Shown: positions 1 to 64,000 of the stretch, piece after piece | How positions within the stretch are numbered: position 1 is the first letter of the stretch | Layout of the letters: the number at the start of each line of letters is the position of its first letter | DNA from: a virus | Taxonomy: Duplodnaviria; Caudoviricetes | IMG/VR virus record: IMGVR_UViG_3300026255_000001 | Location: 17,853-81,852 of that record | DNA length: 64,000 nucleotides | Strand: one strand, 5' to 3' | Position numbers and translations under genes: made by a program | The notes under the pieces: model-generated | Told to the model about the DNA's origin: nothing | What the model saw: only the letters and a program-made list of their open reading frames with translations | Databases searched by the model: none

Positions 1-1104
1 CTCGGCGTGACCAGCGGCATCACCTGGGGCTCCGAGGGTATGCGGCGCAACCGCGAGGGCGCCGAGAGCGTGCTGGGGGACGACGCAGCCACGGTCCAGG
101 GGGTCGGGCAGGCCGTGGTCGGCACGGCGCTGTCATTTGTGCCTGGTGTTGGCTGGGCCTTGGCGGCCGGGCTCAGCGCCCTTAATCAGGCCAACCGGGC
201 GGCGGCCGGCACGCAGAGCTGGGGGGATGCGTTCATCACTGCCGGGATTTCCACGGTAGCCAGCCGCATCGGGGCCGGGCTGACGGCTGGCGTAGAGCCC
301 GGCATTGCGACGGCGTTCACGAACGCGGCGGTGCAGGGCACCTCCACCACGCTGCAGACCGGCTTGACCGGCAGAGACCCCGTGACCGGTGAACGGCTCG
401 GATGGGACGACGCGCTCGAGCGGGGCGGAATATCCGCCCTGTCGTCCTTTGCCACGGCCGGATTTCAGAATGCCATGGGTACCCAGGGCAACTGGGCCGG
501 TGCGTTCCAGGGCGCGGCGGTCGGCGGCGGCACGTCCTACCTGTCGGGGCTGGCGCTCGGGCTGGAGGACGACGCTTTGGAGCAAAGTGTGTATAGCGGC
601 GCGGCGTCTGGCGCCCTCACCGGGTATGACGCGGCTGGGAAGCGGCACGATTTTTACAACAAGCCGAAGTACGACAGCATCTACGGAGGAGTCGACATTC
701 TTGGCCGGCCTATCGCGAGAGAGCAGCTCACCGGCTACGACGCGGCGCTCGAGCGCGGGATGGCCTTTGGGCCCGCGCAACCAGGGGATTTGCCAATTCC
801 ACAGGACGCCAGCGCCTGGGACCGCACCGTCCGCTGGGGCACGAACTGGAACGTCGGGTTCAAGCCGACCCCGGAGATGTCCGCCATCGGCCGCGGCGCG
901 CAGAACGCCTGGGATTTCGTGACGCCTTGGGAGACGCGGCACGAGACGGGCCAGCGCGTGCGCGGATGGTCCGATTCGCCTTGGGGAGGCCCGCTGAACT
1001 GGGTGGAGAACACGCATCGGCTGTCCGCTTTTTTGCGCAATCCGACGCAGTTTGGTGTTGCCGGACAGGCAGAAGGAGTTCGTCCGCCACGATTGGTTCA
1101 TTAA
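1..1104 (+). CDS. Gly/Ala-rich internal virion (ejection-type) protein, 5'-partial
   Basis: Frame is open to the left edge (GTG at 7). Gly/Ala/Thr-rich amphipathic segments; first of a co-oriented run leading to the giant virion protein. Function inferred from context. Confidence 0.6.
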   Translation, partial: LGVTSGITWGSEGMRRNREGAESVLGDDAATVQGVGQAVVGTALSFVPGVGWALAAGLSALNQANRAAAGTQSWGDAFITAGISTVASRIGAGLTAGVEPGIATAFTNAAVQGTSTTLQTGLTGRDPVTGERLGWDDALERGGISALSSFATAGFQNAMGTQGNWAGAFQGAAVGGGTSYLSGLALGLEDDALEQSVYSGAASGALTGYDAAGKRHDFYNKPKYDSIYGGVDILGRPIAREQLTGYDAALERGMAFGPAQPGDLPIPQDASAWDRTVRWGTNWNVGFKPTPEMSAIGRGAQNAWDFVTPWETRHETGQRVRGWSDSPWGGPLNWVENTHRLSAFLRNPTQFGVAGQAEGVRPPRLVH

Positions 1105-1137
1105 GGTAGCCGAAGAAGAAAAAAAGGAACGACGACC

Positions 1138-3711
1138 ATGTCAACTTTCATCGGAAACATTGGGGTACCGCGAATCGACCGCCACATCAGGTATGACTAC
1201 AATGACGTGGGTGCGGCGCTGGACAGTTTCTTTGGCTCCAGCAACCCGGTCCCGGCGGCGGTTTCACAGCAGAACTTCATTCCTCCGCCCGCGCCGACCG
1301 TCGGGCCGTTGGTTAGCAATGCGCCGCCCCCTGTTGCCGCCACGCCCCAGCAATTCCAGCAGCCGTTCATAGCTCCCGCCGTCAGCCAGCCTTGGAGCCA
1401 GCCCGTTCTGCAGTTCCAGCAGCCGTTCATAGCTCCCGCCGTCAGCCAGTCTTGGAGCCAGCCCGTTCTGCCGGCGCAGTTCTTCTTGCAGACGCCGGTC
1501 CCGGGCTACGCGACGCCGCAGCAAATGGGCATGGACATCTTCGGCGAGGCGCCGCAGGCTCCGGCCGAGCAAGCCCCCGCCCCGACGATCGCCGAGACGG
1601 CGTCGTTCGTGCCTTCGGCGGAGATCATGGCGCCGGAGGCCCCTATCACCGAGCGGTTCGTGGCCCGCGGCCTGCCTACGGCGGGCGAGCTAGTTTCCCC
1701 GCCCCCCAGTTTTGACGGCGGTACGGCCAATGTCCTTGGGCGGGTGGAGGCCGACGCCTACGCCCCTCCTCCTTGGTGGCCGGAAGGCGCCGTCGTGAGG
1801 CGTGACCCGATGGCACCGGGAGGTTTTAGCGTAACGGTACCTGGACCAAAGTCGGCTTCGATGAAGGTTTACCCGGAAGATTCTCCGGCGCTGACCGACG
1901 TCAGAATAAGCCCTCCGACTGAGCCCGACCCGCTCGCGGAGGCGCTTCCTCCGCCGGCGGATGCCCTCGCGGCAACGGTAGGGACGGCGAGTGCGGACGA
2001 CGCCATGCGAGCCGTACCATCCACGCCTGGCGGGCTTTCCGCCGCCCCCAAGGATGACCCAGCGGTCCGGCGTGTTGAGGAGCTGTATATCGCTGGGGTA
2101 GAAGCTGCCGGCACTCCTTTGTCAGACGAGGCGAAGAAAGATTTGTACACGCACATCGTCGATCGTGTTAAGGTGGACGAGGTGTATAAGCCGCGGCTGG
2201 CCGTGGTTGAGGGGCGACTAGGCGGGTTGGATAAAGAAGACCCGTCGTACGATGTGCTGGCCAAAGAGAAAGAGCGGCTTGAAACCAGAATCGGTGCCAT
2301 TGAGGAAAAATATAAAACCACTGTTGCACCAGTCGACAAAGAAGCCGAGCACGCGGCTGAGTTTCTGACTGATGGAGAAAAATACATTGCGGCCAGGACC
2401 GGCACGCTGACCGGTTCCGATGCGACGCAGTGGAATTATTACCAGGACAAAGTCAAGGACTTGGAGTTGTGGCGGGAGGCCGATGCTTGGTCGAGAAGCA
2501 AAGACGCTAGTGAAGGCAAAGACCCGCCGACAAGGCTGGCATCGCAATTCCGATATGGGCAGCTTATAAAGCAGCCGGAGCTCCCGGCTACAGAAACCAC
2601 GGTTGTTGGGCGCATAGAAATCGAGCGGCGTATTTTCGAGAGCCTTCATGAAACCACGCGCGCAGATTTACTGCGCCGCCCCGGGGATATGAATCTCGAC
2701 TCGTTGGTTCAGGCGCGACAGGAACAGCAGCTCGAGCCGTTCAAACTGGCTTTTGAAGGGGCATCCGACCCAGTCATGTCGGGAGGGCTATCCGACGTGC
2801 TTGACGACGCTGGGTTGGAATCGCTGCAAAACGCCGACGGTCTGTTGCGTGAAGGGAAGTTTGCTGCGGCTGACCGGGCATATCAGCAAACTGGCCGGTT
2901 GGCGATCCGTTCGCAATTCGAGCGGGCCGCCTCCGGCAAGGGCGTAATCGTTGGCGGCGACGGCTCGCTGACTGTGGACCCGAGGATGCTCAGCGAGGCG
3001 CAGCAGCTGCAAGCCACCCTCAGAGAGATGTTTGACGCGGCCCCGGAAGGATCTCCTGCGCGAGTTGCCATCCGGTCCCAGATGCTGAGACTGGACCGCG
3101 GCATCGACGGAGCCACCGGCAAGTCGGAGCACATCACCGGCCTGAAACTGTCCGATCTTTACGCCGGGTTGCGGGCGGACATGGACGTCAACACCCCCAA
3201 GGGCGCCACAAAAGAATATGCCGGGCACCTTGGAGAAGTCGGAGAAACCATAAACGACAGGACCCAGCTCACCATCAAGGGGGCGATCGCTACGTTTGAG
3301 CGGTCGCAGGGCCTGGAGCGGGATAAGCAGACTTTGCAGGAGACCATCGACGGTGCGATCAATCTCGGCAGGCGGGAGTTCAAGAACTACGTGAATTCCA
3401 CTCGGCACGGCTCGGAGTTCGGTCGCGAGGGGGTGCTCCGCAAAATACGAAATGACGGAAGCGTCGAATGGAACACGGCCAACATGCTGGCGGTCGGCAA
3501 TCTCGCCCTGCTGGCGCTGGCGCCGCTCGAACGCGCCTACTGGCAGCGCCGGCAGGAGGAGCGCGAGGACGAGCGCTACGACGAAGACTGGGAGCGCCAG
3601 AAAGAAGCCTGGGCGATCCAGAACGGGTACCGGCTCCAGCAGATTGGCGCCGCCGGAAAAGCGTCCCGCGGCGGGGGCAGCGTGGCGGCAGTCCGTCCGG
3701 CAAGATTCTAG
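1138..3711 (+). CDS. Putative internal virion/ejection protein, 857 aa, with Pro/Gln-rich N-terminus and helical C-terminus
   Basis: ATG with AAGGA RBS. N-terminal 20 aa shared with the next gene. C-terminal hydrophobic helix followed by a charged coiled coil. Confidence 0.65.
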   Translation: MSTFIGNIGVPRIDRHIRYDYNDVGAALDSFFGSSNPVPAAVSQQNFIPPPAPTVGPLVSNAPPPVAATPQQFQQPFIAPAVSQPWSQPVLQFQQPFIAPAVSQSWSQPVLPAQFFLQTPVPGYATPQQMGMDIFGEAPQAPAEQAPAPTIAETASFVPSAEIMAPEAPITERFVARGLPTAGELVSPPPSFDGGTANVLGRVEADAYAPPPWWPEGAVVRRDPMAPGGFSVTVPGPKSASMKVYPEDSPALTDVRISPPTEPDPLAEALPPPADALAATVGTASADDAMRAVPSTPGGLSAAPKDDPAVRRVEELYIAGVEAAGTPLSDEAKKDLYTHIVDRVKVDEVYKPRLAVVEGRLGGLDKEDPSYDVLAKEKERLETRIGAIEEKYKTTVAPVDKEAEHAAEFLTDGEKYIAARTGTLTGSDATQWNYYQDKVKDLELWREADAWSRSKDASEGKDPPTRLASQFRYGQLIKQPELPATETTVVGRIEIERRIFESLHETTRADLLRRPGDMNLDSLVQARQEQQLEPFKLAFEGASDPVMSGGLSDVLDDAGLESLQNADGLLREGKFAAADRAYQQTGRLAIRSQFERAASGKGVIVGGDGSLTVDPRMLSEAQQLQATLREMFDAAPEGSPARVAIRSQMLRLDRGIDGATGKSEHITGLKLSDLYAGLRADMDVNTPKGATKEYAGHLGEVGETINDRTQLTIKGAIATFERSQGLERDKQTLQETIDGAINLGRREFKNYVNSTRHGSEFGREGVLRKIRNDGSVEWNTANMLAVGNLALLALAPLERAYWQRRQEEREDERYDEDWERQKEAWAIQNGYRLQQIGAAGKASRGGGSVAAVRPARF
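1351..1470 (+). repeat. 60-bp tandem duplication encoding QFQQPFIAPAVSQ(P/S)WSQPVL x2
   Basis: 1351-1410 vs 1411-1470, two mismatches. Confidence 0.95.
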
Positions 3712-3723
3712 GGAGATACGACC

Positions 3724-4770
3724 ATGGCAACTTTCATCGGAAACATCGGAGTCCCGCGGATCGACCGGCACATCAAGTTCGACTCTTCCAGAGACAAGCC
3801 GGCCTCGACCCCGTCAGCATTAGATTTGTGGCGTGACGCGAATATCAACCGGGCGGAAGGGCTGAAGGTCACCAACCGCGAAACCGGCGTACAAAGCACA
3901 GTCCCTCATTTTGACTCCTCCCTCCGGACCGGCGGCACAAGCTCCGGCAGATCGTCCGGCGGATCGTCCGGCGGATCGTCCGGCGGATCGTCCGGCGGCA
4001 GCTCCGGCGACACCGGCAACGCAAGGGTAACGACCGACCTCGACATGTCGATCCCCGACATCCCGGAATACGAGCCGCTCGACCTGTCCGGCATCGAGTA
4101 CGACCCCGCGTCCCCGGACCTGCAGGATCTGTCGAAGGCCGACACCGCGCTCGGCGCCATGGAGGACATGATCGGCGGCCTCCGGGAGAAGAACAAAGAC
4201 TGGATGGCCGGCAAGGTGTCCGGGGATACGGCGGATCAGTTGAGGTCGCAGGCGGCCCTTAGTGCCCGCATGGGCGGGGCCGGCGTCGACTCCCAGATGT
4301 CCCGCAACCTGCAGGCTCGCGACTTCGGGCTGACCTCGATGCAGATCCAGGAAGCCGGCATGCAGCGCGAGAGCCAGCTGACTCAGCTGCAGCAGAGCCT
4401 GGCCGGGATTCGCGAACAGCGGATGCAGTTTATGACCCAGCTGCGGGAGCAGCAGTCCCAGTTCGGTTCGGCCTTCGAGATGGACAAGGCCAAGGTCGGC
4501 GAGGCGTCCCGGCAGTTCGGGGCCAACCTCCAGGACCAGATGTACCGGACCCAGCTCGCCCACAAGGAGCTGATGCTCAAGCAGGAGGCGTTCAACGCCG
4601 AGCAGAACATGCGCCTGGTCGAGCTGATCACCCAGTCTACCCTCGGGTTCTTGCAGTTGCAGGTCCAGGCGGCTGGGCAGGAGACGGACTTCGGCGGCGG
4701 CGTGAAGACGTATGAAACCCTGCAGAAACAGCTCGAAGAGCTTTGGTCCCGCAGCAATCCGAAGACGTAG
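3724..4770 (+). CDS. Putative internal virion/ejection (pilot-type) protein, 348 aa, Gln-rich coiled coil
   Basis: GGGAG RBS, shared N-terminal tag, GGSS linker and Q/M-rich helical body. Confidence 0.65.
   Translation: MATFIGNIGVPRIDRHIKFDSSRDKPASTPSALDLWRDANINRAEGLKVTNRETGVQSTVPHFDSSLRTGGTSSGRSSGGSSGGSSGGSSGGSSGDTGNARVTTDLDMSIPDIPEYEPLDLSGIEYDPASPDLQDLSKADTALGAMEDMIGGLREKNKDWMAGKVSGDTADQLRSQAALSARMGGAGVDSQMSRNLQARDFGLTSMQIQEAGMQRESQLTQLQQSLAGIREQRMQFMTQLREQQSQFGSAFEMDKAKVGEASRQFGANLQDQMYRTQLAHKELMLKQEAFNAEQNMRLVELITQSTLGFLQLQVQAAGQETDFGGGVKTYETLQKQLEELWSRSNPKT
3946..4005 (+). repeat. 12-bp tandem repeat (GGCGGATCGTCC) encoding a GGSS linker
   Basis: Three exact units at 3958-3993 plus two degenerate flanking units. 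Confidence 0.95.
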
Positions 4771-4779
4771 GAGACTACC

Positions 4780-7134
4780 ATGAGCGACCCATTCAACAGC
4801 TTGATGACGACCGGCGCCGCGAACGCGGTTGGCGGCATGGCCAATCTTTTCGCCGGATCGCAGGCGATGCAACTGCAGGCGAACGCCGGCGCGCAGAACG
4901 CGAACGCCGGGCTCATGCAGTATATGATGTACCAGGACGCCCTGTCCGCCAAGAACCGCGAACAGTCCAGGCAGTTCGACATCCAGACGCGCGAGCGGTC
5001 CGATCTGATCGCGGCGAAGCGCGAGGAGTCCGCGTTTGCGCGGCTCAATGCGACGCTGGATTCGCAGCTCAAGCGCGCCGAGATTGAATCCCGCGACCGC
5101 CAGCTGGCATTCGAGAACACACTCAAGCTGCAGCAGAACGACCTGCAGATGAAGATTCAGACCATGCAGGTCGAGCGGATGGAGGGCGTCATGGACGCCG
5201 AGGCGCTGCGCGGCGAGCTGGCCAGCATATCCGTAGACGCGGCCGAACTCAACGGGCTTGATTTGGCCGACCGGTTGGTGAGCGTGAAGAACAAGCACAA
5301 ACGCGGCATGGCCCACCTGGAGAGTTCAGGAACCCCGATCGGGCAGACCATCGCCGGTATGGTCACGGCGGCCAAGCAGATGAAGCTCGATATTCCCGTG
5401 CTCGACGACGATCTGCTCGGCGACTCGTTTACTGTCGAGGCCGCGCAGAAAGCGATTGAAGACATGGATCTTGCGGCGGGCAGGGTGAAGGCGGACGACA
5501 AGCAGGTGCTCGGGTACGTCAAAAACCAAATGCTGAGCAAGTACGCCGACGACGACGCCATGTCTGCGCGGATTGGCGATTATATCGCGGCGCACGGGAT
5601 CAAAGGGTCCAAGTTGGCGACCCTGGATGCGGCCGGCAAGACGCGACTCGGGATGCTGGCCGCCCTGGAGGACATGGAGGCCAAGGAGGGCGCTCTCCAG
5701 CCGCACTACGCCAAGATCAAGGAGCAGCTGTCCGATCCAGTCGGCGCCGCGCACTTCGATACGCTGTATCGAGCGGGCGTGCTCGAGCCCATCAAGGACA
5801 AGGCCACGCTGTCCAAGCTGCAGATGCTCCACCAGCACAATTTCCAGACGCAGGTCGCCAACATGCAGGCGGCCGCGGACCGCGGGTTCAACTATTTCGG
5901 GCCTGAGCTGAAAGAAGCCCGGGAGCGCGCCGAGGAACAGTTCCAGGAAGCGCGGATGGAGATCATGGCCGGCGGGCGCCCCGACGCCGTGTGGGCGTTG
6001 TCCGGGGGCGTCGACTCGTTCGACTCCTTCCGCGAAGGCGTGCTGACCGACATCAAGAAGACCGACGAGTTCAAGCGCGTGACCGGCGGGGACATCATGG
6101 ACTTTGCGCTTGAGGTGTCCGGTTTGGCCGGCGCCGGGCGTACGGTGGCCAACGTATTCACTGGACGCTGGGACAAGCTGTCGGTTGGCGATGCCGTTGA
6201 CCTGGCGCTAACCTCCGCTGCTTTGTTTTCTGGCGGCGCAACTTTGTGGGGCCGGGGGTTACTCGGCGCCTCTAAGGGGGTGAAAGCGACGATGCTCGGG
6301 GCCAAGGTGGCTAAAGGCGGAGGGGTTCTTGGTGGGCTTGGCAGAGGGGCTATCTATGTCCCAAAAGCTATTGTAAGGAAGACGGGTCTCGGTACTCGCG
6401 GGATGCAGTTGTGGGCCGCCAAGGGATCTACCGGAGCCGATGCTGTTCGGCGGGCCTCTAATGCTATCGCACCGGCTAAACGGTGGTTGGCTAAACAGAC
6501 AGTTGCGGCAGGGTCCGCTGGGATGCAAGTTCCAGGGAGAGTGTCCGCTGCGTTGTCGAATTTGGCTGGTAAAGAGGCGGCTCTCTCCGCCGCTAGGACG
6601 CTTCGCGGCGGAGAAGTTGCGGCGAACATCGCTGCCGCCGGTTGGGCTGGCGGCAGAGCCGCGGATATGGCTATTGGACGGGCGAGCGAAGGCTACGAGC
6701 GCGGGCAGTCAGGCCCGCGACTTAGCTTCGGCCAGTTCCACGAAGCCGCGGACGACTTAGAGGAGAAGTTCCAGACGCTGCGGATGATGGGCGACAAGAT
6801 GCGCGGCAAGCAGCTCGAGGCCATGACGACTGAGTTCGTCAGCTCCTTCGAGAATTTCAAGCGCGTGGCGGGCAACTACTACAGCGACGGGCGGGTTCCC
6901 TTCCAAATCGAGGAGCGCTACCTGCAGCTCAGTCGGCTGCTCCCGCCTTTGGTGGCGAACAAGATCAACCGCCGCATCCGCGACGGGGAGTCCGGAGTCC
7001 AGCCTCAGAGCTTCTCGTCGTTCGAGGAGATGATGGCGCTGCCTGCGCGCGGCGGAGGCATGTCCATGCCTGTCGCTGCGCCTGCCGGCGGAGCCAGCGG
7101 ACTCCCAGGTTTCGAAGCCGACGAGACTCCTTGA
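4780..7134 (+). CDS. Putative internal virion/ejection protein, 784 aa, with a Gly/Ala-rich membrane-active segment
   Basis: GGAG RBS, N-terminal coiled coil, hydrophobic Gly/Ala stretch (about 6100-6700), directly upstream of the giant protein. Confidence 0.65.
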   Translation: MSDPFNSLMTTGAANAVGGMANLFAGSQAMQLQANAGAQNANAGLMQYMMYQDALSAKNREQSRQFDIQTRERSDLIAAKREESAFARLNATLDSQLKRAEIESRDRQLAFENTLKLQQNDLQMKIQTMQVERMEGVMDAEALRGELASISVDAAELNGLDLADRLVSVKNKHKRGMAHLESSGTPIGQTIAGMVTAAKQMKLDIPVLDDDLLGDSFTVEAAQKAIEDMDLAAGRVKADDKQVLGYVKNQMLSKYADDDAMSARIGDYIAAHGIKGSKLATLDAAGKTRLGMLAALEDMEAKEGALQPHYAKIKEQLSDPVGAAHFDTLYRAGVLEPIKDKATLSKLQMLHQHNFQTQVANMQAAADRGFNYFGPELKEARERAEEQFQEARMEIMAGGRPDAVWALSGGVDSFDSFREGVLTDIKKTDEFKRVTGGDIMDFALEVSGLAGAGRTVANVFTGRWDKLSVGDAVDLALTSAALFSGGATLWGRGLLGASKGVKATMLGAKVAKGGGVLGGLGRGAIYVPKAIVRKTGLGTRGMQLWAAKGSTGADAVRRASNAIAPAKRWLAKQTVAAGSAGMQVPGRVSAALSNLAGKEAALSAARTLRGGEVAANIAAAGWAGGRAADMAIGRASEGYERGQSGPRLSFGQFHEAADDLEEKFQTLRMMGDKMRGKQLEAMTTEFVSSFENFKRVAGNYYSDGRVPFQIEERYLQLSRLLPPLVANKINRRIRDGESGVQPQSFSSFEEMMALPARGGGMSMPVAAPAGGASGLPGFEADETP

Positions 7135-7160
7135 CCCCAAGCCTCCCGAAGTGCTAGTCT
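7131..7160 (+). promoter_or_regulatory. Sigma70-like promoter for the giant gene
   Basis: TTGACC (7131-36), 18 nt, TAGTCT (7155-60) with an extended -10 TG. Confidence 0.5.
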
Positions 7161-7189
7161 CAGCTCCACCTTAGGAAGGGAATCGGAGA

Positions 7190-10100
7190 ATGAACGAGTT
7201 CAGGTTTTTGGCGCCCGACGGGCGGTACGGCACGGTGAGCGCCGAGAACTTCTCGAGCGTTTATTCCGCCGGCGGCATCCCCGTGGAGGCCATGCCCGAA
7301 GTCGACGTCATGTCCCCCGACGGCATGCTGTCCACGATCCGCCACGAGAAGGCGTCCGAACTCATCAAGACCCAGGGGTACAAGCTCGCCACGACCCCGC
7401 GCCCCCTGCGCTTCGCGTCCCCCGACGGCCGCACCGGCACGGTCAAGGTCGGCCTGGAATCCGCGGCTCTGAGGCAGGGCGGGACTTTGCTTTTGAAGGA
7501 GCTTGACGTCAACAAGCCGTTGAAGCCGGACCTCCCCCGCGACCCGAAGATCGCCTCCGAGCCCCCGGAGTCCGTGCTCGGCAACTGGTTCGGGCCGGTG
7601 CCGAAGGATCCGACGACCCTCAAGGGTTGGGATTCCTACCAGGCGCTGGTTACCAAGAACAAGAAGGGGAAGGCCGGATTCTGGGAGGGCATTACCCCGA
7701 ACATGACGAACGTGCCATTCCTCGGCACCGCGCTCGCCGCGGTCGACGCCGGCAAGGCGGCCTTGACCGCGCAGCGGCTCAAGGAGGGCAAGCCGACTTC
7801 CGACCAGGATGTTCTGGACCTCAACATGTTCATTGCCAAGCAGGAGCGCGAATCCAACGCCACGATGCTCGGCAAGGCCGGCAACGTCGTGATCGACATG
7901 ACGACTTTCATGGCCGAAATCGCGGGGTCGATCAAGGGATTTCTGGTGCCGTTGAAGCCCTGGTTGGCCGCCAAGGCTTCGGCCAAGGCCGGCGGCGCCG
8001 CCGTAGGCAAGCTGTCCGTCGGATTGTCCAGAAAGATTTTGAAGGAGAGCGGCGAAGAGTGGGCCAAGAACCTCGTGGCCAAGAAGGTTGCCGCCGAGGC
8101 CGGCGAAGAGGTCGCCGAATATCTGGCGAAGCACGGGGGCCGGCGCGTCGCTGCGAAACTGCTCGGGCAGCTCCCCGAGATCGGCGTCGCCACGATCGCC
8201 CCGACAATCGGCCAGATCGTCCCCCAGTTGGCAGCCACGAAGATGTCTGGGCAGGACGCCGGAACCTACCGTGGCAACGTCGACAAGACCTTCGCTGCGC
8301 TCATGGGCGAGGACATGGAGAATTCCGCGGCCATCTGGCGCTCAGTCGCCGACACCACGATCGAGAACTGGTCGGAGGCCATGGGTGAAACCATAATGGC
8401 AGGCATGTCCAAGCTCCCCATCGTCGGCGGCCTCGGGCAGGCCATCCGGCGCAACGCCAATGCGTTCGTGGAGAAGCTCGGCAAGGCCGGAACGGCGGAA
8501 GGCTTCCAGGCCGTGGACCGCATAGCGGGCATGGCGGCGTTGTCCAGGTGGTTGTATGGGCGCGCCAAGAAGGGCGGCTCGTTTCGGATGATGATGGACG
8601 ACCTGCACGCCGTGGGTTACGATGGGGTCTTCGGCGAAATGATGGAGGAGCGCGCGGGCGACTGGATGCGTGGCCTGTTCGGGCTCGAAGGCGATGCCGA
8701 CGAGAACGCCATCAAGCGCGCCTTCAAGAACTCCTTGCCCGACCCCGAGCAGCTCGGCGTCGAACTGATCGCCTTCTCCATCCCCGCGTTGGCGGTCGGC
8801 GGGTTGCGGTTCGCGGCGGTCTCGCCGAACATGGACGGGTATTTCCGTCGTCGTGAGGCGCTCGAGGGCCTGGCGACCCTGCACAAGAACCGCAAGCCGT
8901 GGGAAGACGGCAGCTTTACTTCCGGCGACGCCGAGGCCAGCAAACCCATCGTCAAGGACATCATTCGCGAGCATGAAGCCTATCAGCGCGACTCCACTGG
9001 CTGGATGAAGTATTTCAACTCTATGTTTGACGGGCTTCTGAGCATGAAGGTCGTCGACGGCGCCGTGGTTGTCAACCCGGACGTCAAGTACAAGAACACG
9101 ATGTCCATGATGATCGGTACCTACGGCGGCCTGGCGCGTACCGCGTACCTGGATAACCTCGGGCGCAAGCCGACCGAGGAAGACCTGGACAAGGCCCTGG
9201 ACATTGGCGCCGAGCACGCTATGCGCCAGATGGCCCGCCAGGGCGGTTTCATTTGGCTGTACGACAGCACGCTCAGGACGACCGATGGCGTGCCTTCCGC
9301 CGAGGCAGGCGTCACGACGGAGCAGGAGGCGCTCAAGTATCTGTCCAAGGCGCAGCTGCAGGCGCTGCGCGACGCCGACTTGCTGACCATCGACGACTTC
9401 GGCAAGATTTTCATGCTGGATCCACGCAGCTACGACACGGACCAGCACGAGCTCTTGGCCCATGCGTTCGAGCTCGGCACGGCGCGTCAGGTTCTGGAGG
9501 ACAAGAAGTCGAGCGAGAAAGATCGCGAGGAGGCCAGGAAGCAAGAGGCGGAGGCCCTGGAGAAGATCGGCAAGATCGCGCCGGGCGTCGGGCCGCTGAG
9601 CGTCGCGGGGGCCCACAGGCGCGCCGCCGAAGCCGTCGCCCGCCTGATGACGCTGACCCCCGAGGAGGCCCGGGACGTCACGCTGCAACAAAACATCCGC
9701 TTCGAAAGCGCCCTGGACCTTGATGAGCCGGCGGACGAGGCCGCTCTGGCCGAAGCCGAGGCCAAGGGAGAATATGCCCTGCTGTTTGAACTGTACCGCA
9801 AGCACCAGCGTTTCAATGCCTATGTGAATCTGGAGCTGGACGCCGATCCGCTCCCCGGGTCCCTGAACGAGTTGCTGCTGCGCGCCACGGTGTCCCCGGA
9901 TTCCATGTCTCCCGAGGAGAAGGTCCGCGCAGCTTCGTTCCTAACCGGCTACCCCGACGCCACTCGCCTCGACGAGGCGACGTCCGTCGCGCGCCGGGTC
10001 CACAAGATGGTACAGGAGGGCGAAATCGCTTTCCGGGGAGACAGGATCGTGCGCTCCGGCGACGGGCAGAAGTTCGTCGTGCTCTCGCCCTTCCGGGACG

Positions 10101-13100
10101 AGAAGACCAGGAAGTCGATGTACCGAGTGGCCCCGCTGTCGGAGACCGGCACGCCGCTGGAGTCGGAGGCCACGTTCATTTCCGCCGAGGAGCTCAAGGC
10201 CAAGTACCAAAACGAGACGAAGACCGGCGTGTCAATCTCCAAGTTCTCCCGGGTCCAGGGCTCGCTGGAATCCATGGTGCCGTTTCTCCACAAGGCGGGT
10301 TACCTCGGCTCCTGGGTGCGGAGCAACCGGCGAGACGGCGAGTCGGTCGAGCAGACGCTCGCCCGCATGACGAGCCGGGACCTGACCGGCCTTGGGCTGG
10401 TGAAAGCGATGAAGGGCGCCTCCGGGAAAGAGTTTTTCTACTACGACGTCGGCGCCCGTTCGCTGTTTTATGGGGCCCTGGGCAAGCGCACCCGCGGCGT
10501 GGCCTACAATCCCATGCAGATGGCGGACATGGCCGGGGCGCATTTCTCGGAGGACTTCACCGAGGTGCCGATGCTGCAGCTGGCGGCGGATGCGCTCGGG
10601 CAGAACCAGACGGCGGACCGGCTGCGCGCGGCGCTGCCCGTCCTGGCCGCCGCGATTTCCAGGGCCCAGAAGGAAGCCGAGCACGTCCTTGTGCAGGCGG
10701 CCAAGAACTCCAAGACGTCCTCTGAGCGCGCCAAGGCGGTCGAGGACCTGGCCACCCTGCGCAAGCTGCCGAGCGTGGACTCGTCCGACGTGCTCAACGT
10801 CGTCGAGGCTATGAGCAAAACCGTGAGGCACTATGTCCACGGGTACAAGGATTTCCCCCGCCTGCGGCAGCTGGTTCTCGGGGACGCCGTGGAGGCGCTG
10901 TACGACAATTCCAGCCTATCGCATGACCTCCCCGCCATCCGCGCAGAGCTTGAGACGGTGGCGTCGAAGGAATACTGGGACGCACTGCGCTACGACGGGG
11001 CGATTGAGTCGGCCGACGAGGGTCCGGCGGACGGGGAAGCCGGAAAGACCGGCGACAAACCCCCGCCCCTGCCCCCTCCGGCCGACGGCGGCGCGGAAGA
11101 GGGTGCGCCCCCGGCCGAAGACGGGCCGGCCGGCCCTTCCGTTCCCGCTGACTCGTTGCTCGACGACCTGACCGCGCAGGAAGTAAACGACGCCTTGTTC
11201 GGAGAGTCCGCCGCCGTGCCACGGCCCGACCCGGCCCCCGGGGACGCTCCGGAATCCATCAAACTCTCCGGTGATGCGGACGACGACGCCCGCGCGCTCG
11301 ACCCTGATCTCGTCAAGAACCCCGACGCCCTGGCGGACCGCCTCGTGCGCTTCCGTCCCGGCATGGTGCGGCGCATCGGCGCGCTGAAGGCGATCGGCAA
11401 GGACCTGATGGACAGCGGCTTGCTGTCCCTGCAGGCGGCGAACGACATGCTGCTGGGCTACATGGCCTCCTCGCTGCGGCTGTCCAAACCCGAAGCGTTC
11501 GACGTGCTGCTCGCGCTGCGCTGGAATCCCGGCGCCAAGGCGCTCGCCGAAACCGCTCCCACGGAAGCCGAGATGGAGGCCGAGCTGACGGGCTCCCTCG
11601 CGGAAGCCCTCGGGCTGTCCAGTGACGCCGAAGTGCCGATGTCGTCGGACAAGCTAGCGGGGTCGGGCAACGCGGACATGATGGACTCCAAGCTGAAGGA
11701 GGTGACGGACGTCGTGCGCGTCGTCCTCGACGCCGCCATGGGCTACGCCCCCGTCGCCGAGATCGGCCGGGCGATCCGCAAGTCGGCGCCTGGCGGCAGG
11801 CCGCTTGGGACCCGCAACCTGCCCGCCTGGCTCATGTCCAAGGAGGCGTTCGGCGAATGGGCCGCCGAGCGCAAGGCCAACATGCGCCGGTACTCGGACA
11901 ACTTCGCCGAGCTGCGTCTCTCCCGGCCGCTGGACGCTGCCGAGATCATGTTCAACAGCGTGGTCGCCAGCCTGCCGTGGGAGCACGCGCTGCAGATCTA
12001 CAAGGCCGCCCAGAACACCTTCCCCCGCGAAGTCCGCGAGGTCAGGCCCAATGACGGCTACGGCACATACTTCGAGGCGTTGCTGCCTCCGGACGAGGCG
12101 GGCGTCCAGCACGACGCGGTCCGGGGAGCGACTGTCGCGGAGGTCGAGCAGAACGTCGCGGCGCTGATCAAGCTGGGGATGTACCGGGGCCAGGTCTCCG
12201 CCGAGGAGCTGGCCGAGCTGGTTCACGAAACCGGCAACGGGTCAACGATGGCGACCCTGAACGACGCGGCTCCCCGCATGGCGGCGGAGCAGGCCAGCCA
12301 GCTGCGCCGGCGGCTGAGGCCCGAAGAGTATTTCAGCGACGCCAATGCGGAGCTCCGCGCCGCCGTTGAGCGCGTGGCCTCCATGATCGACTCCAAGCGC
12401 GGGACTTTCGGCCGAGCCGGGGCTTTCTACAAGGACCAAGGCGGAAACACGGTAAGCCGGTTCGGGTACCTGTTGAACGAAGGCGCCGACGCCAGCAGTA
12501 AATGGCATAGTCCGTGGAAGAAGCAGTTGCTGGAGGACGTGCTCGAGGTTGTCTCCCGTCTGCTGACTGGCTCCAATAGTCCGGCGCTCGTCGCGCAACT
12601 GAAGAAGGACCTGGTCCTGAACGAAGGCAAAGCGGTCCGGAAGTCCCTGCAGAACCTCTGGGAACAGCTGATCGAGCCGCTGGCGGCCCTGGAGCGCGAG
12701 CGCACGTCGTCCTCTGGCGCGGAGGCCCAACGGCAGACCCTGGCGGCGAGGGGGCTCAACGCGCTGGTGGAGGGCACGGCCGAAAACCCCGGAGTCTTCT
12801 ACAAGGCGTTCGGACTGGCCTACGGCGGCAACGAGCTGGAGGCGTTCGCCTACATGCGCGACCGCAAGGACTTCTTCCAGACCAATGACAAGTACCTGTC
12901 CAAGCTGCTCGGCCAGTTCGCCGTCCGCAACGTCGTGACGCCCGTTGGGCGCGCCACGGGGGGCAAGGCGTTCTCGGGGTACCGGGCGAGGAGCCCGCAA
13001 GCCGAGGCCGCCGAGCGCCTGGCGGACCGCCGCGGCGACCTGCGCCCGGCCGTGCTGGTATCCGAGGCGGCGGGGATGGATTCCATCGAAGGCTCCGAGA

Positions 13101-16100
13101 TGTCTTCGGCCCAGATGTACGATGCGCTCCGTGGAGTCGCGCGGGGAGCGTTCGCGCGGTTGCGCAAGGGCGAGCCCGGCGAAGTGTTCCTGCCGATGAC
13201 GCTGTCCGGCGACAAGCTGGAGCTCAATGGCGTCGTGTGGACGATCAGCGGCGAGACCCGGATTCTCGGGGGCAAGCGGTTCGAGGACTACGGGGAGAAG
13301 GATTTCGACGCGTTCTACAACGACATCTACTTCGGGGACAAAGACAATATCGGTGCCCACGAGCAGTTCACGATCGACTTGATCCATGAGATTGCCCCCG
13401 GCATCCTGGATCCCGGCGGGCAGTTCAGCCTGTATCGCAAGGCGAAGGACGGGAAGCTGGAGAGCAAGAGCCCGGCGGAGATCGGCAAGATCATCCAGGA
13501 CGTACTGAAGAGGTTCTCGCAGATCGGGACCCCGATCGTCGACGGCATCTTCGGGCCTCCGGGCTACCTGCAGACCGCCGAGGACGGCGCGGTCGAATAC
13601 GTCGTCGCGCTCAAGGCGGACGGCAACCCGTACAAGGGCCCCGGCGACGGGTTGCTCTGGGTCATGCCCTGGCTCCGCGACGCCGCGAAGAAGACCTACG
13701 GCGGCGCCGAGAAGCAGGCATCCTACAAGCTGGGCAACTGGGGGCCCACGGACCGCGGCGTCCTGAGCCAGACGAAGGGCGCCGTCGCCATTGACCCCAA
13801 CCGGTTCGAGCGCCTCGACCAGTCCGAGCCGGGCGCCCTGACGCCGGCCGAGCTCGAGGACGTGCTGTCCGACGAGTCTTTCCGCAGGCAGCTGCCGGAA
13901 GCCGTGTTTCTCGCCACCGGCAACGCCCAGAAGATGGGCCCCGGCAGGTTCGATCGTGTCGTGGAAGTCGTCCGCGGCAGCAAGACCTACAAGTTTGGCG
14001 TCTTCCGCGCCGCCCCGCTGGGCATCACTTCCACCATGCCCACGGACACCACGCTCCAGGAGCGCTGGGTCGGCATGCAGCCGGTCGCCGGCGGGGCCGG
14101 AATCCTGAACGTCCCCGGGGGCACCCTGGATGCCCGCGCCGACTTCTACCGCGTGTTCATGGACGAACTGTATTCCGGGGCGGAGTCCCGCATCCGCAAA
14201 GCGCTGGAACGCCCCGACGCGGTCCTGTTCGAGGGGGACAACCGGCGGCCGATGCTGAACGCCCTGGCCAAGGAGGGCGGGTGGCTTGGCGGCTCGCTGG
14301 CCGCCATGCAGACCCTGTTTGCCAAGCTGCGCGGGGCGGTCAACGCCGCCAAGAAGAAAGGCCACGCCAAGCTGGTGTCGCCGATCCAGAGCACCGGAGC
14401 CGCCCGCGAGGACGGAACCCTGGCGCCCGCCACGGATGGTCCGCTGGAATACGACGACTCCGCCCGGCTGCATCCGTCCGGGGGCCAGATCGTGCGTGGC
14501 ATGGCCAAGCCCTCCTCGTTGTCCGACCACCATCGGCTGGCGAACGGCGGATTGACGATGCCCGGCATGGGGCTCGGGCTGGAGGACATAGGCGAGGCCG
14601 ACCTGAAGCGCGCGGCGAAGCATTACGAGAAGCTGTTCGGGCGCCGGAACATCCCGGCGAACGAAAAGGAGCTCGGAGCCGCTGCCCACGAGCTCATGAC
14701 CGAGCTCGTCGGAATGGCTCCCGGGACCTCCGATTTCAACAAGACCCGCGCGATCCTCCGGGCCCTGCTGGCGCCGGTGCGATCGCGGTCGGAGTTCATC
14801 CCGCTGGATGGCAGCACGGTGTTCGGGCGCTCGCTGGAGGATGCCAAGAAGGTTGTCGCCCACCTGCAGGCGAAACACCACCTGTTGTACGATCTCGCCA
14901 GGATCAAATTGGAAGGCGGCAAGGGCCAGTTCGACGTCGAATACGAGCAGGGTCGCCTGTCTGGATACACCGGAGAAGGCGTGAACCTCGACGACTTCGT
15001 CGTCCACTCCTCCGAGGACGGGCAAACCGTAATTGGGTTCCGCATCCCCGGCATCCCGCTGCTGGTCCACCGTTCTCCGGCGCTCGGCCATCTGCAGTCC
15101 ATGCGCGTGATCCGGCTGACGGAGCTCACGAAGGACGCGGCGGCGATCTTCTACCACCAGGACACCCTGACGAAGGAAGGCGCGGACGAAGATGGCGACC
15201 AGTCCCATGTGTTCCCCCTGCCACCGATGTCCCTGCTCGCCCTGCACAAGAGCTTCGAGTTCCTGCGCGACAACGAATTCGAAGTCGGGGCCAGCGCCAG
15301 GCCGGATAGGTTCAGCGACGCCTATCCGAAGGATCTCCGGGATTCCTGGCTCGCCTCGCTCGTGCCCGAGAATCTCGAGCGGATCACGGACCCCCGCGTC
15401 ATGGCCCTCTCTCGGGACGCCAACCTGGCCGGATCCACGGCCATCGGCACCGCGGCGTCCATGCTGACGGCGGCGGAACTGATGTTCGCAGACATGGTGC
15501 TGGACAAGGATGTCCCAGGGCTGCGCGACACCTCTGCCGCAGACCCGTACGTCGCCGTCCGGTTCGCCGTCCTCCACGACATGGTCAACCGCATCGTGGA
15601 CGCGGGCAAGGTCCCACACATGATGAAGGGGATGATGCTCTACCAGCAGTTTGTCCCGGTATTCGTGGCAGCCGCCGTCGGCAGTGAAGTCCCGTTCGTC
15701 GAAGGGCTGGAAGGACAGGAGCTCTACGATCACGTCCACAAGCACACCGTGCAGGAAGTGACGGAGTGGCTCACGGACTCCGAGCGGGGACGGCGCCTTG
15801 CGGACAACGTCCTGGTTGGCGGGATGACTCTCGGCAAGGCGTTCCGGGCCACGTACGGCAAGAAGGCGAAAGAAATGCAGCCCAAGATCGCCGCCCTGCT
15901 GGCGCTGAGCGACGACATGACGACGCTCTCGACGGTTGTTCGCGCGATCCACAAGTTCAAGCCGACGAGTTTCGGCGACATGGTTTCCCTGCTCGAGAAG
16001 ATCGACTCCGTCCTGGACGGCCGGCTCAAGACCCTTCCCGCACCTACCAATCTCCCGGCCAACCGGCCGCTCCGCGTCGTGCTGGATTCCATCATCTCCC

Positions 16101-19100
16101 CGTTCCGCCCCGTCCTGGAGGAGCTGATCGGGAAGGTGAAGCAGGACGTTCTGGCCCATCCAACGGGGGCGCTGGAGGCCGCGCGGGCCGAGCAGCTGCT
16201 GGCAAACCCGCGCACGAAGGCCCTGGTCCGGAAGCAGCCCAGCGTGGACGGAGAATCGTTTGACTACGAGTGGACGGCGGCGGGGCTGTCAAAGCTCTGG
16301 GATCTGCAGCTCGACCTGCACCAGCGGCTGGCGACGGCCACGCTCAGGGCCAGGGAACTGGCCATGCACGCCGAATTCGCCGACATGCCGGTAGAGGAAC
16401 TCGCGGAAGAGGGGTTGCGCGGAACCGTGGACCCCGGGGCCGCGCCGCAGTATCATGTCTTCGACAGCGTCGTGCGGCAGCGCGCCGAGTTGCGGGCTAC
16501 GCCGGAGTACGCGGACAACGTCGTGCTGTCCGCTCTGGAGCTGTCGGTTACGATGCCGGAAGCCGTGGGCGAGGCGCAGGAACGGGCCGCCAAGCAAGCC
16601 CGTGCGCCAAGAATCCGTGTCGGAGTGACGGACAGCTTCAGCGTCGCCGAGGCCCGCCGCGACTGGGCCAAACTGCCCCCCGCGCTGCAGATCGACATCT
16701 TCGACCTGATCGCGCGATTCAACGGGCTGCACCGCTCGGAGAGCCGCCTGTACGATCTCGTTCCCCCGGCGTTTATGAAAGAGGTCTTCGCTCTCGAGCG
16801 CCAGATCGCCGCCGGCTTCCGGGACGGTTCGATCAACATCGACGCCGTGCGCCCGCTCAAGAGCGGAATAACGCTGCGGGGCATGCTCGACTTCGCCCGC
16901 GAGTCCTATCTGACAGGGGCCGCCGGGGCCACGATCGAGGTGCCGGCAGGCAAGCGCGTTCCTTATGACGGCGCGGGCAGCTACCTGCGCTTCGCGCCGT
17001 TCGTCTCGGGCTGGGAAGCCGCGCCGTATTACGGTGCGCCGGCTATCCCCGAGCTGCTCGGCGAAAACGCCGGCGAGGTCGGCCTTCCGGCTCCGGCGCC
17101 CATCCGCCCCGCTCCGGCGCCGGCGCCTGCCGCGCCTAAGTCGGTCAAGGACGTTGCCGTCAAGGCCCAGTCTCCAAGCAAGTACCGCACGAAGGAGCTG
17201 GCCAAGGCGGCTGCCTCAAACAAGGTGGCGGCACTGACCGATGCCGCGATCACGGATGAGTCCTACGCCAAGCGCCTTGGCCTCGCTGCGCAGGCCGCGG
17301 GCATCCTGGTGTCCGACGCGTCCCAGGTCAAAGAAGGCGACGTCGTCTACGTCTCCATGCCGGGCCGCGGGCGAGGAGCCAGCGTCGCGCAGATCAACGG
17401 CTTCATCGACTCCGTTGTCGGGATGGTGAACGCCGGTGCAGCCGTCGTCACGGACAACGGAGAGAACGCCAAGCGCATGCACAACATCGGCGCGGAAGGC
17501 GTCCTGCGCGAGCGTCTCCTGAAGGAGGGGTTTCAGGAGACCGAGAACAAGAAGTTTGGCTACAGCCTTTGGCGCAAGGGCGCCGTTACTCTGGAGACGC
17601 CATCCCTCCTCGGCGAGGCGAAGCCGCGGCAGCTGGAGTTGCAGCTGGGGCAGTCGATCGCCCCCGACAGCGACGCCGGCGCGCCCTACGACCTGAACGA
17701 GCGCGAAGCCGCCGACCTGCGCAAGGCGTACGGACTCGTCCAGGGAGAGATCGTCCGGGCGGAGGCCATCATGGAAGCCGCGATCGCGCGGGCCCACGAA
17801 GCCAAGATGGAGGGCTCCGCCGAGGCGCTCAAGGCCCTGCGTGAAATGACGGCTTCCGGGCTCGGCCTCGTCGTGTCCTCCGTCGTGCCGTACGCCGCGG
17901 ACGAGAACCTCGGAACCAAGAAGTCGATCTGGGGCGGGTACGACCCGGACAACAACCTGGTCACCCTGTCCCCGAAGCTGGTGCGCCACCTGGAAAACCC
18001 GGCCGGCGGCCTGAACTGGTTCGACAAGACCCTGTTCCACGAGCTCGCCCACGCCGGCATGTACCATCTCGTCGGGAAGAACGACCTGCGCTTCCGGCTC
18101 CTGCTGGACCAGGCGCGCAACGAGGCGGCGCGGCGCGGGATCGACAAGAAAGAATGGGACAACGACTACTACGGGCTGACGAACACGCAGGAGTTCGCGG
18201 CAGAGGCGCTGTCCAATCCCGCCTTCCGCTCGTTCCTGGCGTCCATTCCGGCCGTCGGCATCCTGACCGCGCCGGAGAAGTCCGCCAGCCTCTGGGACGC
18301 CGTGCGCCGCCAGATCGCCCGCGTCCTGGCGTCCTTCGCGAAGCGGTTCCCCGGCATCAAGCACTCCCTGCTGGAGCAGGCGTTCGACGAGATCATGCAG
18401 TGGGACGCGGAGGACGCCTTGTCGGCCCGCGCGGACGCGTATGCCAGGCGCGCAGCCGAAAGCCTGCCGCCGGAGGAAAGCCCGACGGAGTTCGAGAGCT
18501 GGGAAGCGGCGGCCGCGGACGCCGCCGCCCGGTTCAAGCTGGAGTGGAACGGGTCCTTCGAGGCGTCCAAGAACTGGAACGTGGTCGGATCGGAGAAGGA
18601 CCCGCTGGCCTACAATGCGGTCAACGCGGACAACTCGCTGCTGGTGGAGGTCTCCGGAACGAGAGGCGGGGCGAAGTGGACCGCGTACGCCGGACCCGGA
18701 TACTCCGTCGCGCAGTCGGAGAAGCCGGAGGGGCGCAAATGGCCCGAAAGCGTAGATCTGTCTTATGCCCGCAAAGCGAGGCAGGGCGAGCTGGACTTCG
18801 GGCAGTCGATCGCGACACCGGAGTTGAATCCGGTAGTTCGCGGGCTCGAGTCGGCGTTCAACAAGCTCGGCTTCTCGTTCAAGGACGCGCGGGATTCGGA
18901 CGTGTACGGCGCGCTTCAAGTTGCGAGCCGCGTAATAGCGGACCCGAAGAACGAGGTCGCCCATATCTCGCAGGCCGCGACGGCGCTGTCGTACCTGGCG
19001 TTCCCCAGAATCGTCGGGGTCGAGAGGGACGTCAGATCGCGCGCGGATCTGGAAAACATCCTCCGCTCCGAGCTGTTCGACAGGTATGAAGAGGCTGGAG

Positions 19101-22100
19101 GAACCGTCCCGGCGTCCACGTTCGCCCGCGTATGGTCGGAGATGAAACGGATCGTAAGGGACTTGGCGCACTGGTTCCAGGCGAAGCAGGCGGACATCGA
19201 ATCCATGCTCGACTCGGTTCTGTCCGGCGATCTGGAGACCGCGTTCGGGAAAGACGTTCTTGTCCCTCCCGCAGGAATGGAACAGGTAAACCTGCAAGAA
19301 CAGCTGGACAGGTCTCCGGAGGCGAAATCTATCTTGGCCTCGCTGCTGGATTCCGAAATCGCGTTCGAGCTGTCCGGAAGCGTAGCCTACGCCCCGCAGA
19401 TTCCGGTGTTCCGAAACAAGGGCACAACGGCCCACGACCTGGACCTTATTTTCCATCCAGACAATTCCTACGGGGCCTTCGCCTACCTGTTGCAGGAGTT
19501 CCCGAACGCGGAGATGATCTACGCGTTTCCGTCGGGTCGCGGGGGCTATGCGGCCGGATTGGCCATTCCTCCGGCGGGCAGAAAAATATCTGGCGTAATC
19601 GACAGGACGGGCCGCCGGAAAGACGGGCCGGACTCCGCGAGAGTGGAGCGCGGATTCGACGTCTTGGACGAAACCGGGTCCGTTGTAGGGAGTTTCAGGT
19701 TGACTTCGCTGTTTTCCGGAAAGACGACGGAGACCTGGGAGGGCGAGAAGGCGGTTATCGTCGACATCATTCCTGATTTCAGGGTGCGAAAGGAAGGGGC
19801 CGCAGAGCGTACAACTCCGCTCCGGGTCGGCGACTCCGTTCTCGACCTTCCGATCAGCGCCCACGAAGCCGGCATGGAAAAGAAGCTGGAACTTCTGCGC
19901 ATCAAGGATTTGAAGGATCTGGGCCGCAGCGCGTGGGCGCTCGGAAAGCAGCAGGCTGTCGGCCAATCCGCGGACGCCCCGGTGGAAGTTCTAGCGCTGA
20001 ATGCTGTGGGGCAGTCCATCGCGGCAGAAGCCGAAGCCGCCCTCGACCCCCTGGCCCGCTCGATGAAGCGCGCCGAGGAGCTGAAGAAGCTGCACGCCAA
20101 GCGCGTGTCAAAGCCGATGCCAGATAGCTGGGTTTCATATGAGGCATCCGCCGTTTTCACCCGACAACCGGACGGGTCATGGCTGATGGAAAATGAGGAC
20201 GAGGGGCTTAAACAGGTCGTGTCTGCAGCAGCCGTTCAAATGGCTTGGGGCGAACAGGAGGAGTTTGACATTTCCGGGTCTTTAGATTTTGTTGCCGTCG
20301 CCCAGTCTGTGGAGCGCTGGAAGCAGGAGCAGGGCATCGTCTATGACCCGAAGGAAGCGCACGCCGTCGGCGAAGCCTTCTACCACGACGTCGGGGCGTT
20401 CAACCACGAGGCCCCGGGCCTCCTCGGAAAGATCGCCTCCGTCCTCCTCGCCCAGCAGCGCAAGCTCCGCCGGGGCGAGCGCGACTGGTGGAAGGACACC
20501 GAGAACCAGCTGGTGGTGAGCGGGTACACGGCCAAGACCGACCCGTCCTTCGGAAGGCATAACGGAATTCCGACTTCGTTCTTCACGACGGAGGGACCCG
20601 AAGGACCTCTCTCCGGAGAGGTACGCTACAACAAAGATTTGGCCCGCTGGGAGAAGCGCGCCGGCGGAGCCTGGGCCGCCATATCGGAAGCGGAAGCCAA
20701 GAGCGACTATGAAACCGGCACCGCCGGCATCGACATGGCTCCGACGTCCGGGGCGTCCGTCCGTCCCGGCCGCGGCATGCGCTTCGTCATCAACCCGTCC
20801 CCCCGCGACATCGTCTGGGCGGCCGTAGGCGACGTGTACTCAGGGACCGTCAGAAAATGGGTCGCATACCCTGCCAGAAAGATAGCCGTCGACCCCAAGG
20901 CCCCAAGCGCCGACAAGCTCGGGCTGCTGGCCGACTCGGTCGCCACGGCCATCCAGGGCCGCCGGCCGCAGAACTACAACGAGATCGGGGTCAGGCTGAG
21001 ACTTGGGAACTTCTATATCGAGTCCGAGACCGAAGCCCTCCCCGCCGAGCTCCGCCGCCTCAACGAGCTGCTGAAGAAGGCATACACGATCGTCCACGGG
21101 TCCCTGGATCCGATGGCGGAGAAGCGGCGGGACATGAGCGGGCAGTCTATCTCCGCAGAAGAAGCCTTCCCCGCAGCACCCGAAGGCATGCGCTCGACCC
21201 GCATGGCCCCCGACGGCAAGCCCGACCCGGACTACGATCTCGCCGATCCGGCGTCGAAGGTGAACCGTTCGGCCGTCCAGATTCCGGCCGTTGAACAAAC
21301 CGAGGCCCCGGCAGAAGACAGGAAGATTGCGTCTGTCATTGACAAGGTCGGCCGCCGCGCAGACGGGCCAAACGCCCCTCGCGTCACCCGCGGATTCGAC
21401 GTGGTCGACGAGACCGGCAGCGTCGTCGGAAGTTTCCGCCTGGAGTCACTGTTCTCCGGCAAGACGACGGAGACCTGGGAAGGCGAGAAGGCCGTCATCG
21501 TCGACATCATCCCGGACTTCCGGGTGCGCATAGACGGCGCGCCAGCGCTCACGGCCCCGTTAAAAATAGGGGACCAGACGCTTGCCCTCCCGATCTCCTC
21601 CCACGAAGCCGGGATGGAAAAGAAACTCGAGCTCCTTCGCATCAAGGATCTGAAGGACCTCGGTCGCAGCGCGTGGGCCATGGGACAACGGAGGATCGAA
21701 GGCGAGTCCGCCGCTGTCTCCCTCGACAACCCGCCAGAAGTCCAGACCGAAGCCTGGCGCATGGCGGTCGCGTACCCCAAGACAGGCAAGACCAAGGAGT
21801 CCTTTGCGCTGCGCATGGGCGTCGACGGCAATCCTGATCCGGCCTGGGATCTTGGAGACCCCGAGTCCGAGGTCAACCGGACCCGGCGCACCATTCTCCC
21901 CGAAGAACTGTCCGAGGCCCCGCTGCCCTCCGACGTCGAAGCCGCGCTGGACGACGCCCTCGGACTCATGAACGTACTGCTTTACCGCCGCCCGTTGCCG
22001 GACGGCAGTGGCGCCCCGGCGGCCGTGTTTGAAGACGGAGTTGTGTTCGCCGAGAAGCCCGAAGCCATTGGTCCGGCTGTCGCCGCGCTCACCACGAAGA

Positions 22101-25100
22101 TCGTCGGCGAAAACCTGCCGGCGCTCAATGCCGTTCTTGACCCCGCCATCGCCCAAGCGCTACACCAAACAGCACGCAAGTATGCGGGGCGGCGCGCCTC
22201 GGCCTCGGTCGAAGCCGAAATCGTCCTGCGGCTGGCGGGGTCATCTTCTTCCTTGTTCACGTCGCCACACGTCTGGCCGGCGGCGCTGGCCGCGGACATG
22301 GCGGACATGCTGATCCACCATCCGACGGAGCTGCTGAAGCGCAGCCGCGTCGAGATGGTCGACGGCGTGCCGCAGCTGGTCTCCGCGGGGTCCGACCGCG
22401 AGCTGGTCTCCCGTGGACGCGAGCTGTCGCCGAACGACTCCGCGAGCTGGGAACGGATGATCGAGTCCGACCGCGTGCCGGAGAAGCTCCGCGCCAAGCT
22501 CGGCGGGCTTACAGACGCCCACGAGGCGATCGAAGCCGTCGTCGAGGCCGTCGACGCCGGCCGCATCAAGGATCCCGACTACGACAAGGTGGAAAGCGCG
22601 CTCGTTCGTTCCGCCGCCGAGAATCTGCGGGTCCGTCCTGTTTCCGGCGAGCCCGGCGAAATGGCCCGACGTGAGCTGGCCTCCGGCATGTCCATGTCGT
22701 CGATCTACTACCACGACCCGGGTACCCGGATCGCGGCGCTGCAGGGCATGGGGATCCCGGGGCAGCACCTGGCCTTCTACGAGATGATGAACCAACACAC
22801 GGCGTCATGGAACAACGGCGCGCACTGGCTAAACACCAAGGCCAAGGTCTTGCCTTACGAAACCGCCACGCTGTACCGCTTGTTCACGGACAAGGAAGGC
22901 TACCGGAGGGAAGACGCGAAGGTCCATACCCACCTGACCCTGTCCCAGCGGCAGGCCGAGAAGCGGTTCGAAGCCGCCGTCACGGCGATCATGGAACACG
23001 CCCACAAGTTCGACCTGTCGAACCCGGCCATGCGCGAGGCCTTGCTCGATCTTCCCGGGACGGTAGTGTACGGGAAGAACCAGGCAGCCTACCGACGAGG
23101 CTCCGACGAGCGGGCCGGCACTTTGCCGGAGCGGGAGACCATCCGGGAGGCGCTGTCCCACTTCAACGCCGAGCTGCGCGGGCTGCTGCTGGACCCCGAA
23201 AAGGGAGGGCGCACGGAGGCCGAGATCGACCCGTTCCTTCTGGCGGAAGAGGCGAAGGCGCAATACGAAAAGGACTTCAAGGCTCTCAACGACGCCGCGT
23301 TCGAGTCCCTGGACGGCCGGGAATACCTGCGGTTCCGAGAAGGATACGCCGGAATGCACCTATACTCCTACGGACGCGGGGCCGGAATGGATCCAGCCGG
23401 CGACCAGGCGCTCGCCGACATCTTCGACCATGTGAAGCACGCAGATACCTCTCTGTCCTTCATGAAGCGCCCGGACGGCCGGGAAGATCCGTCCCTGAAG
23501 CTCTCGCATAAGGACGGAATTCCGGCATGGACCGAACTGCAGCAAAAGATCCTGGGCGAGCAGAGCCCGGAGCGGCTGCGCCGCGCGCTGAAGCGCGGTC
23601 GCGCGCCGAACGTCGTTGAGGCCAACCGCCTGATCGTGGACGCCATCCAGGAGAATCTCTACGCCGTTGCGGCCGAGTATCACGCGAAGCACGGGGCGCA
23701 AGCCGGCGCATGGAAGCCGAGCGAAGCGGAGAAGAAGCAGATCGCCACGGTCAAGCAGCTGCGCGACGTCCTGGCCAGGTTCAAGTTCGTCGAGACGGCC
23801 CCGGCCGAGTTCTCCCGCGAGCTGGAGACGTTCGCCGAAGCGTACGAGAAGAAAGGACTTGTCCCGAAGTCGATGAGTTTCCTGACCCTGCGAGGCGAAT
23901 ACATCGACCGCGTCCACACGGCGGCATCGCACAAGTCCATCCTAAATTCGTACCTGCTGATCACGAACCCAGACGGCGCTCCGACCATCATGGCGAAGCC
24001 CGCCGCAGACGCGTCCCTGGAGCGCGGAGCCATCACGCGGGATACGTGGATAAAGTACGGGGACAATCTCGCCCGCCACTTCAAGGACAAGTTCAACCGC
24101 CACGCGGCCGACGTTCCCGTGATCGACCCCGTCACCAAGAAGGTGCTGTTCACGACTCCCGGAATCATCGCCGAGATCCGCCGCCTGTACGACGCCCACG
24201 CCGACAAGGACGGGCAGTTCACCAGCCCGCGCATGTCGAGCGTGGAAGCCTGGAGCGCAACGGACAAGGACGCCGGGCGACTGGTCAAAATGCTGGTGCA
24301 GGTGTCCCCGACGGAAGTCTATCCGTGGGCGTCGGCCATCCAGAGGATGCTGGCGTGGACGAAAACCATGTCGTTCGGGTGGTCGTTCTTCTTTCAGACG
24401 GCGCTCGGCGAATCCAGCATTGGCATGAGCGGACCGTTCAAGGGCAACCTTGCTCTGACGTTCCTTACACGGCCTTTCCTTAAATCCAGCCGGGAAAACT
24501 GGGCGAAGTTCTGGGGGAACGTCCGGGCGTTCCGCGAGCACCGCCGCTACTACAATCCGGCGGTTGCCGACAGGCTAGACTTCATGCTCCGCATGGGGTT
24601 GACCACCGGGCGCACGGCCGCCCTGGAGCCGTACGCTGACGTGTTTAGGAAAGACGTCCATAAAATCGGAGCCGGGTTCAGGGAAAAGCATGGCGACCAT
24701 GTGGCGCGCCTGTGGGAAACGTTCTGGTTCGGCGCCGACAAGACGGACCAGAGCTGGGCGCGGTTCTGGCCTGGCGTCACTGGCCGGAAAATGTCCGACT
24801 GGATGTTCGACTGGTTCTCCGCAGTCAAGGAGGCCCAGATGGATTTGGCCGTCAAGAAGCTCGCGCTCGACCACGGCCTGAATCCGGATGGCCGGGCTTC
24901 GTGGAGCCAGGCCCGATTCCTAGCCAAATACTTCGATGACGGGATGGGCGGCCAAAATTGGTATCGGTACCTTTGGGCCACGCCGAAGTGGATGTTCGGG
25001 CTGACCTTGGGGCTGTTGGCCCCCAACTGGACCTTGTCAAGCTGGAACACGTCGGGCCTCGCGCCCATCACGCAAGCGCTGTTCAAAAACTATCCGGCGC

Positions 25101-26101
25101 CTGGGCAGCAGCGGTTTATCTGGACTCACTACATGCCCTCCATGCTGCTGTGGGTCATGACGATCATTCCGTCTGCGTTGCAGGCGGCGGCTTATCTGGC
25201 TGGGCTAGCCGGCGGTGGCGACGACGACGACGTTCCGCTGCCGATCATGAACGAGCCCGGGCGTAAGCAGTACATCGACGTGACTCCGCTCATGAGGCTC
25301 TTGCCGTGGTACAAGGGAGACCCGACCGGCAAGCGCCGGATGTACCTGCAATTTGGCAAGCAGGTCCATGAAACCGGGCTGTCCAACCCGCTCGGTACGC
25401 GCGGCTGGATCAACGAGCCGTGGGACCAGCTGATGCGCAAGCTCCCGATGCCCGTGCGCGCACTGTACGAGCAGTTGACGGGAATCTCCCCGGGGTCCGA
25501 TTGGCAGCTCGAGTTCAGCGGCAAGGGGATTCTCGGAATCTTCAACTCCGGGGAACCGGGACTCAAGGGATTCATGACGAGCCGCCTCGGCTACATCGCC
25601 CAGAAGCTGATGCCGATGTCCACCTCCCAGTTCCTGCAGAACCCGGAAGTGTTCCCCTTGAACCATTTCGCCCCGACATCTAAGGGGACCTCGCGGTCGA
25701 AGATCGTGAAGAACATCGCCTCCGTCCTTGCCACCTATGCGTCCGCGAAGGACTGGCACAGGATCCGTCAGGTCCCGCGCGCCCGCGCCGCCTTGGACAG
25801 CCTGGTGCCGGAGTTCCTGCGCGCCGCAGAGGCCAACGGGTACAACCCGGACAAGGTGCTGTCCACCGCCAAGGGCATGGTCCTGGGCGACCTGTACGCC
25901 CGCATGTGGAAGGCGCTCGACACGATGGACGAGCCCCTGATGCGCGAGACAGCCGCCTCAATCTGGCGCGTCGGTGGGGCGCTCAAGGGACTCCGGTCCT
26001 CCATGGCGAACAAGCAGCGGTCATTCGGGATCGAGCTGACGCCGGAGCAGATGCAGGCGGCCGAGGACGCCATGAACTGGGCGATGTACGGATATAACTA
26101 A
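7190..26101 (+). CDS. Giant 6303-aa polyvalent virion protein containing a two-barrel (beta/beta'-like) RNA polymerase, a zincin motif and an NTase-like module
   Basis: Single uninterrupted ORF with GGAG RBS. LLVHRSPAL...AIFYH...GADEDGDQSHVFPL aligns by eye to the beta' catalytic region. Also HELAH, and LSGS...DLD. Confidence 0.85.
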   Translation: MNEFRFLAPDGRYGTVSAENFSSVYSAGGIPVEAMPEVDVMSPDGMLSTIRHEKASELIKTQGYKLATTPRPLRFASPDGRTGTVKVGLESAALRQGGTLLLKELDVNKPLKPDLPRDPKIASEPPESVLGNWFGPVPKDPTTLKGWDSYQALVTKNKKGKAGFWEGITPNMTNVPFLGTALAAVDAGKAALTAQRLKEGKPTSDQDVLDLNMFIAKQERESNATMLGKAGNVVIDMTTFMAEIAGSIKGFLVPLKPWLAAKASAKAGGAAVGKLSVGLSRKILKESGEEWAKNLVAKKVAAEAGEEVAEYLAKHGGRRVAAKLLGQLPEIGVATIAPTIGQIVPQLAATKMSGQDAGTYRGNVDKTFAALMGEDMENSAAIWRSVADTTIENWSEAMGETIMAGMSKLPIVGGLGQAIRRNANAFVEKLGKAGTAEGFQAVDRIAGMAALSRWLYGRAKKGGSFRMMMDDLHAVGYDGVFGEMMEERAGDWMRGLFGLEGDADENAIKRAFKNSLPDPEQLGVELIAFSIPALAVGGLRFAAVSPNMDGYFRRREALEGLATLHKNRKPWEDGSFTSGDAEASKPIVKDIIREHEAYQRDSTGWMKYFNSMFDGLLSMKVVDGAVVVNPDVKYKNTMSMMIGTYGGLARTAYLDNLGRKPTEEDLDKALDIGAEHAMRQMARQGGFIWLYDSTLRTTDGVPSAEAGVTTEQEALKYLSKAQLQALRDADLLTIDDFGKIFMLDPRSYDTDQHELLAHAFELGTARQVLEDKKSSEKDREEARKQEAEALEKIGKIAPGVGPLSVAGAHRRAAEAVARLMTLTPEEARDVTLQQNIRFESALDLDEPADEAALAEAEAKGEYALLFELYRKHQRFNAYVNLELDADPLPGSLNELLLRATVSPDSMSPEEKVRAASFLTGYPDATRLDEATSVARRVHKMVQEGEIAFRGDRIVRSGDGQKFVVLSPFRDEKTRKSMYRVAPLSETGTPLESEATFISAEELKAKYQNETKTGVSISKFSRVQGSLESMVPFLHKAGYLGSWVRSNRRDGESVEQTLARMTSRDLTGLGLVKAMKGASGKEFFYYDVGARSLFYGALGKRTRGVAYNPMQMADMAGAHFSEDFTEVPMLQLAADALGQNQTADRLRAALPVLAAAISRAQKEAEHVLVQAAKNSKTSSERAKAVEDLATLRKLPSVDSSDVLNVVEAMSKTVRHYVHGYKDFPRLRQLVLGDAVEALYDNSSLSHDLPAIRAELETVASKEYWDALRYDGAIESADEGPADGEAGKTGDKPPPLPPPADGGAEEGAPPAEDGPAGPSVPADSLLDDLTAQEVNDALFGESAAVPRPDPAPGDAPESIKLSGDADDDARALDPDLVKNPDALADRLVRFRPGMVRRIGALKAIGKDLMDSGLLSLQAANDMLLGYMASSLRLSKPEAFDVLLALRWNPGAKALAETAPTEAEMEAELTGSLAEALGLSSDAEVPMSSDKLAGSGNADMMDSKLKEVTDVVRVVLDAAMGYAPVAEIGRAIRKSAPGGRPLGTRNLPAWLMSKEAFGEWAAERKANMRRYSDNFAELRLSRPLDAAEIMFNSVVASLPWEHALQIYKAAQNTFPREVREVRPNDGYGTYFEALLPPDEAGVQHDAVRGATVAEVEQNVAALIKLGMYRGQVSAEELAELVHETGNGSTMATLNDAAPRMAAEQASQLRRRLRPEEYFSDANAELRAAVERVASMIDSKRGTFGRAGAFYKDQGGNTVSRFGYLLNEGADASSKWHSPWKKQLLEDVLEVVSRLLTGSNSPALVAQLKKDLVLNEGKAVRKSLQNLWEQLIEPLAALERERTSSSGAEAQRQTLAARGLNALVEGTAENPGVFYKAFGLAYGGNELEAFAYMRDRKDFFQTNDKYLSKLLGQFAVRNVVTPVGRATGGKAFSGYRARSPQAEAAERLADRRGDLRPAVLVSEAAGMDSIEGSEMSSAQMYDALRGVARGAFARLRKGEPGEVFLPMTLSGDKLELNGVVWTISGETRILGGKRFEDYGEKDFDAFYNDIYFGDKDNIGAHEQFTIDLIHEIAPGILDPGGQFSLYRKAKDGKLESKSPAEIGKIIQDVLKRFSQIGTPIVDGIFGPPGYLQTAEDGAVEYVVALKADGNPYKGPGDGLLWVMPWLRDAAKKTYGGAEKQASYKLGNWGPTDRGVLSQTKGAVAIDPNRFERLDQSEPGALTPAELEDVLSDESFRRQLPEAVFLATGNAQKMGPGRFDRVVEVVRGSKTYKFGVFRAAPLGITSTMPTDTTLQERWVGMQPVAGGAGILNVPGGTLDARADFYRVFMDELYSGAESRIRKALERPDAVLFEGDNRRPMLNALAKEGGWLGGSLAAMQTLFAKLRGAVNAAKKKGHAKLVSPIQSTGAAREDGTLAPATDGPLEYDDSARLHPSGGQIVRGMAKPSSLSDHHRLANGGLTMPGMGLGLEDIGEADLKRAAKHYEKLFGRRNIPANEKELGAAAHELMTELVGMAPGTSDFNKTRAILRALLAPVRSRSEFIPLDGSTVFGRSLEDAKKVVAHLQAKHHLLYDLARIKLEGGKGQFDVEYEQGRLSGYTGEGVNLDDFVVHSSEDGQTVIGFRIPGIPLLVHRSPALGHLQSMRVIRLTELTKDAAAIFYHQDTLTKEGADEDGDQSHVFPLPPMSLLALHKSFEFLRDNEFEVGASARPDRFSDAYPKDLRDSWLASLVPENLERITDPRVMALSRDANLAGSTAIGTAASMLTAAELMFADMVLDKDVPGLRDTSAADPYVAVRFAVLHDMVNRIVDAGKVPHMMKGMMLYQQFVPVFVAAAVGSEVPFVEGLEGQELYDHVHKHTVQEVTEWLTDSERGRRLADNVLVGGMTLGKAFRATYGKKAKEMQPKIAALLALSDDMTTLSTVVRAIHKFKPTSFGDMVSLLEKIDSVLDGRLKTLPAPTNLPANRPLRVVLDSIISPFRPVLEELIGKVKQDVLAHPTGALEAARAEQLLANPRTKALVRKQPSVDGESFDYEWTAAGLSKLWDLQLDLHQRLATATLRARELAMHAEFADMPVEELAEEGLRGTVDPGAAPQYHVFDSVVRQRAELRATPEYADNVVLSALELSVTMPEAVGEAQERAAKQARAPRIRVGVTDSFSVAEARRDWAKLPPALQIDIFDLIARFNGLHRSESRLYDLVPPAFMKEVFALERQIAAGFRDGSINIDAVRPLKSGITLRGMLDFARESYLTGAAGATIEVPAGKRVPYDGAGSYLRFAPFVSGWEAAPYYGAPAIPELLGENAGEVGLPAPAPIRPAPAPAPAAPKSVKDVAVKAQSPSKYRTKELAKAAASNKVAALTDAAITDESYAKRLGLAAQAAGILVSDASQVKEGDVVYVSMPGRGRGASVAQINGFIDSVVGMVNAGAAVVTDNGENAKRMHNIGAEGVLRERLLKEGFQETENKKFGYSLWRKGAVTLETPSLLGEAKPRQLELQLGQSIAPDSDAGAPYDLNEREAADLRKAYGLVQGEIVRAEAIMEAAIARAHEAKMEGSAEALKALREMTASGLGLVVSSVVPYAADENLGTKKSIWGGYDPDNNLVTLSPKLVRHLENPAGGLNWFDKTLFHELAHAGMYHLVGKNDLRFRLLLDQARNEAARRGIDKKEWDNDYYGLTNTQEFAAEALSNPAFRSFLASIPAVGILTAPEKSASLWDAVRRQIARVLASFAKRFPGIKHSLLEQAFDEIMQWDAEDALSARADAYARRAAESLPPEESPTEFESWEAAAADAAARFKLEWNGSFEASKNWNVVGSEKDPLAYNAVNADNSLLVEVSGTRGGAKWTAYAGPGYSVAQSEKPEGRKWPESVDLSYARKARQGELDFGQSIATPELNPVVRGLESAFNKLGFSFKDARDSDVYGALQVASRVIADPKNEVAHISQAATALSYLAFPRIVGVERDVRSRADLENILRSELFDRYEEAGGTVPASTFARVWSEMKRIVRDLAHWFQAKQADIESMLDSVLSGDLETAFGKDVLVPPAGMEQVNLQEQLDRSPEAKSILASLLDSEIAFELSGSVAYAPQIPVFRNKGTTAHDLDLIFHPDNSYGAFAYLLQEFPNAEMIYAFPSGRGGYAAGLAIPPAGRKISGVIDRTGRRKDGPDSARVERGFDVLDETGSVVGSFRLTSLFSGKTTETWEGEKAVIVDIIPDFRVRKEGAAERTTPLRVGDSVLDLPISAHEAGMEKKLELLRIKDLKDLGRSAWALGKQQAVGQSADAPVEVLALNAVGQSIAAEAEAALDPLARSMKRAEELKKLHAKRVSKPMPDSWVSYEASAVFTRQPDGSWLMENEDEGLKQVVSAAAVQMAWGEQEEFDISGSLDFVAVAQSVERWKQEQGIVYDPKEAHAVGEAFYHDVGAFNHEAPGLLGKIASVLLAQQRKLRRGERDWWKDTENQLVVSGYTAKTDPSFGRHNGIPTSFFTTEGPEGPLSGEVRYNKDLARWEKRAGGAWAAISEAEAKSDYETGTAGIDMAPTSGASVRPGRGMRFVINPSPRDIVWAAVGDVYSGTVRKWVAYPARKIAVDPKAPSADKLGLLADSVATAIQGRRPQNYNEIGVRLRLGNFYIESETEALPAELRRLNELLKKAYTIVHGSLDPMAEKRRDMSGQSISAEEAFPAAPEGMRSTRMAPDGKPDPDYDLADPASKVNRSAVQIPAVEQTEAPAEDRKIASVIDKVGRRADGPNAPRVTRGFDVVDETGSVVGSFRLESLFSGKTTETWEGEKAVIVDIIPDFRVRIDGAPALTAPLKIGDQTLALPISSHEAGMEKKLELLRIKDLKDLGRSAWAMGQRRIEGESAAVSLDNPPEVQTEAWRMAVAYPKTGKTKESFALRMGVDGNPDPAWDLGDPESEVNRTRRTILPEELSEAPLPSDVEAALDDALGLMNVLLYRRPLPDGSGAPAAVFEDGVVFAEKPEAIGPAVAALTTKIVGENLPALNAVLDPAIAQALHQTARKYAGRRASASVEAEIVLRLAGSSSSLFTSPHVWPAALAADMADMLIHHPTELLKRSRVEMVDGVPQLVSAGSDRELVSRGRELSPNDSASWERMIESDRVPEKLRAKLGGLTDAHEAIEAVVEAVDAGRIKDPDYDKVESALVRSAAENLRVRPVSGEPGEMARRELASGMSMSSIYYHDPGTRIAALQGMGIPGQHLAFYEMMNQHTASWNNGAHWLNTKAKVLPYETATLYRLFTDKEGYRREDAKVHTHLTLSQRQAEKRFEAAVTAIMEHAHKFDLSNPAMREALLDLPGTVVYGKNQAAYRRGSDERAGTLPERETIREALSHFNAELRGLLLDPEKGGRTEAEIDPFLLAEEAKAQYEKDFKALNDAAFESLDGREYLRFREGYAGMHLYSYGRGAGMDPAGDQALADIFDHVKHADTSLSFMKRPDGREDPSLKLSHKDGIPAWTELQQKILGEQSPERLRRALKRGRAPNVVEANRLIVDAIQENLYAVAAEYHAKHGAQAGAWKPSEAEKKQIATVKQLRDVLARFKFVETAPAEFSRELETFAEAYEKKGLVPKSMSFLTLRGEYIDRVHTAASHKSILNSYLLITNPDGAPTIMAKPAADASLERGAITRDTWIKYGDNLARHFKDKFNRHAADVPVIDPVTKKVLFTTPGIIAEIRRLYDAHADKDGQFTSPRMSSVEAWSATDKDAGRLVKMLVQVSPTEVYPWASAIQRMLAWTKTMSFGWSFFFQTALGESSIGMSGPFKGNLALTFLTRPFLKSSRENWAKFWGNVRAFREHRRYYNPAVADRLDFMLRMGLTTGRTAALEPYADVFRKDVHKIGAGFREKHGDHVARLWETFWFGADKTDQSWARFWPGVTGRKMSDWMFDWFSAVKEAQMDLAVKKLALDHGLNPDGRASWSQARFLAKYFDDGMGGQNWYRYLWATPKWMFGLTLGLLAPNWTLSSWNTSGLAPITQALFKNYPAPGQQRFIWTHYMPSMLLWVMTIIPSALQAAAYLAGLAGGGDDDDVPLPIMNEPGRKQYIDVTPLMRLLPWYKGDPTGKRRMYLQFGKQVHETGLSNPLGTRGWINEPWDQLMRKLPMPVRALYEQLTGISPGSDWQLEFSGKGILGIFNSGEPGLKGFMTSRLGYIAQKLMPMSTSQFLQNPEVFPLNHFAPTSKGTSRSKIVKNIASVLATYASAKDWHRIRQVPRARAALDSLVPEFLRAAEANGYNPDKVLSTAKGMVLGDLYARMWKALDTMDEPLMRETAASIWRVGGALKGLRSSMANKQRSFGIELTPEQMQAAEDAMNWAMYGYN
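13620..15220 (+). other. Domain: double-psi beta-barrel RNA polymerase core within the giant protein
   Basis: DG at 13646 (D2153), TKG (K2196), NAQK (K2248), R2628 in HRSP (15071), DEDGD at 15185-15199 (D2666/D2668/D2670). Confidence 0.75.
17170..17580 (+). other. Domain: possible SLOG-like Rossmannoid domain in the giant protein
   Basis: GDVVYVSMPGRGRG...GAAVVTD...HNIGAEG pattern, recalled from phage polyvalent proteins. Not verified. Confidence 0.3.
17900..18260 (+). other. Domain: zincin-like metallopeptidase
   Basis: LFHELAHA (H3617 at 18038) plus downstream QEFAAEALSN third-ligand motif; upstream GGYDP beta-strand. Confidence 0.75.
19330..19940 (+). other. Domain: Pol-beta-superfamily nucleotidyltransferase-like
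   Basis: LSGS (19376) ... HDLDLIF (D4083/D4085) ... VIVDII candidate third Asp. Confidence 0.55.
21320..21678 (+). repeat. Internal duplication of about 120 aa (copy of 19580-19938)
   Basis: SLFSGKTTETWEGEKAVIVDIIPDFRVR and HEAGMEKKLELLRIKDLKDLGRSAW are identical at protein level, 1740 bp apart. Confidence 0.95.
24300..26000 (+). other. Domain: C-terminal hydrophobic/helical ejection-protein region (LPD38-like)
   Basis: GMGGQNW...LLAPNWT, Trp-rich hydrophobic helices and RKLPMPVRALYEQLTG resemble C-termini of phage ejection proteins. Recognised from memory. Confidence 0.4.
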
Positions 26102-26133
26102 ACAAAAGAAAGAAACAAAAGAAAGGATACACG

Positions 26134-26481
26134 ATGAGCCGTAAAAACAGATTAGCCACCATGGCGGAGGCCATGGCGGAGATGAGCCGAAAAGACCGCC
26201 CTAAGGCGTCGGGCAGGAGCCTGAAAACCCTGTCGCCGGAGGAGCTGAAGGAGCTCGCCGCTAAAGGTAGAGGTAAAGTTAAAGGTAAAGGTTTGGCTAA
26301 TGCGGCGCGAGAGGCACTGCTCCGCTCCGACGATTGGCAGGCCGTCGGCCAACGCAGGCAGGACCTGATCGAAGGGCTGAGACGGTTCAACGAGTCGGAG
26401 ACGGCCGCGCAACTCAAAACGCGTCCCTACCGCGACCGCGCATACTCCGAGCTTACGTCGAGGCTGCGCAAGGGCCGCTAG
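26134..26481 (+). CDS. Basic hypothetical protein, 115 aa
   Basis: AAGGA RBS, ATG, ends just before the convergent terminator. Confidence 0.7.
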   Translation: MSRKNRLATMAEAMAEMSRKDRPKASGRSLKTLSPEELKELAAKGRGKVKGKGLANAAREALLRSDDWQAVGQRRQDLIEGLRRFNESETAAQLKTRPYRDRAYSELTSRLRKGR

Positions 26482-26486
26482 GAAAA

Positions 26487-26523
26487 AGAAGAACCCCGGC
26501 CGCCGAAGCGACCGGGGTCTTCT
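26487..26523. terminator. Hairpin between convergent operons (likely bidirectional terminator)
   Basis: CCCCGG-C-CGC-CGAA-GCG-A-CCGGGG, flanked by A-rich and T-rich tracts. Confidence 0.75.
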
Positions 26524-26537
26524 CGTCTCGCGGAAGG

Positions 26538-26606
26538 CTACTTGGCCTTCTTGGCGGGAACCTTGGCAGGCTTTTTGACGGCCTTCTTGGCGGTTTTCTT
26601 AGCCAT
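26538..26606 (-). CDS. Possible separately initiated 22-aa Lys/Ala peptide MAKKTAKKAVKKPAKVPAKKAK
   Basis: AGGAGA 7 nt upstream of the in-frame ATG at 26606. Confidence 0.5.
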   Translation of the reverse strand: MAKKTAKKAVKKPAKVPAKKAK

Positions 26607-26945
26607 TGGATTTCTCCTGTTGTACCGGGGCCGGCGCCTCCGGGGTTTCTCCTCTGGGCCTCGCCGGGGGCCCGCAATCATTTCCGGAGACAGCGACAGC
26701 ATCTTGCGGAGCGCCTCTTCCTTCAAGGCCTCCCGCAACTCTTCGCCCTCCGACTTCAATCCCGCCACCTTGTCCGCCAGATCCCGCAGCGCGGCCGCCG
26801 CATCGTCCGCCGACAAGTCCTTCGCCAGCCGCAGGGACATCGACGCCAGTTCGCACGGGTGCGACCCGAACCCGAGGCTCAGGTAGAACCCGCCGGACAG
26901 CATCTTGCCGGCCGAGACTCCGATCAGCTTCATGTCGTCGCTCAT
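26538..26945 (-). CDS. Hypothetical protein, 135 aa, with a Lys-rich tail
   Basis: GGAG RBS, ATGA overlap with the upstream gene (start corrected from 27098). Confidence 0.7.
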   Translation of the reverse strand: MSDDMKLIGVSAGKMLSGGFYLSLGFGSHPCELASMSLRLAKDLSADDAAAALRDLADKVAGLKSEGEELREALKEEALRKMLSLSPEMIAGPRRGPEEKPRRRRPRYNRRNPMAKKTAKKAVKKPAKVPAKKAK

Positions 26946-27133
26946 TCGTTCTCCTTCCTGGATTTCAACAGCTTGTCCAGTTTTCGTACGATGCGCTCCT
27001 CGCGGATGACTACCTGCCATTCTCCGCCGACTTCCTCCCAGCTCTCCCCTTTCGACAGACGGAAAGGCGGAGTCTTGTCCGCATGGTATTTGGCACACGC
27101 CTCGCAGAACTCAGGGCGCCCGTCCGGCTTCAC
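26942..27133 (-). CDS. Hypothetical protein, 63 aa (CxxC)
   Basis: 4-nt overlaps with both neighbours. Confidence 0.7.
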   Translation of the reverse strand: MKPDGRPEFCEACAKYHADKTPPFRLSKGESWEEVGGEWQVVIREERIVRKLDKLLKSRKENE

Positions 27134-27507
27134 CGGGGCTTTCGCCCTGTTGTCAGGCGCCCAGCTCCCGCCTCGAAATGGCCGATGAGCGGGAGATCGG
27201 ATATAAGGACGTCCCCAAACAGGATGGCATTTTCAATTCTGGCCGGCGGAGTCGGCTGATAGAACAGGTCTAGATATTCATTCCGCCTGCGGACGCAGTC
27301 CTGGTACTTCAGGACGTCGATGGCGCAAACCCGCATCTGGTGCTTGAACTGCAGTGGGTGCCGCAGCGTCCGCCGGAGGCCGAGTTGACGGAAGAAACGC
27401 CAACGGGACTTCCACCGAGCCTTGAACGGCAGCGTATAGTCCGCCCGCAGCACCCGGCCGTGCGTCGGCCACATGCGCTCCAGTTTCTCCGTGAAACTCT
27501 CGCTCAT
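27130..27507 (-). CDS. Hypothetical protein, 125 aa
   Basis: ATGA coupling at 27504-27507 (start corrected). Confidence 0.65.
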   Translation of the reverse strand: MSESFTEKLERMWPTHGRVLRADYTLPFKARWKSRWRFFRQLGLRRTLRHPLQFKHQMRVCAIDVLKYQDCVRRRNEYLDLFYQPTPPARIENAILFGDVLISDLPLIGHFEAGAGRLTTGRKPR

Positions 27508-27803
27508 TTCTTCATCTCCTTCGTTGCTTCCGCGATCGCCAGTGCGTGTCGGCGCCGCAGTTCCTTGAACGTGCAGACGCACGGGCTCACGGAGCCGTCG
27601 GCGTAGCGCCCCGTGAAGCCGCGCCCGAAGCACTTGTCGCACTTGGGGTCCACGAGCATCATCGGCACGGCGTCGGCCTCGATGCCTTGCAGCTTCTGCT
27701 GCACAGGCTCCGGCGGCACGGGCTCAACCGGAGACTGGGACAGGGCCTGCGGTTGCTCGGGATTGATGGGTTGCAGCAGATCTGATTTTTCGTTGGTGCT
27801 CAT
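27504..27803 (-). CDS. Zn-finger protein, 99 aa (CDKCFGRG...CVC)
   Basis: CxxCxGxG plus CxC; GAGGAG RBS. Confidence 0.7.
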   Translation of the reverse strand: MSTNEKSDLLQPINPEQPQALSQSPVEPVPPEPVQQKLQGIEADAVPMMLVDPKCDKCFGRGFTGRYADGSVSPCVCTFKELRRRHALAIAEATKEMKK

Positions 27804-27844
27804 TTCCGGCCGTACTCCTCGCTCAGTTGTTCTCTCAATGTCAT
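27800..27844 (-). CDS. 14-aa coupling mini-ORF MTLREQLSEEYGRK
   Basis: ATGA overlap at both ends; contains the RBS of the next gene. Confidence 0.5.
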   Translation of the reverse strand: MTLREQLSEEYGRK

Positions 27845-28230
27845 TTTCTCTCCTCTATCACCAGGTCTCCGTTCTCCAGCAACCGCACGTCTCCGACGCG
27901 CGGCGTCCACCGCATGGCCTTGCCTCCGCGCTTCAGCTTGACCTTGCGCCAGGCCCACAGCTCGATCGGGGCGTGCTTGATCCAGGCGAACATGTTCTCG
28001 TTGCGCTCGCCCAGCATCTTGGCCACGTGCCCGCTCCAGTCCTGGCCACAGGACTGGACGGCGACGATGCCTTGCGCCGGGTCTACACAGATAATATCTA
28101 TGAAGCCCAGGAAATCTTGTCTTATACCAAATGGACCTACATGGGCGTTGAATTTTTCAACAATGCCGCAAACACGGCCTTGCTCGCGCATGGCGGCTAG
28201 GGTTCTTTGTGTAGGGCTCAATCCGGCCAT
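27841..28230 (-). CDS. PD-(D/E)XK-like nuclease, possible Holliday junction resolvase, 129 aa
   Basis: SPTQRTL...RQDFLGFIDIICVD...VAVQSC restriction-endonuclease-like pattern. Confidence 0.55.
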   Translation of the reverse strand: MAGLSPTQRTLAAMREQGRVCGIVEKFNAHVGPFGIRQDFLGFIDIICVDPAQGIVAVQSCGQDWSGHVAKMLGERNENMFAWIKHAPIELWAWRKVKLKRGGKAMRWTPRVGDVRLLENGDLVIEERK

Positions 28231-28318
28231 AGTTATGCCTCATATATTTTTGGGTGCTCGGTTGCTTTAGAAAAAACCCACGAGCTCGCGGATGAATGCG
28301 TCATAGTAGTATTCCATT

Positions 28319-28711
28319 TTATTTTTCCTTCTTCCATTTCTTCCAGGCCTTCTCCATGTCCGGAAGCGCGCAGGCCAGCGCATCCCCGGCTTCGTTGATA
28401 ACTTGCGAGAACTGCGGGTGGGACATCACCAGAAAATACGAATCCGTTGGGCGCCCGAGCTGCCAGGTTGGCGCCAGGTGGACCCTCTCCCGTACAGCCG
28501 ACGCCTCAACGAACTCATGCAACATCCCCTGCACGACCTCGCTCCATACCTTGTTTTTGACGCCCACTTCGACCCTGCAAACAAGACCGGCCTTCCCGGC
28601 CTGCTTTTCGTGCCAAGCCGCGGAGTCGCCTGTGGACGGGTCCAGCCACAGCATAACGTTTCCTGAGTTCATGCCGTACTGGCCAACAAAGATTTTCTTG
28701 GACTTGGTCAC
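28319..28711 (-). CDS. Hypothetical protein, 130 aa
   Basis: GTGA coupling at 28708-28711 (start corrected). Confidence 0.7.
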   Translation of the reverse strand: MTKSKKIFVGQYGMNSGNVMLWLDPSTGDSAAWHEKQAGKAGLVCRVEVGVKNKVWSEVVQGMLHEFVEASAVRERVHLAPTWQLGRPTDSYFLVMSHPQFSQVINEAGDALACALPDMEKAWKKWKKEK

Positions 28712-29133
28712 TTGGTCTCCTCGTTCTCGTTCGTTTCTTCGCACAGCTTCCGGTATCCGCCGCCCTTCAGAGCCGACAGGACCTCGTGCAGCTTGTCGAC
28801 GAGCTGATCCACGACGGCGTCCATCCCGTCCGGCTTGAAGAACGGGCTGATCCACATCGTCTGCGCCCCTCGATGCTCTTCGCTCCAGCCCTGCTCCTTG
28901 AACAGGTCGGCGGGAAGGACGCCGTCGTAGACCTCCGCCCGGGCGCCCAGCTTCATCTCTCCGCGTTCCCGCATCTCCATCAGGTTGCGGTTGTATTCGT
29001 CGACGCGCTCCTCCGTCCAGCCGTCCCACCCGTCCGTCTTGCCCATCCACTCCTGAACCTGTTCCCAGTCCAGCATCGACATGCTCGGGTCGAGCGGGAA
29101 AATCGTCACTTGGATCGTTCCTAGCTTTGTCAC
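28708..29133 (-). CDS. Hypothetical acidic protein, 141 aa
   Basis: GTGA coupling; GGAGGAG RBS. Confidence 0.7.
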   Translation of the reverse strand: MTKLGTIQVTIFPLDPSMSMLDWEQVQEWMGKTDGWDGWTEERVDEYNRNLMEMRERGEMKLGARAEVYDGVLPADLFKEQGWSEEHRGAQTMWISPFFKPDGMDAVVDQLVDKLHEVLSALKGGGYRKLCEETNENEETK

Positions 29134-29396
29134 TTGATCTCCTCCACCCACGTCCGGACCAGCTCTCCGTTCTTGCCAGCCTCGTTCAGCACCTGGTAGC
29201 TCGGAATCGTCTCTCCTTCTGACAGCTCCCTGAACGACTCCGAGTACCCGGCGTATTCGACCGTGTCCGCGATCATGTCATGTTTCACGCGCATTGGCAG
29301 AAACCCGATCTCAACGAACAACTTCAGCACGACGTCCGGATGCTCGTCTAGAAACCGGTAGTCGACGACAATCAATCCTCTTTTATTCTTGTTCAC
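29130..29396 (-). CDS. Hypothetical protein, 88 aa
   Basis: GTGA coupling; GAGGAG RBS. Confidence 0.7.
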   Translation of the reverse strand: MNKNKRGLIVVDYRFLDEHPDVVLKLFVEIGFLPMRVKHDMIADTVEYAGYSESFRELSEGETIPSYQVLNEAGKNGELVRTWVEEIK

Positions 29397-29902
29397 TCGG
29401 TCTCCTCGTCGCTTGGGGGCTTGGTCTTGTACGCGATCTGGTACGAGTCCTTGCACATCACGATCCCGACGCCGATCGGAGCGTCGCGGTACTCCTGCCG
29501 CTGGACAACCCGGTCGCCGATCTTCTCGAGCGGCCGGATCGCGCGCTTCCGCGTCCCTTCCTTCATGTCCGCGATCGCTTCGTCCAGCGAGTTGTACCGG
29601 GCCGGCATCGGGTCGTGGAGGACAAAGGACTCCGGCTCGAACACGACGTCGGACAGGTGCCCCGGCGCGTTGCGGCAGTCGATCGCCCTCCACCCCGCCA
29701 GCGCCGGCTGCGGCTTCGCCATGTTCCGAGCCAGCTTGCGCCACTTCCACCGGGCGATCCATCTCCACCAGGGCGGCTTGGACATGCCGACGATGAACTT
29801 CTGGATGTTCTCCATCGACCAGTTCCCCGCGCGGTCTTTCCAGAAGTCGCGCAGGATGCTTTGGGACAGGGGTCCCAGGAGCTGTTGGGGTTCGTCGCTC
29901 AT
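29393..29902 (-). CDS. Hypothetical protein, 169 aa
   Basis: ATGA coupling at 29899-29902; GGGAG RBS. Confidence 0.7.
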   Translation of the reverse strand: MSDEPQQLLGPLSQSILRDFWKDRAGNWSMENIQKFIVGMSKPPWWRWIARWKWRKLARNMAKPQPALAGWRAIDCRNAPGHLSDVVFEPESFVLHDPMPARYNSLDEAIADMKEGTRKRAIRPLEKIGDRVVQRQEYRDAPIGVGIVMCKDSYQIAYKTKPPSDEETE

Positions 29903-30141
29903 ATCCCGCTCCCTTCGGCCTCGTAGTCCAGCAGCTTCGAGAGCTCCGCCTTCAACATCGCCTTCGCGGCGTCGGTGAATTGGAGGTCCAGCAGGCAGAT
30001 GTCGTTCGACCGGACGCCGTCCTTGCGGAGGAAGTGGCCGATCTCTCCGCAGGGGTTCTCGGAATTTACGACGTTGACCCACTCCAGGCCGTAATGTTCC
30101 GCCACCCAGGCCATGCGGCGGTCTGCATCTTGCACGTTCAC
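29899..30141 (-). CDS. Hypothetical protein, 80 aa
   Basis: GTG start with AGGAG RBS. Confidence 0.65.
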   Translation of the reverse strand: MNVQDADRRMAWVAEHYGLEWVNVVNSENPCGEIGHFLRKDGVRSNDICLLDLQFTDAAKAMLKAELSKLLDYEAEGSGI

Positions 30142-30163
30142 TTCAGTTCTCCTTGACGCGGGC

Positions 30164-30186
30164 GCCCGGGCCTTACTGGCCCGGGC
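30164..30186 (-). other. Intergenic 9-bp hairpin without a U-tract
   Basis: GCCCGGGCC-AGTAA-GGCCCGGGC. Confidence 0.6.
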
Positions 30187-30198
30187 ATCCTTTTGGCA

Positions 30199-30468
30199 TC
30201 AGACCAGCGTGCCCTTGATGGTGCGCTGCTCGACGATCTGGAGCGTGCGCGGATCGCGCTGCACGAAGTTGTACTGGTCCGGCTGGCCCTTGAGGGTCTC
30301 CACGGCCCAGCGCACGATCTCGTCGAACTGCGTGATGGACTGTGCGGGCTGCACGTCGCAGGGCTTGAACTTGCCGTCGGGCAGCCACTGGCCCACAACG
30401 TAGGGCAGCTCGGTCTTGGGCTTGCGGGTCTTGGGGGCCGCGGCGGTCTGGGTATCATCGTCATTCAT
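30199..30468 (-). CDS. Hypothetical protein, 89 aa
   Basis: AGGAGAACGACG-ATG. Confidence 0.75.
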   Translation of the reverse strand: MNDDDTQTAAAPKTRKPKTELPYVVGQWLPDGKFKPCDVQPAQSITQFDEIVRWAVETLKGQPDQYNFVQRDPRTLQIVEQRTIKGTLV

Positions 30469-31108
30469 CGTCGTTCTCCTGTTGGTTTTCGTCCCCGGCA
30501 CCTTGCCGGGACAAATCTTTCTTGTCGTCGCCCTGGGCGATGGTCACGGGGCCGGCCGCGTTGATCGTCATCCAGGGCTGTTTGCCCCTGGACTTGCCGT
30601 CAGGCAGCGCGGACTCCGACAGCGCGGGCACCGTGCCGTCGATGCCGGCGGCCTTCATCAGCTTGTCGGCGATCTGCGCCACGGCCTCCGCGAGGCGGCG
30701 CGCGTCCATGGTGCGGTACTTCGAGTCGGCGTCGCCCAGGCTGTTGCCGATCTCGTCGGACAACAGTTTGACCACAGGGCTCAACTGATCCACCAGGTCC
30801 TTGGCTACTTTCCGCCGGGCGTCCCGGACATAATCGGCGAAGTCGACGGCGGCGGCGACCTGCAGATCCTCGAGCCGCTCGATCCGCGTGGACCTCCAGC
30901 CGTAGACCGACACCATCTTCTGGCAGACCTCGTAGGGCAGCTTCGGAAACAGGGTGGACAGTTCCTTTGGGCCGGCCGCCTTGCCGTTGACGTAGGCTTC
31001 CTTGGCGGCGACCATGATGTCCATGAGCTCGTTGACGTCCTTGACGTCGGGGCACATCGACATCAGGTCGTCGATGCGGCTTTTGCGGACGGGGGCGTTC
31101 TCACTCAT
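30461..31108 (-). CDS. Helical DNA-binding protein, possible terminase small subunit, 215 aa
   Basis: HTH-like N-half (LFPKLPYEVCQKMVSVYGW), long helices and C-terminal beta-strand (WMTINA). Architecture only. Confidence 0.4.
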   Translation of the reverse strand: MSENAPVRKSRIDDLMSMCPDVKDVNELMDIMVAAKEAYVNGKAAGPKELSTLFPKLPYEVCQKMVSVYGWRSTRIERLEDLQVAAAVDFADYVRDARRKVAKDLVDQLSPVVKLLSDEIGNSLGDADSKYRTMDARRLAEAVAQIADKLMKAAGIDGTVPALSESALPDGKSRGKQPWMTINAAGPVTIAQGDDKKDLSRQGAGDENQQENDDE

Positions 31109-31355
31109 TCTCGTTCTCCTTGCCCACATATACAGGGATGTCGGGGTTCAAGTCAACCAGGGTGCGGGCCGGGACCCTGGCCGTCACGAGGAACTCCGGA
31201 ATGTCGACCCCGGCGAGCCGTAGATCGGCCAGCGCGGCGTCCTCGGCCCTCGACAGCGAGGCCGCCACGGGGCGCAGGTCGCCGTTCTTCAGGGGCTTCA
31301 GCAGCAGCCAGACCTTGGAGGACAGCCGGGCGTCGAAATCGAGGGGGCGGGGCAT
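31101..31355 (-). CDS. Hypothetical protein, 84 aa
   Basis: TGATG overlap with the upstream gene. Confidence 0.65.
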   Translation of the reverse strand: MPRPLDFDARLSSKVWLLLKPLKNGDLRPVAASLSRAEDAALADLRLAGVDIPEFLVTARVPARTLVDLNPDIPVYVGKENENE

Positions 31356-31558
31356 CAGGCTTCCCATCCCGCCAGCGCCGCCAGGCGCGTGTTGACTTCT
31401 TCGACCAAGGCTTCAACTACGGCCTTCACCTGGTCGCTTTGGATTCTTGGCATGGCTTCCGGCGCCGCGTAGCGCAGGTCCACGCCCTTGTCCATCTTGG
31501 CCTGGGCGTACTTCACGTTTGCTTTTTCGATGACTTCGTCTGTGCTGATCAGTTTCAT
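31355..31558 (-). CDS. Hypothetical protein, 67 aa
   Basis: AGGAGAACGACC-ATG. Confidence 0.75.
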   Translation of the reverse strand: MKLISTDEVIEKANVKYAQAKMDKGVDLRYAAPEAMPRIQSDQVKAVVEALVEEVNTRLAALAGWEA

Positions 31559-31568
31559 GGTCGTTCTC

Positions 31569-33896
31569 CTAGCTCTGGTATTCGGTGTTCACGGTGGGAT
31601 CGAAGGGGCTAAGCATAGCGTCGTCGAAGACGACCTTCCATTTGCCGTTGGGCAGCTTCTCGATGCCGAAGCCGCGGGACGCCAGGGTCGCCAGGGCTCC
31701 GGTGAACTGCGTGTTGCTGAGGCGCGCGATGATCTGGGGCGCGAAGACGGCGAGCTCGCGGTACAGCCTTGACGAGCGTCCCTCCCACACCCAGGCCCTG
31801 CCGCCCTCCTGGGCGGGCATTTCCCGGACGCCGGAGAGCGTGGCCGACACGGCGTCGGGGGATTCGCGCCACTCCTCGATCAGGTCGCAGAGCACGTCGA
31901 GCAGCGTGTGAGGCACGCCGGACGACGACGCGGCCTCGCGAAGGTCCTCGTGGTGGTAGGCCCGGATGCCGTAGCGCCCTCGGTAGGACTCTGGAGCCCA
32001 GACCCAGTCGGGCGGGACCCAATGCAGCAGGAACCTGGCGAAGAAGGGCAGCTCCTTTGCCAGGATGGCGCTCTGTTCATCCTCGCCGGGCAGGTGGATC
32101 CCGGCCTGGACCTGATACATCGAGGTCTTGTCGAGGTTCGACTGGTCCAGCGACGGCAGGCTGCGCTGGCTCTCGGGGTCCACGTTGAGCGCAAGGATCG
32201 TGCTCCCGGCCCACTCGACCTCCCCGTTGGCGCCGTACTTCTTGTTATAGTGCATCGACTTGTTGGCCGCCATCTTCTTCATCAGCGACGTGAACCGCCG
32301 GTGGAACTCCGGGCTCGTCGCCGGCGTGGCGTCGTCGATGAAATTGATTGGCTTCTCGGCGACGACCGAGGTGAAGTCCTTGCCCTCGACCATCATGGGG
32401 GTGCCGTCGGCGACGCCGCCCAGCAGGGCGCCCAGGATGCCCCGGACGTAGAAGGTCTTGCCGACGCCCGGGGGTCCGGCGATGATGAGAGCCTGCCGCT
32501 TCGGGGGGTTCTTTCGCCAGGCTCCCTGGTACACGCGCGACACCCACGCCAGGTTCAGAATCATCGGGACGTCGGCGAGCTCGACCTCCTCGGGCACCCA
32601 GAACGGGCGGCGGCGGGGCGGCACGAACCATTGCTTGTAGAACAGACGGACCCACGGGAAATACTTGGGCCCCCACAGGTCGAGCTCGTAGGGCGTGGCG
32701 TCGTCGATCTCGGGGGCCGGGGGCATGACGTGGTAGGTCGCCGTGTTGAGGTGGCGCTCGCCATTGTAGTAGATCACCCCGCTGTCCCGGTGGATGAATG
32801 GCAGCGCCGCCACGACTTCGTTACTCTTGATGATGGCCTCCTCGAGCTTATCCATCTCGCTGGAGCCGTTGACCCGCTTCGCCGAGATGCCTTCGACCCG
32901 CAGGGTGCGCCGGAGCTCCTCGATGGTGCTCGACCTCCAGCGCCCGGTGACTTCGCTGAATCGCCAGAACTTGGCTGGGTCCGGCGTGAAGAACACGGAG
33001 TCCATGAACTTGCCCCAGCTGTCGCCGCGCAGCTCGTCGACGAACTGCACCCCGAAGATGTCCTCCCAGGACACGAAGGGCTTGGGGCCCGTGAAGCAGA
33101 TCATGCCATGGGTTCCCACGATGCACCCGCGCGGATTGTCCGCGGACGGATCCCAGAAGCGGACCCCCTGGCTCCCTTCAGCGAAGTTGCCTTCCCAGCG
33201 GCCGGGGAACTGTTCGGCGACTGCGGCGGCTATGTCCTCGATGTTGGGAGCAGGGCGGTCCTTGAAATCAGAAATGCGCAGATCCCGGGCGGCCTCGGCG
33301 GCCCAGCCCAGTAGGATATTATAAGGTATAGGGTCCGCGCCCGTAGGCTTCCAGTCCCGGCCTATCTCGAAGTACATGGTGTGCTTGTGGCCGGACTCGT
33401 CGTAGCCCCCGATCCATTTGCTGGGCATCAGGCGGTTGGCGAGCACCTTGTAGAACTGCTTGGCGTGCTGGGCCCCGATCAGACGGATCGGCCGCTCGAA
33501 GACCCACACCAGACGGCGCTTGAACCTGCCGCTGTCGCCCTCCTGCGAGAACGACTTGACCGTGTAGGTCGGCACGTAGGGCGAGGGCGCGTCGGCCAGG
33601 CAGACCTCCAGCCGCTCGTCGGAGATCGCGGCGTCGCAGTCCGCGATGTAGGCCGACATCGAGGCCGGGGGATTGTCCTCGTCGTTGCGCGCGCCCTTGT
33701 CGGTGACCCTGCGCTTGGGGTCCAGTCCAACGACGCCGGAGATGAAGGCATGCTTCGTCGTCGCCGACGTGCGCCACGCCTCCATCTTGGCCTTGTCCGT
33801 AATTTCGGCGGGGATGGGGTACTCGGCCCATTGGTCCCACGGTTTCGGTATGGCGAACGTGGCGCTCGCCCTTGTGTTCGGAATAGCTCTCATCAT
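31569..33896 (-). CDS. Primase-helicase (AEP/PrimPol-like N-terminus plus D5-like SF3 P-loop domain), 775 aa
   Basis: IADCD (DxD) and KSFS...RRLVWVF primase-like motifs; Walker A GPPGVGKT, Walker B INFIDD; adjacent to PolA. Confidence 0.8.
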   Translation of the reverse strand: MMRAIPNTRASATFAIPKPWDQWAEYPIPAEITDKAKMEAWRTSATTKHAFISGVVGLDPKRRVTDKGARNDEDNPPASMSAYIADCDAAISDERLEVCLADAPSPYVPTYTVKSFSQEGDSGRFKRRLVWVFERPIRLIGAQHAKQFYKVLANRLMPSKWIGGYDESGHKHTMYFEIGRDWKPTGADPIPYNILLGWAAEAARDLRISDFKDRPAPNIEDIAAAVAEQFPGRWEGNFAEGSQGVRFWDPSADNPRGCIVGTHGMICFTGPKPFVSWEDIFGVQFVDELRGDSWGKFMDSVFFTPDPAKFWRFSEVTGRWRSSTIEELRRTLRVEGISAKRVNGSSEMDKLEEAIIKSNEVVAALPFIHRDSGVIYYNGERHLNTATYHVMPPAPEIDDATPYELDLWGPKYFPWVRLFYKQWFVPPRRRPFWVPEEVELADVPMILNLAWVSRVYQGAWRKNPPKRQALIIAGPPGVGKTFYVRGILGALLGGVADGTPMMVEGKDFTSVVAEKPINFIDDATPATSPEFHRRFTSLMKKMAANKSMHYNKKYGANGEVEWAGSTILALNVDPESQRSLPSLDQSNLDKTSMYQVQAGIHLPGEDEQSAILAKELPFFARFLLHWVPPDWVWAPESYRGRYGIRAYHHEDLREAASSSGVPHTLLDVLCDLIEEWRESPDAVSATLSGVREMPAQEGGRAWVWEGRSSRLYRELAVFAPQIIARLSNTQFTGALATLASRGFGIEKLPNGKWKVVFDDAMLSPFDPTVNTEYQS

Positions 33897-33916
33897 CAGT
33901 TCCCTTGAGTCCGAGA

Positions 33917-36028
33917 TTATTTGGTGTAGAAGTCTACCAGGTGCCCGTCCAGCCCCAGCGGGATGAACGCCGCCCAGGAATTGTTCCCCGTCTCAAGCAG
34001 CAGCTTGTCGACGTCTTCGCCCGTCTGCCCTGGCTTCAGCTCGACAACGTACTCGTCGTGCGCGGTGAACGCCACGTCGTATCCGGCCTCGTGCAGGGCT
34101 ACCCAGCCGTCGCGGAGCACGTCGCGGCACATGGCCTGGACCACATTTTCCGTGAGCAATCCGCCGTACAGCTTCCGGTAGGACGAGGGGTCGCCTTTGG
34201 CGTTCTGCGAGAAAATCTCCGTGCGCTCGACCAGCTTGTCCCCTTCGTCCGTCTTTCGGATGACCTTGACCGTCCTCTTGCGGACGTTCCAATAGTACAT
34301 GGGCCGCCCGGACGGGAGCCGAATAATCATCAGTTCTTTGCGCGCCGAGGCCGCTTTTTCGGCCGTGCGCTGCAGCTTGCTCCAGAGCCTACAGATATAA
34401 TCCCGCGTATGATTCCGGAACCCATCAACCACGACCTGCGCTTCGGCCTCGGTCCAGCGAATCACGGCTTCGGGGCGGGGATCGTCCTTCGTCATGAGAT
34501 ACGCCGCACGGGCCAGTCTGGCCGCACCGCCGCCGAACCCCAGCAACAGAACTTCCATCTTCTTCTGCTGGTAAAGCGGGACATCTTCCGTCTTCAAATC
34601 TTCCCAAGTCCGCCCCATCGTGGTCTCGGCGTGGGCCTGGTAGACACTCATGCCCTCGCGCAACTTCGGCAAGATGCGCTCGTCCTTGACCAGCGCCAAC
34701 AGCCCGCGCGCCTCAACCTGGTTATAGTCCGTGACGTAGAACGGCCCCTTGAGACAGCGGCGCAGGTCGAACCCGGTTCCCTTGATCGGTTTTTTGTTCT
34801 CGTCCAGGAGGCAGAACATCTCATACTTCGGAAGGTTCTGCACATTGAAGAAACCTGCTCCGCTCCACCGCCCTGTGTGTCCACCGAAGTATTTCAGCTG
34901 GACGCGGTACTTGCCATCGGCAGAAGTGAACTTCTGCAGGTGCTGAAACTTCTGGAGCAGCATGTTGTACCGCCGCCAGTCGCGCACGGCCCCGATCCAA
35001 CCGTAGGTGTCGCCGTATTCGTCCTCCCATTCCTCACAATCTTCGTCGTCTTTGGCGAAGCTCGACGGGTACCACATGAACTTTGTCAACATCCAGCAGC
35101 CAGTCTCCTCGTCAATGTCGATCCGGCAGGGGAACACGCGCTTCGGGTCTTCACCAAACCACAGCTCGTTGAGCGCCGCCGTGACCGACTCGCTGTCGGA
35201 CGGGTCGAGTTGGCTTATGGCCTGAAATTCCTCGGGCTCCAATTCACGCCACTCGACTACCTCCTGCTGGGCCTGCTCGATCATCTTCTTGCGGGCCAGC
35301 GGGGTCTTCTGCGGATCCCACTCCCACGGGATCGACTTGGCGGCGGCGAACATGCGTTCGTGGAGGCGCGCCACACAGTCGTCCACATAGTCCATGTCGA
35401 TCTTGACGCCGCGCCACCCGCCCTCCCGGGCGATCCGGGACACCTTGCGCTCGATCTCAGGCCAGTTCTCGCTCCACTCCATCCACAGCTTGCGGCAAAG
35501 GATGGCGTCGTTGGCTGCATAGGTGCGAATCTCGGGGTCGTCCATCATCCTTTCGACAGGGAGCCCCTTCATCCGGTCGCGGACTTCGCGGCCCTTTTTA
35601 GCGACATCGGGCATCTTGAACACGAACTGCGCGATGTCCTTCAGGGCGCGGGGCAGCTTGAAATAGGCCGCCATGTCGGCCGTGCAGTGCAGCTCCGCAT
35701 AATTGATCTTCGGGATGACCCCCTCCTCTTCGAGGCGGCGCAGGACGAGCCCGTCAAATCCCATGTTGTGCGCGAGAACGATTTTGCCCTCGAGCATGGC
35801 CCAGTCGAAGTCTTGGGGCCTCCCCACCCAGACGAAGTTGTCGGGGCCGGCTACAGACAAAAGATAGATCTCGGTTTCGGGGTCGTAGACGTAAGCCCAG
35901 GTAGGTTTGACTTTGAGGGAGCTTGTTTTCGAGTACGTAGACTCGAAGTCGATGCTCCAGGTGTTCGCATCGTCGGGTGGAAGCGTAGCAATCGTCATCG
36001 GCAGTTCCCTTTCGCCATCGCGTGGCAT
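33917..36028 (-). CDS. polA: Family A DNA polymerase with 3'-5' exonuclease
   Basis: Exo I IDFEST, Exo II HNMGFD, Exo III YAANDA; TGRWSG..NVQNLP; motif A DYNQVEAR; motif C AHDE. Confidence 0.95.
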   Translation of the reverse strand: MPRDGERELPMTIATLPPDDANTWSIDFESTYSKTSSLKVKPTWAYVYDPETEIYLLSVAGPDNFVWVGRPQDFDWAMLEGKIVLAHNMGFDGLVLRRLEEEGVIPKINYAELHCTADMAAYFKLPRALKDIAQFVFKMPDVAKKGREVRDRMKGLPVERMMDDPEIRTYAANDAILCRKLWMEWSENWPEIERKVSRIAREGGWRGVKIDMDYVDDCVARLHERMFAAAKSIPWEWDPQKTPLARKKMIEQAQQEVVEWRELEPEEFQAISQLDPSDSESVTAALNELWFGEDPKRVFPCRIDIDEETGCWMLTKFMWYPSSFAKDDEDCEEWEDEYGDTYGWIGAVRDWRRYNMLLQKFQHLQKFTSADGKYRVQLKYFGGHTGRWSGAGFFNVQNLPKYEMFCLLDENKKPIKGTGFDLRRCLKGPFYVTDYNQVEARGLLALVKDERILPKLREGMSVYQAHAETTMGRTWEDLKTEDVPLYQQKKMEVLLLGFGGGAARLARAAYLMTKDDPRPEAVIRWTEAEAQVVVDGFRNHTRDYICRLWSKLQRTAEKAASARKELMIIRLPSGRPMYYWNVRKRTVKVIRKTDEGDKLVERTEIFSQNAKGDPSSYRKLYGGLLTENVVQAMCRDVLRDGWVALHEAGYDVAFTAHDEYVVELKPGQTGEDVDKLLLETGNNSWAAFIPLGLDGHLVDFYTK

Positions 36029-36067
36029 TCATTCTTCTCCTTGATGGACCGCGTCCATCTGATGCCC

Positions 36068-36096
36068 ATGAAACCATAGTCCTCCGCCCTTGTCAA
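36068..36096 (-). promoter_or_regulatory. Candidate promoter for the polA-primase operon
   Basis: TTGACA, 12 nt, TATG, G, TTTCAT. Perfect -35 and TRTG, weak -10. Confidence 0.45.
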
Positions 36097-36106
36097 GAGG
36101 CTGAAT

Positions 36107-36145
36107 AAAAAAAATCCCCGCCCCTGCTTTCGCAGAGACGGGGAT
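36107..36145 (-). terminator. Rho-independent terminator after the SSB gene
   Basis: ATCCCCGTCTCTGC-GAAA-GCAGGGGCGGGGAT followed by a long T run. Confidence 0.9.
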
Positions 36146-36171
36146 GTTCACTTATTCAGTGGTGGCCGGGG

Positions 36172-37005
36172 TTACGGGAACTCGTCGGCGTCGTCGTCGT
36201 TCACGGACACCGGTACGCTCATGGCGCTCTTGATGTTCTCGACGACATACGGATCCAGGATTCCCTTGAACCGGGCGCGGATCACGAACGGACGGTTGAC
36301 GGACTTCTTGCCCGGAGCCGCCAGCTCAGTGTTCAGCTCCCAGAGCCCGGAGTACAACCCCGTGCTCTTGAGCTTGTTGTTCACCGTGATGGCGATGTCG
36401 TTGATGAACGCTTTGTAGCCTGTCTTGTCCAAGGAGAGCAGAGCAAACCCCCATTCCGTGGGCTTGCCTCCATCCTCGATGCCGAGATCCACGCCGAACA
36501 GGGCGTCAGAGACCCCCTCATTGCGGCGCAGCAGCAGCACGATGTCCATGGCGGGGCCGACGTCGGGGCCGATGTCGCCCTCCCATTCCGTGCGCAAGCC
36601 GGCCGCGGCGGCCTCCTGCTTGTTCTTGAACGTGCGGGGCCTGCGGCCTTCGGTCCAGGCGGCCTGGTCCAGGCGCTCCTTCTGGTACTGGTCGATGGCG
36701 ATCAGAATGGCCTGCACCCGCTCGCCTTTCTTGCAGACGCAGTGCTCCTTCTTGAGCACGAGGTCGCCCGCGTTGAATTTTTCGATCAGTTCCTTCGAGG
36801 TGCCGTGCACCAGCGAGAGGAAGGGAGGCCGGACTCCGTCCATGTCCAGCACCACGGCGTCTTCGGGATTCATCATCCCCATGCCCTGCCGGGTCGCCGG
36901 GACATAGTTGTGGTCGGCTTCCTCCTGGCCCCCGAGCTCCTCCGGCACGCCCTCGGTGAGGTCCATGTCGGCGGGTTCTTCGGCGGGTTTGTTTTTGGGA
37001 GCCAT
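36172..37005 (-). CDS. Single-stranded DNA-binding protein (phage type), 277 aa
   Basis: Acidic-aromatic tail DDDADEFP; PFLSLVHGTS motif; next to polA. Confidence 0.6.
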   Translation of the reverse strand: MAPKNKPAEEPADMDLTEGVPEELGGQEEADHNYVPATRQGMGMMNPEDAVVLDMDGVRPPFLSLVHGTSKELIEKFNAGDLVLKKEHCVCKKGERVQAILIAIDQYQKERLDQAAWTEGRRPRTFKNKQEAAAAGLRTEWEGDIGPDVGPAMDIVLLLRRNEGVSDALFGVDLGIEDGGKPTEWGFALLSLDKTGYKAFINDIAITVNNKLKSTGLYSGLWELNTELAAPGKKSVNRPFVIRARFKGILDPYVVENIKSAMSVPVSVNDDDADEFP

Positions 37006-37136
37006 TATGTTTTCCTTTTCGTTATGTTTTTATGGCTTCTATGTTTCTTTGGATTCCAATGATTCTTGGTTTTCAGTATTGCATTAGGGTGTCAGTCTGC
37101 GTTCTGCCGCGGTTGCACCTCCTTCCAAAGATTCAT

Positions 37137-37166
37137 AGTATACACATAACCCGGGGAAGCGGTCAA
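37137..37166 (-). promoter_or_regulatory. Sigma70-like promoter for the SSB gene
   Basis: TTGACC, 18 nt, TATACT. Confidence 0.65.
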
Positions 37167-37585
37167 TCCCCGAAGTAAAACAACCCGGCATACCACAGCA
37201 GGGCCTCCTCTTCCGCTTGGCTGGCCGGGACATACGGTTCCCACGGCGTGAACCAGTCCTGGAATTCCAGCACGGCGGTCTCGGGTTCCAAGTGTTCATC
37301 GAGCCTTCCGACGATGCGAAACGCCGGGCCCCCGGTGCCCAGGAGAATGCTGTATTCTTCCGGAGCTGGCGTCTCCCGGCCCGGCTGATACCACCCGCTT
37401 CGGACGCCGACGGACAGCGGCTCCTGGTGGATGCGGTCCACGATGTCGTCGTACGTCAGTTGCTCGCCGTCGTACTCCACCGGGTTGTCCAGGTCCTGGG
37501 CCTCTTGCCATTTGGTTTGTTGCTCCAAGATGCCGGCGGCGATAGACGCCGCCTGCGACTTGACTCCGTCTTGGTCTGTGCTCAT
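37163..37585 (-). CDS. Conserved-looking acidic phage protein, 140 aa
   Basis: EYSILLGTGGPAFRIVG...QDWFTPW; ATGA coupling. Confidence 0.75.
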   Translation of the reverse strand: MSTDQDGVKSQAASIAAGILEQQTKWQEAQDLDNPVEYDGEQLTYDDIVDRIHQEPLSVGVRSGWYQPGRETPAPEEYSILLGTGGPAFRIVGRLDEHLEPETAVLEFQDWFTPWEPYVPASQAEEEALLWYAGLFYFGD

Positions 37586-37869
37586 GTTCCACAATCTCCA
37601 CTGTCGTATTTGTACGTGAACCCACACTCGACGCAGGTCACCTGATGCACACAGGATCCCAGCGATAAGTCGGCCTGTTTGTGTTTGCAGTCCCGGACAA
37701 GCGGAGGTGTTTTTCTCCATCCGTTCGCCCAGCCCAGATCAACCAGCGGCGGACGCCGCCTTTCGGCTTTGTCCGCCATCTCGATCTCGGTCATTTCCTG
37801 GAGGTCAGTCTTCATCGGCCACGCCCCGTTTGTTGCCGAAGCCGGCCCGCCGTTTTGTTCTTTGCTCAT
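37582..37869 (-). CDS. Zn-ribbon protein, 95 aa
   Basis: CKH...CVHQVTCVEC; ATGA coupling. Confidence 0.65.
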   Translation of the reverse strand: MSKEQNGGPASATNGAWPMKTDLQEMTEIEMADKAERRRPPLVDLGWANGWRKTPPLVRDCKHKQADLSLGSCVHQVTCVECGFTYKYDSGDCGT

Positions 37870-38165
37870 TTCTTCCTCCGAGGCCTGTCCAAACTGACCG
37901 TCGCCTTGTTGTCGACGATCTTCAGCTCGAATCCGGGTACTGCTTTCAGGACGTTCATCGCCGTGGCCCACATTCGCGGCTGCGGGATCTCGCAGGACAT
38001 GAAGCTCGCGCCGGATATGCCGCTTTTGTGCCGTTTGACAAAGCTGATCTCCGCCATCCACCCTCCGCCGCAGTACATTTGTACTTCGATTCCTTCTTCC
38101 AGTTCTTTCCGTATCGCGGCGGGCGACATCATCGCCCGGACGTTTGTACTTTTCTTTTTGCTCAT
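37866..38165 (-). CDS. Hypothetical protein, 99 aa
   Basis: ATGA coupling; GAGGA RBS. Confidence 0.7.
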   Translation of the reverse strand: MSKKKSTNVRAMMSPAAIRKELEEGIEVQMYCGGGWMAEISFVKRHKSGISGASFMSCEIPQPRMWATAMNVLKAVPGFELKIVDNKATVSLDRPRRKK

Positions 38166-38518
38166 TTCCTCTGCTCCTTCCACTTCTCGAAGCTCAGTTT
38201 CGTCGCACCGGAGCGTACGGCCAGTTGCCAATCTTCCCGGGGGCCCCACGCCGGGGCCCCCGGGTCTTGTGCCAGTTCGACGCCAGCTGCGGCAGCCTGG
38301 TCCTGAGGCTTTGTGATGTGCCTGGCCATCAAGCCGCAATCCAGCTTCGGCGCCATCAGCCGGCCGCTCGGAGTCCTGCGGCCCGACGCAGCCAGTTGGC
38401 GGGCCGTGTGTTCCGCGACCGAAATCACCCAGTCTACGGCTTCGCTTGAGACCGACTTTACTCCCTCGCCCTTGGACAGGATGCCCTGGATCAGGGCGCG
38501 GTTAATCTTCTTTGGCAT
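38162..38518 (-). CDS. Small protein with a candidate histone-fold N-terminus, 118 aa
   Basis: GGAGG RBS. Helix, SVSSEAV, long helix, GRRT pattern. Confidence 0.4.
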   Translation of the reverse strand: MPKKINRALIQGILSKGEGVKSVSSEAVDWVISVAEHTARQLAASGRRTPSGRLMAPKLDCGLMARHITKPQDQAAAAGVELAQDPGAPAWGPREDWQLAVRSGATKLSFEKWKEQRK

Positions 38519-38563
38519 TTGATTCCTCCGCTATCTGTTCGATTTGTTTGATTGCTTCTCCCT

Positions 38564-38803
38564 CTAACTCACGCGGTGCGTTTCGATCTTGGTCTCCGAC
38601 GAGAACGCCCCGTCGACGATCAGCGTCTGGCTGTAGCCCGCTTGAAGGGCCGCCTCGCCTGCGCGGTCGACGGCCTCGTTCGCAAACACGAACCCCTTGA
38701 ACAGGGCGAACGCCTGCTTGCGCGTCTTCGGCTTTTCGGTCGCCCAGAAGTAGTTTTCTCCCTCGGGGATGCGTCCTACGAAGGCCCAGTATTTCTTTTT
38801 CAT
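38564..38803 (-). CDS. Hypothetical protein, 79 aa
   Basis: ATGA coupling; GGAGG RBS. Confidence 0.7.
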   Translation of the reverse strand: MKKKYWAFVGRIPEGENYFWATEKPKTRKQAFALFKGFVFANEAVDRAGEAALQAGYSQTLIVDGAFSSETKIETHRVS

Positions 38804-39081
38804 GGTGTCAGTACCTCCTCCAGCTCCCCTAATTGTTGCTCCAATAAACCGGGGTCTAATATTCCGTCAACCTCGTCAAGCATGCAGTCGATGCGGATCG
38901 TTCCCAAAAGGCGAGCGGCGTGCCGGAGCCGGCGCTCCAGGTCGCGGGGAACCTCCGGCGGCATGAATTTTTCCAGCTTGCCGGGAGATCCCTGGACGTA
39001 TGATCCGTTGGCGCGAAGCTCCAGGTCGATTCGCGGTGTGGGCTCATCGTCCCACGCGGCTTTGGGTTTCTTATCGCTCAC
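38800..39081 (-). CDS. Hypothetical protein, 93 aa
   Basis: GTGA coupling. Confidence 0.7.
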   Translation of the reverse strand: MSDKKPKAAWDDEPTPRIDLELRANGSYVQGSPGKLEKFMPPEVPRDLERRLRHAARLLGTIRIDCMLDEVDGILDPGLLEQQLGELEEVLTP

Positions 39082-39371
39082 TTTTTCTTCCTCCGTATAT
39101 ACTGGATCACGTTCTCCGGGCCGAACGAGACCTTGTCCATGACGCGCATGTCCACGACGACCGGACAGTTATCCAGTTCGCCGTGATAGCGCACGCGGCC
39201 ATTCTTGCGGACGACGCGCTTGATCAGCACCCACATCCGCTCCTTGTCGTCGAACACGCATTTTGCGTGGTCGCCGACTCGCAGGGAGCGGCGCACCCGG
39301 CGCGACGGGATCCAGAACGTGTCCGGGCATTTGCGGTGGCGCTCTTCGCCGTTCAGCAGTTTGCACTTCAT
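39078..39371 (-). CDS. DUF2314/YegJ-like beta-barrel protein, 97 aa
   Basis: ERMWV...YHGELDNCP...VSFGPENV pattern. Confidence 0.5.
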   Translation of the reverse strand: MKCKLLNGEERHRKCPDTFWIPSRRVRRSLRVGDHAKCVFDDKERMWVLIKRVVRKNGRVRYHGELDNCPVVVDMRVMDKVSFGPENVIQYIRRKKK

Positions 39372-39397
39372 TTTTGTTCTCCTTCTAAAATGGACGC

Positions 39398-39428
39398 GGC
39401 CCCGCCCTCCTTCATGGAGAACGGGGCC
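39398..39428 (-). terminator. Intergenic hairpin
   Basis: GGCCCCG..CTCC-ATGAA-GGAG..CGGGGCC, then CCATTTT. Confidence 0.5.
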
Positions 39429-39441
39429 GGTCGTTGCCGGA

Positions 39442-40620
39442 CTATTCGTCCGAGTGTTTCTTTTTGAATGGATTTTCCAGCATTGGAATATCCAGCAGCT
39501 CCTCCGCCGCCTTGACCTGCTTCTTGCCCCCGCGCCTGAAGACGCTCACGGGAGGCCGGGGAACACCGAGGCGCTCTTCCAGTTTCTTCACGATCGGCGC
39601 GACATCCCGGTCCGGACCGGACAGGCCCTCGATCAGCGCGGTCTTACGCAGCGCCACGAAGTCCAGGATCTGGTCCGGGTTCTCCAGTACACCCTCTTCG
39701 ACGAGGGCGTCCGCAAGCCCGCGCATGTCCTGTATCTCCGTACCATTTGACCTGGTGGTTATGTTGTACACTCCACCAATGGTGCCTCCGTTTTGAATGG
39801 CGTACTCTTTGTTTCGCTCCTTCACCTGGTCGGCCCAGGCCGAGAGGATCGCTCCGAGGTCCTGCGCAATAATCCTGTCTCTGTCCGACACCAGGGACCC
39901 GGGATCGAAGTTCTCCGGCATCGGCAGCCCGAAGGCGTGCGTCGCCAAAGCCACCCCCTTGGTCACTGCGGGACACTGGTGCAGGTACTCGCACCGCCGA
40001 CAAACGTCGGGGTTCGAGGCGTCTGGCAGCTTCACGGGGTTGACCACGCGGTCGTTGATCTCACGTATTTCGGATTCGATGGCGGGCAGCTCGGACATCG
40101 GCAGCTCCACGAGTTCAGAGGAACCCAGGGCCGGCTGCACAATGCCAACCGTAATGGATTTGATTTCCGGCAGGGCTGGCAGGTCGCCGCGCAGACGCCC
40201 GTACTCCAAATACACCATGAGGGCATAGCATCGCAGCTGTTCATTGTTCTCTGCTGGCACGGGTTGCTGGCCGTATTTCCAGTCTATGACATAGCACGCC
40301 CCGTCCCGCGTTACGAACACCCAGTCCGCGGTTCCGCTGGGGTGTCTGTTCGTGGCCGGAATTTTGAACTCGTGCTTCTCAAACTGGATGTCTACGGCGG
40401 CTCGAGTGGCGTCTTCAAAATCGCGGCAGAATTGTACCAGGGCTTGGGCGTCGGGGCTCAAGTCGTCCAGCGGCTTAGCGCGGTCCGCCGAATACTCGTG
40501 CAGGTTTGTGCCCGCGTTTTTGTACTCGGCTCCCCAGGACTCGGACTCCTTGAAACAGGGGCACGAATTTTTGCTGGTAGCCAGTTTGCTTGGGCTCAAG
40601 GCCCATCTGTAATCACTCAT
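39442..40620 (-). CDS. DUF2800/Cas4-like PD-(D/E)XK exonuclease, 392 aa
   Basis: LSPS...CPC, GTNLH, GTADWV, VIDWKYG, NEQLRCYAL, CRRCEYLHQCP. Confidence 0.85.
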   Translation of the reverse strand: MSDYRWALSPSKLATSKNSCPCFKESESWGAEYKNAGTNLHEYSADRAKPLDDLSPDAQALVQFCRDFEDATRAAVDIQFEKHEFKIPATNRHPSGTADWVFVTRDGACYVIDWKYGQQPVPAENNEQLRCYALMVYLEYGRLRGDLPALPEIKSITVGIVQPALGSSELVELPMSELPAIESEIREINDRVVNPVKLPDASNPDVCRRCEYLHQCPAVTKGVALATHAFGLPMPENFDPGSLVSDRDRIIAQDLGAILSAWADQVKERNKEYAIQNGGTIGGVYNITTRSNGTEIQDMRGLADALVEEGVLENPDQILDFVALRKTALIEGLSGPDRDVAPIVKKLEERLGVPRPPVSVFRRGGKKQVKAAEELLDIPMLENPFKKKHSDE

Positions 40621-40864
40621 TTTCTTTCTCCTCTATTGTCCAGCCGATGGCGGCCAGCACTTCTTCCGTTGCTTTATCCCCTTCGCCCTCGACGCGAACA
40701 ACCGTTTTGCGGCTGCCCTCGATGCGATAGATTGAACCTGCCCGAGGGATCCCCCAAACCCCGCCTTCCTTGAAGCGGGGCAGGAAGTTCTCCATCCATT
40801 CTTTGGCTTGCGCCATGGTCATGGGCACCTGGCCCAACGGTTTCTGCCGCACGAAGTCAACCAT
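40613..40864 (-). CDS. Hypothetical protein, 83 aa
   Basis: Overlaps the upstream stop; GAGG RBS. Confidence 0.65.
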   Translation of the reverse strand: MVDFVRQKPLGQVPMTMAQAKEWMENFLPRFKEGGVWGIPRAGSIYRIEGSRKTVVRVEGEGDKATEEVLAAIGWTIEEKENE

Positions 40865-41165
40865 CGCGGGCCGCCTCGTGCTCCAGGGCTTCGACGACGC
40901 GGTCGAGCTCGGCCGCCGCATTGCCGATGACGCGGATGGCCTCATAGAGCCCCTCCTTGTAGTCAAGCCCGCCGCAGCACTCGCCCACTTCGTGGGCGAT
41001 GAACAGCGCCAACGTGTCGCCGGACTGGGAGTCCACGGGTTCGCTCTTGGCGTTGTTCCAGTACAAAGACACCAGCCCGTCGGGGTAGGCGTCGTTGACG
41101 ACCTTCATGATCTTATTCAGGACAGGGTCCCTGCCCTTGAATTCGGGGTTTTTATTGCTTCCCAT
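40857..41165 (-). CDS. Hypothetical protein, 102 aa
   Basis: AAGGA RBS; tightly packed. Confidence 0.7.
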   Translation of the reverse strand: MGSNKNPEFKGRDPVLNKIMKVVNDAYPDGLVSLYWNNAKSEPVDSQSGDTLALFIAHEVGECCGGLDYKEGLYEAIRVIGNAAAELDRVVEALEHEAARDG

Positions 41166-41319
41166 TGGGTATGATCCTTTCCAGTTTGAGGTTGATCTCC
41201 GTGGCCAGCGCCTCGGAGAACTGTTGCTCGGCCTCCAGGCGCCGTCGGAGATCCTGCTGCCGCTCTCCGGACAGCAGGATCAGCACGGCGATGGCGGCTA
41301 TATATATGATGTCCTTCAT
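41152..41319 (-). CDS. Small membrane-anchored coiled-coil protein, 55 aa
   Basis: AGGAG RBS; N-terminal hydrophobic helix. Confidence 0.6.
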   Translation of the reverse strand: MKDIIYIAAIAVLILLSGERQQDLRRRLEAEQQFSEALATEINLKLERIIPNGKQ

Positions 41320-41326
41320 TCTTCTC

Positions 41327-42649
41327 CTATGCGAGATCGTCATCCGTAAGGGTGGCGATGTTGTTTATCTTGAATTGCAGCCTGCGATATACCCGTTCTT
41401 CCACGGTTTGGGCAACCAAAACGATGCGTTGAACTACGCTGCCCAGTCCGCCAGCCCGGTAGATGCGGCCCAGACATTGGATCAATTCGTCCGCTTTGTA
41501 GGTCGGCCGCACAATGGACGTCCTCGGCCTTTGTTCCTCCCGCGTACGATGCAGCGAGATCGACAGACCGCCGGCGCCCATGGTCGCCAGGAACACCTGG
41601 TGCTTGTCCAGCTGGAACAGCTTGACCGCGGCTTCGCGCTCGGCCGGGGATGAGTCTCCCGTGAGAACACTGATGCCGAGTACACCCTGCCTGAGTAGCT
41701 CGAGCCGGATGCGCGCCAGAGTATCTTTGAACGAACACGCCACGAACACCGAGTTGCCCTCCGCCAGCGAGTCGACCACCATGTCGGCAATCGCAGGGGC
41801 GGAAAGGTACTCCGCCCTTTGCCGGGCCCGGAGCATCTCCACCAGGGGGTTGGGGTTCTTGGTCTCCCTGACCTCCTTGGACATCTCGGCGTACAGCTCG
41901 TCGATCTCTCTGGCCTCCCTGTCCTGCAGGCTGATCAGCGTAGGCTCCACAATCTGCTCGGGGAAGAATTCCTTCAGGTCCTCCACGGTCAACCGCACGG
42001 TGCGGTCGTCCAGGAACTCCCGGATTCGGGAGAGATGGACCTTGGCCAACCGGGATTCGGGGTTGAAGTCGAGTCCCCGGTGGAAGGGGCTGTTGCGACA
42101 GCCGTGCGCCCGGCAGAACCGCCAATAGTCCGCCGAGGCGTACTTGTGCAAGCCCATCAGATACCCACTGTTTCTCATGTCCAGCGGGGACGTGAAGGGT
42201 GTGGCGCTCATCAGGAGAACGGGGACGCCCTGGGGCCGGAGCATGGCGGCCATGCGCCCGGTCTGGGAGTCCTGCCCGAGCATGCCTCGGTGGATCTCGT
42301 CCCACAAAACGACGTGCCCGTTGCCTCCGGTCTTCAGGTTCCACCTGAACTGCATGGCCTTGCCCTTGCCGGTGGACGTCACCCAGGGCAGCTTGCCGGT
42401 CTTGAGCCGCTCGGGGTTGGCGATCCCCACGACAGGGATGCCGAGGTCCCTGGACCAGGCCGACCAGGTGCCGTGCGCCGCCAGGGGCGCCACGACCAGG
42501 GGCTGCAGGCCGAGTTCCTTGGCTGTAACCAGACCGACAAGCGTCTTACCGGTACCCGTTACGCTCCAGTTGCCAGCGACACGCAGCCTGCGCAGCGCCC
42601 CGACCAGCTTTTCAACGGCCGCCTTTTGCGGCGGGTATAATTCTGTCAT
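41327..42649 (-). CDS. SF2 (SNF2/DEAD-like) helicase, 440 aa
   Basis: TGTGKT, WDEIH, MSATP, GGLSISLH, QCLGRIYR; ATGA coupling (start corrected). Confidence 0.9.
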   Translation of the reverse strand: MTELYPPQKAAVEKLVGALRRLRVAGNWSVTGTGKTLVGLVTAKELGLQPLVVAPLAAHGTWSAWSRDLGIPVVGIANPERLKTGKLPWVTSTGKGKAMQFRWNLKTGGNGHVVLWDEIHRGMLGQDSQTGRMAAMLRPQGVPVLLMSATPFTSPLDMRNSGYLMGLHKYASADYWRFCRAHGCRNSPFHRGLDFNPESRLAKVHLSRIREFLDDRTVRLTVEDLKEFFPEQIVEPTLISLQDREAREIDELYAEMSKEVRETKNPNPLVEMLRARQRAEYLSAPAIADMVVDSLAEGNSVFVACSFKDTLARIRLELLRQGVLGISVLTGDSSPAEREAAVKLFQLDKHQVFLATMGAGGLSISLHRTREEQRPRTSIVRPTYKADELIQCLGRIYRAGGLGSVVQRIVLVAQTVEERVYRRLQFKINNIATLTDDDLA

Positions 42650-42975
42650 GCTTCCTCCGTCCATAGCCTCAGTGTCTTCAGTAAGGCCTCTGCTCTCTGT
42701 TCGGCAGTAGCCTGTATGCAGTTCATTACGCTCCCGCAGATGTCCAGCAGATGCTTCTGGAAATCGAACCACTCGAAGCCGTCTCTGTAGCGTAGTGTCT
42801 CGACCGCCTCGTGCATGGCATCGAGGCTGTTCAGGTAGTCGGGGCAGTCGTCGGTGATCGTGCCGTCCGGCCAATGCCAGCGGTGGGCCTCGCCGTCACA
42901 GAAGCCGCAGGTGCACGGCTTGAACACGCCGCCTACTGCCTCGGCGATCGCGATTCTTTGTTTCTCTTGGTTCAT
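42646..42975 (-). CDS. Phage ABA-sandwich-like protein, 109 aa
   Basis: PDYLNSLDAMHEA...ATAEQRAEALL pattern. Confidence 0.55.
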   Translation of the reverse strand: MNQEKQRIAIAEAVGGVFKPCTCGFCDGEAHRWHWPDGTITDDCPDYLNSLDAMHEAVETLRYRDGFEWFDFQKHLLDICGSVMNCIQATAEQRAEALLKTLRLWTEEA

Positions 42976-43043
42976 GGGTTCTCCTTTTGGATTTTCCGCG
43001 CTCTCTGCGACTGGGTCGCCCGGGGATTTGGGTTCATTTTGTT

Positions 43044-43084
43044 AAAAGGGGTTGACGCCCTCCCCGTTGTGCAGGGAGGGCGTC
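43044..43084 (-). terminator. Hairpin plus AACCCCTTTT ending the ubiquitin-like operon
   Basis: Perfect 11-bp stem GACGCCCTCCC/GGGAGGGCGTC, 15 nt after the JAB stop. Confidence 0.75.
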
Positions 43085-43098
43085 GGGAAACCGTGACG

Positions 43099-44544
43099 TC
43101 AGTCGTAGCTTCCGAAGCCGTTGCCGAAGATTTCATCTTCGAAAACGGCGGAGGCCGGCTCGGGGGTGACCGGCGCTTTCTTCTTTTTCTTGTCGGCCTT
43201 CGGGGCCTTGTAGTCGTCCGTCAGGACTTCCTCCACGGCCGCCGCGATGCACTCCGGCGAGAAGCCGTGGAATCCCACGAGTTCCTGCAGGCGCTCCATG
43301 CCTTCGGCAAAGCAGTCCGTGATGTCGCGGACCAGCTCGTCCATGCGCTCGACCTCGAAGTTCGCACCGTCCTGGGTGCGCATGGCGTCGACGGCGGCAT
43401 AAACCTCGTCGCTGAGCACGCCCGAATGGGTGTGCCGCAGCAGGTAGGCCAAGGCGCCCTCGACTTCGTCGTCGACCTCGTCGTAGGTCAGCGGCCGGCC
43501 CGCGGCGTCGATCCCGAAGACCTCGCGGTTCTCGAGTTCGGCGTCCGCTTCGGCGTCGTTGTTGTCCGTCAGCGGCTCGTCGCCGATGACAGCGGCGTTC
43601 GGAAACCGCTTGTCGAACTCCTGGCTGGACGGCGAATGCACCCAGCATTTCAGCCGGGCGCTCCAGACGGCAGTGGGAAACGGCTTGTGATTGATGTTCG
43701 TCCACAAGGTCCGCTGCTCGGCGCCCTGGTTGCGGTAGTCGAAGCCGTATCCCGTCGTGCCCTTGTGCGCCGGGTGGGTATAGACCTTGGGCGGGGGTGG
43801 CGGGAAGCAGCATTTCAGCCAGTCCTGGGGGAACTCGAGCTTGGTTTCGGGGGGCACCACGTAGGTGAACTCCGGATCCCGGGCGTCGAGGTCGGTGGAC
43901 CAGCCGGGGAACCAGTCGTTCCAATCCAGGTTGTACAGCACGCCGCGGAACGAAACCCGTCCGTGGATGTGCATGTTGTCCGACGACACTCTCCCGAACG
44001 TGATGTGCAATCCCGTCTGGGTCAGCTCGTCCTTATGGTCAGTGCCGGACTGGAACGCCGAGCAATCGCAGTGCGAGTGTGCGGTGCCGCAAGGTTCGAA
44101 GCCTTCGACAGCGTTGAACACCTGCGTGCGCAGCTCCTCCTGCTCGACGGTCAGCGAGACCGGCTTGATCTCGCCCGAGAACATGCCGGTGTTCACGGTC
44201 TGGGGTACCACGACGACACGCCACTCCCGGGTCTCGGCTCTGTAGAACAGCCGGGCCTGGGCTTCCGAACGCCAGGTTTCGTTGGCGTGCCGGAAGAACC
44301 CGGCGAGCTGCGACCAGATCTCGGCCGGCAGGGGCGCGCCCTTCCAGCGAAGCACCGGTTTGTCGGCGACCTGCAGGTCCAGGGCGATGGGCCCCGACCA
44401 CAGCTCGAGGTCCTGGGGAGCCAGGACCTTGCCGTAGGACGTCGAGAGCTGCGAGAAGTCGGGCCGGACCGCCGGCGCCTCCTGCTCGAGGATCTCTTGT
44501 TCGGGGGCCTCCTGTTCGGGGGCCTCCAGCAGTGCGGTTGTCAT
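43099..44544 (-). CDS. JAB/JAMM metallo-isopeptidase (prokaryotic DUB) with a long C-terminal extension, 481 aa
   Basis: HSH-x7-S-x2-D (HSHCDCSAFQSGTD, 44079-44038) plus upstream Glu (RSEAQ); ATGA coupling (start corrected). Confidence 0.9.
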   Translation of the reverse strand: MTTALLEAPEQEAPEQEILEQEAPAVRPDFSQLSTSYGKVLAPQDLELWSGPIALDLQVADKPVLRWKGAPLPAEIWSQLAGFFRHANETWRSEAQARLFYRAETREWRVVVVPQTVNTGMFSGEIKPVSLTVEQEELRTQVFNAVEGFEPCGTAHSHCDCSAFQSGTDHKDELTQTGLHITFGRVSSDNMHIHGRVSFRGVLYNLDWNDWFPGWSTDLDARDPEFTYVVPPETKLEFPQDWLKCCFPPPPPKVYTHPAHKGTTGYGFDYRNQGAEQRTLWTNINHKPFPTAVWSARLKCWVHSPSSQEFDKRFPNAAVIGDEPLTDNNDAEADAELENREVFGIDAAGRPLTYDEVDDEVEGALAYLLRHTHSGVLSDEVYAAVDAMRTQDGANFEVERMDELVRDITDCFAEGMERLQELVGFHGFSPECIAAAVEEVLTDDYKAPKADKKKKKAPVTPEPASAVFEDEIFGNGFGSYD

Positions 44545-45350
44545 ATTTGAATCTCCTCGGGTTCTTCCTCTTCGTCCTCTTCGTCGTTCTCGGCGTCGCG
44601 CTCGGCCCGGAGCCGTTCGATGTCGTCGGCCAGCTCCTCGCGCAGGCGCGAGATCAAGATTCCGGCGCGACTGTGGCGTGTCAACTCCCACCCTCCGTCG
44701 CCGGTGCCACAATCGGTTTCCTCGTAGTTGCGTTCCGAACCGTCCACGATGTCGGGGCTCCAGTCCATGTAGTCTTCATCAATGGCGTCGTTGATCATTT
44801 CCAGCACTTCGTCTTCGTCGTCGTCCAGCAGGAGCTGCGCAACGGCTTCGCGGTCGAGTTCGATGTCGCCGCAACGGCGCTCGTCGAACTCCTCGTACAT
44901 ACGCCGCCAGGCGTCGGTCTGCACTTCGACTTCAAGTTCCACGGTCGTTGGCCGGGCAGGCTCCGTCTGTCCGTTCGGCGTCCAGGCCACCCCCCTGCAC
45001 CAACGGCTGTCGTTGTTGCAGGCGGTGTTGTACAACTTCTGCCGAAGCCAGTTCCAGGCACCGGATTTCCAGTTGTCGACCTGATTGGTCTCCAGGTGGC
45101 GGACGTACAGCGGATAGTAGGCCGCCACCAGCGCCGGTATGAAGGCCGTCAAGTTAAGTCCGCTCGGCAGGTCGGCAGGCGCCAGCTCGAACTCCGGCTT
45201 CCAGGACACGCCGAGCCGGGCCTTACACAGCAAGGGCCTCAAGGCGTTGCGCGCCCGCAGGAACGCGAAGCCGGACTGAGCCAGGAGGATCGACAGCTTC
45301 TCCTTCGTTGTCTCCTGGAATTCCTCCAGGCTAGGTATTGTAATCGGCAT
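44541..45350 (-). CDS. Acidic protein in the Ubl operon, 269 aa, function unknown
   Basis: Overlaps both E1 and JAB; D/E-rich C-terminal half. Confidence 0.75.
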   Translation of the reverse strand: MPITIPSLEEFQETTKEKLSILLAQSGFAFLRARNALRPLLCKARLGVSWKPEFELAPADLPSGLNLTAFIPALVAAYYPLYVRHLETNQVDNWKSGAWNWLRQKLYNTACNNDSRWCRGVAWTPNGQTEPARPTTVELEVEVQTDAWRRMYEEFDERRCGDIELDREAVAQLLLDDDEDEVLEMINDAIDEDYMDWSPDIVDGSERNYEETDCGTGDGGWELTRHSRAGILISRLREELADDIERLRAERDAENDEEDEEEEPEEIQI

Positions 45351-46080
45351 TGCACACCTCGTTGTAGCTGAGTGTTTTCTGCCCGGTCGCCGTCCATTGG
45401 ACGCTGACCGGCAGCTTGTTCAGAATGGTCTCGTGGAGTTCGTCCCCGCGAAACTTCGGTTCCTCCTGCGCCCAAACATCCATGAGCCAGAGGCCCGAGA
45501 TGCCGGAGAGGGAGTTGTAGAGCGCCAGCTGCGGGCTGGATGCCAGGGCTTCCCCGGTGCAGGGCGGCCGCAGGGGGTCGCCTTCCACGGACTTCAGGAT
45601 CTCGGGATACCGGACGCGGGGGTCCAGGGGGCCGTTGATCCATCGCGGCAGGTAAACGTCGACGCCGGCCGTCACGTATTCGTTGCCCGTCAGGACGACG
45701 ACCGTGGGGCGCTTGGCGGCGTGCCGTGCATCGGCGAGCCTGAGGCAGGTTACCCTGGCCGGATGGTTATCCACGCAAACCAGGATTCGCAACGGGTCGG
45801 GAAGCTCCAGCATCTTCGTCCAGTCGTCGGTGCCCGGCGCCAGGTAGCGCGGCACGGGCGTGACGTTGGCCCAGCCAGCCTTTGTCAACAGGTCAAAGGC
45901 GGTTATCGCCTTGGGCCGGCCAACGTCCCGGCGGGACATCAGGCAGCGGTCCATGTTCCGGCGTTCCCACTTGTCGCCGTCCACGAGGACGATGTTCAGG
46001 TCGGCTCGCGGGGATTTGGCGAGGAGCTGGACTACCCAGCCCCCCGATCCCCCGCAACCAATGATTGCAAGCGTTTCCAT
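45331..46080 (-). CDS. ThiF/E1-like ubiquitin-activating enzyme, 249 aa
   Basis: IIGCGGSGG, VDGDKWERRNMDR, CVDNHPAR, candidate catalytic Cys in PPCTG (45559-61). Confidence 0.92.
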   Translation of the reverse strand: METLAIIGCGGSGGWVVQLLAKSPRADLNIVLVDGDKWERRNMDRCLMSRRDVGRPKAITAFDLLTKAGWANVTPVPRYLAPGTDDWTKMLELPDPLRILVCVDNHPARVTCLRLADARHAAKRPTVVVLTGNEYVTAGVDVYLPRWINGPLDPRVRYPEILKSVEGDPLRPPCTGEALASSPQLALYNSLSGISGLWLMDVWAQEEPKFRGDELHETILNKLPVSVQWTATGQKTLSYNEVCNADYNT

Positions 46081-46081
46081 G

Positions 46082-46372
46082 TCAGATGTTCTCCAGGAGT
46101 TTAAGGTTGTTCTTGCAGCGGGCTTCGGCTTGCAGGAGCGCCGTTACGGCAGGCGTCAGGCGCCCCACCATGGCGGCCCCCATGCCATGCTCGGCCGTCA
46201 AGCCAGGCAGCAGGATGGGGATCATCCAGCGCGCCAGCGCCGCGGCGTCAAGGTGAGAGCATGCCGCCTTGCCGTGGTGCACCAGCGGTGTCAACATCGA
46301 GCGTTCGTTCTCCCCAATATCCGACAGGCCGAGCTCCGGGGCGGTCTGGATAAGTTCGTGCAGGTTCATCAT
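46082..46372 (-). CDS. Small helical protein between E2 and E1, 96 aa
   Basis: ATGA coupling to E2; ends 1 nt before E1. Confidence 0.7.
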   Translation of the reverse strand: MMNLHELIQTAPELGLSDIGENERSMLTPLVHHGKAACSHLDAAALARWMIPILLPGLTAEHGMGAAMVGRLTPAVTALLQAEARCKNNLKLLENI

Positions 46373-47181
46373 GCGTTCCTCTCTTCAATCCGCTTGGCGG
46401 CGAACAGCTTGGCGCCTTCGTGGTGGTCCAGGTCGGCGGCTCTGCAGTGCTCCCACCAGCTTTGATGGTTTGCCGGAGTGAACTGGCCTTCAACGTTCCA
46501 TTTGAACAACGCGTGGAACCGCGCCGCCATGGAGTCAAACAGATCGCGGTTCCACGGTGCGTGGACCCAGCGGTCGTAGAGCCAGGTCACCTTGGCGGGC
46601 AGCGACACGTGTGCGGGTTCGCCGGTACTCAGATCACCCGTACAGATCTTGGCGTTGCTGTAGGTATTGGGCAACGGCAGTACGACGGTGCGGCGCGGCG
46701 GAAGCTCCGGGTTCTCCAGACGATTCTCAGCCGGGCAGTCCAGGATGCCGAACATTGTGGTCTCGCCGTAGCCGCGCTGCGAGGGGTCCTGGGGCACGTC
46801 GATGAGCCACCAGAGTTCCATGAACTCCGGGATGTCGCAGCGCAGGGTGCGCGCGGTTTCCGGGTCGATCAGCACGCCGTCCCGGGCGAACGTCGGTCGC
46901 AACAGATTGTCCTGCGCCTCCCACACCGTGTGGAAGTTGAGCCGCGGGATGCGGATGGCCGCAGTCTGCCAGGGCGCGCCTTCGGGGTGCATGACGAAGC
47001 GCAGGTCCGCGACGATAGGGTCAGCGGGGTCGCCAAAGGCGCCCAGCGACGGGGTTACGAAGTGCAGCCCGGCTTCGGCCTGGCGCTTGAAGAAGTCGTG
47101 CAGGTCAAGGTCGACCCGGACACTGTTGTACGATTCCTTGTAGATCGCCCCTTCGGGCGTCATGATCAGTCTGGTTCGCAT
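46369..47181 (-). CDS. Prokaryotic E2-like ubiquitin-conjugating enzyme, 270 aa
   Basis: LPNTYSNAKIC has the PN-x7-C spacing of UBC active sites (Cys at 46642-44); AGGAG RBS (start corrected). Confidence 0.75.
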   Translation of the reverse strand: MRTRLIMTPEGAIYKESYNSVRVDLDLHDFFKRQAEAGLHFVTPSLGAFGDPADPIVADLRFVMHPEGAPWQTAAIRIPRLNFHTVWEAQDNLLRPTFARDGVLIDPETARTLRCDIPEFMELWWLIDVPQDPSQRGYGETTMFGILDCPAENRLENPELPPRRTVVLPLPNTYSNAKICTGDLSTGEPAHVSLPAKVTWLYDRWVHAPWNRDLFDSMAARFHALFKWNVEGQFTPANHQSWWEHCRAADLDHHEGAKLFAAKRIEERNA

Positions 47182-47295
47182 TATGGATGTTCTCCTGGGT
47201 TGGTTTTTTTGAAACGGGTTTAGGGACACGATGGAAAAGGGGTTGCCCGGCTTTTCACCGGGCTGGGTAGCCATAAGCTACTCTGTCAAAGGGAT

Positions 47296-47508
47296 TTAGC
47301 CCTTCGAATTCGCCCTCTGGCGAATGAGCACGACGTCGCCGTCGCTGAGCGGCCCTTCATAGGGCTGCCCGTTGACGATGAGCTCCGAGTTGTCGGAGCT
47401 CGCGCCGAGCGCCGCGAAGATCGCGGGCCCGATGTCGTCCGTGGAACGGATGGAAGCGGCCGGGCGCTCGATCTGGTTGCCGCAACCGGCCTTGATGGTG
47501 ATGGCCAT
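47296..47508 (-). CDS. Ubiquitin-like beta-grasp protein ending in ...RANSKG, 70 aa
   Basis: LIVNG...LSDGDVVLI beta-grasp signature; free C-terminal Gly; AGGAG RBS. Confidence 0.88.
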   Translation of the reverse strand: MAITIKAGCGNQIERPAASIRSTDDIGPAIFAALGASSDNSELIVNGQPYEGPLSDGDVVLIRQRANSKG

Positions 47509-47681
47509 GGGTATGGTCTCCTGATTTTTGTCGGCTGCGCGAGCCGACGGTTTTCGTTTGCAAACGCGTTGCCGCCAACAGGGCGGGACGCAACGGCATG
47601 CCCTGCGCAGGGACGTGCCGAATTCGAAAGAGGCCCTGCAGCCTTAAAACAGCTGCAGGGCCCGCCGTGGAAACCCGGGGC

Positions 47682-47921
47682 TTACGCCTCGGGCTTGTCG
47701 CCGGGGCCGCGGGTGTCAATCGCTTCGACCAGGGCGGCGATGCCGGCCTGGATCGCGGCGATCTTCGCCTCGAGGGCCTTGGGACGATTCGCAATCGCCT
47801 CGTACTTCTTGATCGCCGCTTCCTGTTCCGAAATGATCGAAAAGAGCGAGTCGTCACTGAATTCCTTCAGCGGCGAGCCGTCGATCAGAAGCTGGGTTTC
47901 GATCTTGATGGGGTTGGCCAT
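47682..47921 (-). CDS. Coiled-coil hypothetical protein, 79 aa
   Basis: AGGAG RBS (start corrected). Confidence 0.75.
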   Translation of the reverse strand: MANPIKIETQLLIDGSPLKEFSDDSLFSIISEQEAAIKKYEAIANRPKALEAKIAAIQAGIAALVEAIDTRGPGDKPEA

Positions 47922-48090
47922 GATGGTCTCCTTGTTTTGTGGTTTCTTTGCCTGCCTCCGCGCCGTGCGGAGGCTGGGCGTGCACGCCCTTTCCCACAAC
48001 AGGCGGGGAGGGCACATCGTCGTCTATTTGGGGGTGCATCCCCGGAGGCTTTGGCCCGGCTCCTTGCGGGGCCGCGAAGCGCGTTGAAAA

Positions 48091-48204
48091 GGGTTGCCTG
48101 ACGGGAATTGAACCCGTACGCCCGGAGCGTGTCGTGGGTAGTCCAACCGAATCGCCGAATCGAACGGCAAGCACGGGTCCGGGGCCTCGCCGAGAGCAGG
48201 CAAC
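48091..48204 (-). ncRNA. tRNA/tmRNA-TLD-like small RNA, about 114 nt
   Basis: 8-bp terminal stem GTTGCCTG/CAGGCAAC, canonical T-arm ACGGG-TTCAATT-CCCGT, second T-loop hairpin, no canonical anticodon arm. Confidence 0.6.
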
Positions 48205-48238
48205 GAAAAGGGTGGCCCGGGGATCAACGTCCCCGGGC
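48205..48238 (-). terminator. Hairpin plus CACCCTTTTC
   Basis: 9-bp stem GCCCGGGGA/TCCCCGGGC. Confidence 0.65.
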
Positions 48239-48420
48239 GCTCCTGGTTGTGTTTGGTCAGCCCGGGAGAAACCAACTCCGGGCCCAAGCATACGGCACAC
48301 CATCCAACTTGGGACACACCGGCCGTTTGCATCGGTGATCCTGGCGGCCCCCGCGTTGACGGAGGACTTTGCCTACCCGCGTCACGCGCCCGGTTTGGGC
48401 TCGGCGGGTTCGGCTTCTTT

Positions 48421-48450
48421 GAAAAGGGTGGCCTCCCCTTATGGGGAGGC
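48421..48450 (-). terminator. Hairpin plus CACCCTTTTC
   Basis: 8-bp stem GCCTCCCC/GGGGAGGC; same tail as at 48205. Confidence 0.65.
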
Positions 48451-48457
48451 GGTTGGA

Positions 48458-48673
48458 TCATTGAATCAGATAGCGCCAGTCCACCAGCATGGTGGCCAGC
48501 AGCCAGAAGTACAGCCAGAAGTACAGCCAGGGCATCCAGAGCGAAAGCTCGGTCGGGCGTTTCGGCGGCTTGCGCGGGGCTCCCCACAACTGGAGCATGC
48601 CGAACGCGATGTTGAGGACGGCGGCTACGGCGCCCCAGAAGAGCATCCAGCCCAGGGCCTGGGGCGCGGTCAC
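48458..48673 (-). CDS. Two-TM Trp-rich membrane protein, 71 aa
   Basis: GTGA coupling, AGGAG RBS; 12-bp repeat encoding WLYF x2. Confidence 0.65.
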   Translation of the reverse strand: MTAPQALGWMLFWGAVAAVLNIAFGMLQLWGAPRKPPKRPTELSLWMPWLYFWLYFWLLATMLVDWRYLIQ

Positions 48674-48906
48674 GCCCAGCTCCTGGGCACCCAAGTTCCG
48701 CGCATCAAAATTCCGATCACCGCGTAGGTCTGGCTCTTGCGGAGCGCGGGGCCCAGGGCGCCGGGGATTCCGGCGACGAAGCGGCGCAACTGATACGCGG
48801 TGCGGATTCTTTTCCTTTGGAAGGCGTCGAACAGCTTGTTCTCGGCCTCGTGCAACACCATGTCCGGGGTGACCGGCAGGTCCTGCAGTGAATGCAATGT
48901 CTTCAT
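48670..48906 (-). CDS. Hypothetical protein, 78 aa
   Basis: ATGA coupling. Confidence 0.65.
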   Translation of the reverse strand: MKTLHSLQDLPVTPDMVLHEAENKLFDAFQRKRIRTAYQLRRFVAGIPGALGPALRKSQTYAVIGILMRGTWVPRSWA

Positions 48907-49034
48907 CTTGTCTCCCACCAGCGCTCGTGGCGCCTGTTGAACTTGCGCCACAAGGCGCGGTCCGTCAGTTCGTGCGCGATCCAGCCCGCGGCAAAGCCGC
49001 CGAGCAGGATCGCGGTTCCGATTGCCCAGGTCAT
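48903..49034 (-). CDS. Single-TM protein, 43 aa
   Basis: ATGA coupling; hydrophobic N-terminus. Confidence 0.6.
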   Translation of the reverse strand: MTWAIGTAILLGGFAAGWIAHELTDRALWRKFNRRHERWWETR

Positions 49035-49426
49035 TTCAGGGACTCCAGCACCCGGTGGAGGGGCAGTGCCCATTCCTGGGCCTTGTTCAGAGCCTCGGAC
49101 GCCGTTTCCAGGCATTTCAGCGTGTTGCCGGTGTGACTCATTAGGAACTCCAGCTGCTCGGCCCGGACCTTATGGACCTTGGTTCTGCGCTGGCAGGCGC
49201 CCTGCCCGGGGTTGAGCCCCAGCTGCGTCCTCATCCCGGCGATGTTTCCCGCGCTGACGGTGAACGAGAGCGACTCCGTTGCCAGCGTCGCTAGCTCGCC
49301 GGCCGACTTGGCTCGCGCGGTTTCACCGATTGATTTCAACCAGTCGGCGAGTTTGTTTTTCTGGACGAAAGACAGAAAGTTCTTCTTGCCCGATTTCAGG
49401 GGCAGGATTGTCTGGGTTGCGGTCAT
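49031..49426 (-). CDS. Hypothetical protein, possibly HTH, 131 aa
   Basis: AAGGAG RBS (start corrected). Confidence 0.7.
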   Translation of the reverse strand: MTATQTILPLKSGKKNFLSFVQKNKLADWLKSIGETARAKSAGELATLATESLSFTVSAGNIAGMRTQLGLNPGQGACQRRTKVHKVRAEQLEFLMSHTGNTLKCLETASEALNKAQEWALPLHRVLESLK

Positions 49427-49451
49427 GTTGATCTCCTTTGTTTCGTTATTC

Positions 49452-49481
49452 AAAAATGGGGGGCTCCCCCTCGGGAGCCCC
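49452..49481 (-). terminator. Hairpin plus CCATTTTT
   Basis: 9-bp stem GGGGCTCCC/GGGAGCCCC. Confidence 0.65.
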
Positions 49482-49533
49482 AACAACCGGGTCCAGGGTA
49501 TTGCTTCGCAAACCCTGACCCCTAGGGTTCTGC

Positions 49534-49833
49534 CTATAAAAGCTCATTAACGCCTCCGTATGGGTTTCCGTATGTCTCGATCTGCCAGCGCATGATCTGG
49601 CGCATACACTCGCCGTCGGCCTTAACTTCGCGCCCAGCCAGTCCCATGGCAGACAGCATTTTCGAAACTTCCTCTGCGGCGGCTTCATCTGTTTCCGTGC
49701 TGGCGATCAGTTGCATGGGCCATTCGTCGTTATGTCCAAGGTTTTCCCCAAGCCACTTATCGAGCATGATGGCGTGGTGTGCTAGGGCAAGTAGCTTCTG
49801 GACGGATTCAGATGGCAGAACAACAGTTTCCAT
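49534..49833 (-). CDS. Hypothetical protein, 99 aa
   Basis: AAGGAG RBS (start corrected). Confidence 0.7.
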   Translation of the reverse strand: METVVLPSESVQKLLALAHHAIMLDKWLGENLGHNDEWPMQLIASTETDEAAAEEVSKMLSAMGLAGREVKADGECMRQIMRWQIETYGNPYGGVNELL

Positions 49834-50089
49834 GTTTTCTCCTTCGGGTTGAGCCGCGAAGCGGCGGGGCTGGTTTTCAAAAAGCAAAAGGCCGGGAACA
49901 AGCGCGGACAGGATGATTTCACCCAAAGAAGTACCTGTCCGCTTCGCCGCGGCATCGCAAAGAACAAGGAGAGGGAACAAGCGGTTCAGGGTGGGACTTT
50001 TAACAGAAGTAACCCTGGCCTTCGCCACTCTCCAAAAGGCATGTATCAAAGTCGGCCGGTTCCGGTCAAGAAGAGCCGGCGGCGCAGGC

Positions 50090-50470
50090 TCATTGTGTTT
50101 CCTGCGACCGTCCGTGCAGCTCGTTGAACATTGGGGCTTGGGACAACATTTCGTTCAGATGTTTGTTCCAATGCTGCAGGGCAGCATCGGTAGCCTCGAA
50201 TTCCGGGATGTCGAGGTGCTCGATGTGCATCTCGACTTCCTTTGCGAACAATTCCGCGGTCACGACAGCCCAAGGCTTCGTGCACCGTTCCGGGTGCGCG
50301 ATCGCCGAGACTACCGTGGCCAGGAACAGCCGCGTTTGCGCGCAGCAGGTCGGCCGGATCAACCCGACTAGTTGCAGGCTCATCAGGTGCATCTTCCAGT
50401 CGCGCTGCCAGGTTGGCTCGGCAGCGAGCGACTCGAGCCGCTCGGTCAGGACAGACAGGTCTGCGTTCAT
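50090..50470 (-). CDS. Hypothetical protein, 126 aa
   Basis: AAGGAG RBS. Confidence 0.7.
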   Translation of the reverse strand: MNADLSVLTERLESLAAEPTWQRDWKMHLMSLQLVGLIRPTCCAQTRLFLATVVSAIAHPERCTKPWAVVTAELFAKEVEMHIEHLDIPEFEATDAALQHWNKHLNEMLSQAPMFNELHGRSQETQ

Positions 50471-50479
50471 GGTTACTCC

Positions 50480-50821
50480 TTATTTGCAGTTGCAGGCTGC
50501 GCAGCGGCCCGTTTTCAAAATCAGACCGGTGCGCACACACTTCGTCGGCCCGGCTTCAGGCAGAGCCAGTTCGAATCTGTCCTTGCACGTGGGGATGTCG
50601 GTTCCCAGGGCATGGAGGCGATCCAGCCATTCCTTTGTGCCAACGAGCGTGGGGTGCCTCGGCTCCTCGGGGAGCGGGTTGATTTCCGGCCGGAGGGGCA
50701 GCACCTCAGCGGCCTTGCGGCCGAGGAGCTCCAGCCAGTCAGGCTGATGCGCTTTGAGGAGAGCCCGGACAAGCCGGTGTTCCGGGGTTGTGCGGGGGCG
50801 GGGAAGGTGGATGAATTTCAT
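50480..50821 (-). CDS. Hypothetical protein with a C-terminal Cys cluster, 113 aa
   Basis: GGAG upstream; C...C...CAACNC. Confidence 0.55.
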   Translation of the reverse strand: MKFIHLPRPRTTPEHRLVRALLKAHQPDWLELLGRKAAEVLPLRPEINPLPEEPRHPTLVGTKEWLDRLHALGTDIPTCKDRFELALPEAGPTKCVRTGLILKTGRCAACNCK

Positions 50822-50859
50822 CTCTTGACACTCCTGATGGTTTGATACACATTGAGGGC

Positions 50860-51096
50860 ATGTTTACGGCAGAAGAGAAAAAGATAAGGCACCGCAAGGC
50901 GGCGCTCGAACACTACCGGCGTAACGCGGGGGCCATCAAGGCCCGCAAGCGGGAAGCCTATCGGGCCCGGATGACCGATGCTGAGTATGAAGACCATCTC
51001 GACGCTGGACGCGAGGCCAGCCTGCGGTATTACTGGAAGCACCGGGATAAAATCCTGGTTTCCCGGATGGAGGCGAGGCGCCGTGCCCGCAAATAG
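50860..51096 (+). CDS. Arg-rich helical repeat protein, 78 aa
   Basis: GAGGG RBS; YY-x-x-H-R-D-x-I repeats. Confidence 0.6.
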   Translation: MFTAEEKKIRHRKAALEHYRRNAGAIKARKREAYRARMTDAEYEDHLDAGREASLRYYWKHRDKILVSRMEARRRARK

Positions 51097-51601
51097 AAAA
51101 GAATACATGGCGGCCTATCGGGCGGCCAATAGAGAACGACTGGCCGCAAAGGCGCGGGAGCGGCGGATCGCTAAAGGGCCGATGTCGTCGTCCGAACGGG
51201 AGCGGCGCAGGGTCGACGCGTGGTTCTACTATAAGACCCACAAGGCCGAGCTTAAGGAGAAACGCTGGTGGCGGGAGCGCAAGCGGGTGCTGACTCCGGA
51301 ACAGAAGGAACGTCGGCGCGAGATCAATCGGGCCGCAAAGGCGCGGTACTATGAACGCCATAAGGACGAGATTCTCAAGGCGGCCAAGGCGCGCAGGGCC
51401 GAGGACGCCGCCGCGCGGGAGGCGGAGTTCGCTCGTCGCCAGAGTCGGGTCGCGGCAGGTATCCGCCGCGCCGCCCAGTTGGCCGTGGAGAAAAGAGAAG
51501 CCCGGGCCCGGTCCATTGAAGCCATCAAGATCGCTGGGATGCGGGGATTCAATCGTCTCGCTGACGCCATGGCCGAAGCGCACAACGAGATCTGGGGGTA
51601 A
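51083..51601 (+). CDS. Arg/Lys-rich helical repeat protein, about 172 aa
   Basis: GTG 51083 (or ATG 51107) with GGAGG; same repeat motif as the previous gene. Confidence 0.65.
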   Translation: MPANRKEYMAAYRAANRERLAAKARERRIAKGPMSSSERERRRVDAWFYYKTHKAELKEKRWWRERKRVLTPEQKERRREINRAAKARYYERHKDEILKAAKARRAEDAAAREAEFARRQSRVAAGIRRAAQLAVEKREARARSIEAIKIAGMRGFNRLADAMAEAHNEIWG

Positions 51602-51899
51602 AAGGCGGCGCCGAGCGGGAGTCTGTGCCCGCTCCCCTGCTACAGATATACAAGGGCTTGTGGGCGGCGCCGATACGCGGATAAAAGGTCCTCTGTCCCC
51701 GGGCGGGGGAGCAGAGGAAGGACACCGTGTTGTGCGGTGCCAGGGTCTCCGGGGCTGCTCTGGAGAGTTACTCCCGTTGACTCCTTGTTTCAGGCAGTTC
51801 GGGAGACAGGGATTCGGGGGCGGGAGCCCCTCTTGAATGTTTGAGTCATCAAACAATTATCAAGAGATGGTGACATTTTGAGGGAAAACTTTTCCGGCG

Positions 51900-52240
51900 C
51901 GCCGTGGTCATTTTTTAACGTCGAACACCCCCTGTTTTATTACTAAGAAATGACCATGGATATGAAGTAAGTAAAAGTAATAATAATAATATAATTTAAT
52001 ATATTTATTGATTACCAACTACTTACAGCTAAAATAATAGTTTCAATGTGCATTTTGGTTTAGGGTCGTGCCCGTGGGCATTGTCCATAAAATGCGAAAG
52101 TACACAAATGACAATCCCTGTCCTCAAATGACAATCCTTGTCCAAGGATGACACTCAATGTCCAAAGATGTCAATCTATTGTGAATTCGTCACAATAAAT
52201 GTGATTTATTCACAATAAATGTGATTTCGTTCACAATAAA
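51900..52240. repeat. AT-rich core plus 10-bp-phased TGACA/TGTCC/TCACA/TGTGA array (origin- or terminus-like)
   Basis: Near-pure AT stretch at about 51960-52050, then 13 half-sites from 52109 to 52235. Confidence 0.7.
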
Positions 52241-52263
52241 GTCTGCTGGTTTGATCTGGCTCA

Positions 52264-52755
52264 GGGTGCCCCCAAGGCCCATACGTCCTTGGGGGCACCC
52301 AGCCCTTGAATCCGCCGATTCAAGGAGCCCGCTCATGCCCTGTGTCCCCGGCACAAAGCGGCCATCCTGCCCGGATGACCTGGGTCCACTGAACCCCGGA
52401 GGCGTAGGGTTCATGGAAAGAGGAGCCCCGACCTGCCATGAGGCCGGGGAAAAGGGTGTCCCCGAATCCAGGACGCAAGGTCGCATGGATTCGGGGGTGA
52501 GAGGCGGGAGCTATTCGCTCATTGCCTCTAAGGCATCGTGCAGCGAGCTGTACACGATTCCGTGTGCGCTGAATAGCACGACGCCATTCGACAAAACGAT
52601 TATGGACATGGTTGTCCCCTCGCATCTCTGTTTCAATGACTCCTTGAACCCGGGATGCGGGGATTCAAGGAGCCCGGCCCTCATGGGGTACCGGGCAGGA
52701 AAGGAACCCTGCAGCCGTGTTACGGGCTGCAGGGCGCTGTAGCGCAGGGCTACAG
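52264..52755. other. Cluster of GC-rich hairpins
   Basis: Stems at 52264-300 (14 bp), 52304-325, 52390-413, 52460-496, 52640-672, 52708-734, 52737-755. Confidence 0.75.
52511..52609 (-). CDS. Possible 32-aa peptide MSIIVLSNGVVLFSAHGIVYSSLHDALEAMSE
   Basis: GAGGGG RBS; lies between hairpins. Confidence 0.45.
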   Translation of the reverse strand: MSIIVLSNGVVLFSAHGIVYSSLHDALEAMSE

Positions 52756-53094
52756 AAGGGCGTCGGCTTCGACGGCGGCCCTATCCAGATGTGGCTGCAC
52801 GTACAGCGACTTGCCGTCGCTGGACTTGTAGCCTTCCACGAACGCCGCGCTGGCGAACTGGAACTGTCGCAGGGTGCCGACGACGGGCACCTTGGCGGTC
52901 TTGCCGTTCGCCGGGTTGCGGACTTCCGCAACCCGTTGATATTTTGCCTCGGGCAGGCGGTCCCCGTGGCCGCGGCTGGTCATGGCCGTGGGTTTCGGGG
53001 CATCGTCGACCCAGGAGATGATCTCCAGGACGACGTCGGGTTCGCGGCTGATCGGGGCTTCGGAAGCGGCGGGGGCGTTATTTTCAAGGGCCAT
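52750..53094 (-). CDS. Early protein A, 114 aa (paralog of 53589-53903)
   Basis: AAGGAG RBS (start corrected from 53247). Confidence 0.75.
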   Translation of the reverse strand: MALENNAPAASEAPISREPDVVLEIISWVDDAPKPTAMTSRGHGDRLPEAKYQRVAEVRNPANGKTAKVPVVGTLRQFQFASAAFVEGYKSSDGKSLYVQPHLDRAAVEADALL

Positions 53095-53322
53095 GGTATT
53101 TCTCCTTTGGGGGTTTGGTTGTTTCAAACAGACAATCTTGCCAGTCTCCCTGCGACTGTGTCGCAGGTGCTCCGGCTCTTCGAGGCAGTCCCAGTCTTTG
53201 ATGAACGAGGACACAATCTTTCCAGTCTCCCTGCGACTTGGATTCAATGTGCCCCGGCCCCTTGAGGCAGGGAAGCGTTGCGCCCCTGCCTCCGTGTTTC
53301 GGGGAGGCGGGGGCTGTTGGGT

Positions 53323-53436
53323 TCAGTGCAGCAGCTTGCGCACCGTCCTGGCGGCGGCCAGGGCCAGACCCGCGAGCCAGTACAGGGCAAACAGCCAGAA
53401 CAACGATAGCACGGCGGCGTCGATGAGTGCGGGCAT
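53323..53436 (-). CDS. Single-TM early peptide, 37 aa
   Basis: AAAGGAG RBS; hydrophobic core; followed by a hairpin at 53283-313. Confidence 0.7.
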   Translation of the reverse strand: MPALIDAAVLSLFWLFALYWLAGLALAAARTVRKLLH

Positions 53437-53549
53437 GTCGGTGGCTCCTTTCAACCACAATCTTTCCAGTCTCCCTGGGTGCTCCGGCTCTTCGAGGCAT
53501 TCCGGTTCCGGGTAGAAAAGAAACGCGTGCCAGTCTCGGTTCGAAGATT

Positions 53550-53581
53550 CCCCGCACACACGGGTTTCCGTGTGTGCGGGG
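53550..53581 (-). terminator. 14-bp hairpin after early protein B
   Basis: CCCCGCACACACGG/CCGTGTGTGCGGGG; no U-tract. Confidence 0.6.
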
Positions 53582-53588
53582 TTCGAGC

Positions 53589-53903
53589 CTAGAAGGCGTC
53601 GGCGGGCGCGACAGCGTCCTTGCGCATGCAAGGCTGCGCGCCCCAGCCGCCGTCGCTCGTGCGGTACAGCTCGACTTCGTCGGGGTCGTGCACGGCCCAC
53701 TGGGCCTGCACGCCGACGACGCGGAGCATCACGGGCGCGGACTTGCCCTGCAGTTCGGCGAGGCGGCCGAGCTTCTGGTTGCCCGTTTGCGACTTCCAGT
53801 CGCCTATGGGAGTGGGCGAGTCCTCGAGCCAGCGGATGACCTTGGCGCGGGGCTTCGGCGCGTTGGCGGCGGGGGCGGGGGTTGCATCTGATTCCATGCT
53901 CAT
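53589..53903 (-). CDS. Early protein B, 104 aa (paralog of 52750-53094)
   Basis: AAAGGA RBS; first gene of the leftward block. Confidence 0.75.
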   Translation of the reverse strand: MSMESDATPAPAANAPKPRAKVIRWLEDSPTPIGDWKSQTGNQKLGRLAELQGKSAPVMLRVVGVQAQWAVHDPDEVELYRTSDGGWGAQPCMRKDAVAPADAF

Positions 53904-54147
53904 GGTATATTCCTTTCTTTACTGTGAGCTTTGGGTATGCACTGCTGTCACTGTGTGTGATAGCATCGAACTTTCCAGTCTCGGCTGTTGTTGTTTTGCG
54001 TTTGAGTTTTGGAAAAAGGATTCTTGCTCAAGCTGTCGCAGAGGTTTTTCTTTCGCAGTGAACATGGGTACCGGGGTACCCTGTTGCTCCTTTCTAATAC
54101 GCTGTCCAAAAGATATGTCCCCCGGAAACAATCGCCAATTTTCGCCC

Positions 54148-54176
54148 TTGACACTCCGCCCCCTTTATGCTCTGCT
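54148..54176 (+). promoter_or_regulatory. Candidate promoter for the fibre operon
   Basis: TTGACA, 12 nt, TATG, C, TCTGCT. Confidence 0.45.
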
Positions 54177-54216
54177 CCTATCAAAGATAGAAGCCCGTCC
54201 ATCCCGGAGGCCCCGA

Positions 54217-56283
54217 ATGCCTAAACCCATTGTATTTATCGCCGCCCTGCTTCTGGCGCTCCCCGCTTTCGCGCAGACGCGGATGCCGGCGCGCCAGGTC
54301 GAAGCCGACACCAACATGGTGAACATCGCGATCTCCCTGCCGTTCACGGTGCAGGCCGCCCTGGACTGGATCGACGCCAACTGGCCGGCGCTCAGCTCCG
54401 AGAGCTGGTCCAATCTCGACCCCGCCGAGGACACTGTCCAATCCGTCTTTGACTGGGTCGACGCCAACTGGCAGGCCGAGCTGGATGACAGCGGCTGGCT
54501 TTTTCTCGACCCTGAGTCCCCCACGACGCAGTCCGTGTTCGACTGGATAGACCTGAACTGGCGCGGCTCCGGGGAGTTCCTGGCTTCATACTCCACAGCG
54601 GCCTCGACGGCTTTCGACCTCGAGAATCTCCATGCCTATCTGCTGGGCGGCACGTACTACACCAATTATTTCATGACCGTGGTGACCAACGACAGCGGTA
54701 CCAACTACGTGTTCCGGCGAGACGAGAACTCCGGGGTCGAGATGTCGACGGACGGCGGCGGGGAGAACCCGGCCCTGGTGCCGGCGCTGCAATATAATCA
54801 GGGCATTTACGCGGACAATTTCGATAAGATCAACACGAACACGTACCTGACGACCAATCTGTTTCTGTCCCTGGCCTTGGACCTGCTCGATTTGTCTTCG
54901 TACGCGGACCCTCCGGAAGACGACGATTTGGCGCAGATGAGCCGGCACGAAGCCTATACGAATTTTGTGCACCTGGCTTCTTTGTTCGAACAGATGGGCA
55001 CGAACATCACGGAGCTTCCGGAGGGGCTAGACTTCTCGTTCCCCAGTTTGTTTGACAGCATAGACGACTCCCTGGAACAGCTCTCGGACCTGGTAGCTTC
55101 TCCGGATTTCCCGGATACGTTTTTTAAAGTGCCCTCTACCGGCGGAGTGTTCCAGATAGACTGGACAAATGGGTTGGCGCAACTTGTCATCGTGACGAAC
55201 GACAACATGGAGCTGTCGTTCGAGGAAGCGCCACTCGGCCTTTCGGCCCGGTTTGAAATCTGGCTTAAGAATTCTGGCTATACCAACGTGCAATACACCG
55301 GGTACCTGGATCCGTGTACCAACGCCGTAGATCCTGGCGGGAAGACGCTGGTGACGTTGAACAGGTACTACGCAAACCCGTTTTCAACGGATTGGATGGA
55401 GGAGCGGGTTTTCCCGACAGAATATGTGGCCCCGGAGGCGCCGAACACCTCGACCGTGGCGACGGTTTCCTTTACGAGCGTGTCCAACGTGACGATAACG
55501 ACGAACACCTACACGAATTCCGGCGTCATCTATGAGGCGTACACCATCGCGCCGTCGGCTGCCGTGGGAACGACGGGCTCCGCGATCATGACTACGGATG
55601 CGGATAACACGTTCGACTATTTAGTGGTCGGAGGCGGTGGCGGGGGCGGCCGCTCTTGCGGTGGCGGCGGTGGCGGCGGGGTTGTGAGACATGGGACGAT
55701 GACGCTTCTTGCCGGCACGCACGCCATAACGGTTGGTGCCGGCGGGGCCCGCGCTGTAGGCGCACATATAATGGTGGCGGGCGGCACGTCTTCATTCAAG
55801 GGAACGATTGTGGCGGAAGGAGGGGCAGCTGGCGGGAGCGCTTGGACGTGGGGGGACCCAGGCGGCGCCGGCGGCGCTTCTGGGTCTGCGGCCGGCGGTG
55901 TCGCTGCCTTCTATGGCGGCGGAGGCGGAGCGGCTGCTGGCACCAGCCCCGGCGGGAACGGATACACCGGGGACCCGTCGTCCGCGAAAGATGACCGCGG
56001 CGGAAACGGAGCCAACGGATATTTTTCCGATATTAGTGGTTCTGGGAACACCTATGGGTCTGGAGGCGGCGGCGGCTGCTGGAGGAACAGTTCGTCCCAG
56101 GCCGGAAATCCGGGGGCAGGCGCAGGTCATGGCGGTTACAATGGGCATACTGGTTACGACGCAACCTACTACGGGTGCGGTGGAGGCGGTGGTGGGCCGG
56201 CACCGGATGGTGTTGACTCCCCCGGCGGGAGTGGCTATTCCGGCGTCGTGATCCTGCGCCAGGCCGTCGGGGTTGTGGAGTAA
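54217..56283 (+). CDS. Tail fibre/adhesin 1 with a signal peptide and C-terminal polyglycine domain, 688 aa
   Basis: GGAGG RBS; MPKPIVFIAALLLALPAFA-Q; three TVQ..(L/F)DW(I/V)D.NW repeats; DYLVVGGGGGGG...GSGYSGVVILR Gly-rich domain (start corrected from 53620). Confidence 0.75.
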   Translation: MPKPIVFIAALLLALPAFAQTRMPARQVEADTNMVNIAISLPFTVQAALDWIDANWPALSSESWSNLDPAEDTVQSVFDWVDANWQAELDDSGWLFLDPESPTTQSVFDWIDLNWRGSGEFLASYSTAASTAFDLENLHAYLLGGTYYTNYFMTVVTNDSGTNYVFRRDENSGVEMSTDGGGENPALVPALQYNQGIYADNFDKINTNTYLTTNLFLSLALDLLDLSSYADPPEDDDLAQMSRHEAYTNFVHLASLFEQMGTNITELPEGLDFSFPSLFDSIDDSLEQLSDLVASPDFPDTFFKVPSTGGVFQIDWTNGLAQLVIVTNDNMELSFEEAPLGLSARFEIWLKNSGYTNVQYTGYLDPCTNAVDPGGKTLVTLNRYYANPFSTDWMEERVFPTEYVAPEAPNTSTVATVSFTSVSNVTITTNTYTNSGVIYEAYTIAPSAAVGTTGSAIMTTDADNTFDYLVVGGGGGGGRSCGGGGGGGVVRHGTMTLLAGTHAITVGAGGARAVGAHIMVAGGTSSFKGTIVAEGGAAGGSAWTWGDPGGAGGASGSAAGGVAAFYGGGGGAAAGTSPGGNGYTGDPSSAKDDRGGNGANGYFSDISGSGNTYGSGGGGGCWRNSSSQAGNPGAGAGHGGYNGHTGYDATYYGCGGGGGGPAPDGVDSPGGSGYSGVVILRQAVGVVE

Positions 56284-56294
56284 GGGAGACAAAG

Positions 56295-57467
56295 ATGAAA
56301 AGAGCGTTGTTTGCTGTAGTATCGTTTTTGGCGGCGTCCGTCTTTGCCGGGCCTGTCGAGCTTGGAGTTCAGGCGTACATGGCGCAGAACGGGCTGGACC
56401 CCGCCGGGCTGAACCGGCGCGGAGGCCCTGCCCAGGTTCTCATTCGTGACGGGGAGCCTGAGCTGCGCTGGCTTCGGCACAAGCTCCGGAACGTGCCGGC
56501 CCCCAGTCTCGACGCCCTCCCTGGCCCGGAGGAAGCGCAGGCGATCCTGGACGCCTGGGAGGCGTCGCTGGACGCCGGCGCCCAGGCCGCCAAGTCCCCA
56601 AGGCTCAAAGTGCTGGAGAACGAATACTTTGCTCTGCTCGATGCGCTACCCGGTGACCCAGTCCCCCAGACTCCAAGCCTCGAAGAGGCCAAGGCCCTGG
56701 TGGACGAGCGGCTCGGAGTGGCGCTGGCTGCGAAGTACCGTGAGCTGCTCTCGGGGCTGGATCTCGAGTTGTCTCGGTATTCGACAACTTGGTGGGACGA
56801 CGCGGCGAGACACGACGAGACCGACGTGCCCGCGGAGTTCCTGGAAGCGTTGGCAATGACGGACGGAGAGGCCCGGCAGGCCCAGGCGTTGTCCAGCTCC
56901 ATAGCGCTCGTGGTGGACGACACCGGAGAGGTGGTGGGGACTGCTCGCGTGCTGGTCAGCACCGACGGGGTGCCCGTCGTGGTGTCCGACTCGGCCAGTC
57001 CGGTCGTTCCGATCGAAGACCAGATCGCCGCGTTCCTTCAGCGGCTGCCGGTGGAGCGCGCCCGCACTCGTGCGTTGCAGCGTTCCTTGGCGGCGTCTAT
57101 TCCCACGAACGCGGTGCTTGAGGACATTGAAGATTTGGCTGCAGCGTTCCCCCGGTGGGAGGACAACGTTGGGCGGCAGGTCCATCCCGGCGAGTTCTAC
57201 ACCTACGACGGCACGGATGTCTATCGGGTCGTCCAAGGGCACGTGACGCAGGCCGATTGGTCGCCCCCGCTTGCCCCCGCGCTGTTCCTGCATCTCCCGC
57301 CCGCCGGCCCGAGCGGGTGCCCTCCGTTCGTGCAGCCTACCGGCGCGCACGACGCCTACGCAATCGGGGACTGTGTGGAGTTCGAAGGCGCGAACTACGT
57401 GAGTTTGATCGACGCCAACACTTACAGCCCGTCGGCGTACCCCGCCGGATGGGAATTGCAGGAGTAA
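56295..57467 (+). CDS. Fibre-associated protein with a signal peptide and two C-terminal CBM5/12-like modules, 390 aa
   Basis: YRVVQGHVTQADWSPPLAPALF; QPTGAHDAYAIGD.V...G..Y.S.IDAN. Confidence 0.75.
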   Translation: MKRALFAVVSFLAASVFAGPVELGVQAYMAQNGLDPAGLNRRGGPAQVLIRDGEPELRWLRHKLRNVPAPSLDALPGPEEAQAILDAWEASLDAGAQAAKSPRLKVLENEYFALLDALPGDPVPQTPSLEEAKALVDERLGVALAAKYRELLSGLDLELSRYSTTWWDDAARHDETDVPAEFLEALAMTDGEARQAQALSSSIALVVDDTGEVVGTARVLVSTDGVPVVVSDSASPVVPIEDQIAAFLQRLPVERARTRALQRSLAASIPTNAVLEDIEDLAAAFPRWEDNVGRQVHPGEFYTYDGTDVYRVVQGHVTQADWSPPLAPALFLHLPPAGPSGCPPFVQPTGAHDAYAIGDCVEFEGANYVSLIDANTYSPSAYPAGWELQE

Positions 57468-57472
57468 CCGAA

Positions 57473-57763
57473 ATGAAACGCCTTGTCGCCCTCGTCCTCT
57501 GCCTCCTGCCCTCCCTGGCGCTCGCCATCCCGCCCTATCCGACGGTCTGGTACCGCGAGCAGACCGTGCGTAACACGGCCGACATTCGCGCCCTGGAGGA
57601 GTCCACGGTCGCCCGCGAGAGCGCTGCCGAGGCGTCCGAGGGGCTGGCCGGCACCCTGCGCTACCGGGTTGCCGGGGACGCGTCCTACCTTGAAGCCGTG
57701 ATGCAGACCGGCGCCGAGACCTGGGAGTGGGTTGTTTTGAAAACAAACAGCTGGGCCGAATAG
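57473..57763 (+). CDS. Small exported fibre-type protein, 96 aa
   Basis: MKRLVALVLCLLPSLALA-I signal; GTLRYR...MQTGAETWEWV. Confidence 0.7.
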   Translation: MKRLVALVLCLLPSLALAIPPYPTVWYREQTVRNTADIRALEESTVARESAAEASEGLAGTLRYRVAGDASYLEAVMQTGAETWEWVVLKTNSWAE

Positions 57764-57786
57764 GCACTTGAGAAGGAGCCCCTGAA

Positions 57787-58173
57787 ATGAAGAAGATCCT
57801 GGTTACCCTGGCGATCCTGTCGATCCTGTCGATCGCCGCCGCGTCCTACGCCCAGATGGCCGGGGCCCGCAGCCCGACCGCCGTCCGCGACCCCGAAGCC
57901 TCGAAGGCCGTGGTCGCCCTGGAGGCACGGGCGACGGCGCTCGAGGCCAAGGACGCCGCCCTGCAGGCTGAAGTCGACGCGATCGAGCTCGTGGCGAACG
58001 CCGCGATCCCCGCCGCCTCCTTCGCCCAGGTGGACACCAACGAGGTCGCCGACGCCACGCTGTTTACGCCCGATTTCGTCGGGCAGCTGCTGCTCGGCTC
58101 CGAGTCCAATCTGGTATGGGTCGCCGGCGGCGTAACCACCAACGACTGGCTTCTGTTGACTGTGACTGAATGA
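57787..58173 (+). CDS. Small exported coiled-coil fibre-type protein, 128 aa
   Basis: Signal ...AAASYA-Q; heptads VVALEARATALEAKDAALQAEV; TPDFVGQLL...VW.AGG.TTNDW. Confidence 0.7.
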   Translation: MKKILVTLAILSILSIAAASYAQMAGARSPTAVRDPEASKAVVALEARATALEAKDAALQAEVDAIELVANAAIPAASFAQVDTNEVADATLFTPDFVGQLLLGSESNLVWVAGGVTTNDWLLLTVTE

Positions 58174-58197
58174 GGGCCGGCTCCCGGGGAGAACACG

Positions 58198-61100
58198 ATG
58201 AGAAATCAACTGTGCGCGGCGTTCGCCGCATTTACCGTTTTGACGGCGGGCGCCGCCGCCCAGTTGACTCCGCTCGTCGACTACTACCAGCGGTTCGACC
58301 GCGGCATCACGATCGGTACGAACGTGACGACCCTGGTGCCGGGGACGATTCGCTGGAACGCTCTGCTGTCCCAGCTTCAGTATTACCATACCGGCGGGTA
58401 CTGGACCTCGATCGGCAGCGGCAGCGGCGGCGGCGGGGGCGGGCTCGTGGTGCGCAACGTCGGGGAGGACGGGACCAACAGCTGGACGCCGACCGGGATC
58501 GACTTCGACCGGGACACCGGCCTCAACGTGGAACTGGCGCCCGGCGGCGCGGTCAAGGTGTCTTTGGGGTCGCATTGGTACTATCTGGTGGACGGGGCCG
58601 GGGTATCCAACAAACCCAGCGGGCAGCAGGACCTGCGGATCGTGTCGACCGCGGGCGTCTCGCAGGTGCTGTGGGATACCAACACTAGCCCCTGGACGCT
58701 ATATTTCCCGCAGTCCACGGGTCCCCAGGGCGACCCGGGCGTCTCGTTCGGTGTTTACAGGGGGGCTTGGTCCAACGGGGCGTCCTATGAAGCGGGGGAC
58801 TGGACGCTCCACGGCGGGTCGGGGTACGGGGCCTTGACCAACTTCACGGCCGACAACTCGACCCCGACCAACGCCACGGGGTACGGCACGGACTTCATCC
58901 GGCTATGGTACTCCGGTACCGACGGCTCCCCGGGCGTGCCCGGCGTGGGTCTCCGGGTTCGCGGCAACTGGGAGCTCGGTGCCGTCTACGACGCCAACGA
59001 CCTGGTCCGCGACGAGAACAAGCTGTGGTACACCCCCGTCGGCAGCAGCGGAAGGCCGAGCGACAACACCAACCAATGGACGGTGCTGCTGCGGGACGGC
59101 GCGGACGGCATGGAAGGCGTGGTGTTCTCGAATGCGGTCTGGGCCGGACGGTTCAACGCCGACGCCCTGTACCCGTCGAACACGATCGTCTACGCCAACT
59201 CGTACCCATACGGTGGTTATTACGTGCACACGGAGTACGACGGCGCAGCGTACGTCGGCGACCCCGGCGACACGCGGCTCGCGGACACGGGTTACTTTAC
59301 GAAGTTGTGGCACTATGCCCGGGACGGCGAACGGGGCAGCCCCGGCGCCCCCGGCGCCCACGGCGCCGACGGAGCGGGGAACCTGTGGTTCGACCGCGAA
59401 GGGTACCAGAATCTCAAGACCTACACCAACGGCACCGTGGTTATTCACAACGGAGGCACTTATATCTACACGAAGATCGAGGCTGGGACGGCGCCAGCTC
59501 CCGGCGCTCCTGGCTGGGAGACCTATTGGCAGCAGGCCGCCGCGCCGGGGGTGTCCGGTGGCGACTGGGCGTTTTCTCTCGGCTACAGCAACACCGGATA
59601 CACCTACGACAGCGGCGACGTCCTGGTTACGGACGATACCGGCATCGAGGGCTGGTTCTATCTGTGCAAGAGCGATGGAACGACGACGCATCCGACGAAC
59701 TCGGCTCCCGGCACCTGGGAGCTCCTGACCAAGCCTGGGTTCCGCACCTTCCCGATATTGGATCCCGCGCCGGAATACCTCAGCACGACGGCCTACGCCG
59801 TCAGCAACCTCGTTCGGTATAAGGATGAGTCGGACGGCAACTCGTGGGGGACCTACGTCTGCATTGCGGACACCATGGGCAACGCGCCTCTGAATACCAA
59901 TTATTGGGCCCCCATTGCCGTCGGGAAGCGCGGGCCCCAGGGTCCCGCCGGGGCCGTGAAGACCTACTACGTCCACACGAACTCGGTGTATTATTACGAG
60001 ACCAACATCGTGGAGAACAATGTCTTCACCAACAACTATTTTTACAGTGTTGAGCCGTTGGAGCTCGTGGAAACCAATTACTGGGATTTGTTCTTCGCTC
60101 CGGGCGGCGCCCTGACTTTGTACGTTGACGCCACGCCGGCAGGCACCACGAACATCCTCGAGATGGTGGCCGGCACGAACGATACGAACCTCGTGTTGCG
60201 CCCCGACGGTGCCAAGGGGGTGAAGTGGGGCGAAGAGACGGCTGAATCCGATCCCATCTACTCCGCATGGGCCACCAACGGTCCCGGCGCGACGAACGCC
60301 ATCTTGGCGGATGGCAGCCTAGTCAGCATCGACGGGTGGGGGAGCGGCGGGGGTGGCGGCAACCTCACCGCCACCAACACGCCCACGAGCGGGCAGATGC
60401 TCTACGCTTCCGGGACAGACAACGACACGCTGTATTGGGGCAACGCACCCGAGGGCGGCGGCACCGGCACCGGCTGGACGAACCTAGCCTTTTCCGGCAC
60501 CGGCAACGCCATCACGGGCGCGACGGCGGCGGCGGACACTCTTACGCTGCAGCGCGGGGAAATTGAGGGCGGCACCGGCGGCGAGGCGGCGTGCATGGTT
60601 ATTACGCAGATGCCCTATCTGGCGCAGGCGCTTGTGACCGGGACGGTGGTGGCCGTGTACGACAACGCCAACGTCGGGTTCACCGAAACCCTGCTTTTCG
60701 GAAATGCAAATTCAAACTCATTTGTTTTCGAGGAACTGAATGCCGGAACCGTCACGGGTCTGACGACGCTTGCGAATTCCACGACGCAGGGCATTTTGAG
60801 CGCGACGACCGCCGGAACAAAAATCACAAATGGATGCGTTCTGCGGATTGGCGGGGCCAGTTACGGAATTCAAGCCCTTACGGGAGGGACCAACGTCACG
60901 TTTCTTCCGGCGCTGAATAGCAACACGAGTTATGCCGTCGATAGCGTTCGAGGCATATCCCATACGTCCGTTGCGCTGCACCAAGGAGCGGCTGGAACTA
61001 CGAATGGGCCTTTTGTCGCTCTCCCGTCCGGGAATAAAGCCTGGTACGGAATCTCGGTCGCCCCCGACGGCACGACGATCTACGCGACGATGCAAAACGG

Positions 61101-62361
61101 CTCGATCTGGAAGTCGACGGACTCAGGAGCAACGTGGGTCGATCTCGTGGCCGGGAATAAAACCTGGCGTGGCATCTCGGTCGCCCCCGACGGCACGACG
61201 ATCTACGCGGCGGTGCAATACGGCTCGATCTGGAAGTCGACGGACTCAGGAGCAACGTGGGTCGATCTCGCGACCGGGAATAAAGGCTGGACTGGCATCT
61301 CGGTCGCCCCCGACGGCACGACGATCTACGCGACGGTTTATAAGGGCTCGATCTGGAAGTCGACTGACGCCGGAGCGACGTGGGTCGATCTCGCGGCCGG
61401 GACTAAATACTGGTACGGAATCTCGGTCGCCCCCGACGGCACGACGATCTACGCGACGATGCAAAACGGCTCGATCTGGAAGTCGACGGACTCAGGAGCA
61501 ACGTGGGTCGATCTCGTGGCCGGGAATAAAGCCTGGATTGGCATCTCGGTCGCCCCCGACGGCACGACGATCTACGCGACGGTTAATAACGGCTCGATCT
61601 GGAAGTCGGTCGACGCCGGGGCAACGTGGGTCGATCTCGTGGCCGGGGATAAATACTGGCGCGAAATCTCGGTCGCCCCCGACGGCACGACGATCTACGC
61701 GGCGGTGTATGGCGGCTCATACGGCTCGATCTGGCGCTCCGAATGGTCGGCATACGCGCCTGTCCTGGGCGTAGGCCATACCGTAGCCACGATTCCGATG
61801 GCCACGACGACGAATTGGCGGTATTTCAACGATCTCTACTTTCGGGACAACTCCGACTTCGCCGGAACGTTTTATTCCATCTCATGGCAAACGAATTGCT
61901 GGAGCATCTGGAGCACGGATTCCAGCTCGTGGCGCGTGGTCGCGTCCAACGACTCCGGCGCATGGAAATGGAATTCCAACGGGACTTTCGTGGCGCAAGC
62001 GGGGTTGACGAACAACGAGCTTGGAACCTTGTCCTACGCGGTCCAGACGTCGGTATCCAACCGCATGAGCCGCGCCGACATCGACGGGCTGAACGACGGC
62101 ACCTACAAGTCCGCCGGAGGATTTCTGGCCGGGTATTCCCCGAGAACTGCCGTGACGTTTCTGAATCAAACCACCAACCTTCCGCCTCGCGTGTATGAAC
62201 GCCGGGTTCTGGTGGACGACTTGCGGTATGAGCAGAAGATGGCAAGCACGAACGACTACAACCTGTATCTGCCGACGACGAACTCTCCGATCACCGTCGT
62301 TACGAAGAAGGTGGCGCGGACCTGCGACGTCGTGATCAAGTACCTGAAGGATCAACCATGA
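58198..62361 (+). CDS. Tail fibre/adhesin 2 with a signal peptide, CBM-like and collagen-like repeats and a 6-blade Asp-box propeller, 1387 aa
   Basis: RG.W...(Y)..GD.V repeats, GPQGDPG/GSPGAPG triplets, six 41-aa SxDxGxTW repeats. Confidence 0.8.
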   Translation: MRNQLCAAFAAFTVLTAGAAAQLTPLVDYYQRFDRGITIGTNVTTLVPGTIRWNALLSQLQYYHTGGYWTSIGSGSGGGGGGLVVRNVGEDGTNSWTPTGIDFDRDTGLNVELAPGGAVKVSLGSHWYYLVDGAGVSNKPSGQQDLRIVSTAGVSQVLWDTNTSPWTLYFPQSTGPQGDPGVSFGVYRGAWSNGASYEAGDWTLHGGSGYGALTNFTADNSTPTNATGYGTDFIRLWYSGTDGSPGVPGVGLRVRGNWELGAVYDANDLVRDENKLWYTPVGSSGRPSDNTNQWTVLLRDGADGMEGVVFSNAVWAGRFNADALYPSNTIVYANSYPYGGYYVHTEYDGAAYVGDPGDTRLADTGYFTKLWHYARDGERGSPGAPGAHGADGAGNLWFDREGYQNLKTYTNGTVVIHNGGTYIYTKIEAGTAPAPGAPGWETYWQQAAAPGVSGGDWAFSLGYSNTGYTYDSGDVLVTDDTGIEGWFYLCKSDGTTTHPTNSAPGTWELLTKPGFRTFPILDPAPEYLSTTAYAVSNLVRYKDESDGNSWGTYVCIADTMGNAPLNTNYWAPIAVGKRGPQGPAGAVKTYYVHTNSVYYYETNIVENNVFTNNYFYSVEPLELVETNYWDLFFAPGGALTLYVDATPAGTTNILEMVAGTNDTNLVLRPDGAKGVKWGEETAESDPIYSAWATNGPGATNAILADGSLVSIDGWGSGGGGGNLTATNTPTSGQMLYASGTDNDTLYWGNAPEGGGTGTGWTNLAFSGTGNAITGATAAADTLTLQRGEIEGGTGGEAACMVITQMPYLAQALVTGTVVAVYDNANVGFTETLLFGNANSNSFVFEELNAGTVTGLTTLANSTTQGILSATTAGTKITNGCVLRIGGASYGIQALTGGTNVTFLPALNSNTSYAVDSVRGISHTSVALHQGAAGTTNGPFVALPSGNKAWYGISVAPDGTTIYATMQNGSIWKSTDSGATWVDLVAGNKTWRGISVAPDGTTIYAAVQYGSIWKSTDSGATWVDLATGNKGWTGISVAPDGTTIYATVYKGSIWKSTDAGATWVDLAAGTKYWYGISVAPDGTTIYATMQNGSIWKSTDSGATWVDLVAGNKAWIGISVAPDGTTIYATVNNGSIWKSVDAGATWVDLVAGDKYWREISVAPDGTTIYAAVYGGSYGSIWRSEWSAYAPVLGVGHTVATIPMATTTNWRYFNDLYFRDNSDFAGTFYSISWQTNCWSIWSTDSSSWRVVASNDSGAWKWNSNGTFVAQAGLTNNELGTLSYAVQTSVSNRMSRADIDGLNDGTYKSAGGFLAGYSPRTAVTFLNQTTNLPPRVYERRVLVDDLRYEQKMASTNDYNLYLPTTNSPITVVTKKVARTCDVVIKYLKDQP
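61030..61740 (+). repeat. Six 123-bp tandem repeats (beta-propeller blades)
   Basis: Units start at 61030, 61153, 61276, 61399, 61522, 61645; 61041-61161 is identical to 61410-61530. Confidence 0.95.
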
Positions 62362-63176
62362 AAACAGCGACCGGAATTTTGATTGTTTCGCTTTTGGCTA
62401 TCGAGTCGTTTGCCGTAGATTTCCTGCTGGTCCGCGACGGACGCAACGTATGGGTGCGGGACTCCGATCCGTTTGCCTACGAAAGCCGGGTTGCGCGGCT
62501 GAACGGAGCCGAGTCAATCGCGGATGAAACCGGAACCTATTGTCTATACGAAGGCGTAAAGTATTACGATATTGATGCCGAGGCCGAGGCACTTCGGGGC
62601 CCGGCGCCCGAGGTCTTCGTGCCCATGCTCAATAGCGACGGGGAGCTGGTGGGGACTGCGCGGCTCGTGGTGATCGCGGGGAGCTTGTCCGTTCTGGCGA
62701 GCACCAACTCTGCGTCGCCGCAGAAGCCTTGGGCCGAGCAGCTGGACCAGATTCTTGCCCAGCTCGGAAGCATAGCCGAGTCGAAGGCGACCGCTGCCGC
62801 CGCGAGGCTTGCGATCAAGCAGACGGTGCTGGCCGGTGACTTGGCGGAGGAAGACCTCGGGCTGATTGTTGATCTGTGGCCCGCGTGGGCCGCCGGGGTC
62901 TCGTACGCGCTAGACGAGCTCGTGAAACACGACGGCTCTTTGTACAAGGTCGTGCAGGCCCATGCGAGCCAGTCGGATTGGGCACCGCCGGACGTGCCGG
63001 CGCTCTTTGCCAAGATCACCCCGCCCGGCCTGATTGCCGAGTGGGTACAACCAACGGGTGCACAAGACACCTACTCCCTCGGAGACCTTGTAACGCACGT
63101 CGGGCAGGTATGGGAGAGCACAGTAGACAATAACTCATGGGAACCCGGCGTGTACGGCTGGGTGGAGGTGGAATAA
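62358..63176 (+). CDS. Fibre-associated protein with a signal peptide and CBM5/12-like modules (paralog of 56295-57467), 272 aa
   Basis: ATGA coupling; GELVGTARLV...SASP; YKVVQAHASQSDWAPPDVPALF; QPTGAQDTY. Confidence 0.75.
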   Translation: MKTATGILIVSLLAIESFAVDFLLVRDGRNVWVRDSDPFAYESRVARLNGAESIADETGTYCLYEGVKYYDIDAEAEALRGPAPEVFVPMLNSDGELVGTARLVVIAGSLSVLASTNSASPQKPWAEQLDQILAQLGSIAESKATAAAARLAIKQTVLAGDLAEEDLGLIVDLWPAWAAGVSYALDELVKHDGSLYKVVQAHASQSDWAPPDVPALFAKITPPGLIAEWVQPTGAQDTYSLGDLVTHVGQVWESTVDNNSWEPGVYGWVEVE

Positions 63177-63625
63177 TGAAATACGCTCAAATCTTCGCCA
63201 TCGGAACGATCCTCGCCATGCTCTCCCTGCTGGTGGGCGGGGGGTGCTCAACCACCGGAAACGGGCGTCTCGATATTGACGCGGGGGCTGCCATCGAAGC
63301 CGCCGCCGCTGGCGCGTCGGGGGACTATGCCACTGCGTTTGCAAAGATTCAGAAGCTGCTCGACAAGCGCAAGGCTATTGGACAGGACATTTCCGTCACA
63401 ATGAAAGCACTCGGCTACACAGAGCAGCTGACGCTGTACTTTGACGGCATGGCCATCGAGGATCACCAGCGGTTCGGGTACAAGCAGGAATGGTTCAAAG
63501 CAGGCGGCGGCGTAGATGCCGTCATGCTGGCCACCGGAACAAAGACGAACACCGCCGCCTCCGCCGCAGAGTTTGACGATCTCATCTCGCAATTCGTGGA
63601 CGTGCTATCGGAGGTGGAGAAGTGA
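63176..63625 (+). CDS. Lipoprotein, 149 aa
   Basis: TAATG overlap; MKYAQIFAIGTILAMLSLLVGGG-C lipobox-like cleavage. Confidence 0.65.
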   Translation: MKYAQIFAIGTILAMLSLLVGGGCSTTGNGRLDIDAGAAIEAAAAGASGDYATAFAKIQKLLDKRKAIGQDISVTMKALGYTEQLTLYFDGMAIEDHQRFGYKQEWFKAGGGVDAVMLATGTKTNTAASAAEFDDLISQFVDVLSEVEK

Positions 63626-64000
63626 TCCCTGCCCTCACCAAAACCGAAAAGACCAAGCTCGCCGGAATTATACTTGGCGAGATCAGCCCGTCGGCGGTCC
63701 TGTTTATCGTCCTGTCTAGGCCGCAGAATACAAAGGAACTCATCGCCCTACTTGGCCCGTTCATTCCCGGCGACACCCTGCGGGAGAAGATTGCCTACGC
63801 CTTCACCGTGACGCGGCCAGCGTTTGACTCCGATGCCCGCTTCCGCGAGGTTGCCGAAGGCGTCCTCGACAAACTACGCGGCGTCACCGACGATGAGGGT
63901 GAGCCGGTTTCACCATCCGACCGGCTGCGGTGTGCGTTTGTTACGCCGATGCTTGCGTATTCGGATACGGGGCTTGTTAGGAGGCAGGCGGATGCGTTGC
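63622..64000 (+). CDS. Hypothetical protein, 3'-partial (MIPALTKTEKTKLAGIILG...)
   Basis: GTGA coupling; frame is open to the window end. Confidence 0.6.
   Translation, partial: MIPALTKTEKTKLAGIILGEISPSAVLFIVLSRPQNTKELIALLGPFIPGDTLREKIAYAFTVTRPAFDSDARFREVAEGVLDKLRGVTDDEGEPVSPSDRLRCAFVTPMLAYSDTGLVRRQADAL

What the first reader, a model, noticed from the sequence alone, without database searches (positions are those of the whole stretch)
1138..3783. Two otherwise unrelated ejection-type proteins share a 20-aa N-terminal tag
Seen: MSTFIGNIGVPRIDRHIRYD (1138-97) vs MATFIGNIGVPRIDRHIKFD (3724-83), 17/20 identical. Five codons differ synonymously, which points to selection on the peptide. Similarity stops right after, and both tags are followed by low-complexity linkers. 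Known: T4 internal proteins use a short N-terminal capsid-targeting sequence. Inference: a new packaging or ejection-order signal.
Basis: partly seen in the sequence, partly recalled or inferred. Interest (0 to 1): 0.75.

Follow-up and report, generated by a model that had tools for sequence, protein, structure and literature searches.

The report
Shuffled N-terminal peptide on ejection-type proteins
Two neighbouring, otherwise unrelated internal-virion-type proteins of an uncultured 82-kb phage do start with the same 20 residues, but the second copy is a rare recombined-in module that nearly all relatives lack, so it is at best an optional docking peptide, not a required packaging signal.

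Summary
Window 1138-1197 and 3724-3783 encode 20-residue N-termini that are 17/20 identical. These are the only two copies in the 81,852-bp genome, and nothing else in the two proteins is alike.

Relatives change the reading. The peptide is the native N-terminus of the 857-aa family: 6 of 9 homologues carry it. In a seventh lineage it appears to be split off as a 33-38-aa mini-ORF.

On the 348-aa protein it is part of a roughly 28-codon insertion. That insertion is absent from 38 protein homologues and 14 metagenome loci, some 97-99% identical in the region they share. The copy matches the split-lineage version 20/20 but the resident 857-aa gene only 17/20. It was therefore imported by recombination into a hypervariable 5' zone where at least six unrelated N-modules alternate.

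dN/dS is 0.11, so the peptide has been under selection. That selection may have acted mainly while it headed the 857-aa family.

Both proteins lie in a run of five cysteine-free proteins (8,934 aa), which fits ejected proteins.

Most likely it is an optional N-terminal docking peptide of unproven function. An obligatory T4-like capsid-targeting signal is unlikely. The scan has noted other shared N-terminal tags in other phages.

The parts
1138..1197 (+). Tag copy A: the first 20 codons of the 857-aa protein (MSTFIGNIGVPRIDRHIRYD)
   Evidence: Translation. The same 20 residues head 5 of 9 homologues and a sixth differs at one residue, including two whose middle part is unrelated.
1138..3711 (+). 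857-aa cysteine-free protein ('tagA'). Residues 1-280 are disordered and P/Q-rich, 290-830 are helical, and the C-terminal end ...GGGSVAAVRPARF is conserved.
   Evidence: No Pfam, PHROG, PDB or fold match.
1350..1471 (+). 60-nt tandem repeat, two copies, encoding QFQQPFIAPAVSQxWSQPVL. All nine homologues have one copy.
3475..3531 (+). Most hydrophobic segment of the 857-aa protein (residues 780-798, TANMLAVGNLALLALAPLE). It is a possible membrane-active segment.
   Evidence: Hydropathy scan. The segment is conserved in the homologues.
3655..3723 (+). Conserved junction: the last codons of the 857-aa gene (...SVAAVRPARF), the stop, the GGGAG ribosome-binding site and the ACGACN spacer. It is nearly identical in relatives whose flanks differ.
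   Evidence: DNA alignment A3.
3724..3783 (+). Tag copy B: the first 20 codons of the 348-aa protein (MATFIGNIGVPRIDRHIKFD). It is 20/20 identical to mini-ORFs P0050 and P0051.
3784..3816 (+). 11-residue S/P/T-rich linker (SSRDKPASTPS). It is unique to this genome and has no source elsewhere in the genome or the fetched loci.
3817..3936 (+). N-module 'M1' (ALDLWRDANINRAEG...RTGG). In the closest relatives this is the true N-terminus of the 348-aa protein family.
3929..4009 (+). Ser-Gly repeat linker (12-nt unit, about 5 copies). The copy number varies among relatives.
4045..4770 (+). Conserved, Gln-rich, long-helix C-terminal domain of the 348-aa protein ('tagB'). It is the only part shared by all 38 homologues.
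1..1104 (+). C-terminal part of the upstream 642-aa protein, the first member of the cysteine-free run
4780..7134 (+). 784-aa cysteine-free protein with its own conserved N-terminus (MSDPFNSL...) and no tag
7190..26101 (+). 6,303-aa cysteine-free giant protein with no tag
   Evidence: Earlier scan notes call it an ejected polyvalent protein with an RNA polymerase; I did not re-test that.

Best explanation
What is shown. The 20-residue peptide is the native, conserved N-terminus of the 857-aa protein family. Its second copy, on the 348-aa protein, is part of an insertion of about 28 codons placed directly after the start codon. The insertion lies in a hypervariable 5' zone where relatives carry at least six unrelated short N-modules. 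In some relatives these modules are split off as free-standing mini-ORFs.

The copy on the 348-aa protein is identical to the tag version of a diverged lineage of the 857-aa family. In that lineage the first ~28 residues appear to be split off as a 33-38-aa mini-ORF. The copy is not identical to the resident 857-aa gene. It therefore arrived by recombination between phage lineages, not by duplication in place, and it is rare.

What is inferred. The peptide is a discrete island under purifying selection and always sits at the extreme N-terminus. It recurs with three different downstream junctions, at residues 20, about 23 and about 30. I therefore take it to be a short functional motif. The most likely role is a docking peptide through which the disordered N-terminal arm of a cysteine-free internal or ejected protein binds a shared virion partner such as scaffold, portal or core. 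In the 857-aa family this would be its normal role. On the 348-aa protein it would be an optional extra that changes where or how much of the protein is loaded. It is not a prerequisite for packaging.

My confidence in the origin part is about 0.85, and in the docking function about 0.35.
For: Origin. The tag heads 6 of 9 homologues of the 857-aa protein, including P0048 and P0049, which are only about 41% identical overall. It is absent from all 38 homologues of the 348-aa protein and from 14 syntenic metagenome loci. In DNA alignment A3 the junction ...CCGGCAAGATTCTAGGGAGATACGACNATG is the same in the window and in L002, L003, L007 and L011. About 86 nt follow the ATG only in the window.

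An exhaustive phmmer search of 1.84 billion representatives finds the tag in only two further clusters, both in the B version. P0050-P0054 are 33-38 aa long and occur on 5 contigs. Joined to residues 4 onward of P0046, they align colinearly with residues 1-70 of the 857-aa protein. P0054 and P0046 each occur on a single ENA contig of 3,359 nt. P0051 (52 aa) ends in the same 12 residues as the mini-ORF at L007:763-978, which lies between the two genes.

Function. dN/dS is 0.11 with P = 0.0045. Within the 857-aa family the tag is a conserved island: residues 21-47 diverge between lineages and residues 48-70 are again about 100% identical. Residues 1-130 of the 348-aa protein and 1-280 of the 857-aa protein are predicted disordered, followed by long helices. 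Five consecutive proteins have 0 Cys in 8,934 residues where 96 are expected, and 47 homologues have 0 Cys in 18,381 residues. From the literature, the N-terminal parts of P22 ejection proteins mediate incorporation into procapsids, and 10 residues of T4 IPIII suffice for targeting (PMC8402733; PMC5694885).
Against: There is no direct evidence that any of these proteins is in the virion. No Pfam, PHROG, PDB-sequence or fold match exists for them or for the putative portal and capsid proteins. The 348-aa family evidently functions without the tag, and two lineages of the 857-aa family (P0043, P0047) have unrelated N-termini. The tag may therefore do nothing on the 348-aa protein.

The selection signal may have built up entirely while both versions headed proteins of the 857-aa family. 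Only two of the five cysteine-free proteins carry the tag. No binding partner is identified.
Confidence: 0.45

Rival explanations
1. Neutral passenger. The tag matters, if at all, only at the head of the 857-aa family. Its presence on the 348-aa protein is a by-product of frequent illegitimate or short-homology recombination in a disordered, indel-tolerant 5' zone, and it does nothing there.
For: The tagged form is very rare: 0 of 38 homologues and 0 of 14 loci carry it, and no 191-609-aa protein among 5.8 billion shares its first 40 residues. The zone holds at least six unrelated modules, variable Ser-Gly repeats and split mini-ORFs. The N-terminal 130 residues are predicted disordered. The B version belongs to a diverged lineage of the 857-aa family, so the excess of synonymous differences needs no selection on the 348-aa protein.
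Against: The B-version tag sits in the zone of the 348-aa gene in two different arrangements, the window and P0051. It is always intact, always at the extreme N-terminus, and its downstream junctions lie within a few residues of position 20. Random deletion end points would often cut into it.
Confidence: 0.33
2. One reading: an obligatory capsid-targeting or ejection-order signal that works like the T4 CTS and marks proteins for loading.
For: It is an N-terminal peptide of about 20 residues on two unrelated proteins of the virion module, under purifying selection. The T4 CTS precedent supports the idea (PMC5694885).
Against: Most orthologues of the 348-aa protein and 3 of 9 homologues of the 857-aa protein lack it. 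The three other cysteine-free neighbours, including the giant protein, lack it. The tag contains no Glu, so it has no T4-type L/I-x-E site, and no prohead protease family was detected. In one lineage the tag appears to be split from the body of the protein.
Confidence: 0.07
3. Host-directed leading-end motif. The N-terminal peptide is the first part of the ejected protein to leave the tail, and it inserts into or binds a component of the host envelope. This would resemble the short binding epitopes in the disordered translocation domains of colicins. The variable modules on the 348-aa protein would then reflect host diversity.
For: N-modules are hypervariable between flanks that are 97-99% identical, which is typical of host-facing parts. 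The regions are disordered and Gly/Ser-rich, and the proteins are cysteine-free. The tag has a hydrophobic Gly-containing half (TFIGNIGV) followed by a basic half; this is read directly from the sequence.
Against: No sequence match to any solved protein, colicins included. The resemblance to colicin epitopes is recalled from memory only. The host is unknown, and nothing ties the tag to a host protein.
Confidence: 0.12
4. Selection at the mRNA level. The first 60 nt form a favourable, unstructured translation-initiation region that was copied because it raises expression.
For: Both 60-nt segments fold less stably than their dinucleotide shuffles (z about +2; 200 of 200 shuffles fold at least as well).
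Against: Nine of 60 bases differ while the peptide is kept, and six of those changes are synonymous. The two segments share no hairpin and have different ribosome-binding sites. Weak folding at the 5' end is common in genes generally.
Confidence: 0.03

Closest known systems
Capsid targeting sequence (CTS) of phage T4 internal proteins IPI-III and Alt (Mullaney & Black 1996, as cited in PMC5694885 and PMC8402733)
   Same: It is a short N-terminal peptide of 10-20 residues, found on otherwise unrelated proteins that travel inside the virion.
   Different: The T4 CTS ends in an L/I-x-E site that the prohead protease gp21 cuts, and it is found on all internal proteins. This tag has no Glu, no protease was detected, only 2 of 5 candidate internal proteins carry it, and most orthologues lack it.
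Phage P22 ejection proteins: the 20-residue N-terminal leader of gp7 and the N-terminal assembly regions of gp7 and gp20 (PMC8402733)
   Same: These are adjacent genes for internal proteins of a podovirus-like late module, whose N-terminal parts mediate incorporation. The gp7 leader is also 20 residues long, and its deletion leaves about 60% of the burst, so it is dispensable.
   Different: The gp7 leader is not shared with another P22 protein and is removed by the host protease OpdA. There is no sequence similarity, and processing could not be tested here.
Phage mosaicism: exchange of modules at conserved gene-boundary sequences (general knowledge of lambdoid and other tailed phages)
   Same: A conserved junction of gene end, ribosome-binding site and start flanks segments that are swapped between otherwise near-identical genomes.
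   Different: Here the exchange happens inside coding regions, at the scale of 20-40-residue N-modules. It sometimes splits the gene into a mini-ORF and a body.
Cargo-loading peptides of encapsulins (from my own knowledge)
   Same: A short terminal peptide shared by unrelated cargo proteins docks them to the inside of an HK97-fold shell.
   Different: Those peptides are C-terminal in most systems, they define the cargo, and they are conserved across orthologues. None of this is shown here.
Other shared N-terminal tags noted by this scan in other phage genomes (e1-5357742, e1-5353491, e1-3447660 and others)
   Same: The same type of observation: one short leader on unrelated late proteins.
   Different: Those notes report 4-11 tagged proteins per genome, and in some cases conservation in relatives. 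Here there are only two, and the second is a rare acquisition. The tag sequences are unrelated.

Membership tests
T4-type capsid targeting sequence (CTS) | A short leader of 10-20 residues at the extreme N-terminus of internal head proteins | tested here: met
   The 20 residues begin at Met1 of both ORFs. That the proteins are internal is inferred only from gene order and the absence of cysteine.
T4-type capsid targeting sequence (CTS) | Shared by the set of packaged internal proteins of the same phage | tested here: not met
   Only 2 of the 5 consecutive cysteine-free proteins carry it. There is no third copy in the 81,852-bp genome.
T4-type capsid targeting sequence (CTS) | Ends in the cleavage motif of a phage prohead protease (L/I-x-E in T4), and the phage encodes such a protease | tested here: not met
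   The tag has no Glu. No protease family was found in the 15 genes upstream of the 857-aa gene that were scanned, 10 with Pfam and PHROGs and 5 with Pfam only. Almost nothing in this phage matches any library, so the absence of a protease is weak evidence.
T4-type capsid targeting sequence (CTS) | Necessary and sufficient for encapsidation | not testable with these tools
   This needs virion proteomics and reporter fusions. Natural tag-less orthologues argue against necessity.
P22-type ejection (E) proteins | Genes in the late structural block, dispensable for capsid assembly, ejected to form a conduit across the cell envelope | tested here: inconclusive
   The position after the head and tail genes, long helices, disordered arms, a hydrophobic segment and zero cysteines all fit. 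There is no homology or fold match.
Mosaic module exchange at conserved boundaries | Near-identical flanks and a conserved junction, with unrelated sequence in between, across related genomes | tested here: met
   A3 shows the identical junction and an identical M1 module or C-domain, with a different or absent insert. At least six N-module types and three split forms were found.
   BLASTP finds nothing beyond residues 1-20. The two homologue families do not overlap.

The most novel reading that the evidence does not exclude
The 20-residue peptide is a portable, protease-independent address label. Whatever carries it at the extreme N-terminus would dock to a common site in the procapsid or the ejection apparatus. 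That would include the 857-aa protein, the 348-aa protein and free-standing mini-proteins of 33-52 aa. Recombination could then re-label cargo, and the phage could load small peptides for delivery into the host.
Probability: 0.2. Interest if true: 0.6.

Novelty: new member of a known kind. Interest (0 to 1): 0.3.

Why it matters
If the peptide is a docking label, it would be a second kind of N-terminal address for phage internal proteins, one that does not depend on a protease. It would come from a deeply divergent wastewater phage lineage in which no structural protein matches any library, and it could be used to load foreign cargo.

What the data show now is more modest, but still useful. 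The 5' ends of ejection-type genes can be hot spots where modules of 20-40 residues are swapped, duplicated and split off as mini-ORFs between phages that are almost identical. A tag shared by two genes in one genome can therefore be a recombination product and not a system-wide signal. Other shared-leader findings of this scan should be checked for this before they are read as targeting systems.

Tried and rejected
Searches that found nothing:
- blastn and tblastn against 50,697 phage records gave no match.
- IMG/VR held no tag pattern and no relatives of either protein, singly or as a profile.
- GTDB genome contigs held no tag pattern and no relatives.
- Relatives cannot be drawn for a virus record.
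The contigs of P0006, P0022, P0023, P0043, P0046 and P0050-P0054 therefore could not be read, and no dN/dS among tagged copies could be computed.
- Pfam and PHROGs gave nothing for the 642-, 857-, 348- and 784-aa proteins, and Pfam gave nothing for the 6,303-aa protein.
- PDB sequence searches of the putative portal, capsid protein, 605-aa protein, 784-aa protein, the tag region and an N-module gave only chance hits.
- The AlphaFold model of the 348-aa protein was too poor to search (pLDDT 45).
- The model of the 857-aa protein gave TM scores of about 0.1 against PDB and BFVD.
- The ESM Atlas returned only unnamed phage clusters.

Ideas rejected:
- A conserved RNA structure: the two segments fold differently, and both fold less well than shuffles.
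- The alternative N-termini of P0047 and P0043 as diverged tags: their alignment scores are no better than shuffles.
- Tag sharing as a general habit of this phage group: no N-terminal pair stands out in 10 loci of relatives, 8 of them distant.
- N-modules of relatives hidden elsewhere in this genome: only Ser-Gly noise was found.
- Another source for the 11-residue linker: none was found.
- An assembly artefact: the two copies differ at 9 of 60 bases and lie 2.6 kb apart, and the 857-aa protein is seen letter for letter on 8 contigs.
Full report
**The observation.** Each segment opens a well-supported ORF on the + strand, with a Shine-Dalgarno site in front. The ORFs are 857 aa (1138-3711, 'tagA' below) and 348 aa (3724-4770, 'tagB'). 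BLASTP of the two proteins aligns residues 1-20 (17/20, E = 1e-9) and nothing else below E = 1. A fuzzy six-frame search of the complete 81,852-bp genome finds only these two copies; the window is bases 17,853-81,852 of that genome. Among the first 40 residues of 63 predicted proteins this pair scores 97, against 41 for the next pair.

At DNA level 51 of 60 bases agree. The similarity starts about 6 nt before the ATG and stops at codon 20. Nei-Gojobori counting gives 6 synonymous and 3 replacement changes. That yields dS 0.66, dN 0.073, a ratio of 0.11 and Fisher P = 0.0045.

**The setting.** The genome has 63% G+C. Its + strand late block runs as follows:
- a large terminase interrupted by a LAGLIDADG intein;
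- eleven genes that match no library, of which the 863-, 412- and 556-aa products are a putative portal, a coiled-coil scaffold and a capsid protein (inferred from size and order);
- proteins of 642, 857, 348, 784 and 6,303 aa.

These last five have no cysteine in 8,934 residues. The rest of the proteome has 1.08% Cys, so 96 would be expected. All 47 homologues of tagA and tagB retrieved are also cysteine-free, over 18,381 residues.

AlphaFold predicts disorder for tagB residues 1-130 and tagA residues 1-280. Long helices follow, reaching pLDDT 70-90 in tagA 300-660. TagA also has a hydrophobic segment near its C-terminus. None of this matches Pfam, PHROGs, PDB sequences or known folds. 'Ejection-type' is therefore a reasonable inference from position, composition and architecture. 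It is not a demonstrated fact. Earlier notes of this scan read the giant protein as an ejected polyvalent protein with an RNA polymerase. I re-tested only its lack of cysteine.

**TagA relatives.** Nine homologues were found among 5.8 billion proteins. Five start with the same 20 residues and a sixth, P0049, differs at one. Two of the six, P0048 and P0049, have unrelated middle thirds. The family is a mosaic. About 130 N-terminal residues and about 60 C-terminal residues, ending ...GGGSVAAVRPARF, are conserved, and the middle varies. Three homologues start differently. For P0043 and P0047 the start is unrelated to the tag, with alignment scores no better than shuffles. The tag is thus the native head of this family, but it is not indispensable.

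**TagB relatives.** Thirty-eight homologues share only the C-terminal 250 or so residues. The N-terminal 100 or so residues fall into at least six unrelated module types. Examples are ALDLWRDANINRAEG..., GSYWIDVNGVKHEG...PWFDP......WGxGSWNxPNPVSG... and AVKPTTYPALRPDG.... A Ser-Gly repeat of variable length follows the module. None of the 38 carries the tag.

Fourteen syntenic metagenome contigs (L002-L015) also lack it in all six frames. The DNA alignment is decisive. The end of tagA, the stop, the GGGAG site and the spacer are nearly identical in the window and in L002, L003, L007 and L011. The sequence from ...TCAGCATTAGATTTGTGG onward is again shared. Between these two shared stretches the window alone has about 86 nt, encoding residues 2-30 (tag plus SSRDKPASTPS). 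On tagB the tag is therefore a lineage-specific insertion. A search restricted to its first 40 residues found no other 191-609-aa protein carrying it.

**The source of the second copy.** An exhaustive phmmer search of 1.84 billion representatives with tagA residues 1-30 returned only two clusters. Both carry the B version (A2, K18, F19), the same version as the window's tagB.

The first cluster, P0050-P0054, consists of mini-proteins of 33-38 aa on five contigs. They are built from the tag, then PFGDMAA..., then ...PARF-stop. Joined to residues 4 onward of P0046, they align without a gap to tagA residues 1-70. P0046 is the tagA homologue with a truncated start. P0054 and P0046 each occur on one ENA contig of 3,359 nt. 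The simplest reading is a diverged tagA lineage in which a copy of the junction (...PARF, stop, RBS, ATG-TCT-AC) splits off the first 28 or so residues.

The second cluster is P0051, a complete 52-aa ORF made of the tag plus a variant of the YWxDVNG module. It ends in the same 12 residues (GVSSLGGSFHTA) as the 71-aa mini-ORF at L007:763-978. That mini-ORF lies between tagA and a tagB that has yet another N-module. L008 and L009 show a third split form.

The window's tagB tag is thus 20/20 identical to the tag of a foreign tagA lineage and only 17/20 to its own neighbour. It was imported by recombination and did not arise by duplication in place. The dS of 0.66 then measures the divergence of two tagA lineages.

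**Consequences for function.** Several facts argue against an obligatory packaging or ejection-order signal:
- nearly all tagB orthologues lack the tag;
- two tagA lineages have unrelated starts, and a third has the tag split from the protein body;
- the three other cysteine-free proteins have their own N-termini;
- the tag has no Glu and therefore no T4-type cleavage site;
- no prohead protease was detected.

Other facts argue for some function. The peptide is a conserved island: residues 21-47 diverge between tagA lineages, while residues 1-20 and 48-70 do not. It evolved under purifying selection. It always keeps the extreme N-terminal position. It recurs intact with three different downstream junctions, at residues 20, about 23 and about 30.

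An RNA-level explanation is unlikely. The two segments share no structure and both fold less well than shuffles.

The literature gives the nearest working models. The N-terminal parts of P22 gp7 and gp20 mediate entry into procapsids. The 20-residue leader of gp7 itself is cleaved by the host protease OpdA and is nearly dispensable. Ten residues of T4 IPIII suffice to target foreign proteins (PMC8402733; PMC5694885).

My best account is an optional N-terminal docking peptide: native to tagA, and accessory or possibly neutral on tagB. The hypervariability of the tagB N-modules between flanks that are 97-99% identical fits a host-facing or dispensable region better than a site that must fit a conserved capsid partner. 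I therefore keep a host-directed role as a rival.

**Limits.** The positions of P0050-P0054 and P0051 are inferred from protein colinearity, shared ends and contig length. The exhaustive search sees one representative per 50% cluster, so tagged members of larger clusters are hidden. No virion data exist for this uncultured phage.

**Verdict.** The feature is real and statistically solid, and its origin is now largely explained. It is a mobile N-terminal module in a recombination hot spot at the boundary of two ejection-type genes. It is not a system-wide tag. This is a new example of known kinds of thing: N-terminal peptides on phage internal proteins, and mosaic module exchange. The function is unproven. 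The scan has recorded shared N-terminal leaders in several other phage genomes. This one is the weakest in number of tagged proteins and the clearest in evolutionary origin.

Noticed in passing
window 3724-4040; L007:763-978; L008:264-389; L009:2029-2154; alignment A2: The 5' 300 or so nt of the 348-aa gene is hypervariable. At least six unrelated N-modules of 20-40 residues alternate between genomes whose flanks are 97-99% identical. In three arrangements the module is split off as a mini-ORF of 41-71 aa by a short insert that carries a stop, a ribosome-binding site and a new start.
   Followed up: partly
window 1-26101 (genome 17028-43953): Five consecutive proteins (642, 857, 348, 784 and 6,303 aa) contain no cysteine in 8,934 residues, where 96 are expected from the rest of the proteome. 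All 47 retrieved homologues of the 857-aa and 348-aa proteins are also cysteine-free. This may be a compositional signature of proteins that pass through the tail into the periplasm.
   Followed up: partly
P0050, P0052, P0053, P0054 with P0046 (ENA contig of 3,359 nt, not readable here): A diverged lineage of the 857-aa family seems to be split after about residue 28 by a copy of the junction cassette (...PARF, stop, RBS, ATG-TCT-AC) that normally separates the 857-aa and 348-aa genes. The junction itself may be recombinogenic or mobile.
   Followed up: partly
window 1350-1471: A 60-nt tandem repeat (20 residues, QFQQPFIAPAVSQxWSQPVL) is present twice in this genome and once in all nine homologues.
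   Followed up: yes
L001:2166-5000 (genome coordinates, upstream of the window): The large terminase (944 aa) carries a LAGLIDADG homing-endonuclease domain at residues ~294-350, which suggests an intein.
   Followed up: no
L012:357-560; P0007, P0022, P0025, P0027, P0032, P0035: One N-module of the 348-aa family (...WGxGSWNxPNPVSG...) recalls, from memory only, the Trp/Gly/Ser/Asn-rich TolB-binding epitope of E-type colicins. A PDB sequence search gave no support. This is an untested lead.
   Followed up: partly
window 1138-3783: The two tag copies are direct repeats (51 of 60 nt identical, longest exact run 19 nt) that bracket the whole 857-aa gene. Recombination between them would delete that gene precisely and leave a tagged 348-aa gene.
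   Followed up: no
alignment A4 (P0048, P0049, P0047): The 857-aa family keeps its roughly 130 N-terminal and 60 C-terminal residues while the 500-600-residue middle is replaced by unrelated sequence in some members. The pattern is that of a cassette with conserved arms.
   Followed up: partly

Follow-up and report, generated by a model that had tools for sequence, protein, structure and literature searches.

The window analysed here is a stretch of 64,000 nucleotides of phage DNA. Its most prominent feature is a single open frame of 6,303 codons (Table 1), the product of which contains no cysteine. The source phage is uncultured and comes from wastewater. The giant gene is the last one of the rightward structural block that starts with TerL, and a strand switch into the replication genes follows. 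Five consecutive proteins, 8,935 aa in total, lack Cys altogether, while other genes have 0.5-2.3%. The giant ORF is unbroken in independent wastewater and sludge assemblies from several studies, every indel being either in-frame or compensated. Synonymous changes make up 21, and nonsynonymous ones 19, of the 40 substitutions with the best support, and the ORF evolves under purifying selection. Contigs from RNA libraries cover parts of it; they are uninformative on transcription, strand or timing.

Comparison with its homologues (P0002, P0003 and P0005) divides the giant protein into blocks of different conservation. The N-terminal block carries one TM-like segment (aa 526-544, hydrophobicity scan) and has no match in Pfam, PHROGs or NCBIfam. 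The central block (about 1,900 aa) shows 26-27% identity to P0003 and P0005 across about 2,000 aa (BLASTP) and is near in size to the entire gp66 of phage phi14:2. In the variable cargo region we found an HExxH motif (aa 3617), the motif GS...DLD (aa 4063-4088) and, 580 aa from each other, a pair of 130-aa repeats with 77% identity. This region had no match in Pfam or in a PDB search that covered aa 3051-4300. In-frame deletion variants of it occur in other samples, and an RNase H domain is present in P0005's own giant protein. The C-terminal block contains hydrophobic TM-like segments at aa 5985-6003 and nearby, and has further fragment relatives with 45-57% identity, none of them named.

Table 1. 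Features of the giant gene and of the candidate promoter locus (window coordinates)
Feature	Position	Strand	Basis or remark
Giant ORF	7190..26101	+	6,303 aa, Cys-free; intact in independent assemblies
N-terminal block, aa 1-1270	7190..10999	+	Conserved in P0002 and P0003 (BLASTP)
Central conserved block, aa ~1340-3220	11207..16849	+	Contains the polymerase-like module
Candidate duplex-binding helix LKRFSQIGTP, aa 2106-2115	13505..13534	+	BLAST, MAFFT
Candidate beta-like barrel (DPBB-B), GPGD2153G, YK2180LG, TK2196GAVAIDP	13637..13804	+	BLAST, hhalign, MAFFT
Inter-barrel connector, about 350-430 aa, possibly clamp-like	13835..14881	+	Position only
Beta'-like catalytic barrel (DPBB-A), HR2628SP2630AL and GAD2666ED2668GD2670	14882..15229	+	phmmer, BLAST, hhalign
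Candidate bridge helix, aa 2733-2765, with NLAGSTAIGTAASML	15386..15484	+	hhalign, MAFFT
Candidate trigger loop, aa 2788-2815, MVNRIVD2804AGK2807VP	15551..15634	+	hhalign
Variable cargo region, aa ~3515-4835	17732..21694	+	Missing from P0002; differs in distant homologues
C-terminal block, aa 4850-6303	21737..26098	+	Highest conservation, 33% to distant homologues
Candidate promoter repeats GAGACTGG(A/C)AAGATTGT	53127..53544	-	3 exact and 1-2 degenerate copies, inside longer repeats

The best-matching comparators are two proteins of phage P23-45, namely gp96, a virion RNA polymerase (RNAP) fused to a 5,002-aa tape measure, and gp64, its non-virion RNAP (PMC10770324). Structures are available for gp64 (PDB 8f72) and for gp62 of P74-26 (8f5m; Chaban et al. 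2024, PMC10770324). In the giant protein, the putative catalytic loop HRSPAL...AIFYH...GADEDGDQ occupies aa 2627-2671; the first residues of LLVHRSPAL, AIFYH and GADEDGDQ are aa 2624 (nt 15059), 2652 and 2664, respectively, with D2666, D2668 and D2670 encoded at nt 15185-15199. The original prediction had claimed a beta'-like loop with an R-to-D spacing of 38 residues, and it is present: R2628 and P2630 are invariant, and 38 residues separate R2628 from D2666 (35 in E. coli beta'). Two-barrel RNAPs have an invariant Arg-x-Pro 35-45 residues before DxDxD (R446/P448 in Rpb1, R962/P964 in QDE-1; PMC2919709). All eight residues listed as invariant in these enzymes (PMC2919709) have invariant counterparts here, in the correct order. 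Every residue of the loop is invariant in P0002, P0003 and P0005, at 27-33% identity over the region, and D2666-E-D2668-G-D2670 is invariant in four homologues and in register with gp64, gp96 and beta'. The Glu within DEDGD had been pointed out as unusual, which we can confirm. It is invariant and deviates from the bulky residue, F or Y, of all the comparators examined (DFDGD in beta' and gp96, DYDGD in gp64 and QDE-1, DFDID in gp66).

The match to known two-barrel RNAPs is specific. The only PDB match for aa 1900-2900 in phmmer was the catalytic double-psi beta-barrel (DPBB-A) of the non-virion RNAP of P23-45/P74-26 (E 0.0078 for 8f72 and 0.12 for 8f5m), with R.P...DxDGD in register. BLAST against gp64 gave 41.6 bits, a score reached by 0 of 500 shuffles (mean 19.9, sd 1.9). 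When aa 2050-2900 were compared with the whole 1,407-aa beta' of E. coli, the best BLAST HSP placed aa 2623-2674 on beta' aa 420-468 with 31% identity, along the common pattern LL.(x)R.P.L...AI..H...(N/G)AD.DGDQ..V..PL. This resemblance to beta' exceeds chance: a 63-aa segment, chosen post hoc, scores 48, and shuffles score 22.5 +/- 4.3 with 0 of 2,000 reaching 48. Comparison of family alignments by hhalign yielded P 0.0046 for DPBB-A with the gp64 family and P 0.00049 with the gp96 family, the latter over 57 columns that cover DPBB-A only. As a yardstick, the true pair gp64-gp96 attains only P 8e-7 by the same procedure, and the match of the giant protein (5e-4 to 5e-3) is far weaker than that. 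Among 13 sliding windows across the giant, only those that include aa 2620-2680 score; for the rest P is at least 0.19.

Upstream of this loop lie the motifs GPGDG (aa 2150), TKGAV (aa 2195) and GNAQK (aa 2244). The series DG...TKG...NAQK had been likened to the beta-like barrel. Its DG and TKG do align with GDG and KG in that barrel of gp64 and gp96, but the lysine of NAQK is not needed and the similarity is not significant alone. The beta-like barrel of two-barrel RNAPs has one invariant Asp and two basic residues (D709, R738 and K743 in QDE-1); in the candidate DPBB-B, all homologues keep D2153, K2180 and K2196, and MAFFT puts its GDG and KG in columns that are invariant together with gp64 and gp96. 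This segment forms the second-best BLAST HSP with gp64 (aa 2152-2226 on gp64 110-177), collinear with the best one, and the second hhalign match (P 0.071), which does not reach significance on its own. The best site of an HMM built on the P23-45 DPBB-B fell on this segment in P0003 and P0005, not in P0001, with scores within the range of shuffles. One weak BLAST HSP with gp96 (E 1.6) spans the candidate barrel together with the candidate duplex-binding helix in front of it. The latter aligns to gp96 aa 468-483 and gp64 aa 75-90 (...R.P), that is to the duplex-binding helix as defined by the structure-based alignment of Chaban 2024 (PMC10770324), and its KR.SQ..TP is invariant across the homologues. 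The connector between the barrels is conserved among the homologues and has no match outside them.

Two further elements would follow the catalytic barrel. The candidate bridge helix aligns with gp66 aa 1526-1560 (GGKSGVGITANML), the bridge helix according to structure-based alignment (PMC10770324), although the score is weak (P 0.11). The same hhalign match carries the candidate trigger loop onto gp66 aa 1597-1624 (LNAFVDNAKDP); the corresponding element reads NLVDQSKG in QDE-1 and VAVDRKRD in gp64, and N..VD..K.P is invariant across the homologues of the giant. The candidate barrels stand in the order aa 2150-2205 and then aa 2565-2680, i.e. with the beta-like one N-terminal, as in single-chain members.

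For the family of the central conserved block, an exhaustive phmmer search of 1.84 billion representative proteins found only two clusters (at 50% identity). Five overlapping pieces of the giant had 0 matches in Pfam, PHROGs and NCBIfam, and short fragments searched at E 10, with PF00623 and PF05183 included, had no match to a curated family. Searches of the whole genome with PF05183 and PF00623 (E up to 10) and with PF00940 found nothing, and for PF00940 (T7-type RNAP) the control genomes gave no signal either. No other DxD[GIA]D candidate occurs in a plausible coding frame of the genome, and no second (non-virion) RNAP gene was detected. There was no match when a two-sequence profile was run against PDB, when the module was compared with 50,697 phage records by tblastn, or when viral and metagenome contigs were scanned with the homologue alignment; a "longer" homologue search was likewise empty. 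Back-translated K.GADEDGD..H was found 0 times in viral contigs and gave 3 chance matches, all in junk frames, in metagenome contigs. Among the named clusters of the ESM Atlas, viral RNA-dependent RNA polymerases (RdRP) of PF05183 come closest, both to the giant (0.90) and to a 32%-identical homologue (0.86). AlphaFold2 models of aa 1900-3050 and 2555-2900, built from 4-sequence alignments, had mean pLDDT of 39.7 and 37.2 and were unusable for fold search; known RNAPs were kept out of the alignment, as their inclusion would be circular. A collinear-chain score over all weak BLAST HSPs was dropped, shuffles being equally high. Because the putative portal has no match in the phage collection and PolA reaches just 28% identity there, over half its length, the phage cannot be placed near any cultured one.

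The giant protein shares several features with the P23-45 enzymes: GDG...R/K...KG(T/V/A)V..(D/H)P where the first barrel is predicted, R.P...G(A/V)D.DGD as the signature of the second, the order of the barrels, and a candidate duplex-binding helix ending with R(T/A)P. In gp96, moreover, the polymerase is also buried in a giant with TM-like segments and HExxH that profiles fail to see; it too had no curated profile match before its structure was solved. There are also clear differences. The polymerase of gp96 is N-terminal in the tape measure, between the tail chaperone and distal tail genes, whereas the module described here is central and without recognisable tail-gene context or a detected second RNAP gene. 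Its connector has about 430 aa versus 140-190 in the P23-45 enzymes, its loop is DEDGD instead of DFDGD/DYDGD, and it comes from GC-rich wastewater DNA and not from a phage of Thermus.

With phi14:2 gp66 (a virion RNAP of 2,180 aa, PDB 6VR4) and the QDE-1/YonO clade, it has in common a single chain in which the beta-like precedes the beta'-like barrel. The candidate bridge helix G..(I/V)G..A(S/N)ML and trigger loop N..VD..K.P align in register with those of gp66, and the gene likewise lies among structural genes. However, gp66 is a separate protein with DFDID, whereas the present module is fused to about 4,400 more residues. The barrels are nearer to the P23-45 enzymes than to gp66, and PF05183, the QDE-1/YonO family, gives no match even at E 10. 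The vRNAP of coliphage N4 (about 3,500 aa; Schitoviridae) resembles our protein in being giant and encoded among late/structural genes, and by analogy its ejection and early transcription are proposed here as well; absence of Cys is cited as a trait of proteins of this sort (PMC10747016). Nevertheless, N4 vRNAP has a T7-like right-hand fold, while the motifs of the giant are of the two-barrel type. As for the cellular enzyme, GNKGV of E. coli RpoB is paralleled by KG(A)V; BLAST produced no HSP between this barrel and beta. Cellular RNAP is composed of subunits and not of one chain, and neither PF00623 nor its lineage-specific domains were detected in the giant.

We come to a reading in several parts. 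The central module is probably a divergent single-chain two-barrel RNA polymerase, as far as its motifs and profiles can tell. The original prediction of such an enzyme fits all tests at this level. The closest analogue, however, is found not in the cellular enzyme but among the single-chain polymerases of phages, with P23-45 gp96, which the prediction did not mention, in first place. Given the ordered two-barrel catalytic signatures in the giant, the phage probably enters the host with a transcription enzyme of its own. Virion delivery is suggested by the position at the end of the structural module, the five Cys-free proteins and the precedents of P23-45, crAss-like phages and N4, and indirectly also by the failure to detect another RNAP gene. 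We consider it fairly probable that the giant is a multi-module virion protein, packaged and ejected, with a two-barrel RNAP transcribing the first phage genes.

The model that we favour is as follows. The product of the giant gene would be a "polyvalent" virion protein made of several modules, with the RNAP in its central block. The beta-like barrel (D2153, K2180, K2196) and the beta'-like barrel (R2628, P2630, D2666/D2668/D2670) would fold together into one Mg-dependent active site, with the bridge helix and trigger loop C-terminal to them. Most likely the particle contains this protein and hands it over together with the DNA, similarly to N4 vRNAP, crAss-like gp66 and P23-45 gp96. Inside the host, the polymerase module would transcribe the earliest phage genes without any need for the host enzyme, with phage DNA as its presumed template and perhaps from the GAGACTGGMAAGATTGT repeats. 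Ejection and takeover of the host would be the task of the conserved blocks at both ends, of which the C-terminal one has membrane-like segments, and of the exchangeable cargo in the middle.

Three other explanations have to be weighed. The module could be a genuine two-barrel polymerase and yet not an injected early transcriptase: an RNA-dependent or primer-making enzyme, "cargo" that acts on host nucleic acid, or an enzyme that is kept out of the particle and serves middle or late genes. Its nearest named Atlas clusters are indeed an RdRP family, QDE-1 relatives act on both RNA and DNA templates (PMC9508822), the acidic residue in the catalytic loop is unusual, and the giant carries further exchangeable enzyme-like modules. 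Against this, the characterised phage-borne members, gp66 and gp96 and gp64 of P23-45, are DNA-dependent transcriptases (PMC10770324), the module belongs to the conserved core and lies outside the variable cargo, and its gene is part of the structural block and Cys-free like its neighbours. We regard such another role as unlikely.

Somewhat less likely still, the giant would be a counterpart of gp96 in a stricter sense, that is a tape measure fused to a polymerase, in a phage with a non-contractile tail of great length, and not an ejection protein housed inside the capsid of a phage with a short tail. P23-45 enzymes are the best outside matches, and gp96, discovered in the same way, combines in its 5,002 aa a polymerase of the DxDGD type with membrane segments and the motif of a metallopeptidase. 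The giant has HExxH and TM-like segments too, and is largely helical past the barrels in the low-confidence models. But its polymerase is central (aa ~2100-2815) and not N-terminal, and its HExxH falls in the variable part and is absent from the 85%-identical P0002. The strand switch to replication genes comes right after the gene, with no distal tail genes, and the fibre genes are at the opposite end of the genome. Families of tail tube, chaperone and tape measure were not detected, most structural genes being without any family match.

The least likely explanation, convergence at the level of motifs in some other acidic-loop metal-binding or structural domain with no polymerase in the giant, would account for the similarity being limited to short segments at E of only 1e-2 to 1e-4, for the missing curated profile match and poor AlphaFold2 models, and for the lack of significance of the second barrel, the bridge helix and the trigger loop when taken singly, but it is improbable in view of five elements in canonical order with family-typical spacing, key residues that are all invariant at 27-33% identity, a strongest outside match in both whole PDB and whole beta' that is the catalytic loop in register, no comparable match elsewhere in the 6,303 aa, and an independent language-model search that returns the hypothesised family for two homologues.

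Returning to the injected two-barrel RNAP, it is not a new principle, and the evidence stands at the level of motifs and profiles. Two-barrel RNAPs brought by the virion are known from few phages, namely crAss-like phages (2021) and P23-45 (2024), in both cases invisible to profiles until the DxDGD loop was sought; the sequence family described here is probably new and very rare. The giant is among the largest phage proteins on record, and its phage turns up repeatedly in systems for wastewater treatment. Should the module be active, such enzymes would be more widespread and more modular than thought, and DEDGD would offer for study a departure, made by nature, from the universal DbDGD loop. 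The enzyme and the repeated candidate promoter would together make a compact system in which to see how infection is started by a polymerase tethered in a giant ejection protein. More tentatively, it might even be a third design of virion RNAP: an acidic DEDGD two-barrel enzyme placed mid-chain in a Cys-free ejection polyprotein, the conserved ends of which would form a conduit spanning the envelope and the middle of which would supply exchangeable effectors, so that delivery, first transcription and takeover are coupled in a lineage without cultured relatives.

The repeats at the distant locus (Table 1) are candidates for promoters of the phage polymerase. No sigma-70-like match was found on the minus strand. 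They sit 25-35 nt ahead of the small genes that head the leftward block, and in the 81.8-kb genome the motif is confined to this locus, always on the minus strand.

Comparisons at the level of sequence make it probable that the giant protein (P0001) holds a real two-barrel polymerase module. The catalytic motifs quoted in the original prediction of an injected single-chain two-barrel RNA polymerase (RNAP) all lie where it placed them, and the upstream motifs it named are present too (see table). The R-to-D spacing it gave also holds: the loop GADEDGDQ supplies D2666, D2668 and D2670, and R2628 stands 38 residues before the first of them, versus 35 in E. coli beta'. When aa 2050-2900 were compared by BLAST with the full 1,407-aa E. 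coli beta', the top HSP fell exactly on beta' 420-468 (31% identity).

Curated family libraries (Pfam, PHROGs, NCBIfam) gave zero matches for the giant, and membership in a curated family fails. In this silence of the libraries it resembles gp96, the virion RNAP fused to the tape measure of Thermus phage P23-45, of which it was said before its structure was solved that [quoted passage not shown] (PMC10770324). In the PDB, aa 1900-2900 matched two non-virion RNAPs and nothing else, that of P23-45 (8f72, E 0.0078) and that of P74-26 (8f5m), in an alignment spanning the R.P motif through the DxDGD loop. Against gp64, the non-virion enzyme of P23-45, BLAST yields 41.6 bits; 500 shuffles gave a mean of 19.9 +/- 1.9 and a maximum of 32.7. 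With small family alignments as both query and target, hhalign matched the beta'-like catalytic barrel (DPBB-A) to the gp64 family at P 0.0046 and to the gp96 family at P 0.00049; the structurally proven pair gp64-gp96 reaches P 8e-7 and no better. As a control, hhalign windows were slid across the whole giant: the two with aa 2620-2680 scored (P 4e-4 and 2e-3), and the other 11 gave P of at least 0.19. Ruprich-Robert and Thuriaux list eight residues invariant in every two-barrel RNAP (PMC2919709). Counterparts of all eight are invariant among the giants and stand in canonical order. A separate lead comes from an ESM Atlas feature search, in which the nearest named clusters were viral PF05183 (RdRP), at 0.90 for this giant and 0.86 for the homologue that is 32% identical to it. 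AlphaFold2, run on the four sequences at hand, gave low-confidence models (pLDDT 39.7 for aa 1900-3050, 37.2 for aa 2555-2900), which leave the two-barrel fold a prediction.

The candidate beta-like second barrel (DPBB-B) can be compared with a published structure-based alignment, in which both P23-45 enzymes have GDG(A/I)(T/V)G and, 22-39 residues on, (L/W)KG(T/V)(V/I)(I/V)..P (Chaban et al., PMC10770324). The candidate in the giant reads GPGD2153GLLW, with TK2196GAVAIDP 43 residues later; the invariant K2180 precedes K2196 by 16 residues, the distance at which gp96 carries an Arg ahead of its Lys. The candidate is the second-best BLAST HSP to gp64 (2152-2226 on gp64 110-177) and the second hhalign match (P 0.071), and in the MAFFT alignment the columns of GDG, of KG and, ahead of them, of the (T/A)P that belongs to the duplex-binding helix are invariant. 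The upstream DG...TKG, likened in the original prediction to the beta-like barrel, aligns with GDG and KG of gp64 and gp96; taken alone, this match is not significant: an HMM of the P23-45 barrels scored within the shuffle range, its best site being the candidate in the homologues P0003 and P0005 and elsewhere in P0001. Further downstream, hhalign weakly aligned aa 2733-2877 on aa 1526-1683 of gp66, the virion RNAP of crAss-like phage phi14:2 (P 0.11). Here NLAGSTAIGTAASML matches GGKSGVGITANML and MVNRIVDAGKVP matches LNAFVDNAKDP; the matched gp66 segments are bridge helix and trigger loop according to the crystal-structure alignment (PMC10770324). N..VD..K.P, the candidate trigger loop, is invariant among the giant's homologues.

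The giant's family is very small and extremely rare. Searched exhaustively with phmmer, 1.84 billion representatives yielded two clusters only, and scans of IMG/VR and JGI contigs gave zero further homologues. A word-index search found P0002 (85% identical, 5,263 aa) and P0003 (31%, 5,270 aa). P0005 is 32% identical; its contig ends within the gene, which gives a protein of 4,861 aa or more, and it has the same synteny of giant followed by reverse PolA block. Three blocks are conserved among the giants; the polymerase-like motifs sit in the central one and are invariant in every homologue. The N-terminal motif (F/V)(L/M/A)(A/S)PDG...(G)T(V/I)... is kept in the homologues' consensus.

The giant gene is real and constrained. 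Contigs of independent studies span the polymerase-like module without gaps (for example, 3,954 nt across 12185-16138 with 5 differences), all indels seen in contigs are multiples of three or compensated within 3-4 nt, and 21 of the 40 best supported substitutions are synonymous. The variable middle, between the last two conserved blocks, is an exchangeable cargo region in which strains differ by in-frame deletions. One variant (18760>21718) carries 35 other letters at the join and is 974 codons shorter overall; another (19578>21319) lacks 580 codons, the spacing of the two 130-aa repeats. These repeats, HELAH and GS...DLD had zero database matches; P0005's own giant has an RNase H domain. Linkers of the form G(Q/E)S(I/A)(A/S/D) stand beside cargo modules, GQS occurs 5 times in the giant against about 1 expected, and in one natural deletion variant GQS reappears at the join. 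The motif was not found in distant homologues. Such linkers may mark points of recombination or be cut by a protease.

Coordinates of features in the window and in the giant protein
Feature	Window	Giant aa	Strand	Remark
Rightward block				large terminase, then unannotatable structural-size genes, giant ORF last
Giant ORF	7190-26101		+	6,303 codons
Leftward block				after giant; primase/helicase-like gene, family A DNA polymerase (PolA)
Fibre-like genes				right end of genome
N-terminal motif of ~25 aa	7190-7490	1-100		three copies
Conserved blocks		1-1270, 1340-3220, 4850-6303		
GPGDG, TKGAV, GNAQK		2150, 2195, 2244		upstream motifs
LLVHRSPAL, AIFYH, GADEDGDQ		2624, 2652, 2664		catalytic motifs
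GQS-type linkers	17648-21715	3487, 3871, 4258, 4274, 4651, 4838		
Variable middle	17732-21694	3515-4835	+	absent from P0002
HELAH		3617		cargo region
GS...DLD		4063-4088		cargo region
130-aa repeats		4131-4260, 4711-4840		77% identical
Shared 20-residue starts	1138-1197, 3724-3783			857-aa and 348-aa proteins
AT-rich tandem 20-mers	52100-52260			
Candidate promoter copies	53127-53544		-	
CBM_5_12 proteins	56295-57467, 62358-63176			

We infer that the giant is delivered with the virion, because it is the last gene of the structural block and ends a run of five Cys-free proteins, because its conserved C-terminal block has membrane-like segments, because other DxD[GIA]D candidates in the genome are not in plausible coding frames (three other matches look like spurious frames), and because N4, phi14:2 and P23-45 provide precedents. 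The five consecutive proteins without cysteine (643, 857, 348, 784 and 6,303 aa; 8,935 aa in total) occupy window 1-26101, genome 17028-43953. Cysteine makes up 0.5-2.3% of the terminase, the 863-aa, 556-aa, 605-aa and 352-aa proteins (capsid region included), PolA, primase and fibres; a 412-aa putative scaffold protein is the sole other exception among the proteins checked. This suggests that the Cys-free set comprises proteins leaving the capsid through the tail or crossing the periplasm. Lack of cysteine was one reason given for suspecting an N4-like vRNAP in another podophage (PMC10747016). The 857-aa and 348-aa proteins share nearly the same first 20 residues, M(S/A)TFIGNIGVPRIDRHI(R/K)(Y/F)D, and diverge afterwards; the common start could tag the two proteins for packaging or targeting.

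The giant may act inside the capsid as an ejection protein or may be a tape measure. The central position of the polymerase module, the change of strand that follows the gene and the missing recognisable tail genes speak against a strict gp96-type tape-measure arrangement. The mechanism proposed for a virion-delivered polymerase is one already known from other virion RNAPs. In sequence, the giant's candidate barrels are closest to gp64 and gp96, and its candidate bridge helix and trigger loop are closest to gp66. It differs from known virion RNAPs in that the module sits mid-chain in a polyvalent protein of 6,303 aa, a long connector joins the barrels, the loop is an invariant DEDGD and the family is extremely rare.

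The virus record, of which bases 17853-81852 make up the window, is 81,852 bp long, has direct terminal repeats and is rated as complete. It represents a phage without cultured relatives: in the phage collection its putative portal has zero matches and its PolA finds at best 28% identity over only half its length. The PolA gene itself is present in the leftward block, as originally predicted. The large terminase subunit (944 aa, L002:2166-5000 in genome coordinates) is interrupted by a LAGLIDADG-type intein or homing endonuclease domain (PF14528, aa 300-347). The sequence GAGACTGG(A/C)AAGATTGT was found in a single region and always on the minus strand, as three exact and further degenerate copies inside longer repeats, 25-35 nt upstream of small genes heading the leftward block. 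No sigma-70-like match was found on the minus strand of this region, and the sequence fits a candidate phage-specific promoter. An AT-rich stretch with tandem 20-mers (GTACACAAATGACAATCCCT x3; TGTGAATTCGTCACAATAAA x2) separates the small-gene cassettes from the leftward gene that comes next, and may be an origin or operator array. Two fibre-region proteins carry C-terminal chitin or carbohydrate-binding CBM_5_12 modules, and the glycine-rich domain PF21722 is present in the 887-aa protein. DNA nearly identical to that of the phage recurs in runs from bioreactors, activated sludge, wastewater and (anaerobic) digesters in 13 studies from 2016 to 2025, 4 of which may have supplied this DNA.

What the first reader, a model, noticed from the sequence alone, without database searches (positions are those of the whole stretch)
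17648..21715. G(Q/E)S(I/A)(A/S) linker motif divides the giant protein into roughly 380-aa cassettes, one holding a zincin
Seen: GQSIA at aa 3487, 3871 and 4274; GQSAD at 4258; GQSIS at 4651; GESAA at 4838 and 1338. Spacings are 384, 387, 377 and 187 aa. The first two are preceded by RQxELxx. The intervals hold the zincin, the NTase, an unknown domain and the NTase half-copy. Inference: either cleavage sites of a self-processing polyprotein (embedded HELAH protease) or recombination joints for swapping effector domains.
Basis: partly seen in the sequence, partly recalled or inferred. Interest (0 to 1): 0.72.

Follow-up and report, generated by a model that had tools for sequence, protein, structure and literature searches.

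The report
Junction peptide in giant phage protein
A 6,303-residue injected protein of an uncultured 82-kb phage carries a string of swappable enzyme modules, each bounded by the short peptide Gly-Gln/Glu-Ser-Ile/Ala-Ala, which is probably a cutting signal, although no cutting has been shown and the built-in zinc protease is not clearly the cutter.

Summary
All seven motif copies are at the stated residues. GQSI occurs 4 times (0.03 expected), and all five GQS tripeptides lie in aa 3487-4651.

The motifs lie 4-12 residues outside independently defined domain edges, in low-confidence AlphaFold segments. The intervals hold:
- an anthrax-lethal-factor-like zincin, also found in solved podophage ejection proteins;
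- a MenT/LnuA-like nucleotidyltransferase;
- a conserved unknown domain;
- a catalytically dead half-copy of the nucleotidyltransferase.

Three related lineages carry unrelated sequence inside the block. All keep GQSIA at the left edge (where known) and G(Q/E)SA at the right edge, next to the conserved framework. So the motif is a selected junction peptide of a variable cargo array.

Cleavage is the most likely function (about 0.45) but is untested. Relatives that lack any zincin keep the motifs, so self-processing by the embedded HELAH protease is weakened. The protein has no cysteine, which excludes cysteine proteases.

The idea that phage "polyvalent" proteins are cut apart dates from 2017 (PMC5512222). 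This scan has already noted analogous junction peptides, with different sequences, in other phage giant proteins. This is a new lineage-specific variant of a known kind.

The parts
7190..26101 (+). Giant ORF of 6303 aa (P0001) with no cysteine; a virion or ejection 'polyvalent' protein.
   Evidence: It is the fifth of five consecutive Cys-free proteins. The genome is a complete 81.8-kb virus record with terminal repeats.
11201..11215 (+). GESAA at aa 1338, just after a second variable site (aa ~1320).
   Evidence: P0002 has a 225-aa insert there and P0113 a 355-aa insert. The motif reads PQSAA in both.
17561..17584 (+). Last conserved framework residues before the array (YSLWRKGA, aa 3458-3465).
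   Evidence: Identity with P0002 stops here. A diverged linker follows.
17648..17662 (+). GQSIA at aa 3487, the left edge of the cargo array.
   Evidence: conserved as GQSIA in P0002 and P0113. pLDDT is below 50.
17663..18799 (+). Module 1, aa 3492-3870. The zincin core is aa ~3575-3771.
   Evidence: HMM hit on aa 3575-3771. AlphaFold core pLDDT is about 90.
18038..18052 (+). HELAH (H3617, E3618, H3621). Y3661 and E3668 complete the lethal-factor-type site.
   Evidence: The profile aligns HExxH...YG.TN..EF.AEAF with anthrax lethal factor (E 1e-4).
18800..18814 (+). GQSIA at aa 3871, preceded by RQGELDF.
   Evidence: Homologues of module 2 begin to align at NPxV, aa 3880. pLDDT is below 50 in both models.
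18815..19960 (+). Module 2, aa 3876-4257. A helical N-terminal part is followed by a Pol-beta-type nucleotidyltransferase core (aa ~4030-4245; G4063, S4064, D4083, D4085).
   Evidence: TM1012 Z 10.2, MenT1 9.4, LnuA 9.3, ANT(2'') 8.8.
19961..19975 (+). GQSAD at aa 4258, 12 aa after the conserved end of the NTase domain.
   Evidence: 28 HSP ends at aa 4230-4250. pLDDT is below 50.
20009..20023 (+). GQSIA at aa 4274, a lineage-specific copy at the N-terminal edge of module 3.
20024..21139 (+). Module 3, aa 4279-4650. A conserved domain of unknown fold, shared with P0003-P0007.
   Evidence: No Pfam, PHROG or Atlas match.
21140..21154 (+). GQSIS at aa 4651, 8 aa after the conserved domain end VHGSLDP.
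   Evidence: 25 HSP ends at aa 4630-4650.
21155..21307 (+). Diverged copy of the start of the C-terminal framework. The match is aa 4671-4721 against aa 4875-4925 (45% identity) and runs on into the next part.
   Evidence: repeat D6.
21308..21700 (+). Half-copy of the NTase C-terminal part. aa 4707-4851 matches aa 4127-4267 at 73% aa and 74-76% nt identity. It lacks the catalytic GS...DxD.
   Evidence: repeats D1, D2. The DNA repeat ends inside the motif.
21701..21715 (+). GESAA at aa 4838, the right edge of the cargo array.
   Evidence: It reads GQSAV in P0002 and P0113 and GQSAA in P0108, each after unrelated sequence.
21719..21781 (+). Start of the conserved C-terminal framework (SLDNPPEVQTEAWRMAVAYPK).
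   Evidence: Identity to P0002 is 88% and to P0108 85% from here on.

Best explanation
The giant gene encodes a virion-packaged, injected 'polyvalent' protein. It has a conserved chassis: an N-terminal domain, a two-barrel RNA polymerase region, and a Trp-rich, hydrophobic C-terminal domain. Between aa 3487 and 4838 it carries a variable array of cargo modules.

Each module is separated from the next by a short disordered linker that contains G-(Q/E)-S-(I/A)-(A/S).

Shown here:
- The peptide sits at the true domain edges.
- It is conserved at the peptide level at both ends of the array, in lineages whose arrays hold unrelated modules.
- It occurs nowhere else in the phage.

Inferred:
- The peptide is a protease recognition site. 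After ejection, or inside the head, the chain would be cut into separate proteins: the zincin, the nucleotidyltransferase, the unknown domain, and the chassis parts.
- Keeping one junction peptide lets newly acquired modules be released by the same protease.
- The protease is not identified. The lethal-factor-like zincin of module 1 is the obvious candidate. It is not required for the motif to persist, so a protease acting in trans (phage or host) is equally possible.
For: - Positions and statistics.
- Domain edges defined independently by about 100 homologues coincide with the motifs.
- Stand-alone homologues of module 2 (P0028, P0029, P0010) begin and end within a few residues of the motif-bounded interval.
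- Motif residues lie in segments with pLDDT below 50 in two independent AlphaFold models.
- At the left junction the linker has diverged between P0001 and P0002 while GQSIA is 5/5 identical. What follows is not significantly similar (52 of 500 shuffles reach the score).
- At the right junction three alleles (NTase remnant; a 107-aa segment; a module homologous to P0085 1287-1492, E 3e-12) all end in G(Q/E)SA(A/V), followed by SLDNPPEVQTEAW.
- GQSIA 4274 is present in this lineage but absent from the aligned position in distant homologues, which looks like a gain.
- Codons differ among copies (GGG/GGC, CAG/CAA, TCG/TCC/TCT, GCC/GCG).
- The zincin has the full lethal-factor catalytic signature.
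- Ejection context: five consecutive proteins totalling 8,657 aa have no Cys. The zincin family matches solved internal virion or ejection proteins at E 1e-15 to 8e-9.
- Precedent for the idea: PMC5512222.
Against: - No cleavage has been observed. The phage is uncultured.
- P0002 and P0113 lack any zincin or HExxH yet keep the motifs.
- None of about 100 distant module homologues, nor 66 other zincin-bearing giant ORFs, shows this motif or any comparably recurrent 4-mer.
- Modules at the second variable site (aa ~1320) are joined by Pro/Ala-rich linkers without the motif on their upstream side.
- N4 virion RNA polymerase, also a zincin-bearing polyvalent protein, is packaged unprocessed (PMC5512222).
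- Low pLDDT at the motifs may partly reflect poor alignment depth outside the domain cores.
- Only three close lineages are available.
Confidence: 0.45

Rival explanations
1. The motif is a constant joint without cleavage. It is part of a standard linker that travels with modules, or is retained at insertion points, and marks where modules are exchanged. The protein works as one chain.
For: - Homology breakpoints among relatives fall at the motif-bounded edges.
- The DNA repeat of the NTase half-copy ends inside the motif (repeat D2).
- Linkers 1 and 2 share 76% identity over 37 nt, including 14 identical nt, so they may be paralogous (repeat D4).
- The motif persists without a zincin.
- N4 vRNAP is unprocessed.
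Against: - 15 nt with synonymous differences cannot drive homologous recombination. The conserved framework on either side is a far better homology arm.
- The 5' breakpoint of the duplication lies inside the NTase domain, not at a motif.
- Modules at aa ~1320 are inserted without an upstream motif.
- The peptide is conserved while the adjacent linker residues diverge. That needs selection on the peptide itself.
Confidence: 0.28
2. The motifs are strict self-processing sites. The module-1 zincin (HELAH) cuts its own chain at them, in cis or between copies.
For: - Complete catalytic set H3617, E3618, H3621, Y3661, E3668, aligned with anthrax lethal factor.
- Fold match: Z 6.7 to the lethal factor catalytic domain.
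- The motif is unique to this protein in the genome.
- The hypothesis comes from PMC5512222.
Against: - P0002 and P0113 keep the motifs with no zincin.
- Other proteins with this zincin family lack the motif.
- The same domain is a building block of podophage ejection proteins (8vb2 gp48, 9sfn_G, 23sg gp10). There part of the EFxAEAF motif is lost, and the PhiM1 paper does not mention a peptidase, protease or cleavage.
- Upstream basic residues, as in lethal-factor substrates, are not consistently present.
Confidence: 0.2
3. The motif is a non-proteolytic short linear motif. It could be a hinge, or a docking or pausing signal used during packaging or during threading of the unfolded chain through the portal and tail channel.
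For: - The motifs lie in disordered linkers.
- The Cys-free ejection context fits.
- Another short linear motif, QGELF, recurs in linkers of related giant proteins without marking homology breakpoints.
Against: No known precedent for such a signal. It does not explain why the motif brackets each module so precisely.
Confidence: 0.12
4. The recurrence is a chance event in a long Ala/Gly/Ser/Gln-containing protein.
For: A few other giant proteins show 4-mers recurring at P about 1e-7. The degenerate motif was defined post hoc.
Against: - 1 of 300 shuffles reaches the GQSI x4 recurrence and 0 of 2000 reach the degenerate count.
- The motifs coincide with independently defined domain edges.
- The motif is conserved in relatives next to diverged linkers.
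Confidence: 0.02

Closest known systems
Phage-type polyvalent proteins with a zincin-like MPTase hub (Iyer, Burroughs, Anand, de Souza, Aravind 2017, PMC5512222)
   Same: A giant late or virion phage protein that combines an RNA polymerase, a lethal-factor-related zincin, a Pol-beta nucleotidyltransferase and unknown domains. That paper already proposes that the zincin cuts the chain into separate units.
   Different: - The paper defines no junction or cleavage peptide; the word 'linker' does not occur in it.
- This zincin family is not matched by any Pfam model.
- The motif survives in relatives without a zincin.
MARTX toxins of Vibrio (effector arrays released by a cysteine protease domain cutting inter-effector linkers; from general knowledge)
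   Same: It works alike in outline: a conserved chassis carries a variable string of effector modules, the modules are exchanged between strains, and they are released at short linker sites.
   Different: - There is no cysteine in 6,303 residues, so no cysteine protease domain is possible.
- There is no sequence relation.
- Delivery is by phage ejection rather than secretion.
- Cleavage is not shown here.
Junction motifs of polymorphic toxins (VENN in CdiA, PxxxxDPxGL in Rhs; from general knowledge)
   Same: A short conserved peptide marks the border between constant and variable parts of a long protein, and alleles differ beyond it.
   Different: Here the motif is repeated between several internal modules and flanks the array on both sides. 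The variable part is internal, not C-terminal.
Prohead-protease processing of head-internal and ejection proteins (T4 gp21 at L/I-x-E; phiKZ gp175 at S/A/G-x-E; from general knowledge and earlier notes e1-5743662, e1-5768974)
   Same: A short consensus peptide punctuates proteins that are packaged in the head and injected.
   Different: No prohead protease was recognised in this genome. The motif occurs in no other protein of the phage, capsid genes included.
Large ejection proteins of podophages: PhiM1 gp48 (8vb2), 'internal virion protein' 9sfn_G, gp10 of 23sg
   Same: The zincin-module family matches them at E 4e-14, 1e-15 and 8e-9, with HExxH retained. The fold match to 8vb2_A is Z 5.7.
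   Different: These are proteins of about 1,250-1,340 aa without a cargo array. The second Glu of EFxAEAF is lost in them. The PhiM1 paper does not mention a peptidase, protease or cleavage.

Membership tests
Polyvalent proteins (PMC5512222) | Several unrelated effector-type domains in one polypeptide of a phage or conjugative element. | tested here: met
   Zincin, Pol-beta NTase and a conserved unknown domain are in one 6303-aa phage ORF.
Polyvalent proteins (PMC5512222) | A zincin-like MPTase related to lethal factor, acting as hub domain. | tested here: met
   Profile match to anthrax lethal factor at E 1e-4, with HExxH and YG.TN..EF.AEAF aligned. VIA-align gives Z 6.7, rmsd 6.5, 145 residues aligned. 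302 viral contigs encode relatives, nearly all inside giant ORFs.
Polyvalent proteins (PMC5512222) | Virion packaging and delivery into the host. | not testable with these tools
   Indirect evidence only: five consecutive proteins with no Cys and homology of the zincin to solved ejection proteins.
Self-processing polyprotein | Cleavage at the recurrent junction peptide. | not testable with these tools
   Needs proteomics or expression. Sequence evidence is only compatible with it.
Self-processing polyprotein | The protease and its sites co-occur in relatives. | tested here: not met
   P0002 and P0113 have the motifs but no zincin or HExxH. Zincin-bearing distant relatives lack the motif.
Peptidase family M34-like zincins (anthrax lethal factor, PPEP) | HExxH plus a downstream Tyr and Glu (YG.TN..EF.AEAF in lethal factor). 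| tested here: met
   H3617, E3618, H3621, Y3661 and E3668 align column for column with lethal factor. PPEP-2 and PPEP-3 match at Z 4.8.
Peptidase family M34-like zincins (anthrax lethal factor, PPEP) | Fold of the catalytic domain. | tested here: inconclusive
   The best matches are lethal factor (Z 6.7) and PhiM1 gp48 (Z 5.7). Both are under the Z 8 level the tool names as common. Foldseek found nothing with E below 0.07.
Pol-beta-superfamily nucleotidyltransferases (MenT/LnuA/ANT(2'')-like minimal NTases) | G-[GS]...D-x-D motif and the NTase fold. | tested here: met
   G4063, S4064, D4083 and D4085 are invariant in 8 sequences. The top six structural matches are all NTases, Z 8.0-10.2.
MARTX-type effector arrays | An autoprocessing cysteine protease domain. 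| tested here: not met
   No cysteine in 6,303 residues.
Prohead-protease substrates | A recognisable prohead protease gene, and the same site in capsid or scaffold proteins. | tested here: inconclusive
   No protease family was found among the head-region ORFs, most of which match nothing. The motif is absent from all other ORFs.

The most novel reading that the evidence does not exclude
The pentapeptide is the cleavage code of the lethal-factor-like zincin, which is itself one of the cargo modules. The injected chain would then dismantle itself in the host into an RNA polymerase chassis, a protease, a MenT-like nucleotidyltransferase and an unknown enzyme. Any module acquired behind a GQSIA becomes releasable. 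This would give the first defined substrate specificity for the zincins of phage polyvalent and ejection proteins, including the unexplained HExxH domain of podophage ejectosome proteins.
Probability: 0.2. Interest if true: 0.72.

Novelty: new variant of a known kind. Interest (0 to 1): 0.5.

Why it matters
Phage polyvalent proteins have been predicted since 2017 to be cut into separate effectors, but no cut site has been defined.

This protein offers six or seven exact candidate sites and a catalytically complete candidate protease. It also offers natural controls: relatives with the sites but without the protease. Together these make the idea directly testable with a recombinant 1,500-residue fragment.

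It also shows that the zincin module belongs to the same family as a domain in solved podophage ejectosome proteins whose role is unexplained.

The gain is limited. The lineage is rare and uncultured, nothing about cleavage is shown, and this scan has already found analogous junction peptides with other sequences in other phage giant proteins.

Tried and rejected
**Searches that found nothing**
- Pfam and PHROGs on the whole giant protein, and Pfam on ten small module homologues: no hit.
- phmmer of four parts of the protein against PDB sequences: nothing useful.
- ESM Atlas for modules 2 and 3: no usable hit.
- Foldseek against PDB for the zincin model: nothing with E below 0.07.

**Looking for more close relatives**
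- Viral, metagenome and genome collections, by peptide patterns and by a back-translated junction pattern: nothing.
- blastn against the phage collection: no match.
- A search for stand-alone zincin homologues of similar length: none.
The DNA of the relatives' contigs could therefore not be read.
- The search for related loci rejected alignment A1 as too long and A4 as not conserved enough.

**Ideas considered and dropped**
- A DNA-level site. The 14-mer occurs essentially only at the in-frame motif copies, and copies differ synonymously.
- A second protease in the chassis. The only other candidate, HELLAH at aa 753, is not conserved in P0002, and no H..EH or GDSGG was found.
- A lethal-factor-like basic cluster upstream of the sites: not consistent.
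- Signal-peptidase-type S-x-A sites: there is no hydrophobic segment upstream.
- Cutting by the phage's JAB peptidase of the ubiquitin-like operon: only a resemblance of x-G before Q/E, not tested.
- QGELF as a general junction signal. It is strongly enriched, but homology breakpoints are not enriched at it (18 observed against 35 expected).
- The Q-F/L-x-P motif of earlier notes: not enriched in my set of giant ORFs.

Full report
**Where it is.** The window is bases 17853-81852 of a complete 81,852-bp virus record with direct terminal repeats. ORF 7190..26101 (+) encodes 6,303 residues (P0001). Neighbours include a family-A DNA polymerase, a DUF2800 exonuclease, a primase/helicase-like protein and tail fibres. 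A large terminase lies upstream of the window. No part of the giant protein matches Pfam or PHROGs.

GQSIA lies at aa 3487, 3871 and 4274, GQSAD at 4258, GQSIS at 4651, and GESAA at 1338 and 4838.
- All five GQS tripeptides of the protein fall between 3487 and 4651, against about one expected for the whole chain.
- GQSI occurs four times against 0.033 expected. A 4-mer recurrence that strong appeared in 1 of 300 shuffles.
- The degenerate motif (0.14 expected, 7 seen) appeared in 0 of 2000 shuffles, though it was defined after the fact.
- The motif is found in no other six-frame ORF of 100 aa or more in the whole genome.

**What the intervals hold.**

*Module 1 (aa 3492-3870).*
- Nineteen homologues from a full-library search share HExxH and YGLTNxxEFxAEAxSNPxF.
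- 302 IMG/VR contigs encode relatives, nearly all inside ORFs longer than 1,400 aa.
- A 70-sequence profile matches solved phage proteins: an 'internal virion protein' (9sfn_G, E 1e-15), the tetrameric ejection protein gp48 of PhiM1 (8vb2_A, E 4e-14) and gp10 of 23sg (E 8e-9).
- The same profile matches anthrax lethal factor (E 1e-4). HExxH and YG.TN..EF.AEAF align column for column. In P0001 these are H3617, E3618, H3621, Y3661 and E3668.
- The AlphaFold core (pLDDT about 90) matches the lethal factor catalytic domain best (Z 6.7), then PhiM1 gp48 (Z 5.7). Both values are modest.

*Module 2 (aa 3876-4257).*
- It has invariant G4063, S4064, D4083 and D4085.
- The six best structural matches of its model are all nucleotidyltransferases: TM1012 Z 10.2, MenT1 9.4, LnuA 9.3, ANT(2'') 8.8, TglT 8.6 and Megavirus poly(A) synthase 8.0.

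*Module 3 (aa 4279-4650).* This is a well conserved domain of unknown fold, shared with P0003-P0007. Those giant proteins also share the N-terminal (aa ~119-544) and C-terminal (aa ~5445-6300) parts of P0001.

*aa 4707-4851.* This is a 73%-identical copy of aa 4127-4267, the C-terminal half of the transferase. It lacks the catalytic residues. aa 4671-4721 is a 45% copy of the framework start at aa 4875-4925.

**The motifs sit at real domain edges.**
- Among 116 HSPs to unrelated giant proteins, 28 end at aa 4230-4250, 25 end at aa 4630-4650, and 13 start at aa 3850-3890. Few HSPs cross a motif.
- Homologues of module 2 start to align at NPxV (aa 3880), and nothing is conserved upstream of the motif.
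- Module 3 ends at VHGSLDP, eight residues before GQSIS.
- Stand-alone proteins of 349-484 aa (P0028, P0029, P0010, P0099) cover part or nearly all of the module 2 interval and end within about 20 residues of its C-terminal motif.
- In both AlphaFold models the motif residues lie in segments with pLDDT below 50. The alignments are thin outside the cores, so this is weaker evidence.

**Relatives.** The close lineages available are P0002 with its variant P0113 (5,263 and 5,393 aa) and the contig that encodes P0108.
- P0002 is collinear with P0001 over aa 1-1326, 1324-3514 and 4836-6301, at 74-88% identity. It replaces the 1,350-residue block by 107 residues.
- At the left edge, framework identity stops at YSLWRKGA. 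The linker has diverged, GQSIA is identical, and the sequence after it is not significantly similar.
- At the right edge, three alleles end in GESAAV, GQSAVAAA or GQSAAAP, followed by the same SLDNPPEVQTEAW. The three alleles are the transferase remnant, the 107-residue segment, and a module homologous to P0085 1287-1492 (E 3e-12).
- GQSIA 4274 is absent from the aligned position in distant homologues that conserve the residues before it. This suggests a gain in this lineage.
- Codons differ between copies.
- The peptide, not the DNA, is therefore conserved.

**Limits on the recombination reading.**
- The 5' end of the internal duplication lies inside the transferase domain.
- A second variable site near aa 1320 takes inserts of 225 aa (P0002) and 355 aa (P0113) between Pro/Ala-rich linkers. 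There is no motif on the upstream side.
- Fifteen nucleotides cannot serve as a homology arm. The flanking framework can.

**Limits on the self-processing reading.**
- P0002 and P0113 have no zincin domain and no HExxH at all, yet keep the motifs.
- About 100 distant module homologues and 66 other zincin-bearing giant ORFs show neither this motif nor any comparably recurrent 4-mer.
- No prohead protease was recognised.
- The chain has no cysteine, which excludes cysteine proteases.

**Context.**
- The five consecutive proteins encoded at 7..26101 total 8,657 residues without one cysteine. Other proteins of the phage have 0.5-2.3%, apart from one Cys-free 412-aa head-region protein. This fits proteins that are threaded out of the capsid.
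- PMC5512222 already proposes that zincins cut polyvalent proteins into units. It also notes that N4 virion polymerase is packaged uncut.
- This scan has noted junction peptides of other sequence in other phage giant proteins. Those are unchecked AI notes that I did not test. One of their motifs, Q-F/L-x-P, is not enriched in my set.

**Verdict.** This is a real, lineage-specific junction peptide that brackets the modules of a variable cargo array in an injected phage protein. A cleavage signal is the most likely function (about 0.45). Cleavage specifically by the embedded zincin has about 0.2. A mere constant joint has about 0.28. It is a new variant of a known kind.

Noticed in passing
window 7-26101 (+): Five consecutive proteins (365, 857, 348, 784 and 6303 aa; 8,657 residues in all) contain no cysteine. 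The polymerase, terminase, fibres and most head proteins of the same phage have 0.5-2.3% (a 412-aa head-region protein also has none). This fits a block of ejected proteins.
   Followed up: partly
loci L022, L027, L036, L048, L054, L068, L071, L078, L079 (giant ORFs, mostly near aa 260-460); window 18779-18799: The pentapeptide QGELF occurs 11 times against 0.3 expected in zincin-bearing giant phage ORFs. It sits as an island in otherwise unconserved acidic or Pro-rich linkers. P0001 has RQGELDF directly before GQSIA 3871. Homology breakpoints are not enriched at these sites (18 against 35 expected).
   Followed up: partly
window 5341-5355 (+), aa 188 of the 784-aa protein: GQTIA, encoded by GGGCAGACCATCGC, lies in the protein just upstream of the giant gene. 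It is the only near-copy of the motif outside the giant protein.
   Followed up: no
window ~11100-11215 (aa ~1300-1342): A second variable site. Relatives carry inserts of 225 aa (P0002) and 355 aa (P0113) between Pro/Ala-rich linkers, just before the position of GESAA 1338 (PQSAA in those relatives).
   Followed up: partly
window 17912-18502; PDB 8vb2_A, 9sfn_G, 23sg_S: The zincin family is homologous to a domain of solved podophage ejection or internal virion proteins that retain HExxH. The PhiM1 ejectosome paper (PMC11440229) does not mention a peptidase, protease or cleavage.
   Followed up: partly
window 20024-21139: Module 3 is a strongly conserved domain (motifs such as IVYDPxEAYxxGEGFYHDIGAFN and NYNELGVRLRLGNFYIE). 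It is shared by giant proteins with the same C-terminal domain, has no Pfam, PDB-sequence or Atlas match, and is absent from the close relative P0002.
   Followed up: partly
The giant protein does not share this tag.
   Followed up: no
window 15041-15220 (aa 2618-2677): The stretch LLVHRSPALGHLQSMRVIRL...GADEDGDQ resembles the RxP...DxDGD signature of two-barrel RNA polymerases. It is invariant between P0001 and P0002.
   Followed up: no
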